Source of the DNA: an uncultured delta proteobacterium
GTDB taxonomy: Bacteria; Myxococcota_A; Polyangia; Haliangiales; Haliangiaceae
DNA length: 64,000 nucleotides
NCBI GenBank assembly: GCA_963764695.1
Contig: CAVXTW010000015.1
Location: forward strand, 413,845 to 477,844
Reading direction: 5' to 3'
Part shown: positions 1 to 64,000 of the stretch, piece by piece
Position numbering within the stretch: position 1 is the first letter of the stretch
How the letters are laid out: each line of letters opens with the position of its first letter
Notes under the pieces: generated by a model
What the model was told of the DNA's origin: nothing
The model's database searches: none
The model's input: the letters and a program-made list of their open reading frames with translations, nothing else
Program-made: the position numbers and the translations under genes

Positions 1-1098
1 GTCGGCGGCGCGGTCCGGCGCACCGTCAACGGGAATGACCTCCCACGGGATGCCGTAGGCCGCCTTGAACTCCTCGGCCTGCTGGCGATTGTAGGTGCTG
101 TCGTCGGTGAACTCGTAGGTGAGCGAGACGACCTGCAGGCCCTTGTCGCGGTGGCGCTCCAGGATCGACTTGAGCGCGACGGCAGCGTGCTTGCACGCGT
201 CGCACCAGCTGCCGCCGAGCTCGACGATGAGCGGCTTGCCCCGGTAGGCGGCCAGCTGCGGCATGTCGAGGCGCTGGCGCGGCTTCTCGGTCCTGAGCTC
301 GATGGCGACGGCGAAGTCGTCGGCGCGCTCGGCCGCGAACTTCTCGCGCCAGCCGAGCTGCGGCCCGGACATCCACATCCCGGCCAGCGTCTTCTTGCCG
401 GCGTTGACCTTCGCGGTCAGAAGATAGAGCGACAGCCCGATGACGCTCGACAGGCGGATCTCGTCGCCGCGGCCGTTGCCGGCCAGGTAGGCCACGTTGC
501 CGGTCGGGAAGTGGACGGTCGCGTCGAACACGCCCGGCGCGCTCTGGCGCAGTGTCATCTTCGCGGTGCCGGACTCCGGGAAGGTCGCGCGCCAGACGGT
601 GGTGGGCGCGCCCAGATCGATCGGTTCGCCGGGCAGGCTCTGCGCGTCGAAGCGCTGCTCCGGCGCCGGAACGTCAACCGGACGGGCGCGGAACGGCACC
701 TGGCCCGTGCCCCATGACTTCGACGCCACCCGCCACAGCCCGTCGAGGTTGCCCTGCGCGTCCGCCTTGGCGTCGATCGAGGCGTGGACGAGCGGAAACG
801 AGATCGCGATGGACTGGCCGCTCCAGGTGACCTCGATCTCGTGCTCGCCCTGGCCTGTGACGAGCTTGCCGGCGCCTGCGGTGCCGGTAGCCGGCAGCTC
901 GAGATAGACCGGGATCTCCGGCGTGTCGGCCGGCGCGAACACGGCGCGATACCAGCGACTCTTGCCGGAAGCAGATGCTGCCGGCGCCGCGGCCGGCGCA
1001 GCGCTCTTCTCGGGCGGCCGGTCCGCCGTGTCAGACGATCTGGTGCAGGCGCACGCGGCCGCGGCGACCAGCACGAGCATCAGGCGATCGGAGGGCAT
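1..1098 (-). CDS. Thioredoxin-fold (TlpA/ResA-like) thiol-disulfide oxidoreductase lipoprotein; C-terminal end lies beyond the window edge
   Basis: Minus-frame translation gives MPSDRLMLVLVAAAACAC (signal peptide with lipobox Cys). Further on it gives GKPLIVELGGSWCDACKHAAVALKSILERHRDKGLQVVSLTYEF, a WCxxC redoxin motif. The ATG is at 1098; no stop is reached before base 1. Confidence 0.75.
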   Translation of the reverse strand, partial: MPSDRLMLVLVAAAACACTRSSDTADRPPEKSAAPAAAPAASASGKSRWYRAVFAPADTPEIPVYLELPATGTAGAGKLVTGQGEHEIEVTWSGQSIAISFPLVHASIDAKADAQGNLDGLWRVASKSWGTGQVPFRARPVDVPAPEQRFDAQSLPGEPIDLGAPTTVWRATFPESGTAKMTLRQSAPGVFDATVHFPTGNVAYLAGNGRGDEIRLSSVIGLSLYLLTAKVNAGKKTLAGMWMSGPQLGWREKFAAERADDFAVAIELRTEKPRQRLDMPQLAAYRGKPLIVELGGSWCDACKHAAVALKSILERHRDKGLQVVSLTYEFTDDSTYNRQQAEEFKAAYGIPWEVIPVDGAPDRAAD

Positions 1099-1151
1099 GG
1101 CGCAGTATAGACACTGCGACACGGCCGGCGGGCGACGGACCTGCTCGCTGC

Positions 1152-2318
1152 TCAGGTGCCGGGCTGCAGCCTGACCACGATGCGCTGGCCCTGTCGCGCG
1201 CGGACCACGACCTTGCGCCTCACCGGCGGCGGCGCGTGCAAGACCGGCTCGCCCGAGCGCGTGAAGCCGACCACCACCGGCTCGTGCCACACGACCAGCG
1301 TGTAGCTGCCCGGCGGGATCTCCTCGAGCGCGAAGCGACCGCGCTCGTCGGTGAGGGCGTAGTAGGGATGCGGCGCGACGACGACCCATGCGCTGGCCGA
1401 GCGGCCGGCCATGTCCGCGCGCAGCTCGTAGATGCCCTCGCGCTCGAGCAGGTGCTCGTGCGCCGAACCGCGCGCGCCGAGCGTGACGCTCCACTCCGCC
1501 GCGCGCTCGCGCCCGTCAACGCGCGATGCGCTGACCTGGATCGGCTCGTCAACGGCGGTGAGCGACAGGACCGAGCCTATCGGCGCGACCACCTGGACTT
1601 GCGGATGGAAGCGGCAGCCGCGCCACTCGAGCACGCCGCCCGTCTGCATGTGCTTTGTCGGGTTCGGATAGGAGGAGTTCGCGCGGGCGAGCAGCATGCG
1701 CCCGGTGGCCACGTCCTCGAGGTACACGACCGCGTTGGCGACGCTGCCGCCGCTGGTGACCGACAGGCTCTGGTTCGGGGTTCCGGCCGAGCAGGAGCCG
1801 GCGCTGCCCGGCGGTGTGGAGCGCGCGACGCGCAGGCGCTCGGGCACGCGCGGCGGGTGCGGCCACTGCACGACGCCCTCGATCAATCCGTACTCGGCCG
1901 GCGCGAACGGCACGTAGCGGCGCGCGTACGGCAGCGGCGCCGAGTGCGGGCGCGGCGAGCGATCGAAGCGGTAGTTGGCGTAACGCGTGCCGCCGTAGGT
2001 TGTGCCGCCGGGCGAGCCCTTCGCGTTCTCGGCCGGCGCTGGTTTCCTGGCGCGCGCGGTCTGCCTGGCGCGCTCGAGGCCGCTTCCGGTCAACAGGCGG
2101 GCGAGCACGCCACGCTCGTCGTCGCGCGGGCTGCCGGCCGGCGCGAGCGGCGTGGTCCTCCGCGTGGCGGCGCGTCCGCACGCATGGCCGACGGCACACG
2201 CACACAGCGCGAGCGCGGCGGCCGACAGCGGCCGGTATCGCGGCGGCCGCGCCGCGGGCCGCGGCTCGTCCGTCGAGAAAACGTGGCGCAGGGGTGCCGG
2301 TCCTGGCAAGGCGACCAC
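1152..2318 (-). CDS. Hypothetical secreted protein; C-terminal region resembles a carboxypeptidase-regulatory-like beta-sandwich (GSYTLVVWHEP)
   Basis: 388-aa minus ORF with an internal hydrophobic signal-like segment (LSAAALALCACAVGHA); the true start is probably downstream of the ORF start. No confident family assignment. Confidence 0.4.
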   Translation of the reverse strand: MVALPGPAPLRHVFSTDEPRPAARPPRYRPLSAAALALCACAVGHACGRAATRRTTPLAPAGSPRDDERGVLARLLTGSGLERARQTARARKPAPAENAKGSPGGTTYGGTRYANYRFDRSPRPHSAPLPYARRYVPFAPAEYGLIEGVVQWPHPPRVPERLRVARSTPPGSAGSCSAGTPNQSLSVTSGGSVANAVVYLEDVATGRMLLARANSSYPNPTKHMQTGGVLEWRGCRFHPQVQVVAPIGSVLSLTAVDEPIQVSASRVDGRERAAEWSVTLGARGSAHEHLLEREGIYELRADMAGRSASAWVVVAPHPYYALTDERGRFALEEIPPGSYTLVVWHEPVVVGFTRSGEPVLHAPPPVRRKVVVRARQGQRIVVRLQPGT

Positions 2319-2422
2319 CTGGCCTCCAGTCTGAATCCAGACGCCGGCGCGAGCAACGGAATCGAGCGAGCCGTGCGCATTCCGGCAGGCGGACGCTACG
2401 AGGCTCGCGAACCGGGGCGGAG

Positions 2423-4213
2423 CTACCGCCGGGGTGCGCTGTCGTTCGGGGCCGCCCTGCCCTTGGGGGCCGCGCCGGGCACAGGAGCGCTGCTGCCCGA
2501 GGCGCTACCGGGCGCCGTGCTGCCGCTGCTCGGGGGCGTGTTCCTCGGCACCGCGTTGCCGGGCGCGGCGGCGCCAGGAGCCGCGCCCGGTGCGCCGTTG
2601 CCCGGAGTCGCGCCGGGCGACGGGCTCTGCTCCGGTGGCGTCTCGAAGAAGCGACGGGTCCAGTCCGCGGCCAGCTTCATGCCGGCCTTGGCGTCGGCGT
2701 TGCTGATCGAGGTGGCGTAGGTCACCAGCTGCCCGCGCCTGCGAAGGGTCAGCCCCTCCAGGGCGTGGAGCGCGTGGAAGTTGCGCAGCATCAGCTGCGT
2801 GAAGCGATTGCCGAGCACCTGCTTGCGGCCCTGGTTGACCTGCATCTCGAACTGCCGGGCCAGCTCCGGCGTGGCGAACGCCAGCGTGCCGCGCACGTAG
2901 AAGCCGACCTTGGCCATCTCGAGGGCCAGCGAGAAGCGCACCGGCGTCGGCACCGAGCCGAACTCCGGGACCGCGATCTCGTCGCGGCGCAGGCCGCCGA
3001 CGGTGACCACGGCGATCACGTCCGAGTCGACCCCGGCCTCGTTGTCGACCGAGCGGGCCCGAGACAGCCAGCCGGGTAGATCATTGTCGGCGGCGCGCAA
3101 GCTGTCCGTGCTTGGCGCCGTCCCGGTCGAATTGCCCGGCGCGTTGCCCGGCGGTTGGCCCGGCTCGACGAGCACGCCAAGGTGCCGGGGCGCGGTCAGC
3201 ACCACCATGCCGGGGAGCGGCATCAGGTAGACGCGACGGTCTCTCTCGTGCTTGAGCTCCGAGTCTCCGCGCGTGCCGAGCATGCCGCCGCGCGCCGGCT
3301 GCCAGGTCACCGGCTGGGCCGGGTGGTTGAGGAAGCGGCGGATCTCGGCCGGGCTCAGGTGCGTGCGCGCCACCAGGTTGGTGGCGATCGGGTTTGTCGG
3401 GTTGCGCGACGAGATGAGCAGCGACTGGAACATGTCGGCCAGCGACACCTTGCGGTCGCCGACGATGGAGCGGTAGTCCGGCATCGGCGCCACGATCGCG
3501 TCGGCCAGCGCCGCCCACGGCGTGCCGCGCAGCCGGTCGTAGCGCAGCAGCACGGCGATCTTGTCGCTCTGCGGGGCGTAGGTGCGCAGGTCGGCGCTGG
3601 CGCCGGGTGGCAGCGCGATCGGCCTGGCGTCCGCGCCGCGCTTCGCACCTGTCTGGGTCGGCTCGCTCGCGATCGAAGGGCCGCTGCGCGCGATCTCGGC
3701 GGCCGTCCGGGCGAACGGCGACGGAGACGACGGCGCGTCGCTGGCTGCGACCTCGGTCCCTCCGTCGGTGGGCGGCCCTGCATCGCCGGCGCTGGCGACC
3801 TGATCGGGCGGGCCTGCGTCGGCCGCGCCGCTGTTCTCGGCCGTCTTGTCCTCGTCTGATTCGGGCTTCTCTTCGGGCTCTGGCTCGGGCTCCGGCTCCG
3901 GTTCGGCTTCCGGCTCGACGGTCGCGCCGGCGGGCTCGACCGGGGCCTCAGCCTCGTCCTGGGCCGGCTCGTCGACCAGCGTGGTCGCCGATGGATCCTG
4001 CGGGTCGAAGCCCTCGGGAGCAGGCGGGGCGATGTCGAGATCGACATCCACCACCAGGTCCGGCTCCTCGTCCCGCTCGCTGTCGCCGACATTCCAGATC
4101 AGCAGCGCGGCGATCGCCGCGTGGGCGGCGAAGGACGCGGCAACGGCGACGATCTCGAACGGGCGACGCGAGGGCACGGCAATGACACCAACGGCGAAGT
4201 TTCGGTGTAGCAT
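2423..4213 (-). CDS. Membrane-anchored hypothetical protein with an acidic/Pro-rich low-complexity linker (EPEAEPEPEPEPEPEE)
   Basis: The ORF is 2423..4402. The likely start is the internal Met of MLHRNFAVGVIAVPSRRPFEIVAVAASFAAHAAIAALLIW (a TM helix) at 4213. The C-terminal half is a globular domain of unknown family. Confidence 0.5.
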   Translation of the reverse strand: MLHRNFAVGVIAVPSRRPFEIVAVAASFAAHAAIAALLIWNVGDSERDEEPDLVVDVDLDIAPPAPEGFDPQDPSATTLVDEPAQDEAEAPVEPAGATVEPEAEPEPEPEPEPEEKPESDEDKTAENSGAADAGPPDQVASAGDAGPPTDGGTEVAASDAPSSPSPFARTAAEIARSGPSIASEPTQTGAKRGADARPIALPPGASADLRTYAPQSDKIAVLLRYDRLRGTPWAALADAIVAPMPDYRSIVGDRKVSLADMFQSLLISSRNPTNPIATNLVARTHLSPAEIRRFLNHPAQPVTWQPARGGMLGTRGDSELKHERDRRVYLMPLPGMVVLTAPRHLGVLVEPGQPPGNAPGNSTGTAPSTDSLRAADNDLPGWLSRARSVDNEAGVDSDVIAVVTVGGLRRDEIAVPEFGSVPTPVRFSLALEMAKVGFYVRGTLAFATPELARQFEMQVNQGRKQVLGNRFTQLMLRNFHALHALEGLTLRRRGQLVTYATSISNADAKAGMKLAADWTRRFFETPPEQSPSPGATPGNGAPGAAPGAAAPGNAVPRNTPPSSGSTAPGSASGSSAPVPGAAPKGRAAPNDSAPRR

Positions 4214-4349
4214 TGCATATATGGACGCGCGGGACGCAGGGTCCGGTGCATGCGCCCCGGCCGCCACCCCGGCGGGGGGCAACCCATCGCCGCTGCTGGG
4301 GAAAACGCCCCCGCGGCCCGCCACGCCCCCGACCAGGTGAAGCGCCGGC

Positions 4350-4751
4350 ATGCGAATCGACCAGGCGACCGTCCTCGAGGTGGTCAAGGAAGCCTCGAAC
4401 AAGATGTCCGACCCGAACTACTCGGCCGTGATGGTCGGCGGGTTCGTGCAGGCGCAGGGCCCGGCCGCGCAGTACATCAGCGCGCACGCCACCGAGCTGG
4501 GCGGCCCCGAGGGCGTGGTCAACACAATCTTCCACGCGGCGGTCATCGCGCTCTGCTTCCAGCGCACCAACCGGCGCAGCGTGCGCAGCATCCGCTTCGA
4601 CGAGCTGGACCACGTGGCCGGCGGCGATCGCGAGGAGGCGCTGCGCATCCAGCAGCCGGCCGTGCTCGACTACATCGAGGTCAACGTCGAGGTGCCGGCC
4701 ATGCGGCAGGTGCTGGTGCTGCTCGCGCTCGGCATGGAGCTGGTCTCGTAG
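4350..4751 (+). CDS. Hypothetical protein (133 aa)
   Basis: Clean ORF with high GC3 codon usage; no recognisable motif. It is convergent with the WYL operon. Confidence 0.5.
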   Translation: MRIDQATVLEVVKEASNKMSDPNYSAVMVGGFVQAQGPAAQYISAHATELGGPEGVVNTIFHAAVIALCFQRTNRRSVRSIRFDELDHVAGGDREEALRIQQPAVLDYIEVNVEVPAMRQVLVLLALGMELVS

Positions 4752-4769
4752 CCCGGGCTGCGAGGTGGC

Positions 4770-5767
4770 TCAGGCGGGGCTGTCGGCGCTCGCGGCCACG
4801 CCGAGGCGCTCGCGCAGCCGGGCCACGCGCTCGACCATGACCGCGCGCGCCTCGGGCGGATCCAGGATCCAGGCGTGGCTGCCGAAGCCGAGCACCCAGC
4901 CGGTGATCCACTCGAAGCTCTCGGTGTCGATCGCGATCTCCGAGCTGCCGTCGTCGAAGGTCTGCACCTCGCCGACCGGCCAGGCCGCCCCGACCTTCGC
5001 GGTGGCGAGCGGATCGAGATGGACGCGCACGGTGATCGCGTCGGCCGGCGGCAGGTAGAGGCGCTCGCGGCGATAGGTCTCGAGATCGAAATCGGCCGGG
5101 ATGTCGAAGCGCCGGTCGGTCGGCTGCAGCGCCGAGATGCGATCGATGCGGAAGGTGCGGGTGTCGCCGCGCACGTGGCAGTGACCGACCAGATACCACT
5201 CGCCCGCGTGGTGCACCAGGCCGTACGGGTCGACCATGCGGCGCACGGCGCCCGGGCGCGACGCGGCGGCGTAGTCGAACTCGACGGCGCGTCGCTTGCG
5301 GGCGGCGGTGACCAGATCGCGCAGGTGGCTGGCCACGGCGCGGTCCGGCTCGGCCACGACGGTGCCTGTCGCCAGCGTCTCGGCCTCGCGCGCGTCGTGG
5401 CCGAGCGCGCGCAGGAGCTTGCCCTCGGCCGACCCGAGCGCGTCGTCGAACGGCGCGATGCCGCTCTCGCGCAGGGTGCGGATGCCGAGCAGAAGCGAGC
5501 AGCCCTCGGCCGGGGTGAGGCGGAGCGGTCGGGTCAGGCGCTGGGCCAGGTCGACGAACACGCGCCCGTCCTCGACCGAGACCAGGAGATATTCGCCGGG
5601 ATCGCCGTCGGGCGGACCGACTCCGGCGAGCAGATCGAGGTCCTGCACCATCTGATCGCGCTCGATGCCGAGCAGGCGGGCCAGCTCGCCGACGTCGACC
5701 CCCTCGGACTGGCGGGCCACGTACGGCACCAGATAGAGCAGGCGGCGCAGACGCTGCGAGACGTCTC

Positions 5768-5771
<4 letters not shown>
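4770..5771 (-). CDS. WYL-domain transcriptional regulator (HTH-WYL-WCX architecture, PafB/PafC-like)
   Basis: Translation MRDVSQRLRRLLYLVPYVARQ...GEWYLVGHCHVRGDTRTFRIDRI (WYL core). The ATG at 5771 overlaps the stop of the upstream WYL gene (ATGA). Confidence 0.8.
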
Positions 5772-7096
<1,325 letters not shown>

Positions 7097-7307
7097 CGGG
7101 CTGGCATCTTACTTCGCCGGCTCCGTCGCGGGCCGGACGGTTTCCTCCAAACGACCCTCGACCATTACCCCCGGACACGCTCGGCCGCAATCCGGAGGTG
7201 AGGTGAAGCGACGACGCGGGCGCCGGCGCTGTTCCCAGGAGGCGGCGGCGTTCGCGGTCGGCGAGAAACTTCCGCCACCGGCCGGATGCGATTAGAGTAG
7301 CGCCGGT

Positions 7308-7813
7308 TTGGCGTCGAGACCAACTCGGATCGCGTTCCTCTCCATCCTGCTCTCGGCCGCGGGGCTGACGGCGGTCGCGCCCCGAGCGGCGCGCGCCCAG
7401 CCGGCCGAGAAGGGCGTTCTGGGCGTCGGGCTGATCGTCGGTGAGCCGACCGGCGTGTCCGCCAAGTACTATCTGAGCGACGATCGGGCCATCGACCTGG
7501 CCGTCGGCGGCGCCATCGTCGGACGCGGCATCCAGGTCCACAGCGACTTTCTGTGGCACCCGTGGATCCTGGAGCAGAAGGAGAGCTTCGCCCTGCCGCT
7601 CTATCTCGGCGTGGGCGGGCGCATCCTCGACCACAACGGCGGCGGCGAGGACGACGACGACGTCCACATCGGCGTGCGCGCGCCGGTCGGCGTCCTGTTC
7701 GACTTCACCAAGGTCCCGCTCGACGTGTTCGCCGAGCTGGCCGGCGTGCTCGACTTCCGCACCGAGGGCGACCCGTTCGGCGTGGCGCTCAACGCCGGCA
7801 TCGGGGCCCGCTA

Positions 7814-7823
<10 letters not shown>
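7308..7823 (+). CDS. Small secreted protein, probable outer-membrane beta-barrel (ends ...GIGARYYF)
   Basis: TTG start, signal peptide LSILLSAAGLTAVAPRAARAQP, Gly-rich alternating pattern and a C-terminal aromatic residue. Confidence 0.45.
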
Positions 7824-10035
<2,212 letters not shown>

Positions 10036-10039
<4 letters not shown>

Positions 10040-10803
10040 ATGACCAGGCCGCCGTCCACGTCGATGGTGCGGCCGTTGAAGTAGTCGCACTCGATGATGA
10101 ACTTCACCGCGAGCCAGATGTCCTCGGGCAGGCCGACGCGCCCGACCGGCACGTTGGCGACCAGCGCGTCGCGTGCCTTCTGGTTCATGCCCTTGGTCAT
10201 CGGCGTCTCGATCATACCCGGTGCGACCGCGCCCACGCGGACGCGAAACGGCGCGAACTCGCGCGCCCAGGTCACCGTGTTGGCCGCCAGCGCCGCCTTG
10301 GCGGAGACGTAGTTCGACTGCCCGCGGTTGCCGTAGCGCGCCAGCGACGACAGGTTGACGATCACGCCCGGGCCCAGCTCGGCCGTGACCATCTTGGCCA
10401 CCACGTCGCGCACCATGAAGGTCGCGCCGGTCAGGTTCACGTCGATGACCGCCTGCCACGCCTTGCGGTCCATCACGGCCACGGCCCCCGTCGTGCGGTC
10501 CTTCTTCACCAGCAGGCCGTCGCGCAGGATGCCGGCGTTGTTGACCAGGCCGTTGAGCCCGCCCATCGTCTCGGCCGCCCAGTCGACGAACGAGGCGATG
10601 CTGCCCTCATCGGACACGTCCAGCTGGCGCGTGTGAATCCGCCCGGGCCCGCCGGCGCCGGCCTCGGCGACCGCCTTGAGCCCCTCGGCATTCACGTCGC
10701 CGGCCGCGACCTGCGCGCCCGCCTGGGCCAGACGAGCCGCGAAGTGGGCACCCATACCGCTCGCCCCACCGGTCACGATGATCTTCATTTCCTGAAGTTG
10801 CAT
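10036..10803 (-). CDS. SDR-family oxidoreductase (3-oxoacyl-ACP reductase / 3-hydroxyacyl-CoA dehydrogenase-like)
   Basis: MKIIVTGGASGMG (Rossmann TGxxxG), NNAG, S...YxxxK catalytic pattern (SSLARYGNRGQSNYVSAKAA). Confidence 0.85.
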
Positions 10804-10908
10804 GGTCTCTCCTGTGGCTGGGGGCAGGCTACTGAGCCCGGGCGCAGCCCGTCAAGGCGCGGTCCGGCCCGACGGCGCGGCGTCCCACGGCCCGGCTGCT
10901 CGCCGCCC

Positions 10909-11298
10909 TCAGCGGACCTGCGACCTACCGGGACCCTGCTGGCGCGACGTCGCCGTCGGGCGGCGCCCGTCGTCGTCCCCCTCGACGTACGCGATCGCGT
11001 CCTTGCACTCGAGGCCCTCGAAGGTCCTCAGGCTCTCGCGATCCGGCTCGCCCTGGTAGACGAAGATGTCGCGGCAGTCGGCCACGCACGTGCGAAACGA
11101 CTCCGGCTTCTCGTCGTCCTTGCACGACAGGTAGTGCTGGCATGCGCCATCGCACGTCCCGCTCGTCGTCGAGAACCCGGTGAAGCGCCCGTAGCGGACG
11201 CACGACAGCGACGCGGCCATCAGCGCCGCGCCGATCGCGACACCCCTCCACCAGGCCAGCCTCGCCCCCGGCCGACCCGCCGCGCTTCGCGCTACCAC
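10909..11298 (-). CDS. Cys-rich putative lipoprotein, hypothetical
   Basis: ALMAASLSC lipobox-like signal and 8 Cys in ~90 aa; no family assignment. Confidence 0.4.
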   Translation of the reverse strand: MVARSAAGRPGARLAWWRGVAIGAALMAASLSCVRYGRFTGFSTTSGTCDGACQHYLSCKDDEKPESFRTCVADCRDIFVYQGEPDRESLRTFEGLECKDAIAYVEGDDDGRRPTATSRQQGPGRSQVR

Positions 11299-11379
11299 CG
11301 GACAAGCCTACGAGCGCCCCGTCTCGGAGTCCAGCGCCTCCTCGGTCGCACCCGCTGACATCGCCGCGGTCAGTCCTGT

Positions 11380-12189
11380 TCAGTCGCCTTCGCCGCCGCC
11401 AGAGGTGCTTGCCCCGGGCGCCGCCGGCGCTCCGCCGAACTCGCCATGACGCCCCGCTCCGCGCTGGAACCGCCCCGCTCCGGTGACGCCTTCCTGCAGG
11501 GCCCGCATCCCGTGCGCCAGCTCGTTGGCCACCGCATCGGCCCGCTCGAGATCCCACTGCTCGATGGCCGACAAGCGATCGCCTCTCATGGCCGCCTGCG
11601 GGAATGCCGCCAGCTCTCGCGCCAGCTCCTCGGCCGCCGCGCGCGCCGCGCCAACCGGCACAACCCGGCTGGCCAGCCCGATGGCCAGCGCCTCGGCGGA
11701 CGCCACCGGCCGGCCGGTCAGGATGAGATCCATGGCGCGACCGTGCCCGACGATGCGCGGCAGTCGCAGCGTGCCGCAGTCGATGAGCGGCACGCCCCAG
11801 CGACGGCAGAACACGCCGAACACCGCGTCCTCCTCGACCACGCGCAGGTCGCACCACAGCGCCAGCTCGAGCCCCCCGGCCACCGCGTAGCCGCTCACCG
11901 CGGCGATGACCGGCTTGCTCAGGACCATGCGCGTGGGCCCCATCGGGGCATCGCCATCGGGCGCGACCCGGTTGGCGCGACCGGCCGCGATCGCCTTGAG
12001 GTCCGCTCCGGCGCAGAAGGTGCCGTTGGCCCCCCACAGGACCGCCACCCGCGCCTCGTCGTCCGCCTCGAACTCGCGAAACGCATCGGCCAGCGCCGTC
12101 GCGGTCTCGATGTCAACCGCGTTGCGCGCGGCCGCGCGGTCCAGGATCACCGTCGTCACGGGTGGCTGCCTCTCGACCAGAACCGGCAT
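11380..12189 (-). CDS. Enoyl-CoA hydratase/isomerase (crotonase family)
   Basis: VILDRAAARNAVD...FCAGADLKA...AAVSGYAVAGGLELALWCDLRV is the crotonase oxyanion-hole pattern. Confidence 0.85.
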   Translation of the reverse strand: MPVLVERQPPVTTVILDRAAARNAVDIETATALADAFREFEADDEARVAVLWGANGTFCAGADLKAIAAGRANRVAPDGDAPMGPTRMVLSKPVIAAVSGYAVAGGLELALWCDLRVVEEDAVFGVFCRRWGVPLIDCGTLRLPRIVGHGRAMDLILTGRPVASAEALAIGLASRVVPVGAARAAAEELARELAAFPQAAMRGDRLSAIEQWDLERADAVANELAHGMRALQEGVTGAGRFQRGAGRHGEFGGAPAAPGASTSGGGEGD

Positions 12190-12207
12190 CGCGCTCCTCG
12201 TCTAGCC

Positions 12208-12343
12208 TTACTGTGTCAGAGACACAGTAGGGCCAGGCCATTGTTGGGCATAGCCCTCCGGACGGCCGCACTCGCGGCCGGGGAAATCCGCTCGCTTGCG
12301 CTGCGCGGATTTCTGCGAGCACTACTGTTCGACACAGTAGTGC
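12208..12343. promoter_or_regulatory. Two palindromic operator-like sites sharing TACTGT...ACAGTA ends
   Basis: Site 1 at 12208..12230 is TTACTGTGTC-aga-GACACAGTAG. Site 2 at 12319..12343 is GCACTACTGT-tcgac-ACAGTAGTGC. They lie between the kinase stop and the hydratase start. Confidence 0.4.
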
Positions 12344-14427
12344 TAGCAGTCGTCGTCGTACGTGTGCTGGTGGTCCTTTCCGATGCTGAACCACCATGTG
12401 ACGTCGCCGTTCAGGTTGTAGCGATAGCTCAGCTCGCCGACCGCGTTCTTTGTCGGGGCGCCGTCGCTCGCCGCGCGCCGCCAGATCTGCCTGGCCGAGC
12501 AGCGCGGCATCGGGATCGCGCGCTCCTTCTCGCACGACCATCCCTGCACCGGATAGGCAGTCACCGAGTTGCGATCGATCGAGACGTAGAACATGCAGGT
12601 CGGCTTGTGCTCGACGCCCTTCGGCAGATCGGCCGGCCTCCTGGCCTGTGACGGCGACATGAACCGGTACAGCACCGAGAACCCCTCGTCGAGCGTCAGG
12701 TCGGCCTTGCCCGACGGATACACGCCGTCGGCATCGATGCGCACCAGGACGGCGTCGGGAAACTTCCGCTTTGCCCGCGCCAGCGCCTTGGGCAGGTAGC
12801 CGCTCACATCCCACGACGCCGCCCCGACCTGGGCTTCCGGGCGCACCGCTCCGCGCCCGACAGGCGCAGCGGTCCCATCGGTCTCGCCCGGGTTCTCTGC
12901 CCCGGTGTCCGCGACCTCCGCCTCGTCCGCGCCCCCACGGTCCGCCGCCGACCGGGCTGCCTCGCGTGGCGTCGTTCCGCGCTTTCGATCGCGCTTCCCC
13001 GACCTCTGCGCTCCCTTCCCGCCCGCGGCACCGCCACCGCCACCCATCTCTTGCCTCGCGACCGCGTCTGTCTCCTTCGCCTCGGCGCTCGCGACCTCTT
13101 CCGGCACGGTGCCGGCGTCCGGGGCGTTGGCCGCCGACGCCGCCGCATCCTGCGATGCAGAGCCTCCTGCCGGTTGCGCAGAGGAGCGCTCCTGGGTCGC
13201 GGCCTGATCCGGGCTCGCGCCGGGGGCCGAGCTCGCTGCCTGGTCCGGGCTCGCGACCTGCTCCGGGCTCGCGGCCTGCTCCACGCTCGCGGCCGGCTCG
13301 CCCTGCTCGCTTCGCTGCTGGCTGGCCACGATGGCAGCGGTGGCGGCCCCGGCGAGGACCAGCCCGGCCACCACCAGCAGCGCCGTGCGCGACCGGCGGG
13401 GCTGACCCGGCCATCGATGGTCGGGTGTCCGCGCCGCGGTCGGCGGCACGACGACCAGATCGGAGCGCGACGGCGCGCCCACCGCGGCCCATGCACCCGG
13501 TGGCAGCCCGCCGGTCGCCTCGTTCAGCGCGCGGGCCAGCTCGTCGGCCGACTGCCAGCGCCGGGCCGGATCCTTGGCCATCGCCCGCACGATGACCCGC
13601 TCGTACGCGGGCGGCATGTCCGGCGCGAACCGGCGCGGCGGCGGCGGCTCCTCCTCCACCTGCTTGCGCAGGATCTCGAACACCGACTCGCCGTCGAGCG
13701 GCCGATGCCCGGTCGCCGCCTCGTACAGGATCACGCCGACGGCGTAGATGTCCGCGCGCGCGTCGGTGGGCAGCGACTGCGCCTGCTCCGGGGACATGTA
13801 ATGAGGCGTGCCGAGGAGCGACCCTGCTCGCGTCCGGCTGATCCCGTCGCGCTGCTCCGACGCCAGCTTGGCGACACCGAAGTCGAGGATCTTGGCGCGG
13901 CCATGGCGGGTGATGAAGATGTTGTCGGGCTTGAGATCGCGGTGCACCACGCTCTTGGCGTGCGCCGCGCCCAGCCCGGCCAGCACCTCGAGCGTCCAGC
14001 GAGCCAGCGTCCCGAGAGGTATCTGGCCAAGCTGCGACAGCAGTCCCGCCAGCGGCGAGCCGTCGAGAAACTCCATCACGATGTACGGCCGACCGTCGGC
14101 CAGGCGGGCGAGGTCGAGGACATTGACGATGTTCTCGTGCCGGATGAGGTTGACCGCCCGCGCCTCGGCGAAGAAGCGCTCCACCAGATCCGGTTGATCC
14201 GCGCAGTCGTGCGAGAGCACCTTGATCGCAACGCGGCTGCGGATGGTCGGATTGATACCCTTGTAGACGCGCCCCATCCCGCCCACGCCGACCACGTTCG
14301 CGACCCGGTACGGCCCGAGCATGGCGCCGAGCAGCGGGTCGCCCGAGCCGGACAGCAGCGCGGCTCCATCCTGAGTGCAGAAGCCGCCCTGCTGGAACGT
14401 CTGGCCGCACTCCGGGCATACGTTCAT
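12343..14427 (-). CDS. Ser/Thr protein kinase with N-terminal zinc ribbon, TM helix and C-terminal extracytoplasmic domain
   Basis: MNVCPECGQTFQQGGFC; kinase motifs [32 protein letters not shown], and SPEQ in the activation segment. Confidence 0.85.
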   Translation of the reverse strand: MNVCPECGQTFQQGGFCTQDGAALLSGSGDPLLGAMLGPYRVANVVGVGGMGRVYKGINPTIRSRVAIKVLSHDCADQPDLVERFFAEARAVNLIRHENIVNVLDLARLADGRPYIVMEFLDGSPLAGLLSQLGQIPLGTLARWTLEVLAGLGAAHAKSVVHRDLKPDNIFITRHGRAKILDFGVAKLASEQRDGISRTRAGSLLGTPHYMSPEQAQSLPTDARADIYAVGVILYEAATGHRPLDGESVFEILRKQVEEEPPPPRRFAPDMPPAYERVIVRAMAKDPARRWQSADELARALNEATGGLPPGAWAAVGAPSRSDLVVVPPTAARTPDHRWPGQPRRSRTALLVVAGLVLAGAATAAIVASQQRSEQGEPAASVEQAASPEQVASPDQAASSAPGASPDQAATQERSSAQPAGGSASQDAAASAANAPDAGTVPEEVASAEAKETDAVARQEMGGGGGAAGGKGAQRSGKRDRKRGTTPREAARSAADRGGADEAEVADTGAENPGETDGTAAPVGRGAVRPEAQVGAASWDVSGYLPKALARAKRKFPDAVLVRIDADGVYPSGKADLTLDEGFSVLYRFMSPSQARRPADLPKGVEHKPTCMFYVSIDRNSVTAYPVQGWSCEKERAIPMPRCSARQIWRRAASDGAPTKNAVGELSYRYNLNGDVTWWFSIGKDHQHTYDDDC

Positions 14428-14684
14428 GGCTGGTCAAGATAACACCAGCTCCGCAGTTCATCGGTCGAACCTGGGCCACAGTGCGCGGGGCCGAGCAAGG
14501 GCCATGCCGCGCCTCACCACTCGTGCTCGAGCGAGCAAGAACGCCCACCTGCGCGACGACGCGATGGAGCTGGGCGTCCGGTCGCTCGGACATTGCGTCC
14601 GAGCTTCGGACAAGATGTCCGGCGAGCCGGACGAGCCGACGCGCTATCGGGTCGAAACGATGGCGGGACGGCCTGGCGCGCGGG

Positions 14685-15386
14685 TTGCTTTGCTTCCTGC
14701 GCGTGACCCCTGCGTACGAACGACCGCGCGAGCGTCTGTTTCAGCACGGCGGCGATCCACTCACCAGCGAGGAGCTCATCGCGCTGGTCCTGGGCACCGG
14801 CTCGCGCGGCAAGTCGGCCGTCGAGGTGGCCCGCTCACTACTACAAGAAGCGGGCGGCCTGGTGGATCTCTCGCGGGCCAATGCGCGCGAGCTGGCCCAG
14901 GTGCGCGGCATCGGCGACGCGCGGGCGGCGCGCCTGGTGGCGGCGTTTCAGCTGGGCCGGCGCGCGCTCACCTTTCCGTGCGAGAGAGCGGTGCTGAATG
15001 AACCGGCCGACGTGTACCGGCACCTGCGGCCGCGCCTGCAGGGAATGACACAGGAGGTGTTTCTGGTCCTGGCGCTCGATGCGCGCAACGGCCTGGTGGG
15101 CGAGATCGAGGTGGCGCGCGGAACCCTGACCGGCGTCGAGGTCCATCCGCGCGAAGTGTTCCGGCCGCTCGTGCGTCAGGCGGCGGCCGCTGCCATCGTC
15201 GCGCACAACCATCCGTCGGGCGACTCGCAGCCGAGCCCCGACGACATCGCGCTGACGCGTCGGCTGCAGCTGGCCGGCGAGCTCCTCGGCATCCCGATCC
15301 TCGATCACATCGTCATGGGCCGCGACGACTTCACCTCGGTGGCGGAGGCGGTCGGCGCCGAATGCGAGGGGGAAGAGCGTTCGTGA
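14685..15386 (+). CDS. radC: RadC-family JAB/MPN domain protein (UPF0758)
   Basis: RPRERLFQHGGDPLTSEELIALVLGTG...HNHPSGDSQPSPDDIALTRRL (JAMM motif). The only in-frame starts are TTG at 14685 or GTG at 14703; the longer listed ORF upstream is low-complexity. Confidence 0.8.
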   Translation: MLCFLRVTPAYERPRERLFQHGGDPLTSEELIALVLGTGSRGKSAVEVARSLLQEAGGLVDLSRANARELAQVRGIGDARAARLVAAFQLGRRALTFPCERAVLNEPADVYRHLRPRLQGMTQEVFLVLALDARNGLVGEIEVARGTLTGVEVHPREVFRPLVRQAAAAAIVAHNHPSGDSQPSPDDIALTRRLQLAGELLGIPILDHIVMGRDDFTSVAEAVGAECEGEERS

Positions 15387-15451
15387 ATGTGATCGAAGAC
15401 TGCCGCGACCTTCCTTGCCGCTCGGTGACCGCCGTCGCTAGAATTGCACGC

Positions 15452-16354
15452 ATGCCGACAAAGCTGTCGAGGGTCGCGCTCGGCGCGACGCTTGTCCTTC
15501 TCTCCTCGACGGCGGTCGCGGAAGCCAGCTCGCTGAACGACTACTTCGGGCCGCGCGAGATCGCGGTGGGCGAGACCTCGCGCGCCAACGCCCAGGGAGC
15601 CATGGCCACGACCCTGAACCCGGCCGGCCTGGCTCTGACGCGGCAGCTGGTGTTCGAGGGCTCGTACGGCTACCGGCCCGAGGACAGCGCGTCAACCGTG
15701 GCGGCGTCGGCGTGCGACTCGACCGTGCCGGTGCCCGGGTGCTTCTACTACCACTACTTCACCGCGGCGCCCGAGGTCGCGGACATGGAGTACAGCCGGC
15801 GAGTCCACGAGTTCGGCCTGGCGGCGGCGCGGGCGATCACCAACCGCATCGCCTTCGGCCTGAACTGGCGGTACTTCGACTACGAGTCGAACCTCGACGG
15901 CGAAGAGGACGCGAACGGCTTCGCCATGGACGCGGGCCTGACCTTGCAGCTCAGCGAGGCGATCCAGGTCGCGGTGGTGGGCTACAACCTGATCGCCGAG
16001 GACTCGACCCAGTACCCGATGGGGATCGGGGCGGGGCTCGCGCTGCGGCCGGTGTCGTCGCTCAGCATCGGCGCCGACGGCGTGTGGAACCTGGATGCGC
16101 CGGAGGGCGCGGGGACCGGGCGATACGGTGGCGGCCTGGAGTACTTCTTCCAGGGCGGCGATCGCCAGAGCGGGTATCCGGTGCGGCTGGGCACCGTCTA
16201 CGACAACGAGCTCGACTCGACCTACATCACCGGCGGGCTCGGCCTGACCACGATGAAGATCGGGATCGACGTCGGCGCTCGCAAGCAGGTCGATGGAGGG
16301 GACGAGCTCATCGTGCTGGGCAGCCTGCGGCTGTTCGGACCGCACCTTCCCTGA
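15452..16354 (+). CDS. Secreted protein, probable outer-membrane beta-barrel
   Basis: MPTKLSRVALGATLVLLSSTAVAEA signal peptide, then alternating hydrophobic/Gly-rich strands with YGYRPE... and a C-terminal LGSLRLF. Confidence 0.5.
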   Translation: MPTKLSRVALGATLVLLSSTAVAEASSLNDYFGPREIAVGETSRANAQGAMATTLNPAGLALTRQLVFEGSYGYRPEDSASTVAASACDSTVPVPGCFYYHYFTAAPEVADMEYSRRVHEFGLAAARAITNRIAFGLNWRYFDYESNLDGEEDANGFAMDAGLTLQLSEAIQVAVVGYNLIAEDSTQYPMGIGAGLALRPVSSLSIGADGVWNLDAPEGAGTGRYGGGLEYFFQGGDRQSGYPVRLGTVYDNELDSTYITGGLGLTTMKIGIDVGARKQVDGGDELIVLGSLRLFGPHLP

Positions 16355-16384
16355 TTCATAGCGCGCGCGTAGAGTTGCGCTCGC

Positions 16385-16960
16385 ATGTCGCTCCGGGAAG
16401 GCCGGCTGGTCCGCAGGCTCAAGGACCGCGATGAGAAGGCCTTCCGCGAGATGGTGGAGGAGTACCGCGACAGGGTGTTCAGCCTGACCTACCGGATGCT
16501 CGGCAACCGCGAGGAGGCTGAAGATCTGGCCCAGGAGGTGTTCATCACGATCTTCAAGTCGATTGACTCGTTTCGCGGAGACTCCAAGTTCTCTACCTGG
16601 CTGTATCGAGTAACGGCCAATCACTGCAAGAACCGGATCAAGTACCTCGCGCGGCGCCACGATCGCGATCGCGCGGAGCTGACCGAGCGCGTCGAGGGAG
16701 GCGACGGGGCCTCGCTGGCGACGCGGCGGCCGTCGGCGCGGCCGGACGCTCAGCTCGAGGGTGCGCAGATGGAGCAGATCCTCCAGCACGCGATCGCCGA
16801 GCTCGACGAAGAGCAGAGGATTCTCGTGATCTTGCGGGACGTCGAGGATCTCTCGTACGAGGAGATCTGCGCCATCACGGAGCTGCCCGACGGCACGGTC
16901 AAGTCGCGGCTGCACCGGGCGCGTATGGCGCTGCGCAAGAAACTGCTGAAGCATATGTGA
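16385..16960 (+). CDS. ECF-type RNA polymerase sigma-70 factor
   Basis: Region 2 (DLAQEVFITIFKSIDSF...STWLYRVTANHC) and region 4 (DVEDLSYEEICAITELPDGTVKSRLHRAR). Confidence 0.85.
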   Translation: MSLREGRLVRRLKDRDEKAFREMVEEYRDRVFSLTYRMLGNREEAEDLAQEVFITIFKSIDSFRGDSKFSTWLYRVTANHCKNRIKYLARRHDRDRAELTERVEGGDGASLATRRPSARPDAQLEGAQMEQILQHAIAELDEEQRILVILRDVEDLSYEEICAITELPDGTVKSRLHRARMALRKKLLKHM

Positions 16961-16970
16961 AGGGCGTCGA

Positions 16971-17411
16971 ATGAGCAGTGCACCTCCCACACCCGGCCAC
17001 GACGAATACGAGGCGCGGCTGTCCGATCTGGTCAACGGCAGCTTGGCGCCCGAGGAGCAGAAGGCGCTCGAGCAGCACATCGAGGGCTGCGCCGCGTGCA
17101 AGGAAGACCTGGCCGAGCTGCGCAAGACGATGAGCGCGCTCTCGGGACTCAATCGCATTCCCGCGCCGCAGAACTTCGACCAGGAGGTCGCCGACGCGAT
17201 CCGTCGGCGTTCGCAGGGTCGCTTCTTCGGGCGCAGGACTCTCGGCGATCGCGTGCCTTTCGAGCTGCTGGCGCTGCTCGCGCTTGTGCTGGGGCTGGCC
17301 CTGTACTTTTTCCTGCGCGGGTCGGATACTGGTTCACTCAGGCCGTTCGATCGTGAGCCGGAGGCGCCGGCGATTCACGAGGACGCCCCCAACGTGGTGC
17401 CGAGGCCATGA
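16971..17411 (+). CDS. Anti-sigma factor (zinc-binding ZAS type) with C-terminal TM helix
   Basis: HIEGCAACKEDL (HxxxCxxC), TM helix LLALLALVLGLALYFF. The stop overlaps the bcp start (ATGA). Confidence 0.7.
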   Translation: MSSAPPTPGHDEYEARLSDLVNGSLAPEEQKALEQHIEGCAACKEDLAELRKTMSALSGLNRIPAPQNFDQEVADAIRRRSQGRFFGRRTLGDRVPFELLALLALVLGLALYFFLRGSDTGSLRPFDREPEAPAIHEDAPNVVPRP

Positions 17412-18022
17412 GCACGCTCACCGACCGAGTTCGCCGTTCGCTCGCCCCGGTCTGCTGCGCCGCCGCCTGCGCCACGCTGGCCGCGCTGGGAGGATGCCGC
17501 GACGAGGCCGAGAGCAAGCCGGCCGCGCCGCGGGCGGTGGCCGCCGAGGAGACACCGGTCGAGGGCAAGCTGCTTCCGGTCGGCACCGAGGCGCCCGACT
17601 TCGAGAGCGTGGCCCACGACGGGACGCGCGTGCACCTCAAGCAGATGCGCGGCAATCCGGTCGTCCTCTACTTCTATCCCAAGGACGAGACGCCCGGCTG
17701 CACGGCCGAGGCGGAGGCCTTCCGCGACGACTCGAGCGACCTCCAGCAGCTGGGCGCCCGCGTGCTCGGCGTGTCGCTCGACACCATCGAGTCACATCGC
17801 CAGTTCGCCGAGGGCCACGAGCTCAACTTCCCGCTCATCGCCGACGCCGGCGGCGTCATCGCCGGCAAGTACGGCGTGTCGACGCGCAGCGGCTTCGCCG
17901 AGCGCGTCACCTTCATCATCGGCTCCGACGGCAAGATCGCCCGCGTGTTCCCCGAGGTCCGCGTCAGCGGCCACTCGGACGAAGTCCTGTTCGCCCTGCG
18001 CGAAGTCGGCAAGGCGAAGTAG
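17408..18022 (+). CDS. bcp: Thiol peroxidase Bcp (AhpC/TSA peroxiredoxin) with lipoprotein-like signal
   Basis: [41 protein letters not shown] is the Bcp signature; [10 protein letters not shown] is signal/lipobox-like. Confidence 0.85.
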
Positions 18023-19153
18023 GGCCAGCGCCGCCGCTGTTCTCGCCTCGCGAAGCCGCTGCGGTAAGCCGTTCGCCTTCTCGAAGTCGGCCATGAACGC
18101 GACGAGGGCGTCGCAGCCGGCCGGCGGGAAGGCGTTGTAGATGCTGGCGCGCATGCCGCCGACGGAACGGTGGCCCTTGAGGCCGGAGAAGCCGCGCTTC
18201 TTCGACTCGGCGATGAACTTGTCCTCCAGCTCCGGGGTGGTGGCGCGGAAGCAGATGTTCATGCGCGAGCGGCTGTCGCGGCTGGCGGTGGCGCGGAACA
18301 GCGTGCTTCCGTCCAGGTAGTCGTAGATGACCTTGGCCTTGGCGCGGTTGCGCTGCTCCATGGCCGAGAGGCCCCCGTTCTGCTTGATCCAGTCGAGCAC
18401 CTCGGCGACGACGTAGATGGCGAAGGTGGGCGGCGTGTTGTAGAGCGACTTCTCCTTCGCGTGGGTGCGGTACTGGAGCATGGTCGGGATCGACGACGAC
18501 GCGCGCTCGACCAGGTCCTTTCGCATGATGATCAGGGTGACGCCCGACGGGCCCAGGTTCTTCTGCGCGCCCGCGTAGATCATGCCGTACTTGCCGATGT
18601 CGAGCGGCCGGCTGAAGATGTCGCTGGAGGCGTCGCACACCAGCGGGACGTTGGCCGGCGGCACCGGCTCGGTCGTCCACTGGGTTCCGAAGATCGTGTT
18701 GTTGCTGGTGTAGTGCGCGTAGACCGGACGCTCGGACCACTTGATGGCGTCCTGGGCCGGGATGTAGCTGAAGTTCTGGTCCTCGCTGGTCGCCGACACG
18801 TGGACCTTGCCGAACTGCTTGGCCTCCTTCACCGCCTTCTGCGACCAGACGCCGGTCATCACGTAGTCGGCGGTCGCGTCGGAGGCGAGCAGGTTCATCG
18901 GCACCATGAAGAACTGCGTCGAACGCGCCACCCTGCAGGAAGAGCACGTCGTAGTCCGACGGCACGCCGGCCAGCTCGCGCAGGAGCGACTCGGCCTTCT
19001 CGATGACCGCCATGAACGGCTTGTCGCGATGGCTGTGCTCCATGACGCCGATGCCGGAACCGTTCAGGTTCCACATGGCCTCCTGGCTCTTGCGGATGAC
19101 TTCCTCGGGCAACACGGCCGGTCCGGCCGACAGGTTGTAGATACGCTCGCTCA
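17792..19153 (-). pseudogene. serC: Phosphoserine aminotransferase SerC, reading frame interrupted by an apparent 1-nt insertion near 18922 (assembly error or pseudogene)
   Basis: The N-terminal half reads (GTG at 19153, SD GGAGAG) [18 protein letters not shown]...VLFLQGGA. Then the frame changes. The other frame continues [24 protein letters not shown]...[16 protein letters not shown]. These match E. coli SerC either side of the junction. The C-terminal frame also runs ~85 codons past the usual SerC end, antisense to bcp. Confidence 0.6.
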
Positions 19154-19194
19154 CGGTCTCTCCTCGCGCCCGCGCCGGCGGGCGGCCACGACGT

Positions 19195-20406
19195 TCACGA
19201 TCCGATGCTGGCCAGGTCGACGCCCAGGATCTCGTCGCACGACGCACGAATGCGCTCGAGGTCGTCCGACGACGGCGAGGTGTCGAGCTGGATCCGGGCG
19301 GAGGCGGCCTCGGCCCCCTCGTAGATGACGTTCTCCATCTCCTCGACGTTGATGCTGGCCTCGCTCAGCACCTGGAAGACGTGGGCCAGCACGCCCGGCC
19401 GGTTGCGATGCCGCACCGTCAGCAAGCAGGTCGCCGGGCTCTTGAGCGCCCGGTTGACGCAGTGAAGCGCCACGCCGGTGGCCCGGAACTGCTCGATGAT
19501 GCGCACCGCCTCGAGGGCGATGGCGGTCTGCGCCTGGTCGGTCAACGCGCCGATGTGATGCGTCCCGTACACGCGCGGATGAGCCGCGAGCCTGCTCACC
19601 CACTCGCCGGTCCCCGCCTTGGGCTCGCCCTCGTAGACATCGAGACCTGCCCGCAGGCCCCTGTTCTCGAGGCCCCACAGGAGCGCCTCCTCTTCGACAA
19701 CCGAGCCGCGCGACGTGTTGACCAGGATGGCGCCCTGCTTCATCGCCTCGATGAAGGGCCGTCCCACCAGGCGCCGCGTGTCGGCGGTGGCCGCCACGTG
19801 CACGCTCACCACGTCGGCGCGCGCCGCCAGATCCAGCGGCGTGGCCATCGCCTCGACGTCGAGCTCGGCGGCCCGCTCCGCGGTCAGGCTGCGCGACCAC
19901 GCGACCACCGGCATCCCGAAGCCGCGCGCCCGCTCGATGACGGCGAGCGCGATCGACCCGAGGCCGAGCACGCCCAGCGTGCCGCCGTACAGGCCGCTCG
20001 CCGCGCTGTACTCCTTCTTGTTCCACCGGCCGGCGCGCAGCTCCGCGGTCTGGTCGGGGATGCGGCGGTCGCAGGCCAGGATGAGCCCCCAGGCCAGCTC
20101 GGCCACCGCAATCGCATTCTTGCCCGGGCAGTTGGCGACGTAGATGCCGTCGGCCGATGCTGCCTTGACGTCGATGCTGTCGTAGCCGGCCCCGGCGCGC
20201 ACCACCAGCTTGAGCCGCCGACCCGCCTCGAACACCGGCGCCGCGACCTGCGTGCCCCGCACGACAAGGACGTCGTGCTCACCGGCGGCGACGGCGGCCG
20301 CGATGTTGTCGGCGCCCAGGCCCGGCTGATAGTCGAGGTCGAACCCTTGCTCGCGCAGACGCGTGAGGCCCACGTCCTCGAACTTGTCCGCGATCAGAAC
20401 CTTCAT
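19195..20406 (-). CDS. serA: D-3-phosphoglycerate dehydrogenase with C-terminal ACT domain
   Basis: MKVLIADKF...[20 protein letters not shown]...GLGSIA (NAD binding)...VSVHVA...HIGALT, with a C-terminal regulatory domain. The start is the internal ATG at 20406. Confidence 0.85.
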
Positions 20407-20446
20407 GACCGGCCACGGCCACGCCGCGCGTGCGGCGCCGGCCGCG

Positions 20447-20695
20447 CTACTTGCGCTCCCAGAAGAAGACGGTGATTGCCAGACAGTGGAACGCCTCGTC
20501 ACTCGACTGCGTCACCACCATGTCGCGAACGTCGAACTGGGGGTTGTTGCGCAACCAATCGGTGATCTTCTCGCCCAGTCTCTCGCGGTCGGCCACCATC
20601 GTCGCCGAGAACACCTTCACGCCGTTGAAGTTCCGGTCGTCGCCGAAAGACGTTATCCCGGTACTCACATTCGAACGCATGACGAAATCGGTCAT
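20447..20695 (-). CDS. Small hypothetical protein (82 aa) between the leuA-like gene and serA
   Basis: High GC3 in the minus frame (MTDFVMRSNVSTGITSFGDDRNFNGVKVF...); the mirror plus-frame ORF has poor codon usage. Confidence 0.45.
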   Translation of the reverse strand: MTDFVMRSNVSTGITSFGDDRNFNGVKVFSATMVADRERLGEKITDWLRNNPQFDVRDMVVTQSSDEAFHCLAITVFFWERK

Positions 20696-20707
20696 CCTCT
20701 CTTCTCT

Positions 20708-22021
<1,314 letters not shown>

Positions 22022-22149
22022 ATCGAACGCTTAGCACGTCTAGCAGAAGGGTTCACCTCCCGCCTTCGCAGGTTCAGCGCGCTCTGTCTTTCCGCGACCC
22101 TCGGCGCGGCGGGCGCGACCGCACCCGGCGCGGGCCGGCGACGGTTCTT

Positions 22150-22500
22150 CTAGAAAGCCTCGGACATGATGTAGATGATGACCAGCGTCACCGCAGCGAC
22201 GATGGAGAGCACAAGCACCCACCCGAGGGCCAGCGCCGCGCTCGCCAGGGCCACGCCCGCGACCGGCAGGCCGTAACTGCCCTCCCGCCGGACGAAGCTG
22301 ACGACGGCCGCGGCCGCCGCCGCGGTCCAGAATGGGACGGTCACCCGCCAGTCCGGCACCTCCTGAAACAGCGCGTCGCGGCGAATCACGAGGACCGCGG
22401 CGATCGCGACGGAGATGATCCCGAGCGCGATGCAGACGAGACCGGCCAGGTGGCGCGTCGGCCACGCTCGCCGCGACGGAGTGGCTGGCTCCAGCTTCAC
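22150..22500 (-). CDS. Small integral membrane protein (3 predicted TM helices)
   Basis: Hydrophobic segments LAGLVCIALGIISVAIAAVLVI, WTAAAAAAVVSFV and LASAALALGWVLVLSIVAAVTLVIIYI. Confidence 0.4.
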   Translation of the reverse strand: MKLEPATPSRRAWPTRHLAGLVCIALGIISVAIAAVLVIRRDALFQEVPDWRVTVPFWTAAAAAAVVSFVRREGSYGLPVAGVALASAALALGWVLVLSIVAAVTLVIIYIMSEAF

Positions 22501-22530
22501 GATGGTCAGTATAGCGCGCCGCCGACGGAA

Positions 22531-23549
<1,019 letters not shown>

Positions 23550-23553
<4 letters not shown>

Positions 23554-24536
23554 GCCCGCGCCTCGACCGGGAAGTGACAGCGGACCAGGCTCGGCCCCAG
23601 CGCGGCCAGCTCCGGCTCCTCCTGGCGGCAGCGCTCCTGCACCGCCGGGCAGCGGTCCTGGAACGCACAGCCGCGCGGCAGCTCGTGCAGGCTCGGCACC
23701 ATCCCGCGGATCTCTTGCAGTCGCGCGCGCGGTCCGCCCTCGCGGTAGCTGGGCACCGAGCGCAACAAACCCACCGTGTAGTGGTGGCGCGGCGAGGCGA
23801 ACAGGTCGGCGGTGAGCGCCCGCTCGACCACGCGGCCGGCGTACATCACGACGACCTCCTCGCAGCTGTCAGCGACCACGCCCAGGTCGTGGGTGATGAG
23901 CATGATGCTCATGCCGAGCTCGGCCTGCAGGCGCCGCAGGAGATCCAGGATCTGGGCCTGGATGGTCACGTCGAGCGCGGTGGTGGGCTCGTCGGCGATG
24001 AGCAGGTCCGGGCGACAGGCCAGCGCCATGGCGATCATGACGCGCTGGCGCATGCCACCCGACAGCTGGTGCGGATAGCTCCTGAGCCGCTCGGCCGGCG
24101 ACGGAATGCCGACCAGCCGCAGCATCTCGACCGCCACCTCGCGCGCCTGCGACCGGCTCTTTTTCTGGTGCAGCCGCACCGCCTCGGCCACCTGCTCGCC
24201 GGCGGTGAGCACCGGGTTGAGCGACGTCATCGGCTCCTGGAAGATCATCGAGATCTTGTGGCCGCGGATGTCTCGCATGTCCGGCTCGGCCAGCTCGAGC
24301 AGGTCGCGCCCGCGATACCGGATGCGACCGGCCGCGATGCGCCCCGGCGGATCCGGCACCAGGCGCAGGATGCTGAGCGCGGTGACCGACTTGCCGCAGC
24401 CGGACTCGCCGACCACGCCGAGGGTCACGCCCGCGCCGATCTCGAACGAGACCCGGTCGACCGCCCGCACCGTGCCGTGCTCGGTGCGGAACTCGGTGAC
24501 CAGGTCCTGCACCTCGAGCAGCCGCTCCCCGCCCAT
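23550..24536 (-). CDS. oppD: Oligopeptide/dipeptide ABC transporter ATP-binding protein (OppD/DppD type)
   Basis: [41 protein letters not shown]. 4-nt overlap with oppF. The start is the internal Met (MGGERLLEV). Confidence 0.85.
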
Positions 24537-24571
24537 CGGGCGCGACGATAGCACGCGACCGACGGGCGACC

Positions 24572-25420
24572 TCAGCGACGCGACGACGGCGCGCCCTGCT
24601 TCTGCCCGCACGCCTTCAGATCGGGTGGCTCGCGCTGGAACGCCTTGTCATCGAGGTCCTCGTTGACGGTGCGCTCCTCCCACCTGACTTGCAGGTCGGC
24701 CTTCTGCTTGGGCTGCTCGAAGCGGGTTGCCGCCGGAACGCGGATGGTCTTGCCGTCGGCCGTCTGCACCGCCCGGAAGTCCTTGTTCTGCAGCTTCCAG
24801 TCCACCGCGCCCTGCCCGTCGGTGACGACGCTCTCGAGCACGTCCCACTTTCCGGCGCCGCCGCGCCCGTCGAGCACCAGGGTCTGGCGCCAGGCGCGGT
24901 CGCGCGACACCAGCTCCACCACCTCGGCGCCGCGCTTCTCGTCCCAGCGCACCTGGCCGGTCGGGTCCGCGATGATCGGCGCCGAGCCGACCGCGAGCAG
25001 CAAGAAGTCGTCGGCCTCCATGCTCACGCGCAGGAGCTGGCCGATGGCGCGCCGGTCGCACTGCCCGCTCAGCTGACAGTTGTGCTCGTAGTCGACGAAG
25101 ACGAAGCCCTGCCCGTTGCACACCAGATCCGCGGCCGACGTGTCGGTGGCCGGGTTCATCGCCTTGAAGAACGCCTTGGACCCGCGCTCGCCCATGACCA
25201 GCACCGTCGCCTTGATGCGCTGGTCGCCCACCCAGTAGTCCATCTTGCTCTCGGCCTTGTAGGAGCGGGCCGCCTCGCCGCCCTGGCGCACGTGGGTCAG
25301 GAGCTGCTCGACCGTGGGGGCCGGATACGCGCGCGGAATCGACTGATGGGTGCAGGAGCAGCTGGGACCCGCCAGCCAGGAGACCGCCAGCGCGGCGCAG
25401 ACGAGCGTGATCCGCCTCAT
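24572..25420 (-). CDS. Secreted lipoprotein, LolA-like / DUF4292-like fold
   Basis: [23 protein letters not shown] signal; ~260-aa beta-rich body. Family assignment is tentative. Confidence 0.45.
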
Positions 25421-25510
25421 TGAACCGGGACGATACCGGGCTGTCCCGCGGAAGCAACCTCGAACGCAGCTTTGCCGGGCCGCGTGCGGGCCCGCGCAGC
25501 GATCACGCCC

Positions 25511-26417
25511 TCAAGGAGCGTCGTGCACCGCGACGAATTCCTGCACCGCGGCCACCATCAGCTCCAGATCGCGGCCGTCGATCGACGCGCGGTCGGCTCG
25601 AAAGCGCATCAGCGTGGACGGCGGACAGTCCGACCCGACGCAGATGCGAGCGTAGGGCTTTTCCGGGAAGGCCTCGACAAGCTCGCGCGGCACGACCAGC
25701 TCGCCGCTGTCGTCCGCCTCGCAGACGATCATGGCGTCAACCGGCAGACCGTGGCCGCGGTTGTTGGACAGGATGTCGAGCCGCACCCGCGTCCCGGGCA
25801 CCGCCGGCGACCAGGTCAGCACGAGATCCTCGCCGTCCACCAGCCGGAGCATGTCGTCCGACTCCTCGCCGCGCTCGAGATCGATCGAGACGCGCGGCGG
25901 ACTGTCCGCCTCGAGCGAGAAGGCGGGCACGTCGGCGCCGCCGGCCGCCTCGAGGACGACGCGATCGCCGTCGCCGAACAGGTCGCCCGGCAGGGACGAC
26001 TCCGGCAGGTATCCGTACTCGGTGAACGGCACGGTCAGCTCCTCGGCAAGGCCGGTGACGTTCAGCGTGCCGGCAGAGAGCTGGACCGGCAGCGGGATGC
26101 ACTCGCCGTCGGCGTTGCACAGGCCGTCGCAGTCGGTGCACTCGCCGACCTCGTAGGTCCACAGCTGGCACGCGCCGGCCTCCTGCTCGAGCCGGTGGTA
26201 GACCGGGCGAGGATCGACGATCGACCCGCGCATCTGCGACCAGGCCTGCTCGCCCTCGCCGAACTCGCTCTCGCGCAGCTCGAACTGCCCCTCGGCCGGC
26301 TCGCCCGGCCCGTCGCCTCCGCCGTCGCCGCCTCCATCCCCCCCATCCCCATCATCGTCAGCCCATGCCATCGCCACCATCGTCATCGCCGCACGCGGCC
26401 ACGCCGATCACCAGCGC
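25511..26417 (-). CDS. Secreted Asp/Gly-rich, Cys-containing protein; lipoprotein signal peptide sits in an adjacent frame (apparent 1-nt frame discontinuity near 26360..26400)
   Basis: Frame A gives MLRVTRVACVALVIGVAACGDDDGGDGMG then a stop. The overlapping frame B gives MTMVAMAWADDDGDGGDGGGDGGGDG...CTDCDGLCNADGECIP. A single indel in the overlap would join signal and mature parts. Confidence 0.45.
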
Positions 26418-26533
26418 CACGCACGCCACCCGCGTCACTCGAAGCATGGCGTCATCGATCTTCAAGAAGCGCGCCAGCGAACATCGATGCCGGTCCGCCG
26501 CCTTGCGCCCGCTCGATCGCAGAAATCCGAGGC

Positions 26534-27763
26534 TCAGATGGCGTTCACGCCGGTCAGGCTCTTGGCGATGATGCGGCGCTGGATCTGCCCGGTGCCCTCG
26601 AAGATGTCGTAGATCTTCGCGTCCCGGTACCACTTCTCGACCGGGTGGCCCGGCTCGAGCGCCTCCTCGCCGAGCAGCGCCATGGAGCGCGCCGTCACCA
26701 TCTGCGCCGTCCGCGCCGCATGCGCCTTGGCCATCGACGCGGTGGAGACGTTCTCCAGCCCGTGATCGGCCATCCACGCCGCCCGGTGCACCAGCAGCCG
26801 CGACGCCTGGATCTCCATCTCCATCTCGGCCAGCGCGAACGCGATGTGCTGGTGGCCTGACATCGGCGTGCCGCGCAGTGACCCGCCCCGCACGCGCTCG
26901 AGCGTGAACTCGAGGGCCGCGCGCGCGATGCCGACCGCCTGCGCGCCGACCGCCGGCCGGGTGCCGTCGAGCATCTTCTTCGTGTCGCCGAGGCCCTCGC
27001 TCTGCCGGTCCGCGCCCAGCATGAGATCCTCGTGCACGCGGCAGTCCTCGAAGTGGACCTGCGCGGTCTCGCTGGCCCGGATGCCGAGCTTTGTCTCCTT
27101 GCGGCCGGGCACGAGGCCCGGCGTGCCGCGCTCGACGATGAAGCCGCGCACGCCGCCGCGCCCGAGCGACGCATCGGTCTGCGCCCACACCACGTAGATG
27201 CTCGCGGACTGGCCGTTGGTGATCCACTGCTTGTGCCCGCGCAGCACCCAGTACGTGCCGTCGCGCCGCGCACTCGTCGCCAGCGACGAGATGTCGGATC
27301 CGGTCTGCGGCTCCGACAGCGCCATGGCCGCGACCTTGATGCGCCCGCCCTCGTCCTCGCCCTTGAGCGCGGCGCGGAACAGCTGCTTCTGCTCCTCGGT
27401 GCCCATGCGCGCGACCGGCGCGGCCGCCAGGTTCGATCCGCCCAGCGCGAGCGCGATGCCGGCGCAGCCCCAGGCCAGCTCCTCGGAGCCGACCACGGCC
27501 GCGCGCGCCGCCCGCCCCGGCTTGCGCTCCTTCCCGCCGTCCTTGTCCTTGTCCCCGTCGCCGTCCTCGTCGCCCATCATGCGGCGCGCGTCGAGCATCG
27601 CCGTCTGGCTCATGCCGAACGAGCGCGCCCGCTTCATCAGGTCCCACGGCATCGACTCGTCGCGGTCGTGGCGGGCCGCGATCGGCCGGATCTCCTGCTC
27701 GGCCAGCGCGTGCGTCATCTGCCGCACCGCCCCGAACATCGGCTCTCCGTGAAACAGGTCCAT
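26534..27763 (-). CDS. Acyl-CoA dehydrogenase
   Basis: ACAD N-terminal, middle and C-terminal domains: ...TGSDISSL...YWVLRGHKQWITNG...IYDIFEGTGQIQRRIIAKSL. Confidence 0.85.
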   Translation of the reverse strand: MDLFHGEPMFGAVRQMTHALAEQEIRPIAARHDRDESMPWDLMKRARSFGMSQTAMLDARRMMGDEDGDGDKDKDGGKERKPGRAARAAVVGSEELAWGCAGIALALGGSNLAAAPVARMGTEEQKQLFRAALKGEDEGGRIKVAAMALSEPQTGSDISSLATSARRDGTYWVLRGHKQWITNGQSASIYVVWAQTDASLGRGGVRGFIVERGTPGLVPGRKETKLGIRASETAQVHFEDCRVHEDLMLGADRQSEGLGDTKKMLDGTRPAVGAQAVGIARAALEFTLERVRGGSLRGTPMSGHQHIAFALAEMEMEIQASRLLVHRAAWMADHGLENVSTASMAKAHAARTAQMVTARSMALLGEEALEPGHPVEKWYRDAKIYDIFEGTGQIQRRIIAKSLTGVNAI

Positions 27764-28891
27764 TCAGGCCTCCGCGACCGCGGCCAGCACGCGCGACAGG
27801 GCCTCGTTGCCGCCCAGCACCTCGAACGGGCGCGCGTCGCGCATCAGCTTCTCGACCGGGAAGTCGTTCACGAAGCCATAGCCGCCGAAGATCTGCACCG
27901 CGTCGATGGTCGCGCGGGTCACCGTGGCGGCGGCCAGGTCACGCGCGCGGCTGGCGGTGTCGGCCGCGCTGGCCAGCTTGCGATCGATCTCCCACGCCGC
28001 CTGCAGCACCAGCAGGCGCGCCGCGGCGATGGCGGTCTGGTTCTCGTCGCGCATGCGGGCCAGCGACTGGAAGCGGCCGATCGGCTGGCCGAACTGGATG
28101 CGGTCGCGGCCGTACGCCTCGGCGTGCTCGATCGCGGCGCCGGCCATGCCGACCGCGCGCGCCGCGAGGCTCACCCGGTACCAGGACAGGACCTCGTCTG
28201 TCGCCGTCCGCGCCGCCGCGCCGCGCGCCAGCACCAGCTCCGCCGCGACGGTGGCGCCGTCGAGCTCGAGGGTGCCCCAGCCGGCCGCGCGCCAGCCGGA
28301 CGGAGCCGGGGAGCTGGCCGCGACGCGCCCGAGCGCGACCGGCACCAGCGCCAGCACCGGCTCGCCGCCGGCCCGCGCCGCGCACAGGACGTGCGATGCC
28401 AGCGCCAGCCCGGGCAGCGGCCCGATCCTGCCTCGTACAGCCAGCGCGCCGCCGCGATCCTCGACCGCCAGCCGCTCGTAGAAGTCGTGCGCCGTCACCG
28501 CGAGCGCGGACGGCGAACCGCTCAGCGCGCCGAACAGCGCCTTGCGCGCCGCCGGCGAGCCCCACCGACCCACGGCCAGCGCCGGCTCGACGTTGCTCTC
28601 GCACAGCGCGGCCAGCGCCGCGCACCCGCGCCCCAGCTCCACGCCGCGCAGCGCACGCGACAGATGAGAGTAGGCCGCGTGACCATCTCCATCGTCCGGG
28701 TCGAGCAGGCCGCCGTCCGCCGCGGGCACCGCGTCGAGCATGAGTCCCAGCTCGGCGGCCGCGCTCCACAGCGCATCGGGCGGCGCTCCGCGACGATCCG
28801 AATCGGCAGACCACCCTCGAAGGGCGCGCTCGCTCCAGCGCCGGATCGTCGTGACCAGCAGCGACTGTTCGTCGTCGAGCGCAAACTCCAT
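27764..28891 (-). CDS. Acyl-CoA dehydrogenase family protein (divergent; possible partner subunit)
   Basis: MEFALDDEQ...IFGGYGFVNDFPVEKLMRDARPFEVLGG. It is directly adjacent to the other ACAD. The start is the internal Met at 28891. Confidence 0.75.
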   Translation of the reverse strand: MEFALDDEQSLLVTTIRRWSERALRGWSADSDRRGAPPDALWSAAAELGLMLDAVPAADGGLLDPDDGDGHAAYSHLSRALRGVELGRGCAALAALCESNVEPALAVGRWGSPAARKALFGALSGSPSALAVTAHDFYERLAVEDRGGALAVRGRIGPLPGLALASHVLCAARAGGEPVLALVPVALGRVAASSPAPSGWRAAGWGTLELDGATVAAELVLARGAAARTATDEVLSWYRVSLAARAVGMAGAAIEHAEAYGRDRIQFGQPIGRFQSLARMRDENQTAIAAARLLVLQAAWEIDRKLASAADTASRARDLAAATVTRATIDAVQIFGGYGFVNDFPVEKLMRDARPFEVLGGNEALSRVLAAVAEA

Positions 28892-28912
28892 CAGTCCGAC
28901 CTGTAATGTTCG

Positions 28913-28985
28913 TGGCGAGGGGCGGATTCGAACCGCCGACACAGGGCTTATGAGACCCCCGCTCTACCGACTGAGCTACCCCGCC
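28913..28985 (-). tRNA. tRNA-Met (anticodon CAT)
   Basis: Minus strand reads GGCGGGGTAGCTCAGTCGGTAGAGCGGGGGTCTCATAAGCCCTGTGTCGGCGGTTCGAATCCGCCCCTCGCCACCA. Cloverleaf: 7-bp acceptor stem, D and T arms, anticodon loop CTCATAA, CCA encoded. Confidence 0.85.
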
Positions 28986-29116
28986 AAAGAAGGGGGGAGG
29001 AAGATAATAGCCTGTGGTTGCTGGGGCAAGGGTCCTGCGCCGGTTGACTTCCGGCGGTCTGCGGGGCAACGTCAGAGGGCCCTTGGCGGGGCTCCTACGC
29101 GGGTTCGCGAGCGCGC

Positions 29117-29187
29117 TCGGGGATCGTCTAACGGCAGGACAGCGGCCTTTGGAGCCGCTCGTGAAGGTTCGAATCCTTCTCCCCGAA
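29117..29187 (+). tRNA. tRNA-Gln (anticodon TTG)
   Basis: TCGGGGATCGTCTAACGGCAGGACAGCGGCCTTTGGAGCCGCTCGTGAAGGTTCGAATCCTTCTCCCCGAA. Acceptor TCGGGGA/TCCCCGA, anticodon stem GCGGC/GCCGC, loop CTTTGGA, T-loop TTCGAAT. Confidence 0.8.
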
Positions 29188-29202
29188 CTCGACCCCTGAC
29201 AA

Positions 29203-29637
29203 ATGACCGGCGCTGAAGCGAAAACGACGCTCGTACCCATGAAGCTCCTCAAAGGCGAACGGCTCTTTTTCGGCTGCAAGATCGACAGCAAGCTTCGCGA
29301 GGCCCTCGCGCAAGCCAAGCCGGGCGAGCGGCGCTACTTCGATGACCCGAACGGCGAGTTTCTGCGCGTGCTCAGCTTCGAGGACGAGCGCTGGATCGGC
29401 AAGGTGATGGGCGGCGGGGTCAACGTGAGCGACGTGGAGGACATCCAGCGCAACGTCGTCTCCATCCTGCGCCGCGTGGCGCCGTCGGTGCGCACATCGC
29501 CGACGTCGATCAAGATCTTCGCCGTCTCGGCAGAGGGCGAGGCGGTGCAGACCGACGTCGAGGGCGAGGCCAACGGGACCGACACCGGCCGCGGCGAGCG
29601 CGGCGGCGACAACGGTCCCTACATCGACTACCCCTGA
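29203..29637 (+). CDS. Hypothetical protein
   Basis: Good codon usage; likely start at [16 protein letters not shown] (29239). No family assignment. Confidence 0.45.
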
Positions 29638-29673
29638 CCACCAGGTCGGGGCTTCTTCGGCACAGCGCGTCCG

Positions 29674-30595
29674 TCAGACGCCGGCAAGCTCGAGCAGCGC
29701 GCCCCAGCGCACGCCGCGGTCGCTGGTGACCAGCGTGGGCGCGTCCAGGTGCACGGCCAGGCGGGCGTAGATGGCCGCGCCGGCCGCGATGACGTCGGCC
29801 CGCTGCGGCTCCAGCCCCGGCAGGCGCCGCTTCTCGGCCACGGTCAGTTCCAGAAAGCGGGCCAGCTGCCGCTCCACGGCCGCGCGGGTCAGGCGAAAGC
29901 CCTGGACGCGGTCGGCGTCGTAGGCGCGCAGCTTCTGCTCCACCGCCGCAAGCGTCGTGGCGGTCCCCGCCGTGCCGACCAGGGCGGGCGCGCTGCCGGC
30001 CAGCGCCGGATCCAGCACCCCGAGGTGGCCGTCGATGGCGGCGAGCAGCGCGCGCGTCTCGTCCTGGGTGGGCGGATCGCCGTGCAGGTGCCGCTCGGTC
30101 AGCCGCACGCTGCCGATCGGCAGGCTGACCAGCGAGCCGACCACACCGCCGCGACCGGCGATGACCTCGGTCGATCCACCGCCCACGTCGGCCACCACCA
30201 GGTCGCCCGCGGCCAGCCCGGGAAACGCGTGCACGACCGAGCGGTAGACCAGCGCCGCCTCGCGCTCGCCGTCGATGACCTCGACCGGCGCGCCCAGGAT
30301 CTCGCTGCGCCGGGCCGAGGAACGCGTCCGCGTTGGCCGCCTCGCGCAGCGCCTGGGTGCCGACCGCCACCACCGCCGCGACCTGCACCTCGTCGATGAT
30401 CGCCCGGTACTCGCGCAGGAAGCCGAGCGAGCGCTCGATCGCTTCGTCCGACAGGCGCCCGCTGCCATCCACGCCCTGGCCGAGCCGGCCGAAGCGGATC
30501 TCGTCGCGCAGCGCGCGCACGCCGCCCTCGCCCAGCTCGGCCACGAGCAGGAGCAGCGTGTTGGTGCCGATGTTGACCGCCGCGAGCCGCTTCAT
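29674..30595 (-). pseudogene. ppx: Ppx/GppA-family phosphatase, reading frame interrupted by an apparent 1-nt insertion near 30304
   Basis: Frame 1 gives [21 protein letters not shown]...[19 protein letters not shown] different frame gives [27 protein letters not shown]...DVGGGSTEV. The junction ttcctcgGcccgg versus expected ttcctcgcccgg implies one extra G. Confidence 0.55.
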
Positions 30596-30605
30596 GCGCG
30601 CTCGA

Positions 30606-31961
30606 TCATTGCGTCGGCGCCGGACCCCAGTCGATCGACGTGGCCCACCCCTTCCACACCATTGTCGCGTCTCCCTTGCCGTCGGGGCTGGCGATCCAGA
30701 TGCCGGTCCCGCCCGGGCGATGCGACGCGAAGGCGATGGCCCGCCCGTTGGGGGCCCAGCTCGGCTCCTCGTTCACGCCCTCCTTCTGGGTGATGCGCAC
30801 CATCTTGCCGCTGCCCAGGTCGAGCGTGACGATGTCGAAGGTGTTGCCGTCGCGCGTGGTGTAGGCCAGCTGGCGCGCGCCCTTGCGCGGGTTCCAGCTC
30901 GGCGTGGTGTTGTAGCTGCCGTTCATCGACACGCGCCGCTGGTTCGAGCCGTCCACGCCCATGGTGAAGATCTGCGGCCCGCCCTCGCGGTCGGACACGA
31001 ACGCGATCTCGTTGCCGTTGGGCGACCAGGCCGCGCCGCTGTCGATGGCGCGGTTGTTGGTGAGGCGGCGCAGGATCTTCCCGCTGATCGCGCTGATGAT
31101 GTAGATCTCCGGCTGCCCGTCCTTGGACAGGGTGACCGCGATCTTCGAGCCGTCGGGCGACCAGCTGGCCCCCGTGTTCATGCCGTAGTAGCTCGCGACC
31201 TTGCGAGGCCGACCGCCCGCCGCCGCCACGATGTACAGGTCCGGGTTGAGACGCATGTACGACGTGAAGGCGATGTGCCCGCCCGACGGCGACCAGGCCG
31301 GCAAGATGTTGATCGAGCTGTTGCGCGAGACCGAGTAAGCGCCGTAGCCGTCGAAGTCGACCGCCACCACGCGCTTGGTGCGGCTCTTGCCCTTGGTGCT
31401 GAAGGCCAGCTTCGAGCCGAAGAAGCCGGGCTGGCCGGTCAGGTGCAGGACCACCTCGTTGCACCACATGTGCGTGAGCTTGCGGACGTCGCGGGGCCCA
31501 CCGCGATAGTTGCGCGACAGGACCGGCTGGTCGCCCTTCTCGACCTCGTACAGCTTGAAGTCGATGCTCAGGCGCCCGCCGCTCACCTCGGAGCGGTACT
31601 TCATGACGCCGTAGGCGCCGGCTTCCTTCCAGCGCTGGGTGTCGACGCCCACGCCCTCGCTGCGCAGGTCACCGGCGACGGCGCTGAGGTCGACCGGCTT
31701 GAGGTCGCCGGACAGCTTCATGTCGAAGCTGGCGACCTGGGCGATCACCTTGGCGGTCTGCGGATCGCCGGTCGTTGACACCGGCACCGCGATCGGATAC
31801 TTCGAGCGCTGCGGGTTGTTGATGTCGATGACGGCGCCGCTGTCGTCGTCCTGCGCCAGCGCGGGTGCGGCCAGCGCGCCGAGGGCGCCGCACACAAGGA
31901 GCGAGATCCGAGCCGCGACAGCGACTCGAGTCAGTTGCCTTCGAGCGTGAATCGGAAACAT
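30606..31961 (-). CDS. tolB: Tol-Pal system periplasmic beta-propeller protein TolB
   Basis: N-terminal signal, then repeated ...SPDGSKIAF..., ...WSPDG..., ...[11 protein letters not shown]... propeller blades. The start is the internal Met (MFPIHARRQ) at 31961. Confidence 0.9.
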
Positions 31962-32737
31962 ATGCCCTTCACGGTGATGAGGTCGATGAGGTGTTCCGGT
32001 ACCGGCTCTTCCATGTCCGGCGCCTGTTTCAGTGCAAGTTCGACGGAGCGATCGAGGTTGGCATTCCCCGATTTCTTCTTCACGTGCCGATCCACGATCT
32101 TGCCGTCCTCGTCGAGCTTCACGCACCCCTGCGCCACACCCGTTCCAGTCTCCACCGAGGGCACGGACCAGACGCTCTCGATGCGCCCCCTGAGCTCGCC
32201 GGCATACGGGTCTCCCCGCGCGTCGCGCTCGGACCCCCACTCCGAGCCGTCGGCCAATCCTTCCACCGGAATCTCCTCGACCCCGGTCTCGCTGAGATCT
32301 TCGTCCTGCACCCGGTTCTTCTCGAGGACGCTCTCCGGATCGACCTCGTCCGGCCTCGGCTTCACCTTGTGCTTGGGCTTCTCCTTCGCGACCTTGGGCG
32401 GCTCCTCCGCCTGCACCTGATTGTCGGTGTCGATCTTGGGCACTTCCGGCTCGGGCGGCAGCTCCTCAGGCGGAGGCTCCTCGACCGGGACCGGCACCTC
32501 TTCGACCGGCGGGGCGTACTTCTCCTTCTTCTGCTTCTGCGGCTGGCGCGACTCCGGCTTGACCTCCTTGAAGGCCAGCGCCGCCTCGATGGTGATCGAC
32601 TCGTCGAAGCGCTCGGACGGATCGGTCGCCGCCGAGCTGTCGCTGCCGAGCTTGGAGATGGTGAAGAAGACGAGCCCCGCGTGCAGGAGCACCGTCAGAA
32701 TCAGCCCGCCGACCTTGAGTCCGCCCGAGGAGTCCAT
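31931..32737 (-). CDS. tolA: TolA/TonB-family energy-transducing protein (TM anchor, Pro/Glu/Lys-rich linker, C-terminal TonB-like domain)
   Basis: MDSSGGLKVGGLILTVLLHAGLVFF anchor, EEPPPEELPPEPE/KEKPKHK linker, C-terminal domain. Position is between tolR and tolB. Confidence 0.7.
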   Translation of the reverse strand: MDSSGGLKVGGLILTVLLHAGLVFFTISKLGSDSSAATDPSERFDESITIEAALAFKEVKPESRQPQKQKKEKYAPPVEEVPVPVEEPPPEELPPEPEVPKIDTDNQVQAEEPPKVAKEKPKHKVKPRPDEVDPESVLEKNRVQDEDLSETGVEEIPVEGLADGSEWGSERDARGDPYAGELRGRIESVWSVPSVETGTGVAQGCVKLDEDGKIVDRHVKKKSGNANLDRSVELALKQAPDMEEPVPEHLIDLITVKGICFRFTLEGN

Positions 32738-32744
32738 CGCGATC

Positions 32745-33260
32745 CTAACGCTTGGCCCCCTCGGTCGGTTGTCCGGTGGCCGGGGCCGGCTGCTCGCCGG
32801 GCGCAAGCGGAGCGCCGCGCGCCACCTGCCCGGAATCAAGGGCCGAAAGGTCGAGCGAGGCGCCCGGGTCGGACAGAAGCTGCAGCTTGCCGACTCCTGC
32901 CTCCTGGGCCACGGCCATGGCGGTCACCACGACCGAGTACGGCAGGTCCTTGTCCGCCTCGATCTGCAGCTCTGCCATCTGTCCCTTCGCGCGCAGCGTC
33001 TCGGCCAGCTTGGCCCACGCGATCTGCTGGCCATCCATCCAGAGCGCGTACTCCCTGCTGATGCTGAGCGTCGGCTTGCCCTTGGGATCCTTGACCGCCT
33101 TGGTGTTGGTCTCGGGCAGATCGACCTCGACGCCGGTGTTGAGCAGCGGCGCGGTCACCATGAAGATGACCAGCAGCACCAGCATCACGTCGACCATCGG
33201 GGTCACGTTGATCTCGCTGTTGAGCTGACCTCGTCCGCCGCTGCTGCTGGAAATTGCCAT
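32745..33260 (-). CDS. tolR: Biopolymer transport protein TolR/ExbD
   Basis: EINVTPMVDVMLVLLVIFMVTAPL is the ExbD/TolR signature. Confidence 0.85.
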   Translation of the reverse strand: MAISSSSGGRGQLNSEINVTPMVDVMLVLLVIFMVTAPLLNTGVEVDLPETNTKAVKDPKGKPTLSISREYALWMDGQQIAWAKLAETLRAKGQMAELQIEADKDLPYSVVVTAMAVAQEAGVGKLQLLSDPGASLDLSALDSGQVARGAPLAPGEQPAPATGQPTEGAKR

Positions 33261-33281
33261 GAGCGCTTCTCTCTCGGCCGT

Positions 33282-33950
<669 letters not shown>

Positions 33951-34121
33951 GGCCGCTCCTGCACGAGTGAGAGGAAATCTTGCATATTCGGTGCTTAGCA
34001 AGTATCACGGCGGGCAGCGGCCGGTCAATTTGCCCTGTCTGGCCGGCGCCGCGCGGTGCGCGCCGGCCGTATCATCGCCGCCGTCTCGTCGCCGTCATCT
34101 TTTGCCGTGGCTGAGAATACG

Positions 34122-34652
34122 ATGAATAGCCGCCCGGCCCACCCCGTCCGCACCCCGATCCGGCAGACACGCGAGGTGACACGGTTCGCGGCGCTGTGGC
34201 TCACCCTGGTCGGGCCGCTGGGGTCGGCGTGCATCGAGATCGACGGGGGGGCGGCCGAGCTGAGCTGGTCTCTGCGCTCGCAGGAGGGGGCGAGCATCGA
34301 GGCGTGCGCCGACGTCCGGATCCGAGACGTGCGCCTGTGCTGGGAGCCGCTGGCCGACGGATCGGTCCTGGGCGCGGGCGAAGAGTGCCGTTCCAGCCAG
34401 AGCCGCGACTTTCCATGCGGCGAGTCGAGCGGCATCACCGCGTTCAACCTCGATCCCGGCCCGACCGCCTTCTGGGTGGAACCGGTGTGCCTCGACGGTG
34501 AATCGGCAGGTGCCGGGACGTACCAGGTTCCGCCACCGATCGTGCGAAACGTCGAGGAAGGTCAGATTGTTTCGCTGAATTCGCTGCTGCTCGTCGTGAA
34601 TCCATCCGACGGAGACTGCCCCCCTGCGGGTTGCACCTGTATGCGGCCCTGA
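34122..34652 (+). CDS. Secreted Cys-rich hypothetical protein
   Basis: The ORF is 34056..34652. Likely start MNSRPAH..., with a hydrophobic segment ALWLTLVGPLGSAC and 12 Cys. Confidence 0.4.
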   Translation: MNSRPAHPVRTPIRQTREVTRFAALWLTLVGPLGSACIEIDGGAAELSWSLRSQEGASIEACADVRIRDVRLCWEPLADGSVLGAGEECRSSQSRDFPCGESSGITAFNLDPGPTAFWVEPVCLDGESAGAGTYQVPPPIVRNVEEGQIVSLNSLLLVVNPSDGDCPPAGCTCMRP

Positions 34653-34790
34653 TGCGCGCGTCCTGCTGAAGCTGCAGCAACGCCGGCATTGCTTGCCGGC
34701 AGTGGGTTCAGCCGTGATACTGAGTCCGGCGGCCGACCGTGTAGTGACGCAACGGCACGGGTCACTGAACTAATCGAGGGGAGAACGAGC

Positions 34791-35546
34791 ATGCGCAAAC
34801 TAGTCTTGGGGACTTACTTGGCCGGCATGGTGCTGGCCGGATCCGGCTGCATCTTCACGTCCGATGACGACGACGACGGCATCAGCGACGACGGAGACGA
34901 TCTCGGTGACGACGGCGGTGACGACGGTGGCATCGCCCGCTGCGGCGAGAGCTTCGTCGGCATCCTGTACGAGCCCACCTGGGTCTGTCCGCCGGACGCC
35001 GAGAGCATCACCTTCACCGCCTTCCCCGACGGCGAGACCGTCTCGCTCACCCCGGACAACTTCGACTGCGGTGAGGTCCAGCCGCCCGCCATCTGCTACG
35101 ACCCGGGCATCTACGACATCGAGATCCTGCCCGAGGGCGGGATCGGCGACTTCGCACCGCAGTTCGACAGCCTCGACGGCGTGGACGGCGACCTGTTCGA
35201 TGGGGACTACGTGTTCAGCGATGTCGGCGGCTTCTTCGCACTGTCCTGGACGATCGACGGCGCCGATCCGGCCAAGGCCTGCGAGCCGGGCGAGACCATC
35301 TCGGTCACGGCCACGCTGGCCGGCTCCAAGGACAAGCCCTTCATCGACGAGGACATCCCGTGCGAGGACGGCGGCGCGACCATCCCGCCCGGTCTCGACG
35401 GCTGGCCGGTCGGCACGTACACCCTCGACATCGCCCTGATCGATGCGAAAGACGTGGCGATCAGCGTGCCCGAGCCGTTCGAGGAGGACATCGCCTTCGA
35501 GGGCGAGCTGTTCGACCTCGGCACCATCGATCTTCTGCCCAAGTAG
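34791..35546 (+). CDS. Acidic secreted lipoprotein, hypothetical
   Basis: MRKLVLGTYLAGMVLAGSGC lipobox followed by an Asp-rich segment. Confidence 0.5.
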   Translation: MRKLVLGTYLAGMVLAGSGCIFTSDDDDDGISDDGDDLGDDGGDDGGIARCGESFVGILYEPTWVCPPDAESITFTAFPDGETVSLTPDNFDCGEVQPPAICYDPGIYDIEILPEGGIGDFAPQFDSLDGVDGDLFDGDYVFSDVGGFFALSWTIDGADPAKACEPGETISVTATLAGSKDKPFIDEDIPCEDGGATIPPGLDGWPVGTYTLDIALIDAKDVAISVPEPFEEDIAFEGELFDLGTIDLLPK

Positions 35547-35645
35547 CCCTCGTCTCTCGGTCCGAGTTGCGCGGCGCCCCTTGCGGGCGCCGTTGCTGCT
35601 TTCGGCGCGGTTGCCAGGTCGTGTTCGCCGGCCTATGTTTGCGGG

Positions 35646-36407
35646 ATGGCGCAGTACGGGCGCGGACGCGGACCGGGTCGTTTCAGGCAGATGTTCGCCC
35701 AGGCGCGCATCACGCAGGGCGCCCTGTACCTCCTGTTCGTCAGCGCCGGGCTGTCGTTCGTCTATCTCCTCGGCGGCGACGAGGTGAAGGCCCGCATGGG
35801 CTCCCTCATGGTCGCCACCGGGTACAGCCTGTGGGGCGAGCTCAAGCTGTGGCAGCTGGCCACCAGCCCGCTCATCGAGATCGACTTCATCTCGCTCCTC
35901 TTCCAGGGCTTCGCGCTGTGGATGTTCCTGCCCGCGCTCGAGCGCTGGTGGGGGATCAAGCGCTTCCTCACGTTCGCGGCGGTGACGTCGGTGGTCGGCG
36001 TGGTGGTCGGGTCGCTCGTCGGCGTGCTGCTGGGCGGCGGCTCCGAGATGGTCCCCCTGGCCGGGCTCGATCCGTTCGTGTTCGCCGGCATCGTGGCGTA
36101 CGGGATCTTGTTCGCGCACCAGCAGGTGCAGTTCTTCGGCGTCCTGCCAATGACCGGGCGCCAGCTGACCTGGGGCATCATCGCGTTCGTCGGGCTGTTC
36201 GTCGTGCTCGGCCAGGCCTGGGTCGAGGGCGCGGCCATGGCCGCCGCGATGATCACCGCGTGGGCGATGACGTCGCAGCGCGCCTCGCCCCGCCTGTGGT
36301 TTCTCAAGATGAAGCAGGAGCGCCTGCGCCGCCGCAGCCACCTCAAGGTGGTCGGCGGGGACGAGCGCGGCGGCAAGAAGAAGAACGAGAAGCGCTGGAT
36401 GAACTGA
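35646..36407 (+). CDS. Polytopic membrane protein, weakly rhomboid-like (GYSLWG / AHQQVQFFG)
   Basis: 6-7 hydrophobic helices and a C-terminal Lys/Arg-rich tail. Protease motifs are degenerate, so the family call is tentative. Confidence 0.45.
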   Translation: MAQYGRGRGPGRFRQMFAQARITQGALYLLFVSAGLSFVYLLGGDEVKARMGSLMVATGYSLWGELKLWQLATSPLIEIDFISLLFQGFALWMFLPALERWWGIKRFLTFAAVTSVVGVVVGSLVGVLLGGGSEMVPLAGLDPFVFAGIVAYGILFAHQQVQFFGVLPMTGRQLTWGIIAFVGLFVVLGQAWVEGAAMAAAMITAWAMTSQRASPRLWFLKMKQERLRRRSHLKVVGGDERGGKKKNEKRWMN

Positions 36408-36489
36408 CGCGCAGCTGTCCCGAGCCACGGGCAGCGCGGGTCTGCGTCGATTGACCTCTATCTGAGGCCCACGCTAGTCTGGCCTGGCG

Positions 36490-37980
<1,491 letters not shown>

Positions 37981-37997
37981 CCCGGCGCCGCCGCGGT

Positions 37998-40088
37998 TCA
38001 GGGATCGCTGCTGGTCGTCTCCTCGTCGGAGAAGGCGTCCATGATCGGGCTGGCGCGGCGGGAGCCGAGCAGCGCGGCCGGTCGCTGCGCATCGTCGGCG
38101 GCCCGGGCCTCGTTGGCCGCGGCGCGCATCTCGTCGTCGCGCTCCGTCGTGGCGGTGCCGATGGCCAGATCGGCGGCGCGCAGGGCGCGGCCGATGCGGC
38201 CCGGCCGGGTCGGCTCGGCGATGTCGGAGTCCGGTGCATCGCCGTCGCCGTCAACCGGATCGCCGTGCACCGACGGATCGGGCACCAGGACCACGGCCGG
38301 CACGTCGGCCCAGCGCCGGCGTCCCGCGGCGCGCACCACCCGGCGCACCGACGAGCGCAGCTGCGGGAACGGCGGGCCGGGCCGGGCCAGGAAGTAGCCC
38401 TGCCCGTAGCGCACGCCCACGTCGCACAGCACGGTCAGATCCTCCGGGCCCTCGATCCCCTCGGCCACGATGACCGCGTCGATCGCCTCGGCGATGCGCT
38501 GCAGCGAGCGCACCATCTCGCGCTTCACCGTCGACTTCGACACGCCGCGGGTCAGCACGTCGCTGAGCTTGATGAAGTCCGGGCGCAGCGCCATCACCGT
38601 CTCGAGGTTGGAGTGGCGGGTGCCGACGTCGTCGATGGCCACGCCGAAGCCGGCCCGGGTGTAGCCGGCCAGCGCCTGGCGGAACGACGCGAAGTTCTCG
38701 ATGGCCAGCTTCTCGGTGATCTCGAAGACGACGTTGGCCGGCGTGAGCTCGGCGGCGGCGAGGAGATTGGCCACCTCGCTCTCGATGAAGGAGCTGTCGT
38801 AGAACGACGTCGGCAGGAGATTCACGAACAGTCGGTGCACCGGCTCCAGCCCGGCCGCGCCGACGAGCGCGCTGCGAAAGCATGCCCGGTCGAGCTCGAA
38901 GGTGAGCTCCACCTCGTCGGCCACCGAGAACAGCGCGGTCGGCGACTCCAGCGAGCTGTCGCGCGGCCCGCGGGCCAGCGCCTCGAAGCCGAAGATGGTG
39001 CCCGACGCCATGTCCACGATCGGCTGGTAGACCGACTGCAGCATCCCGCGCAGGATGATTTCTTGTAGATGCGTGCGGTGGCGCTGGATGGCGCGCTCGC
39101 GGTGGAGCAGCGCCGAGCGGTGCGCCTCGCCGACAAGGCGGACCAGCAGACGATCCGGGCGCACCATCGGATTGTCGAGGACGCGCGAGAACCCGACCAT
39201 CACGCGCGGCTGCTCGCGGGTGAAGCCGGCCAGCGCGTCGGACAGCGAGCGCTCGAGGTTGGCCTCCACGCGCGAGGCGATGGCCTCGAGGTCAACAGGC
39301 GATCCGCGGTCGTCGCGCGGCGAGGCCAGGAAGCAAAGGTAGCCGTCCGAGTCCTCGGTGCGGCAGATGAGGTCGTCGCGGCGCAGACGATCGCCGCGCA
39401 TGCGATCGAGCAGATCGCCCGCGCGCGCCATCACGTCGGCGTGATGGGTCGGACCGAGCTCGCGCTCGACCTCGCGCAGGTGCGACAGGTCGACGAACAG
39501 GCACGCCATCGACCGATCGCGGCGCAGGCTGGCCGCGATGTCGGAGAGCCGCACGTGATACGTGGTGAACCGTTCGGGACGCGGCGCCACGTCGCTGCCG
39601 AGCGCGGTGCGGCGACCGAACACAGGCGAGCTGTCCGCGTCGGCCTGCGCCTGCGCCGCGCGCGCGTCGCGCTTGCAGCGAAACCAGTCGCTCAGTCGCT
39701 CGAGCAGCTGCAGGAGCGAATCGCCGAGCGGCCACTCGCTCTCGATGTGGTGCGGCCGGCAGCCGTTGACCGCGGCGACCATCGCGCGCTCGCCATCGTG
39801 GGTCTCGCGGTTCGACTCAGGCGCCACAAGCACGCGCCTGCAATCGGGGCGCAGCTTGCGAACCTCGGTCAAGATGCTCGCGCCGTCGATCACCGGCGGT
39901 TGATGAAGTGCGATCACGACCGCGAGATCTGGCTCTGCGCGCATCGCGGCGAGCGCGCTCTCCGCGTCGATCGCAGTCACGAGACGAAAGCGCCGGCGCA
40001 CGAGAGAGGCGAACCTCTCCAGTTCTCCCACCTCGTGAGCCACCACCAGGACGACCGCCCCCCCGGGCGGTGTGACATGGGACAACAT
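37998..40088 (-). CDS. Response-regulator receiver / degenerate GGDEF / EAL-domain protein (c-di-GMP phosphodiesterase type)
   Basis: N-terminal REC-like domain; EAL motifs FEALAR, EITE, DDVGT, EGIE, GQGY in the C-terminal third; acidic C-terminal tail. Confidence 0.8.
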   Translation of the reverse strand: MLSHVTPPGGAVVLVVAHEVGELERFASLVRRRFRLVTAIDAESALAAMRAEPDLAVVIALHQPPVIDGASILTEVRKLRPDCRRVLVAPESNRETHDGERAMVAAVNGCRPHHIESEWPLGDSLLQLLERLSDWFRCKRDARAAQAQADADSSPVFGRRTALGSDVAPRPERFTTYHVRLSDIAASLRRDRSMACLFVDLSHLREVERELGPTHHADVMARAGDLLDRMRGDRLRRDDLICRTEDSDGYLCFLASPRDDRGSPVDLEAIASRVEANLERSLSDALAGFTREQPRVMVGFSRVLDNPMVRPDRLLVRLVGEAHRSALLHRERAIQRHRTHLQEIILRGMLQSVYQPIVDMASGTIFGFEALARGPRDSSLESPTALFSVADEVELTFELDRACFRSALVGAAGLEPVHRLFVNLLPTSFYDSSFIESEVANLLAAAELTPANVVFEITEKLAIENFASFRQALAGYTRAGFGVAIDDVGTRHSNLETVMALRPDFIKLSDVLTRGVSKSTVKREMVRSLQRIAEAIDAVIVAEGIEGPEDLTVLCDVGVRYGQGYFLARPGPPFPQLRSSVRRVVRAAGRRRWADVPAVVLVPDPSVHGDPVDGDGDAPDSDIAEPTRPGRIGRALRAADLAIGTATTERDDEMRAAANEARAADDAQRPAALLGSRRASPIMDAFSDEETTSSDP

Positions 40089-40260
40089 GGGCGTAGGCGT
40101 TCGATTGTATACGAGCGCCTGCTGCAGCCCTCATACGCACGAAAAATATTCGTGAACGCACATCGTGCATCGCTGTACGCCAACCGAGGGTGATGGCGGT
40201 GTGTACCGGCGATGTCGGCGGCGATGCCGGCGCCGATGCCGCCGGTGATGCCGGCGCCGA

Positions 40261-41397
40261 TCAGAGGCCGAGGATCTGGATGTCCAGGGCGCGCTCGAGC
40301 AGCCAGATGAAGGCGAGGCCCCCGAGCAGAAAGGCGGCGATCGGAAGAACCGTGCGGCGATAGCGCGCGGCTCCGATCGCCCGGGTCAGCCCGAACAGGA
40401 GCGGAAGGGCGACCAGGACGATGCCGAGCTGGCCGAGCTCGACGCCGAGGTTGAAGGCGAGCAGCGGGAGCACCACGTCCTCGGGCGGCAGGAGCGGCCG
40501 CAGCATCGACGCGAAGCCGAGTCCGTGCACCAGCCCGAACAGGAAGGTGATGACGTAGCGGCGCGGCGGATCCAGCCGCACGGCGTTGTCGACCGCGACG
40601 TAAAGGATCGAGGCGGCGATGACGCTCTCGACCAGGCGGCCGGGCAGCTCGATCCATCCCAGCGCCGCGGCGATGAGCGTGATCGAGTGCGCGACGGTGA
40701 AGGAGGTGACGATGGTGCCGGCGTAGACGAGCGCGTCGCGCCCGGGGCGCACCGTCGCCTGGGTCTGGCCCGGACCGGCGCGGGTGATCACCGCCATGAG
40801 CAAGAGCGAGAGTAGAAACAGGATGTGGTCGAGGCCGTACAGGATGTGCTCGACCCCGCTCTCGACGAAGCCGAGCAGTCCGGACGGCGCGTCGCCGCCC
40901 AGGTGCCAGACCAGGCGGGTGTCGTCGGGTGCGCTCAGCCGCGCGGACGCGCCGTCAACCGCGACGAAGCCGATGTGGCGCGGATCGAGATCGTAGAAGA
41001 GATCGTAGTCGAGCGCGAAGTCGCGGATAGCGGCCGGACAGGTCACGTCCATGACCGCGCGGGCGAAGCGCTGGCTCTGCTCGACAGTCTCGAGGCTGGT
41101 CAGCGCGGCGCGGCACGGGCGGCCGTCGGCCTCGAAGTCGATGCGCTCCATCAGATAGGCGGCCAGGCAATCCTCGCCGCCCGCGATCTCGGCGGCGGTG
41201 GCCTCGCGATCGGAGTCGAGCGACAGCGCCTCGAACAGGTCGCGCGCCGCGATCAGGATCTCGTAGCGCACGCGCGCCGGATCCGGCGTGGCCTCGAGCC
41301 GGGCGTAGGTCGCCGAGGCCTGGTGCGCCTCCGCGGGGCGCGCTCCGGCCACCAGCGCCAGCGCGGCGGCCGCCATGGCGGCGAGGGAGGTCCGCAT
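40261..41397 (-). CDS. HupE/UreJ-family membrane protein with periplasmic N-terminal domain
   Basis: Signal MRTSLAAMAAAALALVAGARPAEA, then His-rich TM helices (HILYGLDHILFLLSLLLM..., FLFGLVHGLGFA). The start is the internal Met at 41397. Confidence 0.6.
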   Translation of the reverse strand: MRTSLAAMAAAALALVAGARPAEAHQASATYARLEATPDPARVRYEILIAARDLFEALSLDSDREATAAEIAGGEDCLAAYLMERIDFEADGRPCRAALTSLETVEQSQRFARAVMDVTCPAAIRDFALDYDLFYDLDPRHIGFVAVDGASARLSAPDDTRLVWHLGGDAPSGLLGFVESGVEHILYGLDHILFLLSLLLMAVITRAGPGQTQATVRPGRDALVYAGTIVTSFTVAHSITLIAAALGWIELPGRLVESVIAASILYVAVDNAVRLDPPRRYVITFLFGLVHGLGFASMLRPLLPPEDVVLPLLAFNLGVELGQLGIVLVALPLLFGLTRAIGAARYRRTVLPIAAFLLGGLAFIWLLERALDIQILGL

Positions 41398-41425
41398 CGC
41401 CGGAATGTTATATCTTTGCCGTCGC

Positions 41426-42841
<1,416 letters not shown>

Positions 42842-43075
42842 GAAGAGTGACCCCGGCGGGGCGCCCGGGAGGTTCGTGGGCGCGGCACCCATGGACACCG
42901 ATACGCCGGGAACGCCGCGCTGGATCGGTGTCACGGCGGCGTGGAGCCTGACGACAGCCAGATGGCGGCGTCGCGATTCTCGACATCGCAAGCGGTCGAG
43001 ATCGCGCGAAAAGCCGCCGGCACGGCCGCTGCATTGAGAGCCGGGACAACCGTCGTGCCTCTGGAGGGCTTCTCA

Positions 43076-44017
43076 ATGTTTTCGCGCAAGGTTCTGTCGC
43101 CGTTTCTCGCCGCCGCGCTCATGGCCGGCTGCGTGACCACCCAGGAAGAGACCCCGATCGTCAACGCGCTGCCCACGGCAGAGTCGGTGCAGATCAGGCT
43201 GCCGCAGGCAACGGCGCGATCGATCGGCCAGCTGGCCGACTACTACGTGCTGACCCGCCAGGTCACGCGCGACCTGAACGCCGGCGCCGCGTGGGTGCTG
43301 CTGGTCGTGCACGCGGTGGTGCAGTTCCCCGCCACCACGATCGAGGACAACGTCTACACCTGGGGGCCGTGGAGCGACGGCGCGCTCGACCCGGCCGAGT
43401 GGCAGCTCGTCGTGACCGCCAACGACGACGACACCTACGACTGGCAGCTCGAGGGCCGCAGCAAGTCCACGCCGGAGGACGGCTTCATCGCTGTCATCAG
43501 CGGCCACGCGGTGCCGGGCGACGAGCCGCATCGCGGCACCGGCGACTTCACCATCGACTTCGACGCCGGCGAGCGGGTCAACCCGATCGACAACACGCCG
43601 GACACCGGCCTGGTCAACGTGAGCTACGACCTCGAGAACCGCGACGGCACCGCCGCCAGCGTGACCATCCACGCCGAGGGCGTCGATTCGCTGGCCAACC
43701 CGGCCACGTTCGACTACTCGTACGCCGAGAACGACGACGGCTCGGGCGACTTCCAGTTCGCGCTCGAGGGCGATCTGGAGGAGAACGGCAGCTCCTCCGA
43801 GCAGGCCCTCATCCGCTCGCGCTGGCTCGCCGACGGCACCGGCCGCGCCGACGCGCTGCTTTCGGCCGGCGACCTGGGCGATCTCGAGGTCGAGGCCAGC
43901 GAGTGCTGGGACGAGCAGTTCGAGCGCACCTACTACACCGACTCGGTCAACTTCTCGCCGACCGAGGGTGACCCGGCCAGCTGCGCCTACGACGAGGTCG
44001 CGCTGCCCGCGTTCTGA
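43076..44017 (+). CDS. Lipoprotein, hypothetical
   Basis: MFSRKVLSPFLAAALMAGC lipobox; acidic body. Confidence 0.5.
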   Translation: MFSRKVLSPFLAAALMAGCVTTQEETPIVNALPTAESVQIRLPQATARSIGQLADYYVLTRQVTRDLNAGAAWVLLVVHAVVQFPATTIEDNVYTWGPWSDGALDPAEWQLVVTANDDDTYDWQLEGRSKSTPEDGFIAVISGHAVPGDEPHRGTGDFTIDFDAGERVNPIDNTPDTGLVNVSYDLENRDGTAASVTIHAEGVDSLANPATFDYSYAENDDGSGDFQFALEGDLEENGSSSEQALIRSRWLADGTGRADALLSAGDLGDLEVEASECWDEQFERTYYTDSVNFSPTEGDPASCAYDEVALPAF

Positions 44018-44114
44018 TCGTTCTTGAAAGTGTTTTTTTCGGCCCCGGAGCGCCCGCTTGACGCCTGCTGACGCGGCGTGTTACCAAGCCGATCGTTTCA
44101 ATCGGAGGACGAAG

Positions 44115-44468
44115 ATGGCCCAGATGCCCAAGGACGCCAAGGAGCTGTTCGACGTGCTGGTTCCCGAGGCGATCAAGAAGTTCCCGGACAAGGCGAAGGA
44201 AGTCAACGCGATCTATTGCTTCAAGATCACCGGTGACGGCGGCGGCACCTGGACCCTGAACCTCACCTCCGACCCGCCCACCTGCGTGCAGGGCGACACC
44301 GGCAACGGCCAGTGCACCGTCGAGGTCGCGCACGAGGACTTCAAGAGCATGTTCACCGATCCGCAGGTCGGGATGCAGCTCTACTTCCAGGGCAAGCTGA
44401 AGGTGTCGGGCGACCCGATGCTCGCGATGAAGCTGCAGCAGGTCTTCGACATGGCGCGGCCGGCGTAG
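44115..44468 (+). CDS. SCP2 sterol-carrier-like domain protein
   Basis: [17 protein letters not shown]...[13 protein letters not shown] is the SCP2 pattern. Confidence 0.7.
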
Positions 44469-44554
44469 CTGGTCTACCTCACGAGAACCGTGCAGCGTCG
44501 CGGGCGGGTGGCCATCCGGTCATCCGCCCGTTCGCATATGTGGAGGCGATGATC

Positions 44555-45712
44555 ATGGATGCGACCGCTCGACCGCTCGACGGGATCCGCGTGCTCGATC
44601 TCTCGCGGCTGTTGCCGGGCCCGTTCCTCACCATGGTGCTGGGAGACATGGGCGCCGACGTGGTGAAGATCGAGGACCCGCGCATCGGCGACTACATGCG
44701 CCAGATCCCGCCGGTCAAGGCCGGCATGTCGGGGCGCTTTCTGGCCGTCAATCGCGGCAAGCGCTCGCTCGCCCTCGACCTCAAGAGCGAACGCGGGCGC
44801 GACGCCTTCTTGAAGATGGTCGAGCGCGCCGACGTGGTCATCGAGAGCTTCCGGCCCGGCGTGATGGCTCGGCTCGGCGTCGGCTGGGAGGCGCTCGAGC
44901 GGCGCAACCCGCGCATCGTGCTGTGCTCGATCTCCGGCTACGGCCAGGACGGTCCGTACGTGGAGCGCGCCGGGCACGACCTCAACTACATCGGGCTGGC
45001 CGGCGTGCTGGCCATGGGCGGGGCCGCGGCCGGATCGCCGGCGATGCCGGGCGTGCAGATCGCCGACCTGGCCGGCGGCGCGCTGTGGGGCGCGACCGCG
45101 GTGCTGGGCGCCCTTGTCGGCCGCGGCACCACCGGACGCGGCGCGCACCTGGACATCTCGATGACCGAGGGCGCGCTCGCGCTGCTGTGCGCCGAGATGG
45201 GCAACCTGGACTCGGGCGGCGGCGTGCCGACGCGGGGCCGCGCCACCCTCAACGGCGGCCTGGCCTGCTACGGCGTGTACGAGACCGGCGACGGCAAGCA
45301 CCTCTCGGTCGGCGCCCTGGAGCCGAAATTCTGGCTCGCCTTCAACCGCGCCATCGGCCGCCGCGAGGACGTGAGCGAGCTGGTCGCGCCACCCGAGCGC
45401 CAGGAGAAGGTGCGCGCCGAGGTGCAGGCGATCCTGCGCACGCGCACGCGCGACCAGTGGGCCGAGATCCTCGCCGCCCACGACTGCTGCTGCGAGCCGG
45501 TGCTCGAGATGGACGAGGTCCTGGAGCATCCGCTGCACAGGGCACGCCACGTCTTCACCCAGGTGCAGGCAGGGGCCGACCAGGTGCTCCAGGTCCGCAC
45601 GCCGGTCGGCCCGGCCCGCACCGACCGCCTCGCCCCGCGCCTCGGCGAGCACAGCCGCGAGGTGCTGGCCGAGTACGGCTTCGACGAGACCGAGATCGCC
45701 GCGCTCTGCTGA
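44555..45712 (+). CDS. CoA-transferase family III protein (CaiB/BaiF / alpha-methylacyl-CoA racemase-like)
   Basis: [31 protein letters not shown]...[15 protein letters not shown], with the family's catalytic Asp region. Confidence 0.85.
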
Positions 45713-45719
45713 GGGCGGT

Positions 45720-46223
45720 CTAGAACGCCGCCTCGTCACTCTCGTCCGGCATCGGGTGCAATGTCAGCGTGGCCGAGATGCCGCCCGCCGTGCAGGTGCC
45801 GCGGCCGATCTGCAGGCGCTCCGCGGTCAGATCGATCACGCACTGCTCGCCACGGTGCTCTGCGATGAGCGCGCTGCCCGGGACCACGCGGATCTCGGCG
45901 ACCTTCGGGTCTGCGGTGGTCAGGATCCGCGCCTCGAGCTCACTGTAGTAGACCTCCACGCGCGGAAACAGACAGGCCGGCTCGTCCGAGCACTCGCGGT
46001 CGCGGCCCGGCATGTTGACGTGCAGCCGCACCTGGTAGTCGCGATCGAACGCGGGCCGGCACGCCATCTCCATGCAGACCGTATCCTCGGTGCAGATCGT
46101 CCGCAGATCGGGGCACGCCTCGATGTGCTCCCGTGCGTCCGGTTGGTCAACGGTCACGGCGTCGCTGCAGCCGGATGCAGGGAAGGCGAGCATTGCCGCC
46201 AGAAAGATGTTTCTCGTAGTCAT
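45720..46223 (-). CDS. Cys-rich lipoprotein, paralog A (167 aa)
   Basis: MTTRNIFLAAMLAFPASGC lipobox; 12 Cys; SD AGGAG upstream. Confidence 0.55.
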   Translation of the reverse strand: MTTRNIFLAAMLAFPASGCSDAVTVDQPDAREHIEACPDLRTICTEDTVCMEMACRPAFDRDYQVRLHVNMPGRDRECSDEPACLFPRVEVYYSELEARILTTADPKVAEIRVVPGSALIAEHRGEQCVIDLTAERLQIGRGTCTAGGISATLTLHPMPDESDEAAF

Positions 46224-46249
46224 TTGTTTCTCCTGATGCGGGCGCAGGG

Positions 46250-46705
46250 TCAGAGCGGCATCGGGTCCAGCACCATCGTGACTCCCACGTTGGTGCCGTG
46301 GCAGACGACGAAGCCGGTGCGCAGGCGCTCCGCCGTGAGCTCGACCGCGCACTGCTCGGACTCGGACTCGAAGTCGACGATCAACGAGCTGCCGGATCTC
46401 ACGTCGATCTCGGCGTCCTGTGGAATGACCTCCGTGATCGGCTCTGCGCTGTAGGAAACCGTCACCGGTCCAATCGGGCAGTCCAGTGTCACCGCGCACG
46501 GCAACCCGACGCCGATCCTGTACGCCGTGACGTGCACCTTGTAGGCGCGGTCGAATGCCGGCTCGCACTCCGCCTCGCCACAGATCGTGTCCCCGGCGCA
46601 CTCCATCCCCCGCTCCTCGCAGATGGATGGCTCGGGGCCTTCCTCGCTGCAGCCGGACGCGGACAGGGCCAGAACGGCCGCCAGGACGATGTTGTTCACT
46701 CTCAC
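46250..46705 (-). CDS. Cys-rich lipoprotein, paralog B (151 aa; GTG start)
   Basis: (GTG)RVNNIVLAAVLALSASGC. It is colinear with paralog A including the upstream ttgtt(t/c)ctcctgatgc SD region. Confidence 0.55.
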   Translation of the reverse strand: MRVNNIVLAAVLALSASGCSEEGPEPSICEERGMECAGDTICGEAECEPAFDRAYKVHVTAYRIGVGLPCAVTLDCPIGPVTVSYSAEPITEVIPQDAEIDVRSGSSLIVDFESESEQCAVELTAERLRTGFVVCHGTNVGVTMVLDPMPL

Positions 46706-46987
46706 TTGTTCCTCCTGATGCCGACCGATCGAGAAGCTCAGGTTTCGGTCGGCCCCGGAGTCCACGCGAGAAACGATCGGAGAAAGGACCACCCGTCGGA
46801 GGCGTCTCGATCACCCACCAGAAAAATGTTGGTGGGTTTCACGTGTTCCCCCTGATTGCGAGCCGATCGCGCGCCAAACAATAAATTTGCAGTCGGGCGC
46901 GAGTGCCATGTCGCAAAAGGCCGTCCGAAAGAGCCTCTCCGACAGTGGGGTGTTCATTGCCGGCGAAGAACTCGATGGGGGCTCGTC

Positions 46988-47617
46988 ATGGAGGACAGAG
47001 TGACGCGACCGCTTCAAGCACCCGCGGGTCGACAGGCGCGTTTGGCGCCGTGCTCGGCTCCGTGTGACGCTGCAGTAGCCATGACCGGCACGGGGGGGCC
47101 GCGTGGTCCGGACGATGGTCCGCCCGGTTCGCCCGGGAATGGACTGGCCGAGCATGCGCCCGCGCTGCGCGCGCTCGCCGCGATGCTGTGCCGCAACCCC
47201 GACGGGCGCGAGGACCTGGTCCAGGACACGTTCGAGCGCGCGCTGCGCCATCTATCAGGACCTCACACACCGGTGCGAAACACGCGGGCCTGGCTGGTCG
47301 CGATCCTGCGCAACGTCTTCATCGATCGAAAGCGCGCCGAGCACGCCACGACGGCCGACGTCGAGGACTGCGAGGCGCCGGAACCGGATCCGCAGCCGGC
47401 CTGGGCCGACGTCAACCTGGCGGACGTGCGCGCGGCCTGCCAGGAGATCGACCCGGCTCTGCGGACCGTCTTCGAGCTCCACTACCTGGACGGGCTGCAT
47501 TACCGCGAGATCGCGTTCCGGATGGATGTCCCGGAGAACACCGTGGCGAGTCGCCTGTTCCGGGCCCGCAAGGCCCTTCGGGACCGGCTGCTCGCGAAGT
47601 TGAGGAGGCCGTCGTGA
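46988..47617 (+). CDS. ECF-type RNA polymerase sigma factor
   Basis: Region 2 REDLVQDTFERALRHL...AWLVAILRNVFIDRKR; region 4 ELHYLDGLHYREIAFRMDVPENTVASRLFRARKAL. Confidence 0.75.
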   Translation: MEDRVTRPLQAPAGRQARLAPCSAPCDAAVAMTGTGGPRGPDDGPPGSPGNGLAEHAPALRALAAMLCRNPDGREDLVQDTFERALRHLSGPHTPVRNTRAWLVAILRNVFIDRKRAEHATTADVEDCEAPEPDPQPAWADVNLADVRAACQEIDPALRTVFELHYLDGLHYREIAFRMDVPENTVASRLFRARKALRDRLLAKLRRPS

Positions 47618-49392
47618 GAATCGAACCGAGCGGAGAAGAAATCCAGGCGCTGGTCGACGGCGAGCTGTCGCCAGAGGACGCCGCGAGGGTTCGCTCGGCG
47701 CTTGTCTGCGGAGGAATCCTGCTGCTCGAGCTCGACGAGTGCATGCAGATGGCAGCGCTCGCCTTCGAGCTACGCGAACAGGCCCGTGAGCTGGAGAGCG
47801 CGGTCCAGATCGAAAAGGGCCGCGTGCCCGTCGGTCCGTCCAACGTCATCCCCCTCAAGCGCCCGATCAAGCCGCGAGCGAAGACCTTCATGGCGATGGT
47901 CGCATCACTCGCGATGGCCGGCGCGGCCGCCATGTTCATCTTCCCGCGCCGCGGCCCGTCAGAGCCCGTTGTCGCCGTCGCCGATCCAGCCAGCGCCTTC
48001 GCCGGAGCACTCGCACCACGCCGCTCGATGGCGCCGCGTCTGTCGTGGCCGGCCGCCGATCGATTCCGACCATACGACACGGCCCGAGCCGGCGGCACGG
48101 GGGAACGCCCGGCCGAGGCGCTGTCGTACGAGCTGCTGGGCAAGGTCGAGAAGCTCGGCGATCCGCGTGCCATGACCGCGGCCAAGGTCCTCGGCGGAGA
48201 CACGACCCAGGCCCGCAACCAGCTCGTCCTCGCCAGGCCGTCTCCCGACGCCAGCAGCGACCGCGCGGCCATCGCCCTGGTCGAGGGCAAGCCCGAGGAC
48301 GCCCTGCTCTCCGCGTCCGCAGCGGTCGAGTCGGATCCGCGCCACATCCAGGCGACCTGGAACCGCGCCCTGGCCCTCGAGCGACTGGGCATGCCCCTCA
48401 CGGCAGCCGAAGCATTCGAAGCAGTGGCAGCCCGCCGCGAGCCCGGCTGGAGCCAGGAAGCTTTGGAGCGCGCCACGGCCCTCCGCGCCCAGTTCGAGCG
48501 ACGCAAGTCCGCCTGGGAAGCCGCCAACACCGTCGGAGCCCGCCTCGTCGCCGGCGCCATGGTCAACAACGCGACGCTGGCCGCCTACCCCAGCCTCATG
48601 CGCCGCTACTTCTACGAAGCGGTGCGAACGGCGCCGTCGGCCGACCGCGTGAAGGCACTGCGCCCGATCGCATCGACGCTCGACGCCCGCTTCGGCGGCA
48701 GCCACCTGACCGCCTCCATCGATCGCATCGCAAAGTCCGACTTCCGCCGCCGCGCCCCTCTCGCCGCCCGCTACGCCGTGCTCGCCCGCCGCGAGATGAA
48801 GGACCCGGTCGCGGTGCAGACGCTGCTGCGCGATCTGCGTGCCGCCCGCCAGAAGGACATCCTCCTCGGCGCCCTTCTGCACGCCGGCCCGACCGACTGG
48901 CGACCGGACAAGGCCCAGCTGAACGAGTACCTCGCGCTCGCGCGGGCCAGCACCGATCCATGGTTCCCGCTGGAGGCAGATGTCAATCGCGCCTGGCACG
49001 TGCTCTGGGCTCGTGACTTCCCGCTCGCGGTGACGGTGCTCAGCGGAGCTGCAGCGCGCTGCGACACCGACAGTATCGACGAGCTCTGTCTGGACGTCTT
49101 CCGGCTTCTCACGCACGCCCATCTACAGCTTCATCGCCCTGCCCAGGCGGGGCGAACGCTCGAGAGAGCTCGCGAGCTGGCGCGCGTATCCGCCAACGTC
49201 GCCCGCGATGCAGAACTGCTCGAGTACGCGCAGCTGGTCGCCACCTTCCGCGATCATGTCTCCGGCGACTTGTTCGCCCTGTCAACGGCGTACGTCGACG
49301 AGTGGAGCCGACAGAGCGCGGACTGCGCTGATGTAAGCAAGGCGCACGAGTGGAAGGCGACGGCGCTCATCAACCAGCATCGACATGGATGA
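47614..49392 (+). CDS. Anti-sigma-factor-like N-terminus fused to a long helical/TPR-like domain
   Basis: GTG overlaps the sigma stop (GTGA). The N-terminus VRIEPSGEEIQALVDGELSPEDAARVRSAL is an anti-sigma hallmark. It has a TM helix MAMVASLAMAGAAAMFIF and ~480 aa of helical repeats. Confidence 0.6.
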   Translation: MRIEPSGEEIQALVDGELSPEDAARVRSALVCGGILLLELDECMQMAALAFELREQARELESAVQIEKGRVPVGPSNVIPLKRPIKPRAKTFMAMVASLAMAGAAAMFIFPRRGPSEPVVAVADPASAFAGALAPRRSMAPRLSWPAADRFRPYDTARAGGTGERPAEALSYELLGKVEKLGDPRAMTAAKVLGGDTTQARNQLVLARPSPDASSDRAAIALVEGKPEDALLSASAAVESDPRHIQATWNRALALERLGMPLTAAEAFEAVAARREPGWSQEALERATALRAQFERRKSAWEAANTVGARLVAGAMVNNATLAAYPSLMRRYFYEAVRTAPSADRVKALRPIASTLDARFGGSHLTASIDRIAKSDFRRRAPLAARYAVLARREMKDPVAVQTLLRDLRAARQKDILLGALLHAGPTDWRPDKAQLNEYLALARASTDPWFPLEADVNRAWHVLWARDFPLAVTVLSGAAARCDTDSIDELCLDVFRLLTHAHLQLHRPAQAGRTLERARELARVSANVARDAELLEYAQLVATFRDHVSGDLFALSTAYVDEWSRQSADCADVSKAHEWKATALINQHRHG

Positions 49393-50653
49393 TGCTCGCC
49401 ACGAGATGACCGCGGGCGGCGCGGGCACATGCAAGGCTCCATTCACGGCGAATCGCGCGTTCGTTCTCGCGCAGCTGCTCAGCGACGGCGGCGACGACGC
49501 GGCCGTGCGAGCGTTGCGGAGCGACATCGCTGCGCTGCGCACATCGGGCACGGTCAGCCCGGGTGAACGCGTATTCCTCGACCACGCCGAGGGGCGCTTG
49601 CTCATTCATCGCGCGCCGGCCGAGGGCCGAACTCTTCTGCGTCGCGCCATCGAGTCCGCTGCCACTCTTCCCGAAGACCGTGAAGCGGAGAGGGCGCGTT
49701 CGTACAGCTACTCGGCTCTGATCGAGGAAGCCGCGTCGCGCGACGCCAACAGCGAGGCGCTCGCGCTCTTGGCCGAGAACCTCAACCTACCGGCGCCGGA
49801 GCGATGCGCTCTGGGCGCATCGATGGAGGACTCGGTAGTGTTCGTGGCGCGTGATGGGCATGGAGCCGTGATCGGTGCTCGCAGCGTGATGGCGCCCGGC
49901 GAGCCAGCCGGTGCACGTCCAGTGCCCGAGGAGATCCGGGCGGCCCTGGTCGGCTGCGAAACGGTCGACGTGTTCGCACGGCAGCCGTACTATGGTCGGC
50001 CCGAGCTTCTGCCACGTGACATGGCCTGGCAGTTCCGGACTGGAACTCCGGCCAAGGCAACCCCGAACACTTCGTCTGAGCCGGGCACGTCGGGACGGCA
50101 CGTGGTGGTGGCCAACATTATCCCGCCGCCCGGGCTCGAGCTCGCGCCGCTTCGCCCCGTAGTGGAGTCGCCAGGCACGACCCTCATCGAAGGCGCAGCG
50201 GCGACCCCCGAGCGGGTGATGGCCGCTGCGTCGGATGCGTCGTTCCTCGAGATCCACGCACATGGCCTGCTGGGCAGAGCAGAGTCGGACACCTCGATGC
50301 TCGTCCTCGCGCCCGACGTGAAGGGTCGCCATACGCTGCAGGGCGACGACATCCGGCGCGCGCGGCTGCGTGGCGCACCGGTGGTCGTCCTGGCGGCCTG
50401 CCATGCATCGGCCATCGGAGGATCCTTCCACTCGACGTGGGGCCTGGCCGACGCATTTGCCGAGGCGGGCGCAAGCGCGGTAATCGCCTCACCGGACGTG
50501 ATCCAGGACGTGAGCGCGCCGGCGTTCTTCACTGCGTTGCGTGGGCGCATCGCAGCCGGTCAGCTTCCGGCCGCGGCGTTGCGAGACGAGCGCATGGCTC
50601 CGCATGATCCGGACGAGCGGGCCTGGATCGATCGGCTCGTCGTCTTTCGCTGA
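49385..50653 (+). CDS. CHAT-domain (caspase-like peptidase) protein
   Basis: FLEIHAHGLLG ... VVVLAACHASAIG is the His/Cys dyad in CHAT spacing. The start overlaps the upstream stop by 8 nt. Confidence 0.7.
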   Translation: MDDARHEMTAGGAGTCKAPFTANRAFVLAQLLSDGGDDAAVRALRSDIAALRTSGTVSPGERVFLDHAEGRLLIHRAPAEGRTLLRRAIESAATLPEDREAERARSYSYSALIEEAASRDANSEALALLAENLNLPAPERCALGASMEDSVVFVARDGHGAVIGARSVMAPGEPAGARPVPEEIRAALVGCETVDVFARQPYYGRPELLPRDMAWQFRTGTPAKATPNTSSEPGTSGRHVVVANIIPPPGLELAPLRPVVESPGTTLIEGAAATPERVMAAASDASFLEIHAHGLLGRAESDTSMLVLAPDVKGRHTLQGDDIRRARLRGAPVVVLAACHASAIGGSFHSTWGLADAFAEAGASAVIASPDVIQDVSAPAFFTALRGRIAAGQLPAAALRDERMAPHDPDERAWIDRLVVFR

Positions 50654-50689
50654 GGTAGGTACGGGAACTGATGAGGGAGGAGGGTGCGA

Positions 50690-50926
50690 ATGGCCCACGG
50701 TGATGATTGTGCGCTGAGCAGAGAAAGCGCGTCCCCACGAGACCCCTGCCGAAGGTGTCACCTGGGGACAGTGGGATCAGATGGACTGTGTCCCTACGCG
50801 AACATTGGCGTAGGTCCGATTGGAGGTCCAAAGGGACTGGCCCTTCTGATCGCCGTGCAGGCGCAAGACCACCGGGATGCTGCCGACCACCTGGACGAAG
50901 TGCTGGAGATCATCAAAAGCTGCTGA
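50690..50926 (+). CDS. Small Cys-rich hypothetical protein (78 aa) in a GC-poor spacer
   Basis: Strong SD GGGAGGAGGG 6 nt before the ATG; translation MAHGDDCALSRESASPRDPCRRCHLGTVGSDGLCPYANIG...EIIKSC. GC3 is ~60%, well below neighbours. Confidence 0.3.
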   Translation: MAHGDDCALSRESASPRDPCRRCHLGTVGSDGLCPYANIGVGPIGGPKGLALLIAVQAQDHRDAADHLDEVLEIIKSC

Positions 50927-50995
50927 TCGTGCCGGCAACCTGTAGGGCAGCCGCTGGCTCGCGAAGAAGCGCCGGTACCGCCGTCTCTCCTGTGA

Positions 50996-52290
<1,295 letters not shown>

Positions 52291-52294
<4 letters not shown>

Positions 52295-52917
52295 GACGGG
52301 AGCGACCGGCCGGCGGCCGCGGTCCGCTGCTGGCGCAGGTCCCGCCCGGTGTCGTCACCGACCTGCTCGAGGCGCGGAGGCGCGGCGATCCGGTGGCGGA
52401 GAGCCAGCTCCTGCCGCTGGTCTACAGCGAGCTTCGGCGGCAGGCGGCCTGGTTCCTGCGCGGCGAGCGCCCCGATCACACTCTCGTGGCGACCGATCTG
52501 GTCCACGAGGTCTACCTGCGCATGACGGACCAGGCGGCGGCATACGAGAACCGCTCCCAGTTCTTCGCCCTGGCCGCGCGCATGATGCGTCGCGTGCTGG
52601 TCGACCACGCGCGAGCGCGCGCCGCGGCCAAGCGGCCGCAGCCCGGTCTGCAAGTCACGTTCGAGGAGAAGGAGCTGCCCGCCGCCGAGCCGCGGGCGTT
52701 CGAGCTGCTCGCCCTCGACGCGGCGCTGACCGAGCTCGCCGCCTTCGACCCGCGCCAGGCCCGCCTGGTCGAGCTGCGCTACTTCGGCGGCCTCACCTCG
52801 GCGGAGGTGGCCGAGGCGCTCGGCGTGTCGGCGACGACAATCAAGCGCGAGTGGAGCCTGGCCCGGGCCTGGCTGTATCGATTTCTCACCCAGCGGGACG
52901 CGACGAATCCGGGCTGA
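52291..52917 (+). CDS. ECF sigma factor of the kinase-associated type
   Basis: ATG overlaps the kinase stop (ATGA); LVATDLVHEVYLRM (region 2.2-like), C-terminal LTSAEVAEALGVSATTIKREWSLARAWL. Confidence 0.8.
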
Positions 52918-52927
52918 GGCGCGTCGA

Positions 52928-53917
52928 TCACTCGCGATAGCCGGCCGCGAAGTCCAGGACGCAGACCGTGCCGAATCGCTTGTGCGCCGCGCAGCCGACG
53001 CCGAAGACCCGGTACTCCGACTCGAGCAGGTTGACGCGGTGGCCGCGCCCGATGACGCCGTCGTCGATGAACAGACTCATCACCATCACCGCGGCGCCGC
53101 CCCAGCCGGTGCCGATGTTCTCGCCGGACAGCCCCACGACCCGGCCATGGCGCTCCATGCGCTGGAGCGGCTGGCTGCCGTCGCGCCCGTCGTGCTCGAC
53201 GGTGCCGGCGCGGCCAATCTCGATGGCGTGAGCGCGCGCCCCCCGCGACAGACCGGGCGAGAGCCGGAGCTCCGCCCGCGGCTTGGCGCGCCGCGCCGCC
53301 TTGATCGCCTCGTCGACCGCCCGCACCCCCTCGACCGTGAGGATCGGCGCGTCGACGCCGGGCAGGTAGAGGTAGTTCTCGTGGTAGTTGCGCCGGTGCC
53401 GCTCGAGCGTCCCGGCATAGCCGCGCGGGTCGCGGCGCAGCGTGTTGACCGCCGCCACCATGCCGGCCTCGAAAGGCGTGAGCCCCGCCCCTCGCCCTCC
53501 TCGATTCGCCGCCTGCGCGCCGACGCCCTCGTCCGAGCCCGGCCCGGCCGATCCTGTCCCTGGCCCTGCCCCCCTGCCCGATCCCGACTCCGGTCCGGAC
53601 TCCGAGCCCCACACTGACTCCAATCCGGGCCCCGCCCGCGATCCGTCCTCCGACCCCGACTCGGGCCCCGACCCATCGTCCGGCCCCGACCCATCGTCCG
53701 GCCCCGGTCCGTCGTCCGGCCCCGATCCATCGTCCGCCCCCGGTCCGTCGTCCGGCCCCGGTCCATCTTCCGGTCCCTCTGACTCCGGTCCCCACTCCTC
53801 CCCGCCCTCGCCGCCCTCCCCGTACGCCCCGGGCGGCCCGGAGTATCGCGGCTGCGCGGCCGGCGCCACACATCCTGCCGCTCCGACCAGCGCCGCGATC
53901 GTCCACAGACGGAACAT
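52928..53917 (-). CDS. CAP/SCP/PR-1-like domain lipoprotein with a Gly-Pro-Asp tandem-repeat linker
   Basis: MFRLWTIAALVGAAGC lipobox; repeats GPDDGPGPDDGSGPDDGS; C-terminal CAP domain (...GENIGTGWGG..., HRVNLLESEYRVFGVGCA). Confidence 0.75.
   Translation of the reverse strand: MFRLWTIAALVGAAGCVAPAAQPRYSGPPGAYGEGGEGGEEWGPESEGPEDGPGPDDGPGADDGSGPDDGPGPDDGSGPDDGSGPESGSEDGSRAGPGLESVWGSESGPESGSGRGAGPGTGSAGPGSDEGVGAQAANRGGRGAGLTPFEAGMVAAVNTLRRDPRGYAGTLERHRRNYHENYLYLPGVDAPILTVEGVRAVDEAIKAARRAKPRAELRLSPGLSRGARAHAIEIGRAGTVEHDGRDGSQPLQRMERHGRVVGLSGENIGTGWGGAAVMVMSLFIDDGVIGRGHRVNLLESEYRVFGVGCAAHKRFGTVCVLDFAAGYRE
53640..53790. repeat. Imperfect 18-bp tandem repeats (ccatcgtccggccccgac) encoding (GPDDGS)n inside the CAP-domain gene
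   Basis: At least 6 consecutive near-identical units are visible in the sequence. Confidence 0.6.
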
Positions 53918-53928
53918 CGTCCTCGATC

Positions 53929-54855
53929 CTACCGGTTCTTCCAGCGCGGGTCGGCCGGATTGGTGAGCGCCGCGCGCACCCGGCCGAGCGGCTTGTCCTG
54001 CCCTGCCGCGTACGCGCGCACCGCGCCGTCGCGGATGCCGGCCAGGTCGAGCCCCTGCGCGAAGCCGGTCACGGCACCCTCGAACGCATGCGCGCCGGCG
54101 AACAGCAGGCTGCGCGTGAACAGGAGCGGCACCCGCCGGGGGCCAGGCACCGCCGGGACCAGGTAGTCCTCGGTGATGCACGCCATCGCGATCGTCCCGC
54201 GGCGCGGCGCCCGGCCGCTCGGCTTCGGCCAGCGAAAGTCGCCCACGTCCATCCACCCGTTGTGCCCGACGAACGCGACCAGGCGCGCGCCGCCGCCTGC
54301 CAGAAGCTCGGTCCCGTCCGGCAGCTCGATGCGACGCACCTCACCGGCCGCAAACAGGTCAGCGGCGTAGGCGGCCATGGCGGAGCCTATCGACTCGCCG
54401 CGCCAGGCGTGCGCCACCACGTAGACCGGGAACCGCGCGCGTGCGCCGCGGGAGCGCAGTCGCCCCGACGGTGTCATCCACCGCCGCCACACGCGCAGCT
54501 CGAGCACGTCCGGCTGCGGATTCCGCACCCGCAGCACCTCGTTCCAGCCCGAGCCGCGCCGACCGAACCAGCCGCGAAAGCCGCCGCTGGTGGCCCAGTA
54601 GAGATTTCCGCCCGGGTCGTCGCCGTCGCCGAGCCGACCGCCCCCGCAGCGGAGCACGTCGTTGTCGCACAGCGGGACGTGGACCTGCACCACCAGCGGT
54701 CGCCCCGCGGCGATGTCGGCCGCCACGTCAGCCTGCAGATCCGCCAGCCACGCATCGGCATCCGCCGCGCTCTGGCCCCACGCGACACCTCGGCCACACA
54801 ACAAGGCCACCGCCGCAGCCATGAGCGCGGCGCCGCGCGAACGGACCCGTGGCAT
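53929..54855 (-). CDS. Secreted hypothetical protein
   Basis: Signal MAAAVALLCGRGVAWGQSAADADA; no family assignment. Confidence 0.45.
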   Translation of the reverse strand: MPRVRSRGAALMAAAVALLCGRGVAWGQSAADADAWLADLQADVAADIAAGRPLVVQVHVPLCDNDVLRCGGGRLGDGDDPGGNLYWATSGGFRGWFGRRGSGWNEVLRVRNPQPDVLELRVWRRWMTPSGRLRSRGARARFPVYVVAHAWRGESIGSAMAAYAADLFAAGEVRRIELPDGTELLAGGGARLVAFVGHNGWMDVGDFRWPKPSGRAPRRGTIAMACITEDYLVPAVPGPRRVPLLFTRSLLFAGAHAFEGAVTGFAQGLDLAGIRDGAVRAYAAGQDKPLGRVRAALTNPADPRWKNR

Positions 54856-54960
54856 CCGGGTTGTGACGCGCGGCGAGCGAAAAGGACTTCCGCCGACAGC
54901 CGACCACGCCAGCCCCGACCACGCGAGCCCGACGACCCGCGACCGAACAGCTCCCGGCAG

Positions 54961-56071
54961 CTAGCGCCGGGCGAACCGGAGCTCGATCGCCCCGACCTCG
55001 CTACCAGCCTCTGCACCAGCGCTCAGAAGCTCTCCGACATCCGCCGCCGGCAGTCCCCGGCCGCGCAGGTCCGATACCAGGTGGCCCGCTCCGTCGGCCG
55101 GCACCGCAAGCAGCAGCCCGCCGCTGGTCTGGGCATCGCAGGCCAGGAGCAGCGCGAGCTGTCCATCCGCATCCAGCTGATCGCGCCCGTGCAGCGACGG
55201 GGCGATGAAGTCGAGGTTCGACTTGCTGCCGGCCGGGACGAGGCCGGCAGCCGCGTGCTCGCGCGCCCCGGGAAGGATCGGCAGCGCGCCAAGATCGATC
55301 GCCGCCCTCAACCCCGAGCCGCGGAGGATGTTGCGCAGGTGACCGAGCAGGCCGAAGCCCGTCACATCGGTGCACGACGTCACACCGGCGCGGCGGCCCG
55401 CCTCGAGCGCACCCTGGTTGTGCGTCGTCATCGACAGCACTGCCGCGGCCGCCTCCTTCTCGGAAGCCACCTGCTTCTTGATCGCCTGGCCGACGATGCC
55501 GGTCCCCAGCGCCTTGCTCAGCACCAGCCGCTGACCGGCCCGCGCCGTCCGGTTCGAGAGGATCGCGTCCGGCGACACCTCGCCGGTCACCGACAGGCCG
55601 TACTTCACCTCGGCGTCGCGCACCGTGTGGCCCCCGACGATGGCGACTCCCGCCTCCGCGCAGGCCGCCGCGCCGCCGCGCAGGATCGCCTCCAGCACCG
55701 TGGACGGCAGCTTGTCGTCGGGGAAGAACACAAGGTTGAGCGCGTAGAGCGGCCGCCCGCCCATCGCGTAGACGTCGGAGATGGAGTTGGTGGCCGCGAT
55801 GCGCCCGAACGTCTCCGGGTCGTCCACCAGCGGCGCGATGACGTCCGCGGTCATGACCAGCGCGCGGTCGCCGCCGCTCAGACGCACGACCGCCGCGTCG
55901 TCCGCGAAGTCGGTAGAGACCAGGACGTTCGGATCACTGCCGGCGGAGCTTGTGATTCCGCCGGCATGCATCCGCTCCAGGACCTGGACCAGGTCCCCGA
56001 TGCGCAGCTTGGCGGCTCAACCACCTCCCCGCGCGTACTCGGTCAGGCGGACAGGAGCCTCGTGCGCAGTC
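54961..56071 (-). CDS. selD: Selenide, water dikinase SelD, encoded as a selenoprotein (in-frame TGA = Sec at 55997..55995)
   Basis: VRLTEYARGGG-TGA-AAKLRIGDLVQVL aligns with E. coli [25 protein letters not shown]. The downstream sequence is full-length SelD (...DFADDAAV...GGHTV...DVTGFGLLGHL). The ATG at 56071 is 2 nt out of frame with the Sec-containing frame. Confidence 0.75.
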
Positions 56072-56143
56072 GGCTGCTTCGACTTCGACATGCGGTGCAG
56101 CCTAGCAGAGCGCCAGACCGGACCGCATCGGCACAGCGAGGCG

Positions 56144-56413
56144 CTACTCGAGCTGACGCTGACGGCGCCGGCGAGTCAGGAGCACCAGGGCGGGAACCCA
56201 TCCGGCCGCGACCAGCGCCGCGAGACCGAGCGGGCTGAGGTCATCGGCCCCGTGCGAGCTCAGGCTGGTGTCGGATGACGCAACCAGAGCCGCCGCCGGA
56301 CGCCTGTCAGCCCCAGGTGAGGCGCTGGCATCGGAGGGGCGAAGAAAGAAGAGAGCAGAGAGGAGGAGCAGGGCGACAAGCGCCTTGCGTATCGGCATTA
56401 CGCTCACGAGCAT
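56144..56413 (-). CDS. Small exported protein with a C-terminal hydrophobic helix plus Arg cluster (sortase-substrate-like tail)
   Basis: Signal peptide MLVSVMPIRKALVALLLLSALFFLRPSDASA; C-terminal LGLAALVAAGWVPALVLLTRRRRQRQ. Codon usage is atypical (ttt, ctt, tct), so the call is tentative. Confidence 0.35.
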   Translation of the reverse strand: MLVSVMPIRKALVALLLLSALFFLRPSDASASPGADRRPAAALVASSDTSLSSHGADDLSPLGLAALVAAGWVPALVLLTRRRRQRQLE

Positions 56414-56620
56414 ACATCCGGGGCCTGTGGGTGGCCGAGAAAATCCCCAAATCCGATATTTTCATATATATTACCGCCTTGCGGGCGCATCGGGGGTCCG
56501 ACTGTAAGGCAACAAACGCTCCGCCATTGAATGGTCAACTGGGCCATTCGTTCTCGGGGGTTGCCCGAATGGATCGCCGCAATTTCGTGTGATATGGAGA
56601 ACTTCTCGGGAGGTCAATCC

Positions 56621-57118
56621 ATGCGAGGCATGAAGACTCTGGTGCTGGCACTCTCGCTTGTCGCCCTGGTGGGCGCGGCGTGCGGCGGCAAGAACAAGAA
56701 GCGGACCGCGGGCGGCGGCGACGGCGACACCGGCGAGAACTTCGACGGCTCGGGCTCCGGGTCGGGCAAGAAGAAGGGCAGCGGCAAGGATCCGTCGCTC
56801 CAGGACGTCATCTACTTCGCCTTCGACTCGTCGGACCTCGACGAGGAGTCGCGCAAGAAGCTGTCGGAGAACGCCGACTGGCTCAAGAAGGATCCGGCGC
56901 GCACCCTGACCATCGAGGGGCACACCGACGAGGTGGGGACCCCCGAGTACAACCTCGGTCTGGGCGAGCGGCGCGCGCGGTCAACCAAGGACTACCTGGT
57001 CCGCCTCGGCATCCAGGAGAAGCGGGTGTCGATCATCACGTACGGCGAAGAGCGACCGGCAGGCAGCGACGACAACAGGAATCGTCGCAGCATGTTCCTC
57101 GCCACCAAGAAGAAGTAG
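56621..57118 (+). CDS. pal: Peptidoglycan-associated lipoprotein (OmpA-family, Pal-like)
   Basis: MRGMKTLVLALSLVALVGAAC lipobox, Gly-rich linker, OmpA_C domain (IEGHTDEVGTPEYNLGLGERRARS). Confidence 0.8.
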   Translation: MRGMKTLVLALSLVALVGAACGGKNKKRTAGGGDGDTGENFDGSGSGSGKKKGSGKDPSLQDVIYFAFDSSDLDEESRKKLSENADWLKKDPARTLTIEGHTDEVGTPEYNLGLGERRARSTKDYLVRLGIQEKRVSIITYGEERPAGSDDNRNRRSMFLATKKK

Positions 57119-57142
57119 CCGCTCCGGGCGCCCGCCCGGCGC

Positions 57143-59482
<2,340 letters not shown>

Positions 59483-60872
59483 CCACGGCGCGGCGTCTGC
59501 CCAGCCAGAAGAGGAGCAGCTGGCCTCGCCGCTCATGCGCCCGGATCCGTTCGGGCCGCTGATCGTGATCGAGGCCATCGAGGTGGTCGGCAACACCTGG
59601 ACCGCCGAGGACCACATCCGGCGCGCGGTGCCGGTGCGCCCCGGCGAGAAGCTGCGCGCCGGCGACGAGCGACTGCGCGCGGCTCGCTTCAAGGTGCTGG
59701 CGCTGGGCTACTTCCGCGAGGTGGATCTGCGCCTGCGCAGGGGCAGCCGGCGCGGACACGTGGTGCTGACCGTGCGCGTGGTCGAGCGCGGCACCGTCGT
59801 GCTCAACCGCATGTTCTTCGGCAACACGCTCATCACGCCGTGGTGGGCAGGCCTCGACCTGACCGAGCGGAACTTCTTCGGCACCGGTGTCGGCGTGGGC
59901 GGCGCGTTCGTCGTCGCCGGCGAGGGGGATGCGACCGGCGCCGACGCGCAGAAGGCCTATCAGCTGCGCATCGAGGACTCGTCCGTGCTCGGCAGCACGT
60001 TCGGGGCGCACCTGTCGGGCTACTACGCCGACGCCAGCGAGCCGTACCGCGTGGCCGGGGCCACCGACGACGGGGCGGCGGCCAACTATGCGGCCTTCGA
60101 CTACCGACGCGCCGGCGGGCGGGCCGGCCTGACTGTCAATCTCGCGCCGCTCTCACGTCTGACCGGCATGGCCCGCTTCGAGAACGTCCACGCCGAGGTG
60201 CCGGCCGCGCCGACCCGGACGCTGACCGACGGAACCGAGGTGCCGGTCGACCTCCTGCTCGAGGACGGCGACAGCCGGGTGGCCACGCTGGGCCTCCTGT
60301 TCGAGCGCGACACGCGGCCCGACCCGATCCTGCCGTTCGCCGGCGACCACACGCTGGTGCTGGCCGAGGGCGGGGCCGGCTTTCTCGGCTCGAGCTACGA
60401 CTTCGCCACCGCCCTGGTCCGCCACGAGCGCTGGTGGTCCGTGCGGCCCGGCCACGTGCTGTCGCTGCACATGACCGGCGGCGCGGTGGTGGGCGACGCG
60501 CCGCTGTTCGAGCGGCTGCACGTCGGCGACATCGACCGCATGGTGTCGGCGCGCGCGCTCGGCCTGGTCGTGTCGACCACGCCGCCGTTCGATTTCTTCG
60601 ACACCGGCTCGGACGAGGTGACCTACGGCGAGGTGGCCGGGCTGGTCGAGGGGCAGTACGCGTACCGGCTGTTCCGCGGCAAGCGCGGCGTCTACGGCGG
60701 CGACCTGTTCGTCGGCGTCGGCCTGTGGACGCTGATGTCGACGCGCGACATCGGGGTCGACAAGCCGACCCTTCCGGTCAACCTCCTGCTCGACGCGGGC
60801 CTCCGCCTCGACACCGAGATCGGCATCTTCGAGCTGAGCCTGGCCAACGCGCTGGGCCGGGTTCCGCTGTAG

Positions 60873-61528
60873 TGCAGCTGGCGCGCGTCATCGCGCTCTG
60901 CGTCTGCATGGTGGTCGCGGTGCGGCCGGCCGCGGCCCAGAGCGACGACAGCGACATCGTGGTGCGGCGGATGGGCTTCGCCGAGCGCGGCCGGCATCTG
61001 GTGCTGACCACGTCGTTCACCGAGATCTTCGATCGCTCGGCGTTCGAGAAGATCTCGAGCGGCTTTCCGACCACGGTGGTGGTCCGGATCTACGTCTATC
61101 GCAAGGCGCGCACCGACGCGCCGGTGTCGCTCGCCTTGCTCGAGCTCGAGGTCGTCTATGATCTGTGGGACGAGGTGTACGTCGTGAGGTCGCGCGGGCC
61201 TCTGGGCGAGAAGCAGCTGCGCACGCGCAGCCGGGCCCAGGCGGTGCGGGTGCTGACCGAGCTGGATCACATGCCGATCGCGCCGCTCGACCGCCTGCCG
61301 GTCGGGCCGCATCATTTCATCGCCATGGTGGTGGAGCTCAACCCGGTCTCGCCCGAGCTTCTGGCCGAGATGCGGCGCTGGTTGAGCCGGCCGGCCGGCG
61401 AGACCTCGCTCGACTCGAGCTCGTCGTTCTTCGGCTCGTTCGTGTCGGTGTTCGTCAACCCGAAGCTGGAACAGGCCGACCGGACGCTGCGCATCCGCTC
61501 GCAGGCCTTCTACCGGGCGCCGCGATGA
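60873..61528 (+). CDS. DUF4390-like periplasmic protein (sensor-kinase-associated)
   Basis: GTG start immediately after the upstream TAG; signal VIALCVCMVVAVRPAAAQ. It is translationally coupled to the downstream histidine kinase (ATGA). Confidence 0.5.
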
Positions 61529-63039
61529 AGCCGGTCGAGGAGAGAGAGGGCCGGCGCCTCGGTCTGCAAGTGAAGGTGGTGACGGTGCTGCTCGTCATCG
61601 CGCTGACACCGCTCCTGGTCTCTGCCCTGCTGGTCGATCAGATCGCGCAGGTGGCGCAGAACTTCGCCTCGCACGAGGCGGACAAGATGCGCGAGCCGCT
61701 GGGCGAGGCGCAGAAGGTCTACCAGCAGCTCATCGAGAGCAAGAAGCGGATGTACCGGCACATGGCCGAGCAGCTGGCCCAGGCGGTGTCGGTCGGCGCG
61801 GCGCTGCGCGACGAGGGCACGCAGGGCTTCGCGGGCGCGGCGCGGGCGCTGATGGCGGAGGAGCCTGATCTTCTGCGCGCGGCGCTGCGGCGTCCCGGCG
61901 GCGAGCTGCTCGTCGAGGAGAAGCGAGTGAAGCCGGGGCCGGGCGGGCCGCGTCGCTTTCGCGAGTACGCGGTGAGCCGCCCGGCCGGCGACGGCGCCGC
62001 GGTCGAGCTCGCCTTTGCCGCCGATGTCGAGCTTCTCGATCAGCACCGCGAGGTCGGCCGCGTGCTCGACGACAGCCAGCGCATCGACCGGGTGCGCAGC
62101 TCGCTGCCGCGCTCGTACCGGCTCGGCTTCATCGCGCTCGTCGGCGGCGTGGTGGTGCTGGTGACGGCGACCGGCATCCTGTTCGCGCGGCGGCTGACCG
62201 GGCGCATCGCCGTGCTGGTCTCCGGGACGCGACGGGTGGCGGGCGGCGATCTCGACGCGAAGGTCGCCCTGGCCGGACGCGACGAGCTGGGCGAGCTGGC
62301 CGGCGCCTTCAACCGCATGGTCGAGGACCTCAAGAAGGACCGCCAGCAGATCCTCTACCTGCAGAGGATCGGCGCGTGGCAGGACGTGGCGCGGCGGCTG
62401 GCCCACGAGATCAAGAACCCGCTCACGCCGATCCAGCTGGCCGTGCAGCAGCTGGTGTCGAGCTACAGCGGCGACGATGCGCGGCACCAGAAGATGCTGG
62501 CCGACGCGGCCGAGATCGTCGGCGAGGAGATCCACGGGCTGCGCCGCCTGGTGGACGCGTTCAGCGCGCTGGGGCGGCTGCCGCCGGCCGAGCCGCGCCC
62601 GCTGCCGATGGCGCAGCTGGCCGACGATCTGGGCAAGGAGGCGCACCTGGCCGGCCGCCTGGAGCTGGCCGAGCCGCCGTCGCCGGTCACGGTGTCGGGC
62701 GACCGGCTGCTCCTGCGCCGGCTGCTGGCCAACCTGATCGAGAACGGGATCCACGCCGGGGAAGCGGCCGGCAAGGGCGGCCGCGTGGTGATGCGCTGGT
62801 CGGCGGATCTCGGTCGCGGCACCGCGCGCATCACGATCGACGACGAAGGGCCGGGTGTCGCGGCGGCCGATCGCGAGCGGATCTTCGAGCCGTACTTCAC
62901 CAGCAAGGAGACCGGCACCGGGCTGGGACTTGCGATCGCGAAGAAGATCGCGCTGGACCACGGCGGGAGTCTTGTGGCTGATGAGGACGCGGCGCCGACG
63001 GGAGGGGCGCGGTTCGTGCTTACCTTGCCGCTTGCCTGA
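61525..63039 (+). CDS. Sensor histidine kinase (2 TM, HAMP, HisKA, HATPase_c; NtrY-like)
   Basis: HAMP LAGAFNRMVEDLKK, H-box LAHEIKNPLTPIQL, N/G boxes LIENGIHAGE / DEGPGV / GTGLGLAI. Confidence 0.85.
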   Translation: MKPVEEREGRRLGLQVKVVTVLLVIALTPLLVSALLVDQIAQVAQNFASHEADKMREPLGEAQKVYQQLIESKKRMYRHMAEQLAQAVSVGAALRDEGTQGFAGAARALMAEEPDLLRAALRRPGGELLVEEKRVKPGPGGPRRFREYAVSRPAGDGAAVELAFAADVELLDQHREVGRVLDDSQRIDRVRSSLPRSYRLGFIALVGGVVVLVTATGILFARRLTGRIAVLVSGTRRVAGGDLDAKVALAGRDELGELAGAFNRMVEDLKKDRQQILYLQRIGAWQDVARRLAHEIKNPLTPIQLAVQQLVSSYSGDDARHQKMLADAAEIVGEEIHGLRRLVDAFSALGRLPPAEPRPLPMAQLADDLGKEAHLAGRLELAEPPSPVTVSGDRLLLRRLLANLIENGIHAGEAAGKGGRVVMRWSADLGRGTARITIDDEGPGVAAADRERIFEPYFTSKETGTGLGLAIAKKIALDHGGSLVADEDAAPTGGARFVLTLPLA

Positions 63040-63074
63040 GGGCGTTGGCGTGCGGGGCCACCGCCGTACAAAAC

Positions 63075-63125
63075 AAACAGGAAGCAGGTAACAGGTGACA
63101 GGGAACAGGGAGCGGGCAATGGGAT
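63075..63125. repeat. Seven tandem heptamers (RRCAGGN): AACAGGA AGCAGGT AACAGGT GACAGGG AACAGGG AGCGGGC AATGGGA
   Basis: Read directly in the convergent intergenic region between the histidine kinase and the 63167..63649 gene. Confidence 0.5.
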
Positions 63126-63166
63126 GAACGGGGCTGTCGCCTTCGTCGCTGCGACCAGCTTGGTCT

Positions 63167-63649
63167 CTAGGTCGAGCGGCTCCCGATCGGATGAAGCTTT
63201 CCTGCGGCCCGCAGGCAGAATCCTCCCTCGGGCGATTCCTCGATGCGTTGGGCGAGGATGTAGTAGGCAGGTGTCGTGATGCGCGCGGTGAGGCGGCCGC
63301 TGCGGACGCGGCAGTAGAGGGCGTTGTCGGGGCTCGCGGCGAGGCTCGCGTAGTCGAGCTCCTCCTCGGTCTCGTCGTTGAGCGCGAGGATCGCGCGGTC
63401 GCCTTCCCAGCGGGCTGACAGGGCCAGGAGCTCGGCGTCGTCGACGTCGACGTAGGCGTAGCGCTTCTCGTCGAGGCGCAGGATCGGGCGGCCGTCGTCG
63501 AGGCGGTCGAGCCAGCGCAGCAGCGCGAGCTGGAAGCCGCGGTGCGTGACGACCGCGCCCTCGTGCCAGAAGCGGCCTTCGCGATCCAGACGGATGCCCG
63601 TCTGGCGGAGGCGCTCGATCATCTCGGGCGTGGGCCGGAAGTCGGACAC
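63167..63649 (-). CDS. Hypothetical protein (160 aa)
   Basis: Good codon usage; no family assignment. Confidence 0.5.
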
Positions 63650-63741
63650 GTTCCCGGATCACTGGAGGGGCGCGGCCGGAGATCCGACGCGCCCGGATTC
63701 AAAGCGGGCGCGCGACGCGCCCAGCGACGTTTCAGCGCCCG

Positions 63742-63936
63742 TCAGTCCTCGAGCGCGCGGATGCGGTCCTTGGTGGCCAGCTTCATCTTCTTGAGCTGGG
63801 CGTACTCAACTTGTTCTGCAGAGGTCAGGGATATGTGGCGGTCGAGCTGGCGGAGTCGCTCCTTGATGGCGCGATGCTCCGCTGTCAGTCGGGTCAGGAT
63901 ATCGTCCTTCGACGCACCAATCTCCATACGCTCCAC
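63742..63936 (-). CDS. DUF465 (YdcH-like) small coiled-coil protein
   Basis: [47 protein letters not shown] matches the YdcH/DUF465 pattern. GTG start with SD GGAGGTGA. Confidence 0.6.
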
Positions 63937-64000
63937 CGCTTCACCTCCGAGCTTAGAGGATGCGATCGCTACGCCCGAGCTACTCGTGAGCCGCGCCGCG

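Follow-up and report, generated by a model that had tools for sequence, protein, structure and literature searches.

A DdvS/DdvA-type ECF sigma/anti-sigma pair with an anti-sigma gene probably split by a single-nucleotide insertion

Results

An ECF sigma factor gene in a two-gene operon

Is the CHAT-domain ORF that follows an ECF sigma factor gene and an anti-sigma-like ORF in the window (the whole 64-kb stretch of DNA analysed here) a gene of its own? A sequence-only reading of this locus had described three tightly coupled genes, with a separate CHAT protein under a sigma/anti-sigma switch. Comparison with relatives indicates that this three-gene model is wrong and that the locus is a two-gene sigma/anti-sigma operon whose second gene is interrupted (Table 1). 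Very probably, it is a pair of the DdvS/DdvA type, in which the ECF sigma factor gene is translationally coupled to the gene of one large single-pass anti-sigma factor (47614-50653) carrying a 1-nt insertion at position 49383 in this assembly. This kind of pair is already known, and the window locus is a myxobacterial copy of it. Such pairs were described in 2018 and 2024 and are reportedly widespread in Myxococcota (PMC6061681, PMC11506125).

Table 1. Features of the sigma/anti-sigma locus and its surroundings (positions within the window).
Feature	Position	Strand	Description and evidence
Lipoprotein B, 167 aa	45720..46223	-	lipobox LAFPASG-C, 9 Cys; orthologue of the single L006 lipoprotein gene, 51% identity
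Lipoprotein A, 151 aa	46250..46705	-	tandem paralogue of B; lipobox, 9 Cys
Putative remnant of a third lipoprotein gene (5' end)	46738..46842	-	begins with GTG and 'MKPTNIFLV...'; register lost thereafter
Conserved AT-rich block AAACAATAAATTTGCAG	46876..46892	.	divergent intergenic region; four-way orthologue alignment
Predicted autoregulated ECF-type promoter, sigma/anti-sigma operon	46964..46987	+	CGAAGAAC-N12-CGTC (AA-N16-CGT); CGAAGAA-N13-CGTC; conserved in 4 orthologues
DdvS-like ECF sigma factor	47081..47617	+	178 aa; Pfam and TIGR02937 matches
N-terminal piece, DdvA-like anti-sigma gene	47614..49392	+	592-aa ORF; non-zinc anti-sigma domain, TM helix, periplasmic scaffold and TPR region
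Extra nucleotide (A), frame-shifting	49383..49383	+	comparison with relatives
C-terminal piece, same DdvA-like gene	49385..50653	+	422-aa ORF; last TPR repeats and CHAT
Putative small ORF, 78 aa, 5 Cys	50690..50926	+	strong SD; directly 3' of anti-sigma gene
Promoter motif, second copy	50962..50985	+	CGAAGAAG-N12-CGTC; 5' of kinase/sigma operon
Hanks-type Ser/Thr kinase, predicted regulon member	51005..52294	+	Pfam Pkinase E 1.7e-46; orthologue alignment
TIGR02999-type ECF sigma factor	52291..52917	+	TIGR02999 197 bits vs cut-off 126; orthologue alignment

Profile searches confirmed the first gene as an ECF sigma factor gene (Pfam Sigma70_r2, 45.5 bits, and r4_2, 55.7 bits; TIGR02937, 74.9 bits). 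Its start was placed at ATG 47081, and none further upstream, because the 179-aa orthologue of the related locus L006 (78% identity) aligns there. Of the tight coupling described previously, the first junction holds, as GTGA at 47614-47617 comprises the sigma stop overlapping the GTG of the next ORF. The second, an 8-nt overlap of the 592-aa and 422-aa ORFs (ATGGATGA, 49385-49392), is no gene junction but results from one extra nucleotide within one gene, so the operon consists of two genes. Of 80 genome loci, at least 49 have an ECF sigma gene directly 5' of the anti-sigma-CHAT homologue; the synteny is widespread, as two genes and not as three.

One anti-sigma gene in two reading frames

Several comparisons show that the 'TPR anti-sigma' and 'CHAT' ORFs are two pieces of one gene. 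Deletion of base 49383, which is absent from all six related loci, gives a single 1012-aa ORF, whereas the full-length protein cannot be encoded by the gene as assembled. The syntenic orthologue in L006 is an intact 1009-aa gene (78% identical), of which residues 1-590 and 591-1009 map onto the two adjacent window frames. Homologues of the 422-aa ORF extend uninterrupted over the ORF junction, and the 592-aa ORF has approximately 95 homologues that are single proteins of 880-1040 aa with zf-HC2, TPR and CHAT. Furthermore, both ORFs match the Myxococcus xanthus DdvA chain 8rot_B (8ROT), the first at residues 105-511 (E 2.6e-29) and the second at residues 615-990 (E 5.8e-51); the frame break falls in the TPR region (368-701), at about DdvA residue 570. 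The apparent separate 'CHAT gene' thus results from the 1-nt insertion. In the approximately 95 homologues and in the DdvA structure, the anti-sigma factor itself ends in CHAT as a periplasmic domain, and CHAT is not an individual protein under the control of the switch.

The anti-sigma-type N-terminus and the helical/TPR region proposed from the sequence were both recovered. At the N-terminus of the 592-aa ORF, zf-HC2 scored 18.3 bits, under the Pfam cut-off of 22.2; one hydrophobic helix spans residues 90-112 (47881-47949), and the TPR profile matches are weak. In this Kofleriaceae clade, the N-terminal domain keeps one of the four zinc ligands (the CHCC site is lost), a loss that goes beyond the published descriptions. 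With one ligand left and zf-HC2 below its cut-off, sigma binding is predicted solely from family membership and gene coupling. The CHAT domain in the 422-aa ORF reached 63.8 bits (Pfam cut-off 24). Its His/Cys dyad, already recognized as intact, is formed by His293 and Cys339 (H883 and C929 of the fused protein; codons 50261-50263 and 50399-50401); among 98 homologues, 99% retain it. The 422-aa ORF has neither a signal peptide nor a TM segment. Cysteines C483, C492, C571, C606, C731 and C781 are conserved at 92-100% among homologues, which is consistent with a periplasmic site of the TPR-CHAT module. The predicted architecture comprises a sigma-binding domain in the cytoplasm, one TM helix and a periplasmic scaffold/TPR/CHAT module of approximately 900 aa.

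Origin of the frame break

There is nearly an even chance that the frameshift arose from an error in assembly or base calling and that the organism has an intact 1012-aa DdvA-like gene and a fully functional system. The CHAT piece is under the same purifying selection as the remainder of the gene (omega 0.21-0.26 versus 0.28-0.31) and retains essentially all conserved family residues; P0169, with at least 90% identity, is in frame across the junction. In addition, the window was taken from a 509-kb metagenome contig, and the sister assemblies L004, L069, L094, P0019 and P0169, which have Flye-style 'contig_N' names, are rich in indels. On the other hand, the 13 neighbouring genes over approximately 17 kb contain no frame break relative to L006, and the extra A (CATCG-A-CATGG) is outside any homopolymer. 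An assembly that is otherwise clean around the locus favours a real, very recent mutation, a serious possibility to which we give rather less than an even chance. The 592-aa piece would then work as a membrane anti-sigma factor without CHAT, signal-blind or differently regulated, and the 422-aa piece would be an untargeted remnant. Natural CHAT-less relatives with the same sigma-then-anti-sigma order end at a similar point, namely P0114 (532 aa, four independent contigs) and P0054 (551 aa, two assemblies), each followed by a convergent gene. Moreover, the island around the locus is hypervariable and recombining, so a gain or loss of function there would not be surprising. Difficult to reconcile with a real mutation are the lack of any decay in the C-terminal piece and the position of the break inside the TPR superhelix instead of at a clean domain end.

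That three separate genes exist, with an independent CHAT peptidase cleaving the anti-sigma factor or the lipoproteins, is very unlikely, even though the dyad is intact and an ATG in the ATGGATGA overlap is a possible re-initiation site. A precedent, as far as cited in PMC11506125, would be type III-E Craspase/Csx30/RpoE, where a CHAT protease acts on an anti-sigma-like protein. However, all CHAT-bearing homologues found are fused, barring assemblies with evident frame errors, and the 422-aa ORF begins in the middle of the TPR region without an export signal, whereas the would-be targets (anti-sigma linker, lipoproteins) are periplasmic; the conserved cysteines also suggest a periplasmic fold. 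We regard a programmed +1 ribosomal frameshift at GGA-UGA (49387-49392) as scarcely credible. If the ribosome skipped U49390 of the in-frame UGA, the frames would be joined and a full-length protein of the homologues' length would result, but a slippery codon is lacking in the P site (a tRNA-Gly paired with GGA could not re-pair with GAU), an SD-like stimulator was not noted upstream, and none of six relatives has the arrangement.

Promoter motifs and a predicted sigma cascade

The motif preceding the two-gene sigma/anti-sigma operon agrees with the pattern GTAA-N16-CGT of the mapped M. xanthus DdvS promoter (PMC6061681). Motifs of this type were found 5' of DdvS-like sigma genes at 31 of 49 loci, compared with one of 49 control regions; the motif-bearing loci include L008, L013 and L069, none of which has a kinase/TIGR02999 sigma nearby. 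We infer autoregulation, with the operon transcribed by its own DdvS-like sigma factor from 46964-46987. Only two exact matches occur on both strands of the 64 kb, and the sole further copy, conserved in five orthologues amid an otherwise divergent spacer, lies upstream of the adjacent operon of a Ser/Thr kinase (start at 51005 or 51050) and a TIGR02999-type sigma factor, whose ORF overlaps the kinase stop by 4 nt. This predicts a sigma cascade, in which the DdvS-like sigma factor probably also transcribes the kinase/TIGR02999 sigma operon from 50962-50985. Alternatively, the TIGR02999 sigma factor itself could read this second promoter. Sigma factors of the TIGR02999 type are generally regarded as being under the control of kinase phosphorylation and not of an anti-sigma factor. 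The putative 78-aa ORF is weakly conserved in L006 (86 aa) and L004.

Divergent lipoprotein genes in a hypervariable island

The two tandem Cys-rich lipoprotein genes on the minus strand are paralogous, as had been noted (42% protein identity; DNA blocks approximately 75% identical at 482-515 nt spacing). Since A sits 26 nt upstream of B, both are probably co-transcribed. They belong to a tiny, fast-evolving family with one to three copies per genome and a predicted C2-like fold. About 30 nt of similarity suggest that segment 46738..46842 is the remnant of a third copy; it has an SD/leader similar to the one of lipoprotein A and no counterpart in L006, and L009 carries three full copies. The AT-rich block AAACAATAAATTTGCAG lies approximately 80 bp upstream of the sigma promoter. 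In close relatives, lipoprotein genes and the sigma/anti-sigma pair occur together at the orthologous place in the chromosome; one short rearranged metagenome contig also combines lipoprotein genes with a DdvS-like sigma gene. They share with the sigma/anti-sigma pair an island with dS values of 0.4-1.0, versus 0.06-0.3 in the flanks, in which P0169 carries a mosaic allele. No sigma-type promoter was found upstream of the lipoprotein genes, and no link was found that supports lipoproteins as CHAT substrates, a role suggested earlier.

Discussion

M. xanthus DdvS/DdvA (8ROT, 8RW5, 8RLZ; PMC6061681, PMC11506125) and the window pair have the same gene order, a sigma/anti-sigma stop/start overlap and an autoregulated promoter of the AA-N16-CGT type, which in the window is predicted. 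Both anti-sigma proteins, directly homologous over the DdvA residues given above, comprise an N-terminal anti-sigma domain, one TM helix, linker, scaffold, TPR and CHAT with a His-Cys dyad. However, the window pair is only approximately 30-35% identical to Myxococcaceae members, and it differs from DdvS/DdvA in the missing CHCC zinc site, the broken anti-sigma gene, the predicted second target of the sigma factor and the adjoining lipoprotein array, which is restricted to its clade. No CBASS, CRISPR-Cas, C25 peptidase or other defence genes were found near the window locus, again unlike DdvS/DdvA; DdvA-like pairs occur across Myxococcota, and only a subset adjoin defence systems (PMC11506125).

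In type III-E Craspase (gRAMP-Csx29 TPR-CHAT; Csx30/Csx31/RpoE), as far as summarised in PMC11506125 (see also PMC10028731), a TPR-CHAT caspase-like protease is likewise tied to ECF sigma release via cleavage of an anti-sigma-like protein. Craspase, a monomer guided by RNA, works in the cytoplasm on a separate protein that it cleaves, whereas the window TPR-CHAT module is predicted to be periplasmic and fused to the anti-sigma factor; CRISPR components are absent from the window locus. RIP-controlled or self-cleaving anti-sigma factors (RseA/DegS/RseP; RsgI; FoxR/FecR-type) are also single-pass proteins whose periplasmic domain is removed before the site-2 protease acts. For RseP, this order was shown with truncated DdvA in M. 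xanthus (PMC11506125). In these known cases, the site-1 cut depends on a separate protease or on self-cleavage that is constitutive and non-enzymatic, whereas in the window pair it would be signal-induced and come from the caspase-like domain of the anti-sigma factor itself. The downstream operon resembles those of other Ser/Thr-kinase-associated ECF sigma factors in that it combines genes for a Hanks kinase and a TIGR02999 sigma factor, which here overlap by 4 nt. Unlike those pairs, it bears the motif of the neighbouring DdvS-like sigma factor, which points to a second ECF system controlling its transcription.

The mechanism proposed here follows DdvA (PMC11506125), for which the resting state and the final degradation are experimentally supported and the intervening cut is a published hypothesis. 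In the resting state, the anti-sigma domain would hold the sigma factor, while access of the site-2 protease RseP would be barred by the bulk of the periplasmic domain. A periplasmic signal sensed by the TPR-CHAT module would activate the CHAT dyad, and the linker of the partner protomer would be cut. This corresponds to the hypothesis for DdvA in which a signal sets off autoproteolysis in trans and RseP cuts next; DdvA dyad mutants lack a phenotype in unstimulated cells (PMC11506125). Such a cut would bear out the sequence-only reading in so far as CHAT was suspected to act on the anti-sigma factor. RseP and cytoplasmic proteases would then degrade the remainder, and the freed sigma factor would transcribe its own operon and probably also that of the kinase and TIGR02999 sigma factor. 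If the frameshift is real, the 592-aa piece would still hold the sigma factor without the protease, resembling the natural CHAT-less relatives.

Organization of the locus

The sequence-only reading had described an operon of three genes, an ECF sigma factor, a TPR anti-sigma factor and a separate CHAT peptidase. Its domain calls were borne out by Pfam/NCBIfam searches. The sigma protein was matched by Sigma70_r2 and r4_2, the CHAT domain was found on the 422-aa ORF with 63.8 bits (Pfam), and the 592-aa ORF gave zf-HC2 and TPR matches which both lay under the cut-off (zf-HC2, 18.3 bits vs 22.2). The divergently transcribed lipoproteins A and B had no Pfam/NCBIfam match. An ATG at 46988 was ruled out as the sigma start; this codon runs into the conserved −10 element and is not conserved in L006, a syntenic orthologous locus. 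The 78-aa ORF downstream of the anti-sigma gene has weakly conserved counterparts in L006 (86 aa; PIGGPK and AAD.L motifs in common) and in the related contig L004, and the spacer holding it is much longer and not alignable in the orthologous locus L009. The repeat in the CAP-domain gene encodes a Gly/Pro/Asp/Ser-rich low-complexity linker of GPDDGS-like units.

Features of the window (forward-strand positions)
Feature	Position	Strand	Remarks
Kinase paralogue	about 13516-14334		
tRNA genes, divergent	28913-28985; 29117-29187	-; +	sole Rfam matches in the window
FHA-domain sigma-54 activator	36478-37980	+	adjoins the EAL-domain gene
EAL-domain protein	37998-40130	-	710 aa
Lipoprotein B	45720-46223	-	167 aa
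Lipoprotein A	46250-46705	-	151 aa
Spacer, lipoprotein A to sigma gene			375 nt
Remnant of third lipoprotein copy	46738-46842	-	inverted repeat CCCACCAGAAAAATGTTGGTGGG at 46812-46838
AT-rich block	46876-46892		AAACAATAAATTTGCAG
Promoter motif, first copy	46964-46987		94 nt 5' of the sigma start
ECF sigma gene	47081-47617	+	178 aa; start fixed by a 179-aa orthologue
592-aa ORF	47614-49392	+	GTG start overlaps the sigma stop as GTGA (47614-47617)
422-aa ORF	49385-50653	+	8-nt overlap with the preceding stop (ATGGATGA)
Small ORF	50690-50926	+	78 aa; strong Shine-Dalgarno; five cysteines; directly 3' of the anti-sigma gene
Promoter motif, second copy	50962-50985		just 5' of the kinase/TIGR02999 sigma operon
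Ser/Thr kinase gene	51005-52294	+	4-nt overlap with the TIGR02999-type sigma gene
TIGR02999-type ECF sigma gene	52291-52917	+	
CAP-domain protein (cysteine-rich secretory protein family)	52928-54256	-	18-nt / 54-nt tandem repeat at 53623-53777
Kinase paralogue	about 57146-59221		

One anti-sigma gene split by a single base

The great majority of homologues of the 592-aa ORF are undivided proteins of 880-1040 aa that carry PF13490 (zf-HC2), TPR families and PF12770 (CHAT), and those of the 422-aa ORF are 630-705 aa long and continuous over the supposed gene boundary. Where the homologous protein P0001 reads ...KAHEWKATVLINQRRMDEARREM..., the window equivalent is ...KAHEWKATALINQHRHG* followed by MDDARHEM.... 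DNA alignment with the closest contig revealed one additional base, CAGCATCGACATGG vs CAGCGCCG-CATGG. This base, at position 49383, is not present in any of six related loci, and its deletion yields an ORF of 1012 aa. L006, a short-read metagenome locus whose flanking genes match those of the window, contains an intact gene of 1009 aa, with residues 1-590 in the frame 47614-49383 and residues 591-1009 in the adjacent one, 49385-50650. All domains reside on one polypeptide in L006, L007 and L009, but not in the window.

Both pieces also align to a single chain of known structure, 8rot_B, which is DdvA of Myxococcus xanthus with a length of 991 aa. The 592-aa ORF matched its residues 105-511 (phmmer, E 2.6e-29) and the 422-aa ORF residues 615-990 (E 5.8e-51), so that the frame break comes close to DdvA residue 570, within the TPR superhelix (368-701; PMC11506125). 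Neither a signal peptide nor a TM segment was found in the 422-aa piece. The continuous homologues, the extra base and the shared 8rot_B chain together show that the presumed three-gene operon has two genes only, the second of them interrupted. Whether the frameshift is real or an artefact, the CHAT ORF is not an independent gene by design.

Relationship to the DdvS/DdvA pair

The sigma/anti-sigma pair is a member, possibly broken, of the kind represented by DdvS/DdvA, a pair described in M. xanthus (PMC6061681; PMC11506125); the assignment applies to the gene, which is here interrupted or mis-assembled. DdvA consists of a cytoplasmic zinc-binding anti-sigma domain, one TM helix, a flexible linker and a large periplasmic scaffold/TPR/CHAT module, which dimerises, with CHAT dyads (H862/C907) turned towards the partner protomer's linker (PMC11506125). 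Like in DdvS/DdvA, the sigma gene lies immediately upstream and is translationally coupled through the GTGA overlap, the scaffold/TPR region is homologous, and the C-terminal CHAT domain has a canonical His-Cys dyad. The sequence-only reading was right in calling this dyad intact: H293/C339 of the 422-aa ORF, corresponding to H883/C929 in the fused numbering, shows 99% conservation across 98 sequences. The extracytoplasmic part contains six more cysteines with 92-100% conservation, in keeping with an oxidising compartment. Only one hydrophobic 19-mer window occurs in the 592-aa ORF (residues 91-111), and a hydrophobic segment is aligned there in all homologues. Judged from this predicted topology, the single TM helix would place the TPR-CHAT module in the periplasm.

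We recovered 80 genome loci; apart from one 'Comamonas' record and one Acidobacteriota MAG, all belong to Myxococcota. Both halves of the anti-sigma gene share one frame in nearly all of these loci, and an ECF sigma gene is located directly upstream in at least 49. This survey agrees with the published distribution of DdvA-like pairs, which are present in many Myxococcota and frequently number several in one genome (PMC11506125).

The N-terminus differs from that of DdvA. The zinc ligands (C...H-x3-C-x2-C), which are kept in Myxococcaceae homologues, are down to a single Cys in the window and in its Kofleriaceae clade, and the N-terminal 89 aa, when searched against the PDB, gave chance matches only, none to DdvANt. 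The helix I-II motif (ALVDGELSPEDA) is retained. With the zinc ligands lost and this motif kept, the region looks like a non-zinc anti-sigma domain. By analogy with DdvA, the anti-sigma factor would bind and inhibit the sigma factor, and release would proceed via RseP-dependent proteolysis. For DdvA lacking the TPR-CHAT part, RseP-dependent degradation has been shown, and signal-triggered CHAT autoproteolysis in trans has been proposed, but not demonstrated, as the site-1 step (PMC11506125). The earlier idea that the CHAT protein may act on the anti-sigma factor thus matches a published hypothesis, except that CHAT is part of the anti-sigma factor itself and, by the predicted topology, periplasmic.

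Origin of the frameshift

The extra base may be an assembly or base-calling error, in which case the 1012-aa gene is intact and the system fully functional, or a recent mutation, which would leave the N-terminal piece as an anti-sigma factor without CHAT and the C-terminal piece as an untargeted remnant. The C-terminal piece keeps its conserved residues and is under purifying selection equal to that on the rest of the gene, which speaks for an error and against a mutation. In the same direction, P0169, the protein of a near-identical relative, is in frame at the junction, and indels are abundant in sister long-read assemblies of the clade. Public long-read MAG contigs of this clade (L004, L069/L005, L094 and those encoding P0019 and P0169; ENA ERZ250395xx, 'contig_N' names) contain many frame-breaking indels at the locus, leading to spurious split or antisense gene calls. 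On the other hand, judged by comparison with L006, about 17 kb around the frameshift is free of other breaks, 13 neighbouring orthologous genes are unbroken in the window, and the base at 49383 lies outside any homopolymer, all of which argues for a mutation. Relatives without CHAT (532-551 aa; anti-sigma domain, TM helix and scaffold/TPR only) exist in several independent assemblies, namely P0114 (L090/L091/L092) and P0054 (L093), with an ECF sigma gene before and convergent genes after them; therefore a protein of the size of the N-terminal piece can function as an anti-sigma factor. After P0114 come two tandem genes of 181 aa each, without assigned function. We regard a sequencing or assembly error as falling just short of an even call, and a true mutation as well conceivable but somewhat short of probable.

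A programmed +1 frameshift at GGA-UGA, which would give a full-length protein carrying the peptide ...INQHRHGDARHEM..., is very unlikely; the site has no slippery codon and shows no conservation.

Promoter motifs and a predicted sigma cascade

Upstream of the sigma gene we found a putative autoregulated promoter, a motif of the type AA-N16-CGT (CGAAGAAC-N12-CGTC), which is conserved in orthologues. In the form CGAA-N16-CGTC, it fits the mapped DdvS pattern GTAA-N16-CGT, in which AA and GT are critical (PMC6061681). Motifs of this type precede the DdvS-like sigma genes at 31 of 49 loci, compared with 1 of 49 control segments, and the motif-bearing loci include some without a nearby kinase/TIGR02999 sigma. 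When both strands of the window were searched for the exact sequence CGAAGAA-N13-CGTC, two copies only were obtained. The second, in front of the kinase/TIGR02999 sigma operon, is the sole conserved island in a spacer that otherwise diverges among five orthologues. From these motifs we infer that the DdvS-like sigma factor drives its own operon as well as the kinase/TIGR02999 sigma operon. The identical motif before both operons suggests transcriptional control of a kinase-regulated ECF system by another ECF system. Alternatively, the TIGR02999 sigma factor might read both promoters.

The AT-rich block lies ~80 bp 5' of the sigma promoter in a genome of 70% G+C (also the approximate value for the window), and its conservation extends to four orthologues. 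CarD of M. xanthus binds AT-rich DNA close to DdvS promoters (PMC6061681).

Divergent lipoproteins in a hypervariable island

Lipoproteins B and A have the lipoboxes LAFPASG-C19 and LALSASG-C19, respectively, both conforming to the lipoprotein signal-peptide pattern [LVI][ASTG][GA]C. They are old tandem paralogues with 42% identity at the protein level and DNA blocks of 74-78%. Upstream of A, the 5' end of a third copy (MKPTNIFLV...) remains with a duplicated SD/leader; the segment with the inverted repeat is absent from L006. The lipoproteins form a very small family: an exhaustive profile search over 1.84 billion representatives retrieved 29 matches, all of ~150-180 aa with a lipobox and eight more conserved Cys positions. 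Among 24 members, the lipobox Cys shows conservation of 90% or more. A C2-like fold is predicted for the body of the protein, which may be an eight-stranded beta-sandwich superposable on C2 domains.

Homologues beside DdvA-like genes occupy the orthologous chromosomal position in close relatives only, in one to three copies, and tblastn against the 80 genome loci detected none beyond this position. A metagenome scan for linkage gave three loci, of which only L087 was informative: this short contig carries two lipoprotein copies, a TIGR02999 sigma and a DdvS-like sigma, rearranged yet linked. The gene order of sigma followed by anti-sigma-CHAT is widely conserved; lipoprotein genes, which the sequence-only reading had placed in the same neighbourhood, were seen only in close relatives and L087. 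Neither AA-N14-18-CGT on the minus strand of 46700-47085 nor the motif, exact or with one mismatch, in the whole window was found upstream of the lipoproteins. Control by the DdvS-like sigma factor is therefore unsupported, and the proposal that the lipoproteins are CHAT substrates found no support. A functional link of the lipoproteins to the sigma/anti-sigma pair is possible.

Comparison with L009 and L006 showed that protein identity is 93-97% for upstream and 84-91% for downstream flanking genes (CAP, g53929, AIRS), 77-79% for the DdvS-like sigma, 67-78% for the anti-sigma and 37-56% for the lipoproteins. Within the island of lipoprotein, sigma and anti-sigma genes (45720-50653), dS is 0.4-1.0, compared with 0.06-0.36 for the flanks. 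The omega values of the anti-sigma pieces lie at 0.2-0.3, those of the lipoproteins at 0.46-0.80. P0169 has a mosaic structure, in which a window-like 5' part is joined to a 3' part resembling the allele of the related locus L001. The raised dS and this mosaic point to an exchange of divergent alleles, beyond relaxed constraint alone.

Genes in the neighbourhood encode GlmU, SCP2, a CoA-transferase, the CAP-domain protein, OmpA, kinases, the sigma-54 activator and the EAL protein. PADLOC applied to 10 neighbouring proteins returned generic kinase matches only (PD-T4-6/Mad6 models), and Pfam searches of 10 more neighbours revealed housekeeping and signalling genes only, with no defence genes. 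Any Hanks kinase matches these PADLOC models. A tandem-repeat scan detected no CRISPR-like array in the 64 kb and there was no Cas match among the neighbours scanned, which distinguishes the locus from Type III-E Craspase (Csx29/Csx30/RpoE), whose TPR-CHAT protein goes together with a gRAMP/Cas7-11 effector and a CRISPR array. It also differs from M. xanthus DdvS/DdvA in having no adjoining anti-phage island (CBASS / type III-B CRISPR-Cas). Such an island does not define the family, because only a subset of pairs lies near defence systems (PMC11506125).

Implications

To our knowledge, a periplasmic caspase-like CHAT domain is part of an anti-sigma factor only in the DdvA type. What is new here is modest: a zinc-less anti-sigma domain, a predicted cascade, a clade-specific array of putatively C2-like lipoproteins in a recombining island, and natural variants without CHAT. 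For annotation, the locus cautions that a single indel in a high-GC long-read assembly can make a sensor domain resemble an independent 'conflict-system' gene.

The locus adds little on architecture but offers three testable leads: a clade functioning without the zinc site; a predicted regulon made up of another ECF sigma operon under kinase control, which would amount to a cascade of sigma factors; and a tightly linked, rapidly diversifying lipoprotein family that could be a partner or signal. A broader and, in our estimate, improbable reading unites the lipoprotein array, the DdvS/DdvA-like pair and the kinase/TIGR02999 operon in one hypervariable envelope-surveillance module. The fast-evolving, copy-number-variable lipoproteins would serve as periplasmic baits, ligands or guarded decoys for the TPR-CHAT sensor, and the output would run in two steps from the DdvS-like sigma via the kinase to the TIGR02999 sigma. 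If true, such a module would provide a concrete genetic handle on the signal of DdvA-type sensors.

Follow-up and report, generated by a model that had tools for sequence, protein, structure and literature searches.

The window analysed here, a stretch of 64 kb of DNA, carries on its minus strand a gene that, judged from its sequence, is selD, which codes for selenide, water dikinase (SelD, also known as selenophosphate synthetase), and whose catalytic codon is an in-frame UGA. It is very probably (a probability of about 0.9) a functional gene in which selenocysteine (Sec) is the catalytic residue, inserted at codon 25 of 376. The UGA falls at the catalytic position of the enzyme, a hairpin with the properties of a bacterial selenocysteine insertion sequence (SECIS) lies directly after it within the coding sequence, and this kind of hairpin is confined, among related genes, to those that carry TGA at the same codon.

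The selD frame contains only one internal stop, the TGA at 56019..56017 (codon 25), and the SelD body extends for 351 codons beyond it. A preliminary description of this DNA had already recognized a selD gene interrupted by a TGA and had seen the frame continue past it, although it gave a length of 330 for that part; it had also placed the TGA at 55997..55995, where the triplet is in fact GGG, and had drawn the gene only up to 56071, a span that omits the start codon (ATG at 56091). The palindrome that it reported some 25 nt downstream of the UGA (GGACCTGGTCCAGGTCC) does exist, as a single copy in the whole window, but it is found at 55996..55980 of the minus strand and begins 20 nt after the UGA, whereas the positions assigned to it (55949..55965) read GCCGGCGGAATCACAAG. 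The coordinates of that description were displaced by 20-31 nt; corrected positions are given in Table 1.

Table 1. Position of selD and of the elements related to selenocysteine insertion in the window
Feature	Position	Strand	Remarks
Full selD coding sequence	54961..56091	minus	ATG 56091..56089, TAG 54963..54961, 376 codons, Sec-UGA is codon 25
N-terminal 24 codons 5' of the UGA	56020..56091	minus	absent from public gene calls
In-frame UGA, predicted selenocysteine codon (residue 25)	56017..56019	minus	motif GGG-U-AAK
Extended imperfect lower stem around the apical hairpin, predicted	55960..56016	minus	begins 1 nt past the UGA
Apical SECIS hairpin, GGGACCUG-GUC-CAGGUCCU	55979..55997	minus	8 bp with GUC triloop, or 7 bp with GGUCC loop
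Apical loop G-U-C, predicted SelB contact	55987..55989	minus	27 nt 3' of the UGA
Truncated 336-aa ORF from Met42 (ATG 55971), called by public pipelines	54961..55971	minus	ENA gene call

The assignment to selD is upheld by two protein families, for which the read-through protein was scored with Cys in place of Sec25: it reached 336.4 bits with NCBIfam TIGR00476 (the selD equivalog, cut-off 125) and 307.7 bits with NF002098 (cut-off 299). The protein has the AIRS plus AIRS_C architecture (PF00586 at residues 64-172 and PF02769 at residues 184-358), and its alignment with Escherichia coli SelD (PDB 3u0o) covers residues 11-359 (E = 1e-67). Its predicted activity is the ATP-dependent synthesis of selenophosphate from selenide. 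Both proteins share the same domains and the conserved motifs and differ in that E. coli SelD has Cys17 where the window gene has the UGA; because of this Cys at the catalytic codon, the E. coli gene needs no SECIS.

In this alignment the UGA stands over the catalytic Cys17 of E. coli SelD, with GGG-U-AAK over GAG-C17-GCK, and in the Aquifex aeolicus SelD chain 2yye, which has the same G-x-A-A-K loop but Cys at the Sec position (SSG-C-AAK), it is again opposite the Cys. The UGA therefore occupies the catalytic Cys/Sec position, as had been proposed from the sequence, and the residues around it fit the SelD motif. Lys28 is the counterpart of E. coli Lys20, and the glycine-rich N-terminal loop with the catalytic Cys/Sec and Lys is present in the form GGG-U25-AA-K28. 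Sec forms account for 19% of prokaryotic SelD proteins, always with Sec at the same position (PMC4561486), and among the selenoprotein families of bacteria FdhA and SelD have the widest distribution, with SelD in second place; Anaeromyxobacter dehalogenans, also a member of the Myxococcota, is listed among the organisms with a Sec-SelD (PMC1794560). The window gene resembles the Sec-containing SelD of Haemophilus influenzae, Aquifex aeolicus, Anaeromyxobacter dehalogenans and Acetomicrobium mobile in family, in Sec position and in having a SECIS hairpin within the coding sequence right after the UGA, although the existing annotations of the window gene and of its nearest relatives describe only truncated proteins.

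A scan of one genome per species yielded 80 related loci, all of them from Myxococcota (Kofleriaceae, Haliangiales and Nannocystis), the nearest of which, L002 and L003, are 89% and 84% identical to the window gene. The catalytic codon is TGA in 48, TGC in 27 and TGT in 4 of the 79 scored homologs, and Cys is also found there in the 80th locus (L059), which makes 48 TGA and 32 Cys overall; cultured Nannocystis genomes are among the TGA-bearing relatives. On a SelD tree built with the N-terminal region left out, TGA-type and Cys-type genes are interleaved and, therefore, several independent switches between Sec and Cys are involved. The Cys-type orthologs provided a natural control for the hairpin, which was scored in each locus in two fixed registers (H1 and H2, described below). 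A perfect 6-bp hairpin with a loop starting with G was found in 47 of the 49 TGA-type genes (the window included) and in none of the 31 scored Cys-type genes, and the two remaining TGA-type genes form 5 of the 6 pairs. Hairpin energies also differ between the two types (-9.17 +/- 1.32 kcal/mol in TGA-type vs -3.78 +/- 2.58 kcal/mol in Cys-type, Mann-Whitney p = 3.5e-12), in statistics that, like all those given here for the association between TGA and hairpin, ignore shared ancestry. The restriction of the G-first loop to TGA-type genes agrees with the earlier proposal that the UGA is read as Sec. The folding energy of the whole 63 nt was also tried as a discriminator and discarded, since this sequence is GC-rich and the values are uninformative (-25.7 kcal/mol in TGA-type vs -23.7 kcal/mol in Cys-type genes); it was the scoring by register that separated the groups. 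One Cys-type gene, L011, has a perfect H2 stem, but its loop is ACC; this element has the look of a fossil SECIS.

A second feature accompanies the TGA. Of the 49 TGA-type genes, 48 have GGT as the preceding codon, against only 4 of the 31 Cys-type genes (Fisher p = 5e-16, phylogeny ignored), and this near-universal presence in one type and rarity in the other suggests a context requirement immediately 5' of the UGA.

With regard to the window itself, the 60 nt that begin with the UGA fold with an MFE of -32.8 kcal/mol (z = -2.87), a value matched by 2 of 200 shuffled sequences, and the 19-nt apical hairpin with -11.6 kcal/mol, matched by 7 of 200; other apical folds reach -12.4 kcal/mol (22 nt) and -16.2 kcal/mol (32 nt). 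The ensemble frequency of the apical hairpin is 0.70 (19 nt) or 0.87 (22 nt) when folded alone, and 0.73-0.77 in contexts of 48 and 60 nt. Taken by itself the hairpin is better than chance, although only moderately; the strong evidence for a SECIS in the window is the comparison with the other genes. The lower stem is the same in L002 but is not kept in the other loci that share the hairpin, and therefore it is weakly supported. Published criteria for bacterial SECIS elements (bSECIS; PMC13188914) ask for a loop of 3-9 nt closed by 4-16 bp of upper stem, for a G within the first two positions of the loop, with G or U as the usual next base, for a distance of 16-37 nt between UGA and loop, and for an MFE no higher than -7.5 kcal/mol. 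The folded region agrees with the four of them: the stem of 8 bp carries a 3-nt GUC loop (or 7 bp carry the 5-nt GGUCC); the loop reads G-U-C or, if the closing G-C pair is opened, G-G-U-C-C, in line with the pattern N1-G-[G/U]-N-N2; the loop lies 27 nt from the UGA; and energies range from -11.6 to -16.2 kcal/mol. These properties support the identification of the hairpin, predicted to bind SelB, as a bacterial SECIS, a role that the preliminary description had supposed for the palindrome. Rfam searches of the whole window at the gathering score and of 55900 to 56100 at E <= 10 returned neither a SECIS nor a tRNA-Sec family, but only two ordinary tRNAs and chance matches to miRNAs.

The bacterial Sec pathway is composed of SelA, SelB, SelC and SelD (summarised in PMC13188914). 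Using the E. coli SelA, SelB and SelU proteins (from NC_000913) as tblastn queries, selA and selB were found immediately adjoining the Sec-type selD in six loci (L005, L025, L048, L068, L044 and L058), all of which belong to the hairpin group of the window, and selA was also found in L033. Cultured Nannocystis exedens DSM 71 and N. pusilla combine this hairpin with adjoining selA and selB. SelB proteins with SelB winged-helix domains are abundant in Myxococcota, and a search for SelB gave 7999 matches. No selA, selB, selU or tRNA-Sec is present in the 64-kb window, L002 or L003, and the 10 kb past the right edge of the window hold no selenium genes or tRNA-Sec; ARAGORN detected no tRNA-Sec in the window, the 80 related loci or this 10-kb extension, and SelU had no tblastn match in any locus. 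Since the machinery is not in the window or in the following 10 kb, we infer the presence of selA, selB and selC in the host genome, which the preliminary description had also deduced, from the intact Sec-type selD and by analogy with the relatives. One SelB protein (P0101) was considered as the host's own and rejected, as it belongs to sample ERZ25039505 and not to ERZ25039516.

The surroundings of selD consist of genes of other kinds. It stands alone, with an OmpA-family lipoprotein gene upstream on the opposite strand, beyond which there are a Ser/Thr kinase, a DUF4390 protein and a histidine kinase; downstream there are two unknown secreted proteins, followed by an ECF sigma factor and a kinase. 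Synteny between selD and the block formed by the kinase and the DUF4390 protein extends to 43-62 of the 80 loci, Sec-type and Cys-type alike, and for this reason no selenium-specific neighbour of selD emerges from the synteny over the 80 loci. The two downstream genes and the OmpA-like gene recur in L002 and L003 only. Elsewhere in the window the gene content is of a housekeeping kind (a RecD2-type helicase, acyl-CoA dehydrogenases, an oligopeptide ABC transporter, serA/serC-like genes, TolB/TolQ and others), with no other selenium-related gene.

As the Sec machinery of the host is inferred, with none of it in the window or in the 10 kb past the right edge, it could be argued that selA and selB have been lost and that read-through of the UGA inserts an amino acid other than selenocysteine, for example Cys or Trp through near-cognate decoding, perhaps with stimulation by the hairpin. 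Read-through of this kind has been proposed for the UGA-containing SPS gene of Hymenoptera (PMC4561486). However, the window hairpin conforms, down to its G-U loop, to the bSECIS model of the SelB type, and relatives with an identical hairpin have selA and selB beside selD, which makes this explanation very improbable. We know of no precedent for it in bacteria.

Another poor candidate is termination at the UGA, which would leave either a pseudogene or only the truncated protein that starts at Met42. Gene callers annotate exactly this 336-aa ORF, and the failure to find Sec machinery in the window, L002, L003 or the 10 kb past the right edge could be taken in its favour. The same truncation affects the closest database relatives, which are 311-339 aa long and align with 84-89% of the complete protein, and the NCBI call for the L003 homolog begins with 'MGDLVQ', within the SECIS. 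SelD is often misannotated because of its Sec codon (PMC13326102), and, because these public calls start past the UGA, the called proteins have no catalytic loop. Such a product would be devoid of the glycine-rich loop that bears the equivalents of Cys17 and Lys20. These two residues are essential according to mutagenesis of E. coli SelD. Furthermore, the 49 TGA-type genes (window included) preserve the protein sequence encoded by the 24 in-frame codons that precede the UGA, with synonymous variation. The ten codons before the UGA specify an almost invariant R-L-T-Q/E-Y/F-A-R-G-G-G, with third positions that are free to vary (CGC in 27, CGT in 14, CGG in 3 and CGA in 3 for Arg; CTC in 25, CTG in 21 and TTG in 3 for Leu), and pairwise codon differences within them amount to 4166 synonymous vs 1211 non-synonymous; between the window and L002 or L003, codons 10-24 show only synonymous differences. 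As the amino acids are kept while third positions vary, the ten codons must be translated, in frame with the SelD body, and at the level of aligned sequences the pattern shows coding constraint on both sides of the UGA. Finally, nonsense mutations would not strike the same catalytic codon in 48 species, each time together with a SECIS-like hairpin. Termination is, for all these reasons, very unlikely.

It could also be that the true codon is TGC or TGT, turned into TGA by a mistake in sequencing or assembly. ENA has a second, slightly different version of this genome (ERZ25039516 contig_1386, 764 kb), and both versions differ by 0.3-4.4%, with many indels, as is typical of long-read assemblies. 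Around selD they are 99.5-99.7% identical, and small indels are numerous further away. However, the ENA version has TGA at the same codon, as do the 48 independently assembled relatives; among the differences between versions there are many indels (4-6 gap openings around selD and 43 further out), when what would be needed is one specific substitution; and the TGA is accompanied by the Sec-specific hairpin and by the GGT codon at -1. With the same TGA in both genome versions, an assembly error is not credible. That this host reads TGA as a sense codon, for Trp or Gly, can be ruled out, because TGA ends 18 of the 29 long, high-GC3 ORFs of the window and is therefore an ordinary stop here, and a scan for other TGA-interrupted genes flagged only position 27766, a candidate that was rejected, as it consists of two adjacent acyl-CoA dehydrogenase genes sharing a frame.

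Insertion of selenocysteine at codon 25 would proceed as follows. As the ribosome nears the UGA (56019..56017), SelB-GTP carrying Sec-tRNA(Sec) would bind the G/U apical loop of the hairpin (55997..55979) and, from this loop 27 nt downstream, would deliver Sec to the A site. The product would be a 376-residue enzyme with Sec25 in its glycine-rich N-terminal loop (GGGUAAK), a flexible loop in which Sec25 would act as the selenium-binding catalytic residue. Since SelA needs selenophosphate to make Sec-tRNA(Sec), synthesis of SelD would depend on its own product, creating an autoregulatory loop of the type long proposed for Sec-type SelD, and when Sec-tRNA is scarce translation would end after 24 residues. 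The selA, selB and selC genes would be located elsewhere in the genome.

The relatives of the window gene carry the hairpin in one of two registers. H2, the register of the window, consists of the core GACCUG-GU[C/U]-CAGGUC, whose loop is 27 nt past the UGA. The window gene forms this hairpin perfectly, and so do L002, L003, L005, L025, L048, L068, L044, L050, L054, L065 and L070, which makes 12 TGA-type genes, four of them from Nannocystis (L005, L025, L048 and L068); in L058 and L081 it has 5 of 6 pairs and a 5-nt loop. The G and U of its loop are constant among relatives and the third base is C or U. H1 (CGGCUC-GG[U/C]-GAGCUG) places its loop 18 nt past the UGA and forms perfectly in 35 other TGA-type genes, with covariation at the closing pair (C-G in 24, U-A in 5, A-U in 1 and G-U in 2). 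No compensatory changes were seen in the H2 stem among its 14 carriers, whose pairs are nearly invariant, and because of this invariance covariation speaks neither for nor against H2. The commonest codon reaches a frequency of 0.93-1.0 at the three codons of the H2 stem, against a gene-wide mean of 0.76, and 0.71 at the single loop codon, which is only suggestive of constraint on the synonymous sites of the stem. When sequences of the H1 group are folded singly, a competing hairpin near the UGA is preferred; this competitor has neither the loop G nor the spacing of a bSECIS, and the alignment-based fold selects H1. In both groups the hairpin (H1 or H2) is a predicted target of SelB.

The 3' arm of H1 and the 5' arm of H2 occupy the same bases and, therefore, both hairpins are mutually exclusive and only one can form at a time. 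The loop of the window clade is displaced 9 nt (3 codons) in the 3' direction with respect to most related Sec-type genes: it lies 27 nt after the UGA vs 18 nt in most Kofleriaceae relatives, and vs 17 nt in the SECIS of Acetomicrobium SelD (PMC13326102). Most genes of the Nannocystaceae group have 5 of the 6 H1 pairs (4 of 6 in L005 and L065) together with 6 of the 6 H2 pairs (5 of 6 in L058), and look like an intermediate state between the two registers. It is conceivable, with chances somewhat short of even, that within this one orthologous selD lineage the SECIS moved three codons by an arm swap, leaving H1 in the majority and H2 in one clade.

Compared with the SECIS of E. coli fdhF, the reference SelB-binding hairpin, whose apical loop contains G-G-U-C, the window element is also a stem-loop of the coding sequence placed directly 3' of the UGA, and has the loop U-GGUCC-A; it differs in the upper stem, which has no bulged U, in the stem sequence and in the unrelated host gene, and its binding to SelB is predicted. 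The eukaryotic SEPHS2/SPS2 proteins are orthologous enzymes in which Sec occupies the homologous position and which likewise depend on their own selenophosphate (PMC4561486), but their Sec insertion uses a kink-turn SECIS in the 3'-UTR, with SBP2 and eEFSec, instead of a hairpin in the coding region read by SelB.

The gene described here is a new, unannotated member of a well-known kind, and nothing in it is conceptually new, as Sec-type SelD with a SECIS in the coding region has been known for decades. Its main value is the correction of the annotation of the window gene and of its closest relatives. If both registers are functional, these genes would represent a natural series of a coding-region SECIS that relocates without loss of Sec decoding, and that is accompanied by a GGU codon, specific to the Sec forms, directly ahead of the UGA. 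The mosaic of Sec and Cys forms and the two registers could, in addition, be a small natural dataset for the study of SECIS evolution and for training selenoprotein predictors. As to the organism, the Sec codon would imply that this soil bacterium, which is Kofleriaceae-like, decodes selenocysteine and requires selenium, and that the same is true of about 60% of the related species that were sampled.

Two alternative hairpins can be recognized downstream of the UGA codon in Sec-type selD genes. Most of those from Kofleriaceae and Haliangiales show a putative SECIS in the register CGGCUC-GG[U/C]-GAGCUG (35 loci within L004-L080, e.g., L013:850-915), in which the loop lies 18 nt after the UGA and the closing pair covaries (C-G in 24, U-A in 5, A-U in 1 and G-U in 2). 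The bases that form the 3' arm of this hairpin are the same ones that form the 5' arm of the candidate SECIS found in the window (GACCUG-GU[C/U]-CAGGUC, 55979..55997), so that the two structures are mutually exclusive. Most selD genes of the Nannocystaceae group reach 5/6 pairs in the CGGCUC-GG[U/C]-GAGCUG register and 6/6 in the window's register.

Codon usage around the catalytic position also differs between Sec-type (TGA) and Cys-type (TGC/TGT) genes. Despite a GC content of around 70%, the glycine codon at -1 (56020..56022 in the window, and the homologous codon in L002-L081) is GGT in 48/49 TGA-type genes versus 4/31 Cys-type genes, in which GGC is the usual codon. This preference is not accounted for by base pairing, because a C would pair better. 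At +5, arginine is encoded by CGG in 46 of the 49 TGA-type and 14 of the 31 Cys-type genes, an excess attributed to the hairpin nearer to the UGA, CGGCUC-GG[U/C]-GAGCUG. Past the TGC codon of the Cys-type selD in the related locus L011, at a distance of about 24-38 nt, a perfect GACCUG/CAGGUC stem is retained, with an ACC loop versus GUC in the window-type hairpin. It looks like a fossil SECIS remaining from a Sec-to-Cys change, as has been reported in other families (PMC1794560).

In L002 (9990-10070), the closest relative, the ATG equivalent to the selD start of the window is not in the reading frame of the UGA and the SelD body. Downstream of the preceding in-frame TAG there is no canonical start, reflecting either an assembly indel or an alternative start site. 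The NCBI protein for the L003 homolog (P0123, contig DATFRY010000668.1) has the N-terminus MGDLVQVLE and begins at an isoleucine codon (ATC) located between the UGA and the putative SECIS hairpin, apparently used in this call as a non-ATG start, which yields a SelD without its catalytic loop.

The scan of the window for in-frame TGA codons gave a single match besides selD, a pair of acyl-CoA dehydrogenase genes separated solely by a TGA (27766..27764) with an ATG directly after it. It was rejected as a selenoprotein candidate, the TGA being the stop between two tandem genes. The ARAGORN search returned some oddly long tRNAs (83-96 nt; Thr-CGT, Ala-TGC and Gly-CCC) in L019, L032 and L058, none of them with a TCA anticodon; they are probably false positives, because the one in L058 sits within selB.

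Coordinates of features described in the text
Feature	Sequence	Position	Strand	Context
Uncalled 89-aa ORF	window	56144..56413	-	just upstream of selD
Histidine kinase, 700-aa DUF4390 protein and Ser/Thr kinase block	window	57143..63100		upstream of selD
Two tandem acyl-CoA dehydrogenase genes, one shared reading frame	window	26534..28963	-	in-frame-TGA scan
Long tRNA prediction	L019	7157-7246		ARAGORN
Long tRNA prediction	L032	17066-17161		ARAGORN
Long tRNA prediction	L058	9391-9473		ARAGORN

The 89-aa ORF is conserved in L002 only (88%). Its N-terminus is signal-peptide-like, and its C-terminus contains a hydrophobic stretch followed by RRRRQRQLE, an arrangement resembling a C-terminal sorting tag. 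Among 80 related loci, 62 have a match to the Ser/Thr kinase and 43 to the DUF4390 protein, and these include Sec-type as well as Cys-type genomes; the histidine-kinase query, garbled by coordinate drift, gave none.

The same SelD is encoded in ENA ERZ25039516 contig_1386 (L001/L085/L086), which is not identical to the window over 35720..64000. Identity is 99.5-99.7% near selD and 95.6-98.2% past ~50.7 kb; as many as 43 gap openings occur, and the stretch at 50724..50911 (187 nt versus 218 nt in contig_1386) is unalignable. Gene coordinates drift by 38 nt and some genes have no exact-protein match. The two sequences look like the same long-read genome in two versions that differ in assembly or polishing.

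In Nannocystis (L005, L025, L048 and L068) and two Myxococcales MAGs (L044 and L058), Sec-type selD is directly preceded by selA and selB, at around 4000-9950 of these loci; in L058, selB and selD point away from each other, and selB and selA converge. In L033, selA (453-1646) lies ~8 kb upstream of selD. The linkage of selA and selB to selD is lost in the lineage formed by the window, L002 and L003.
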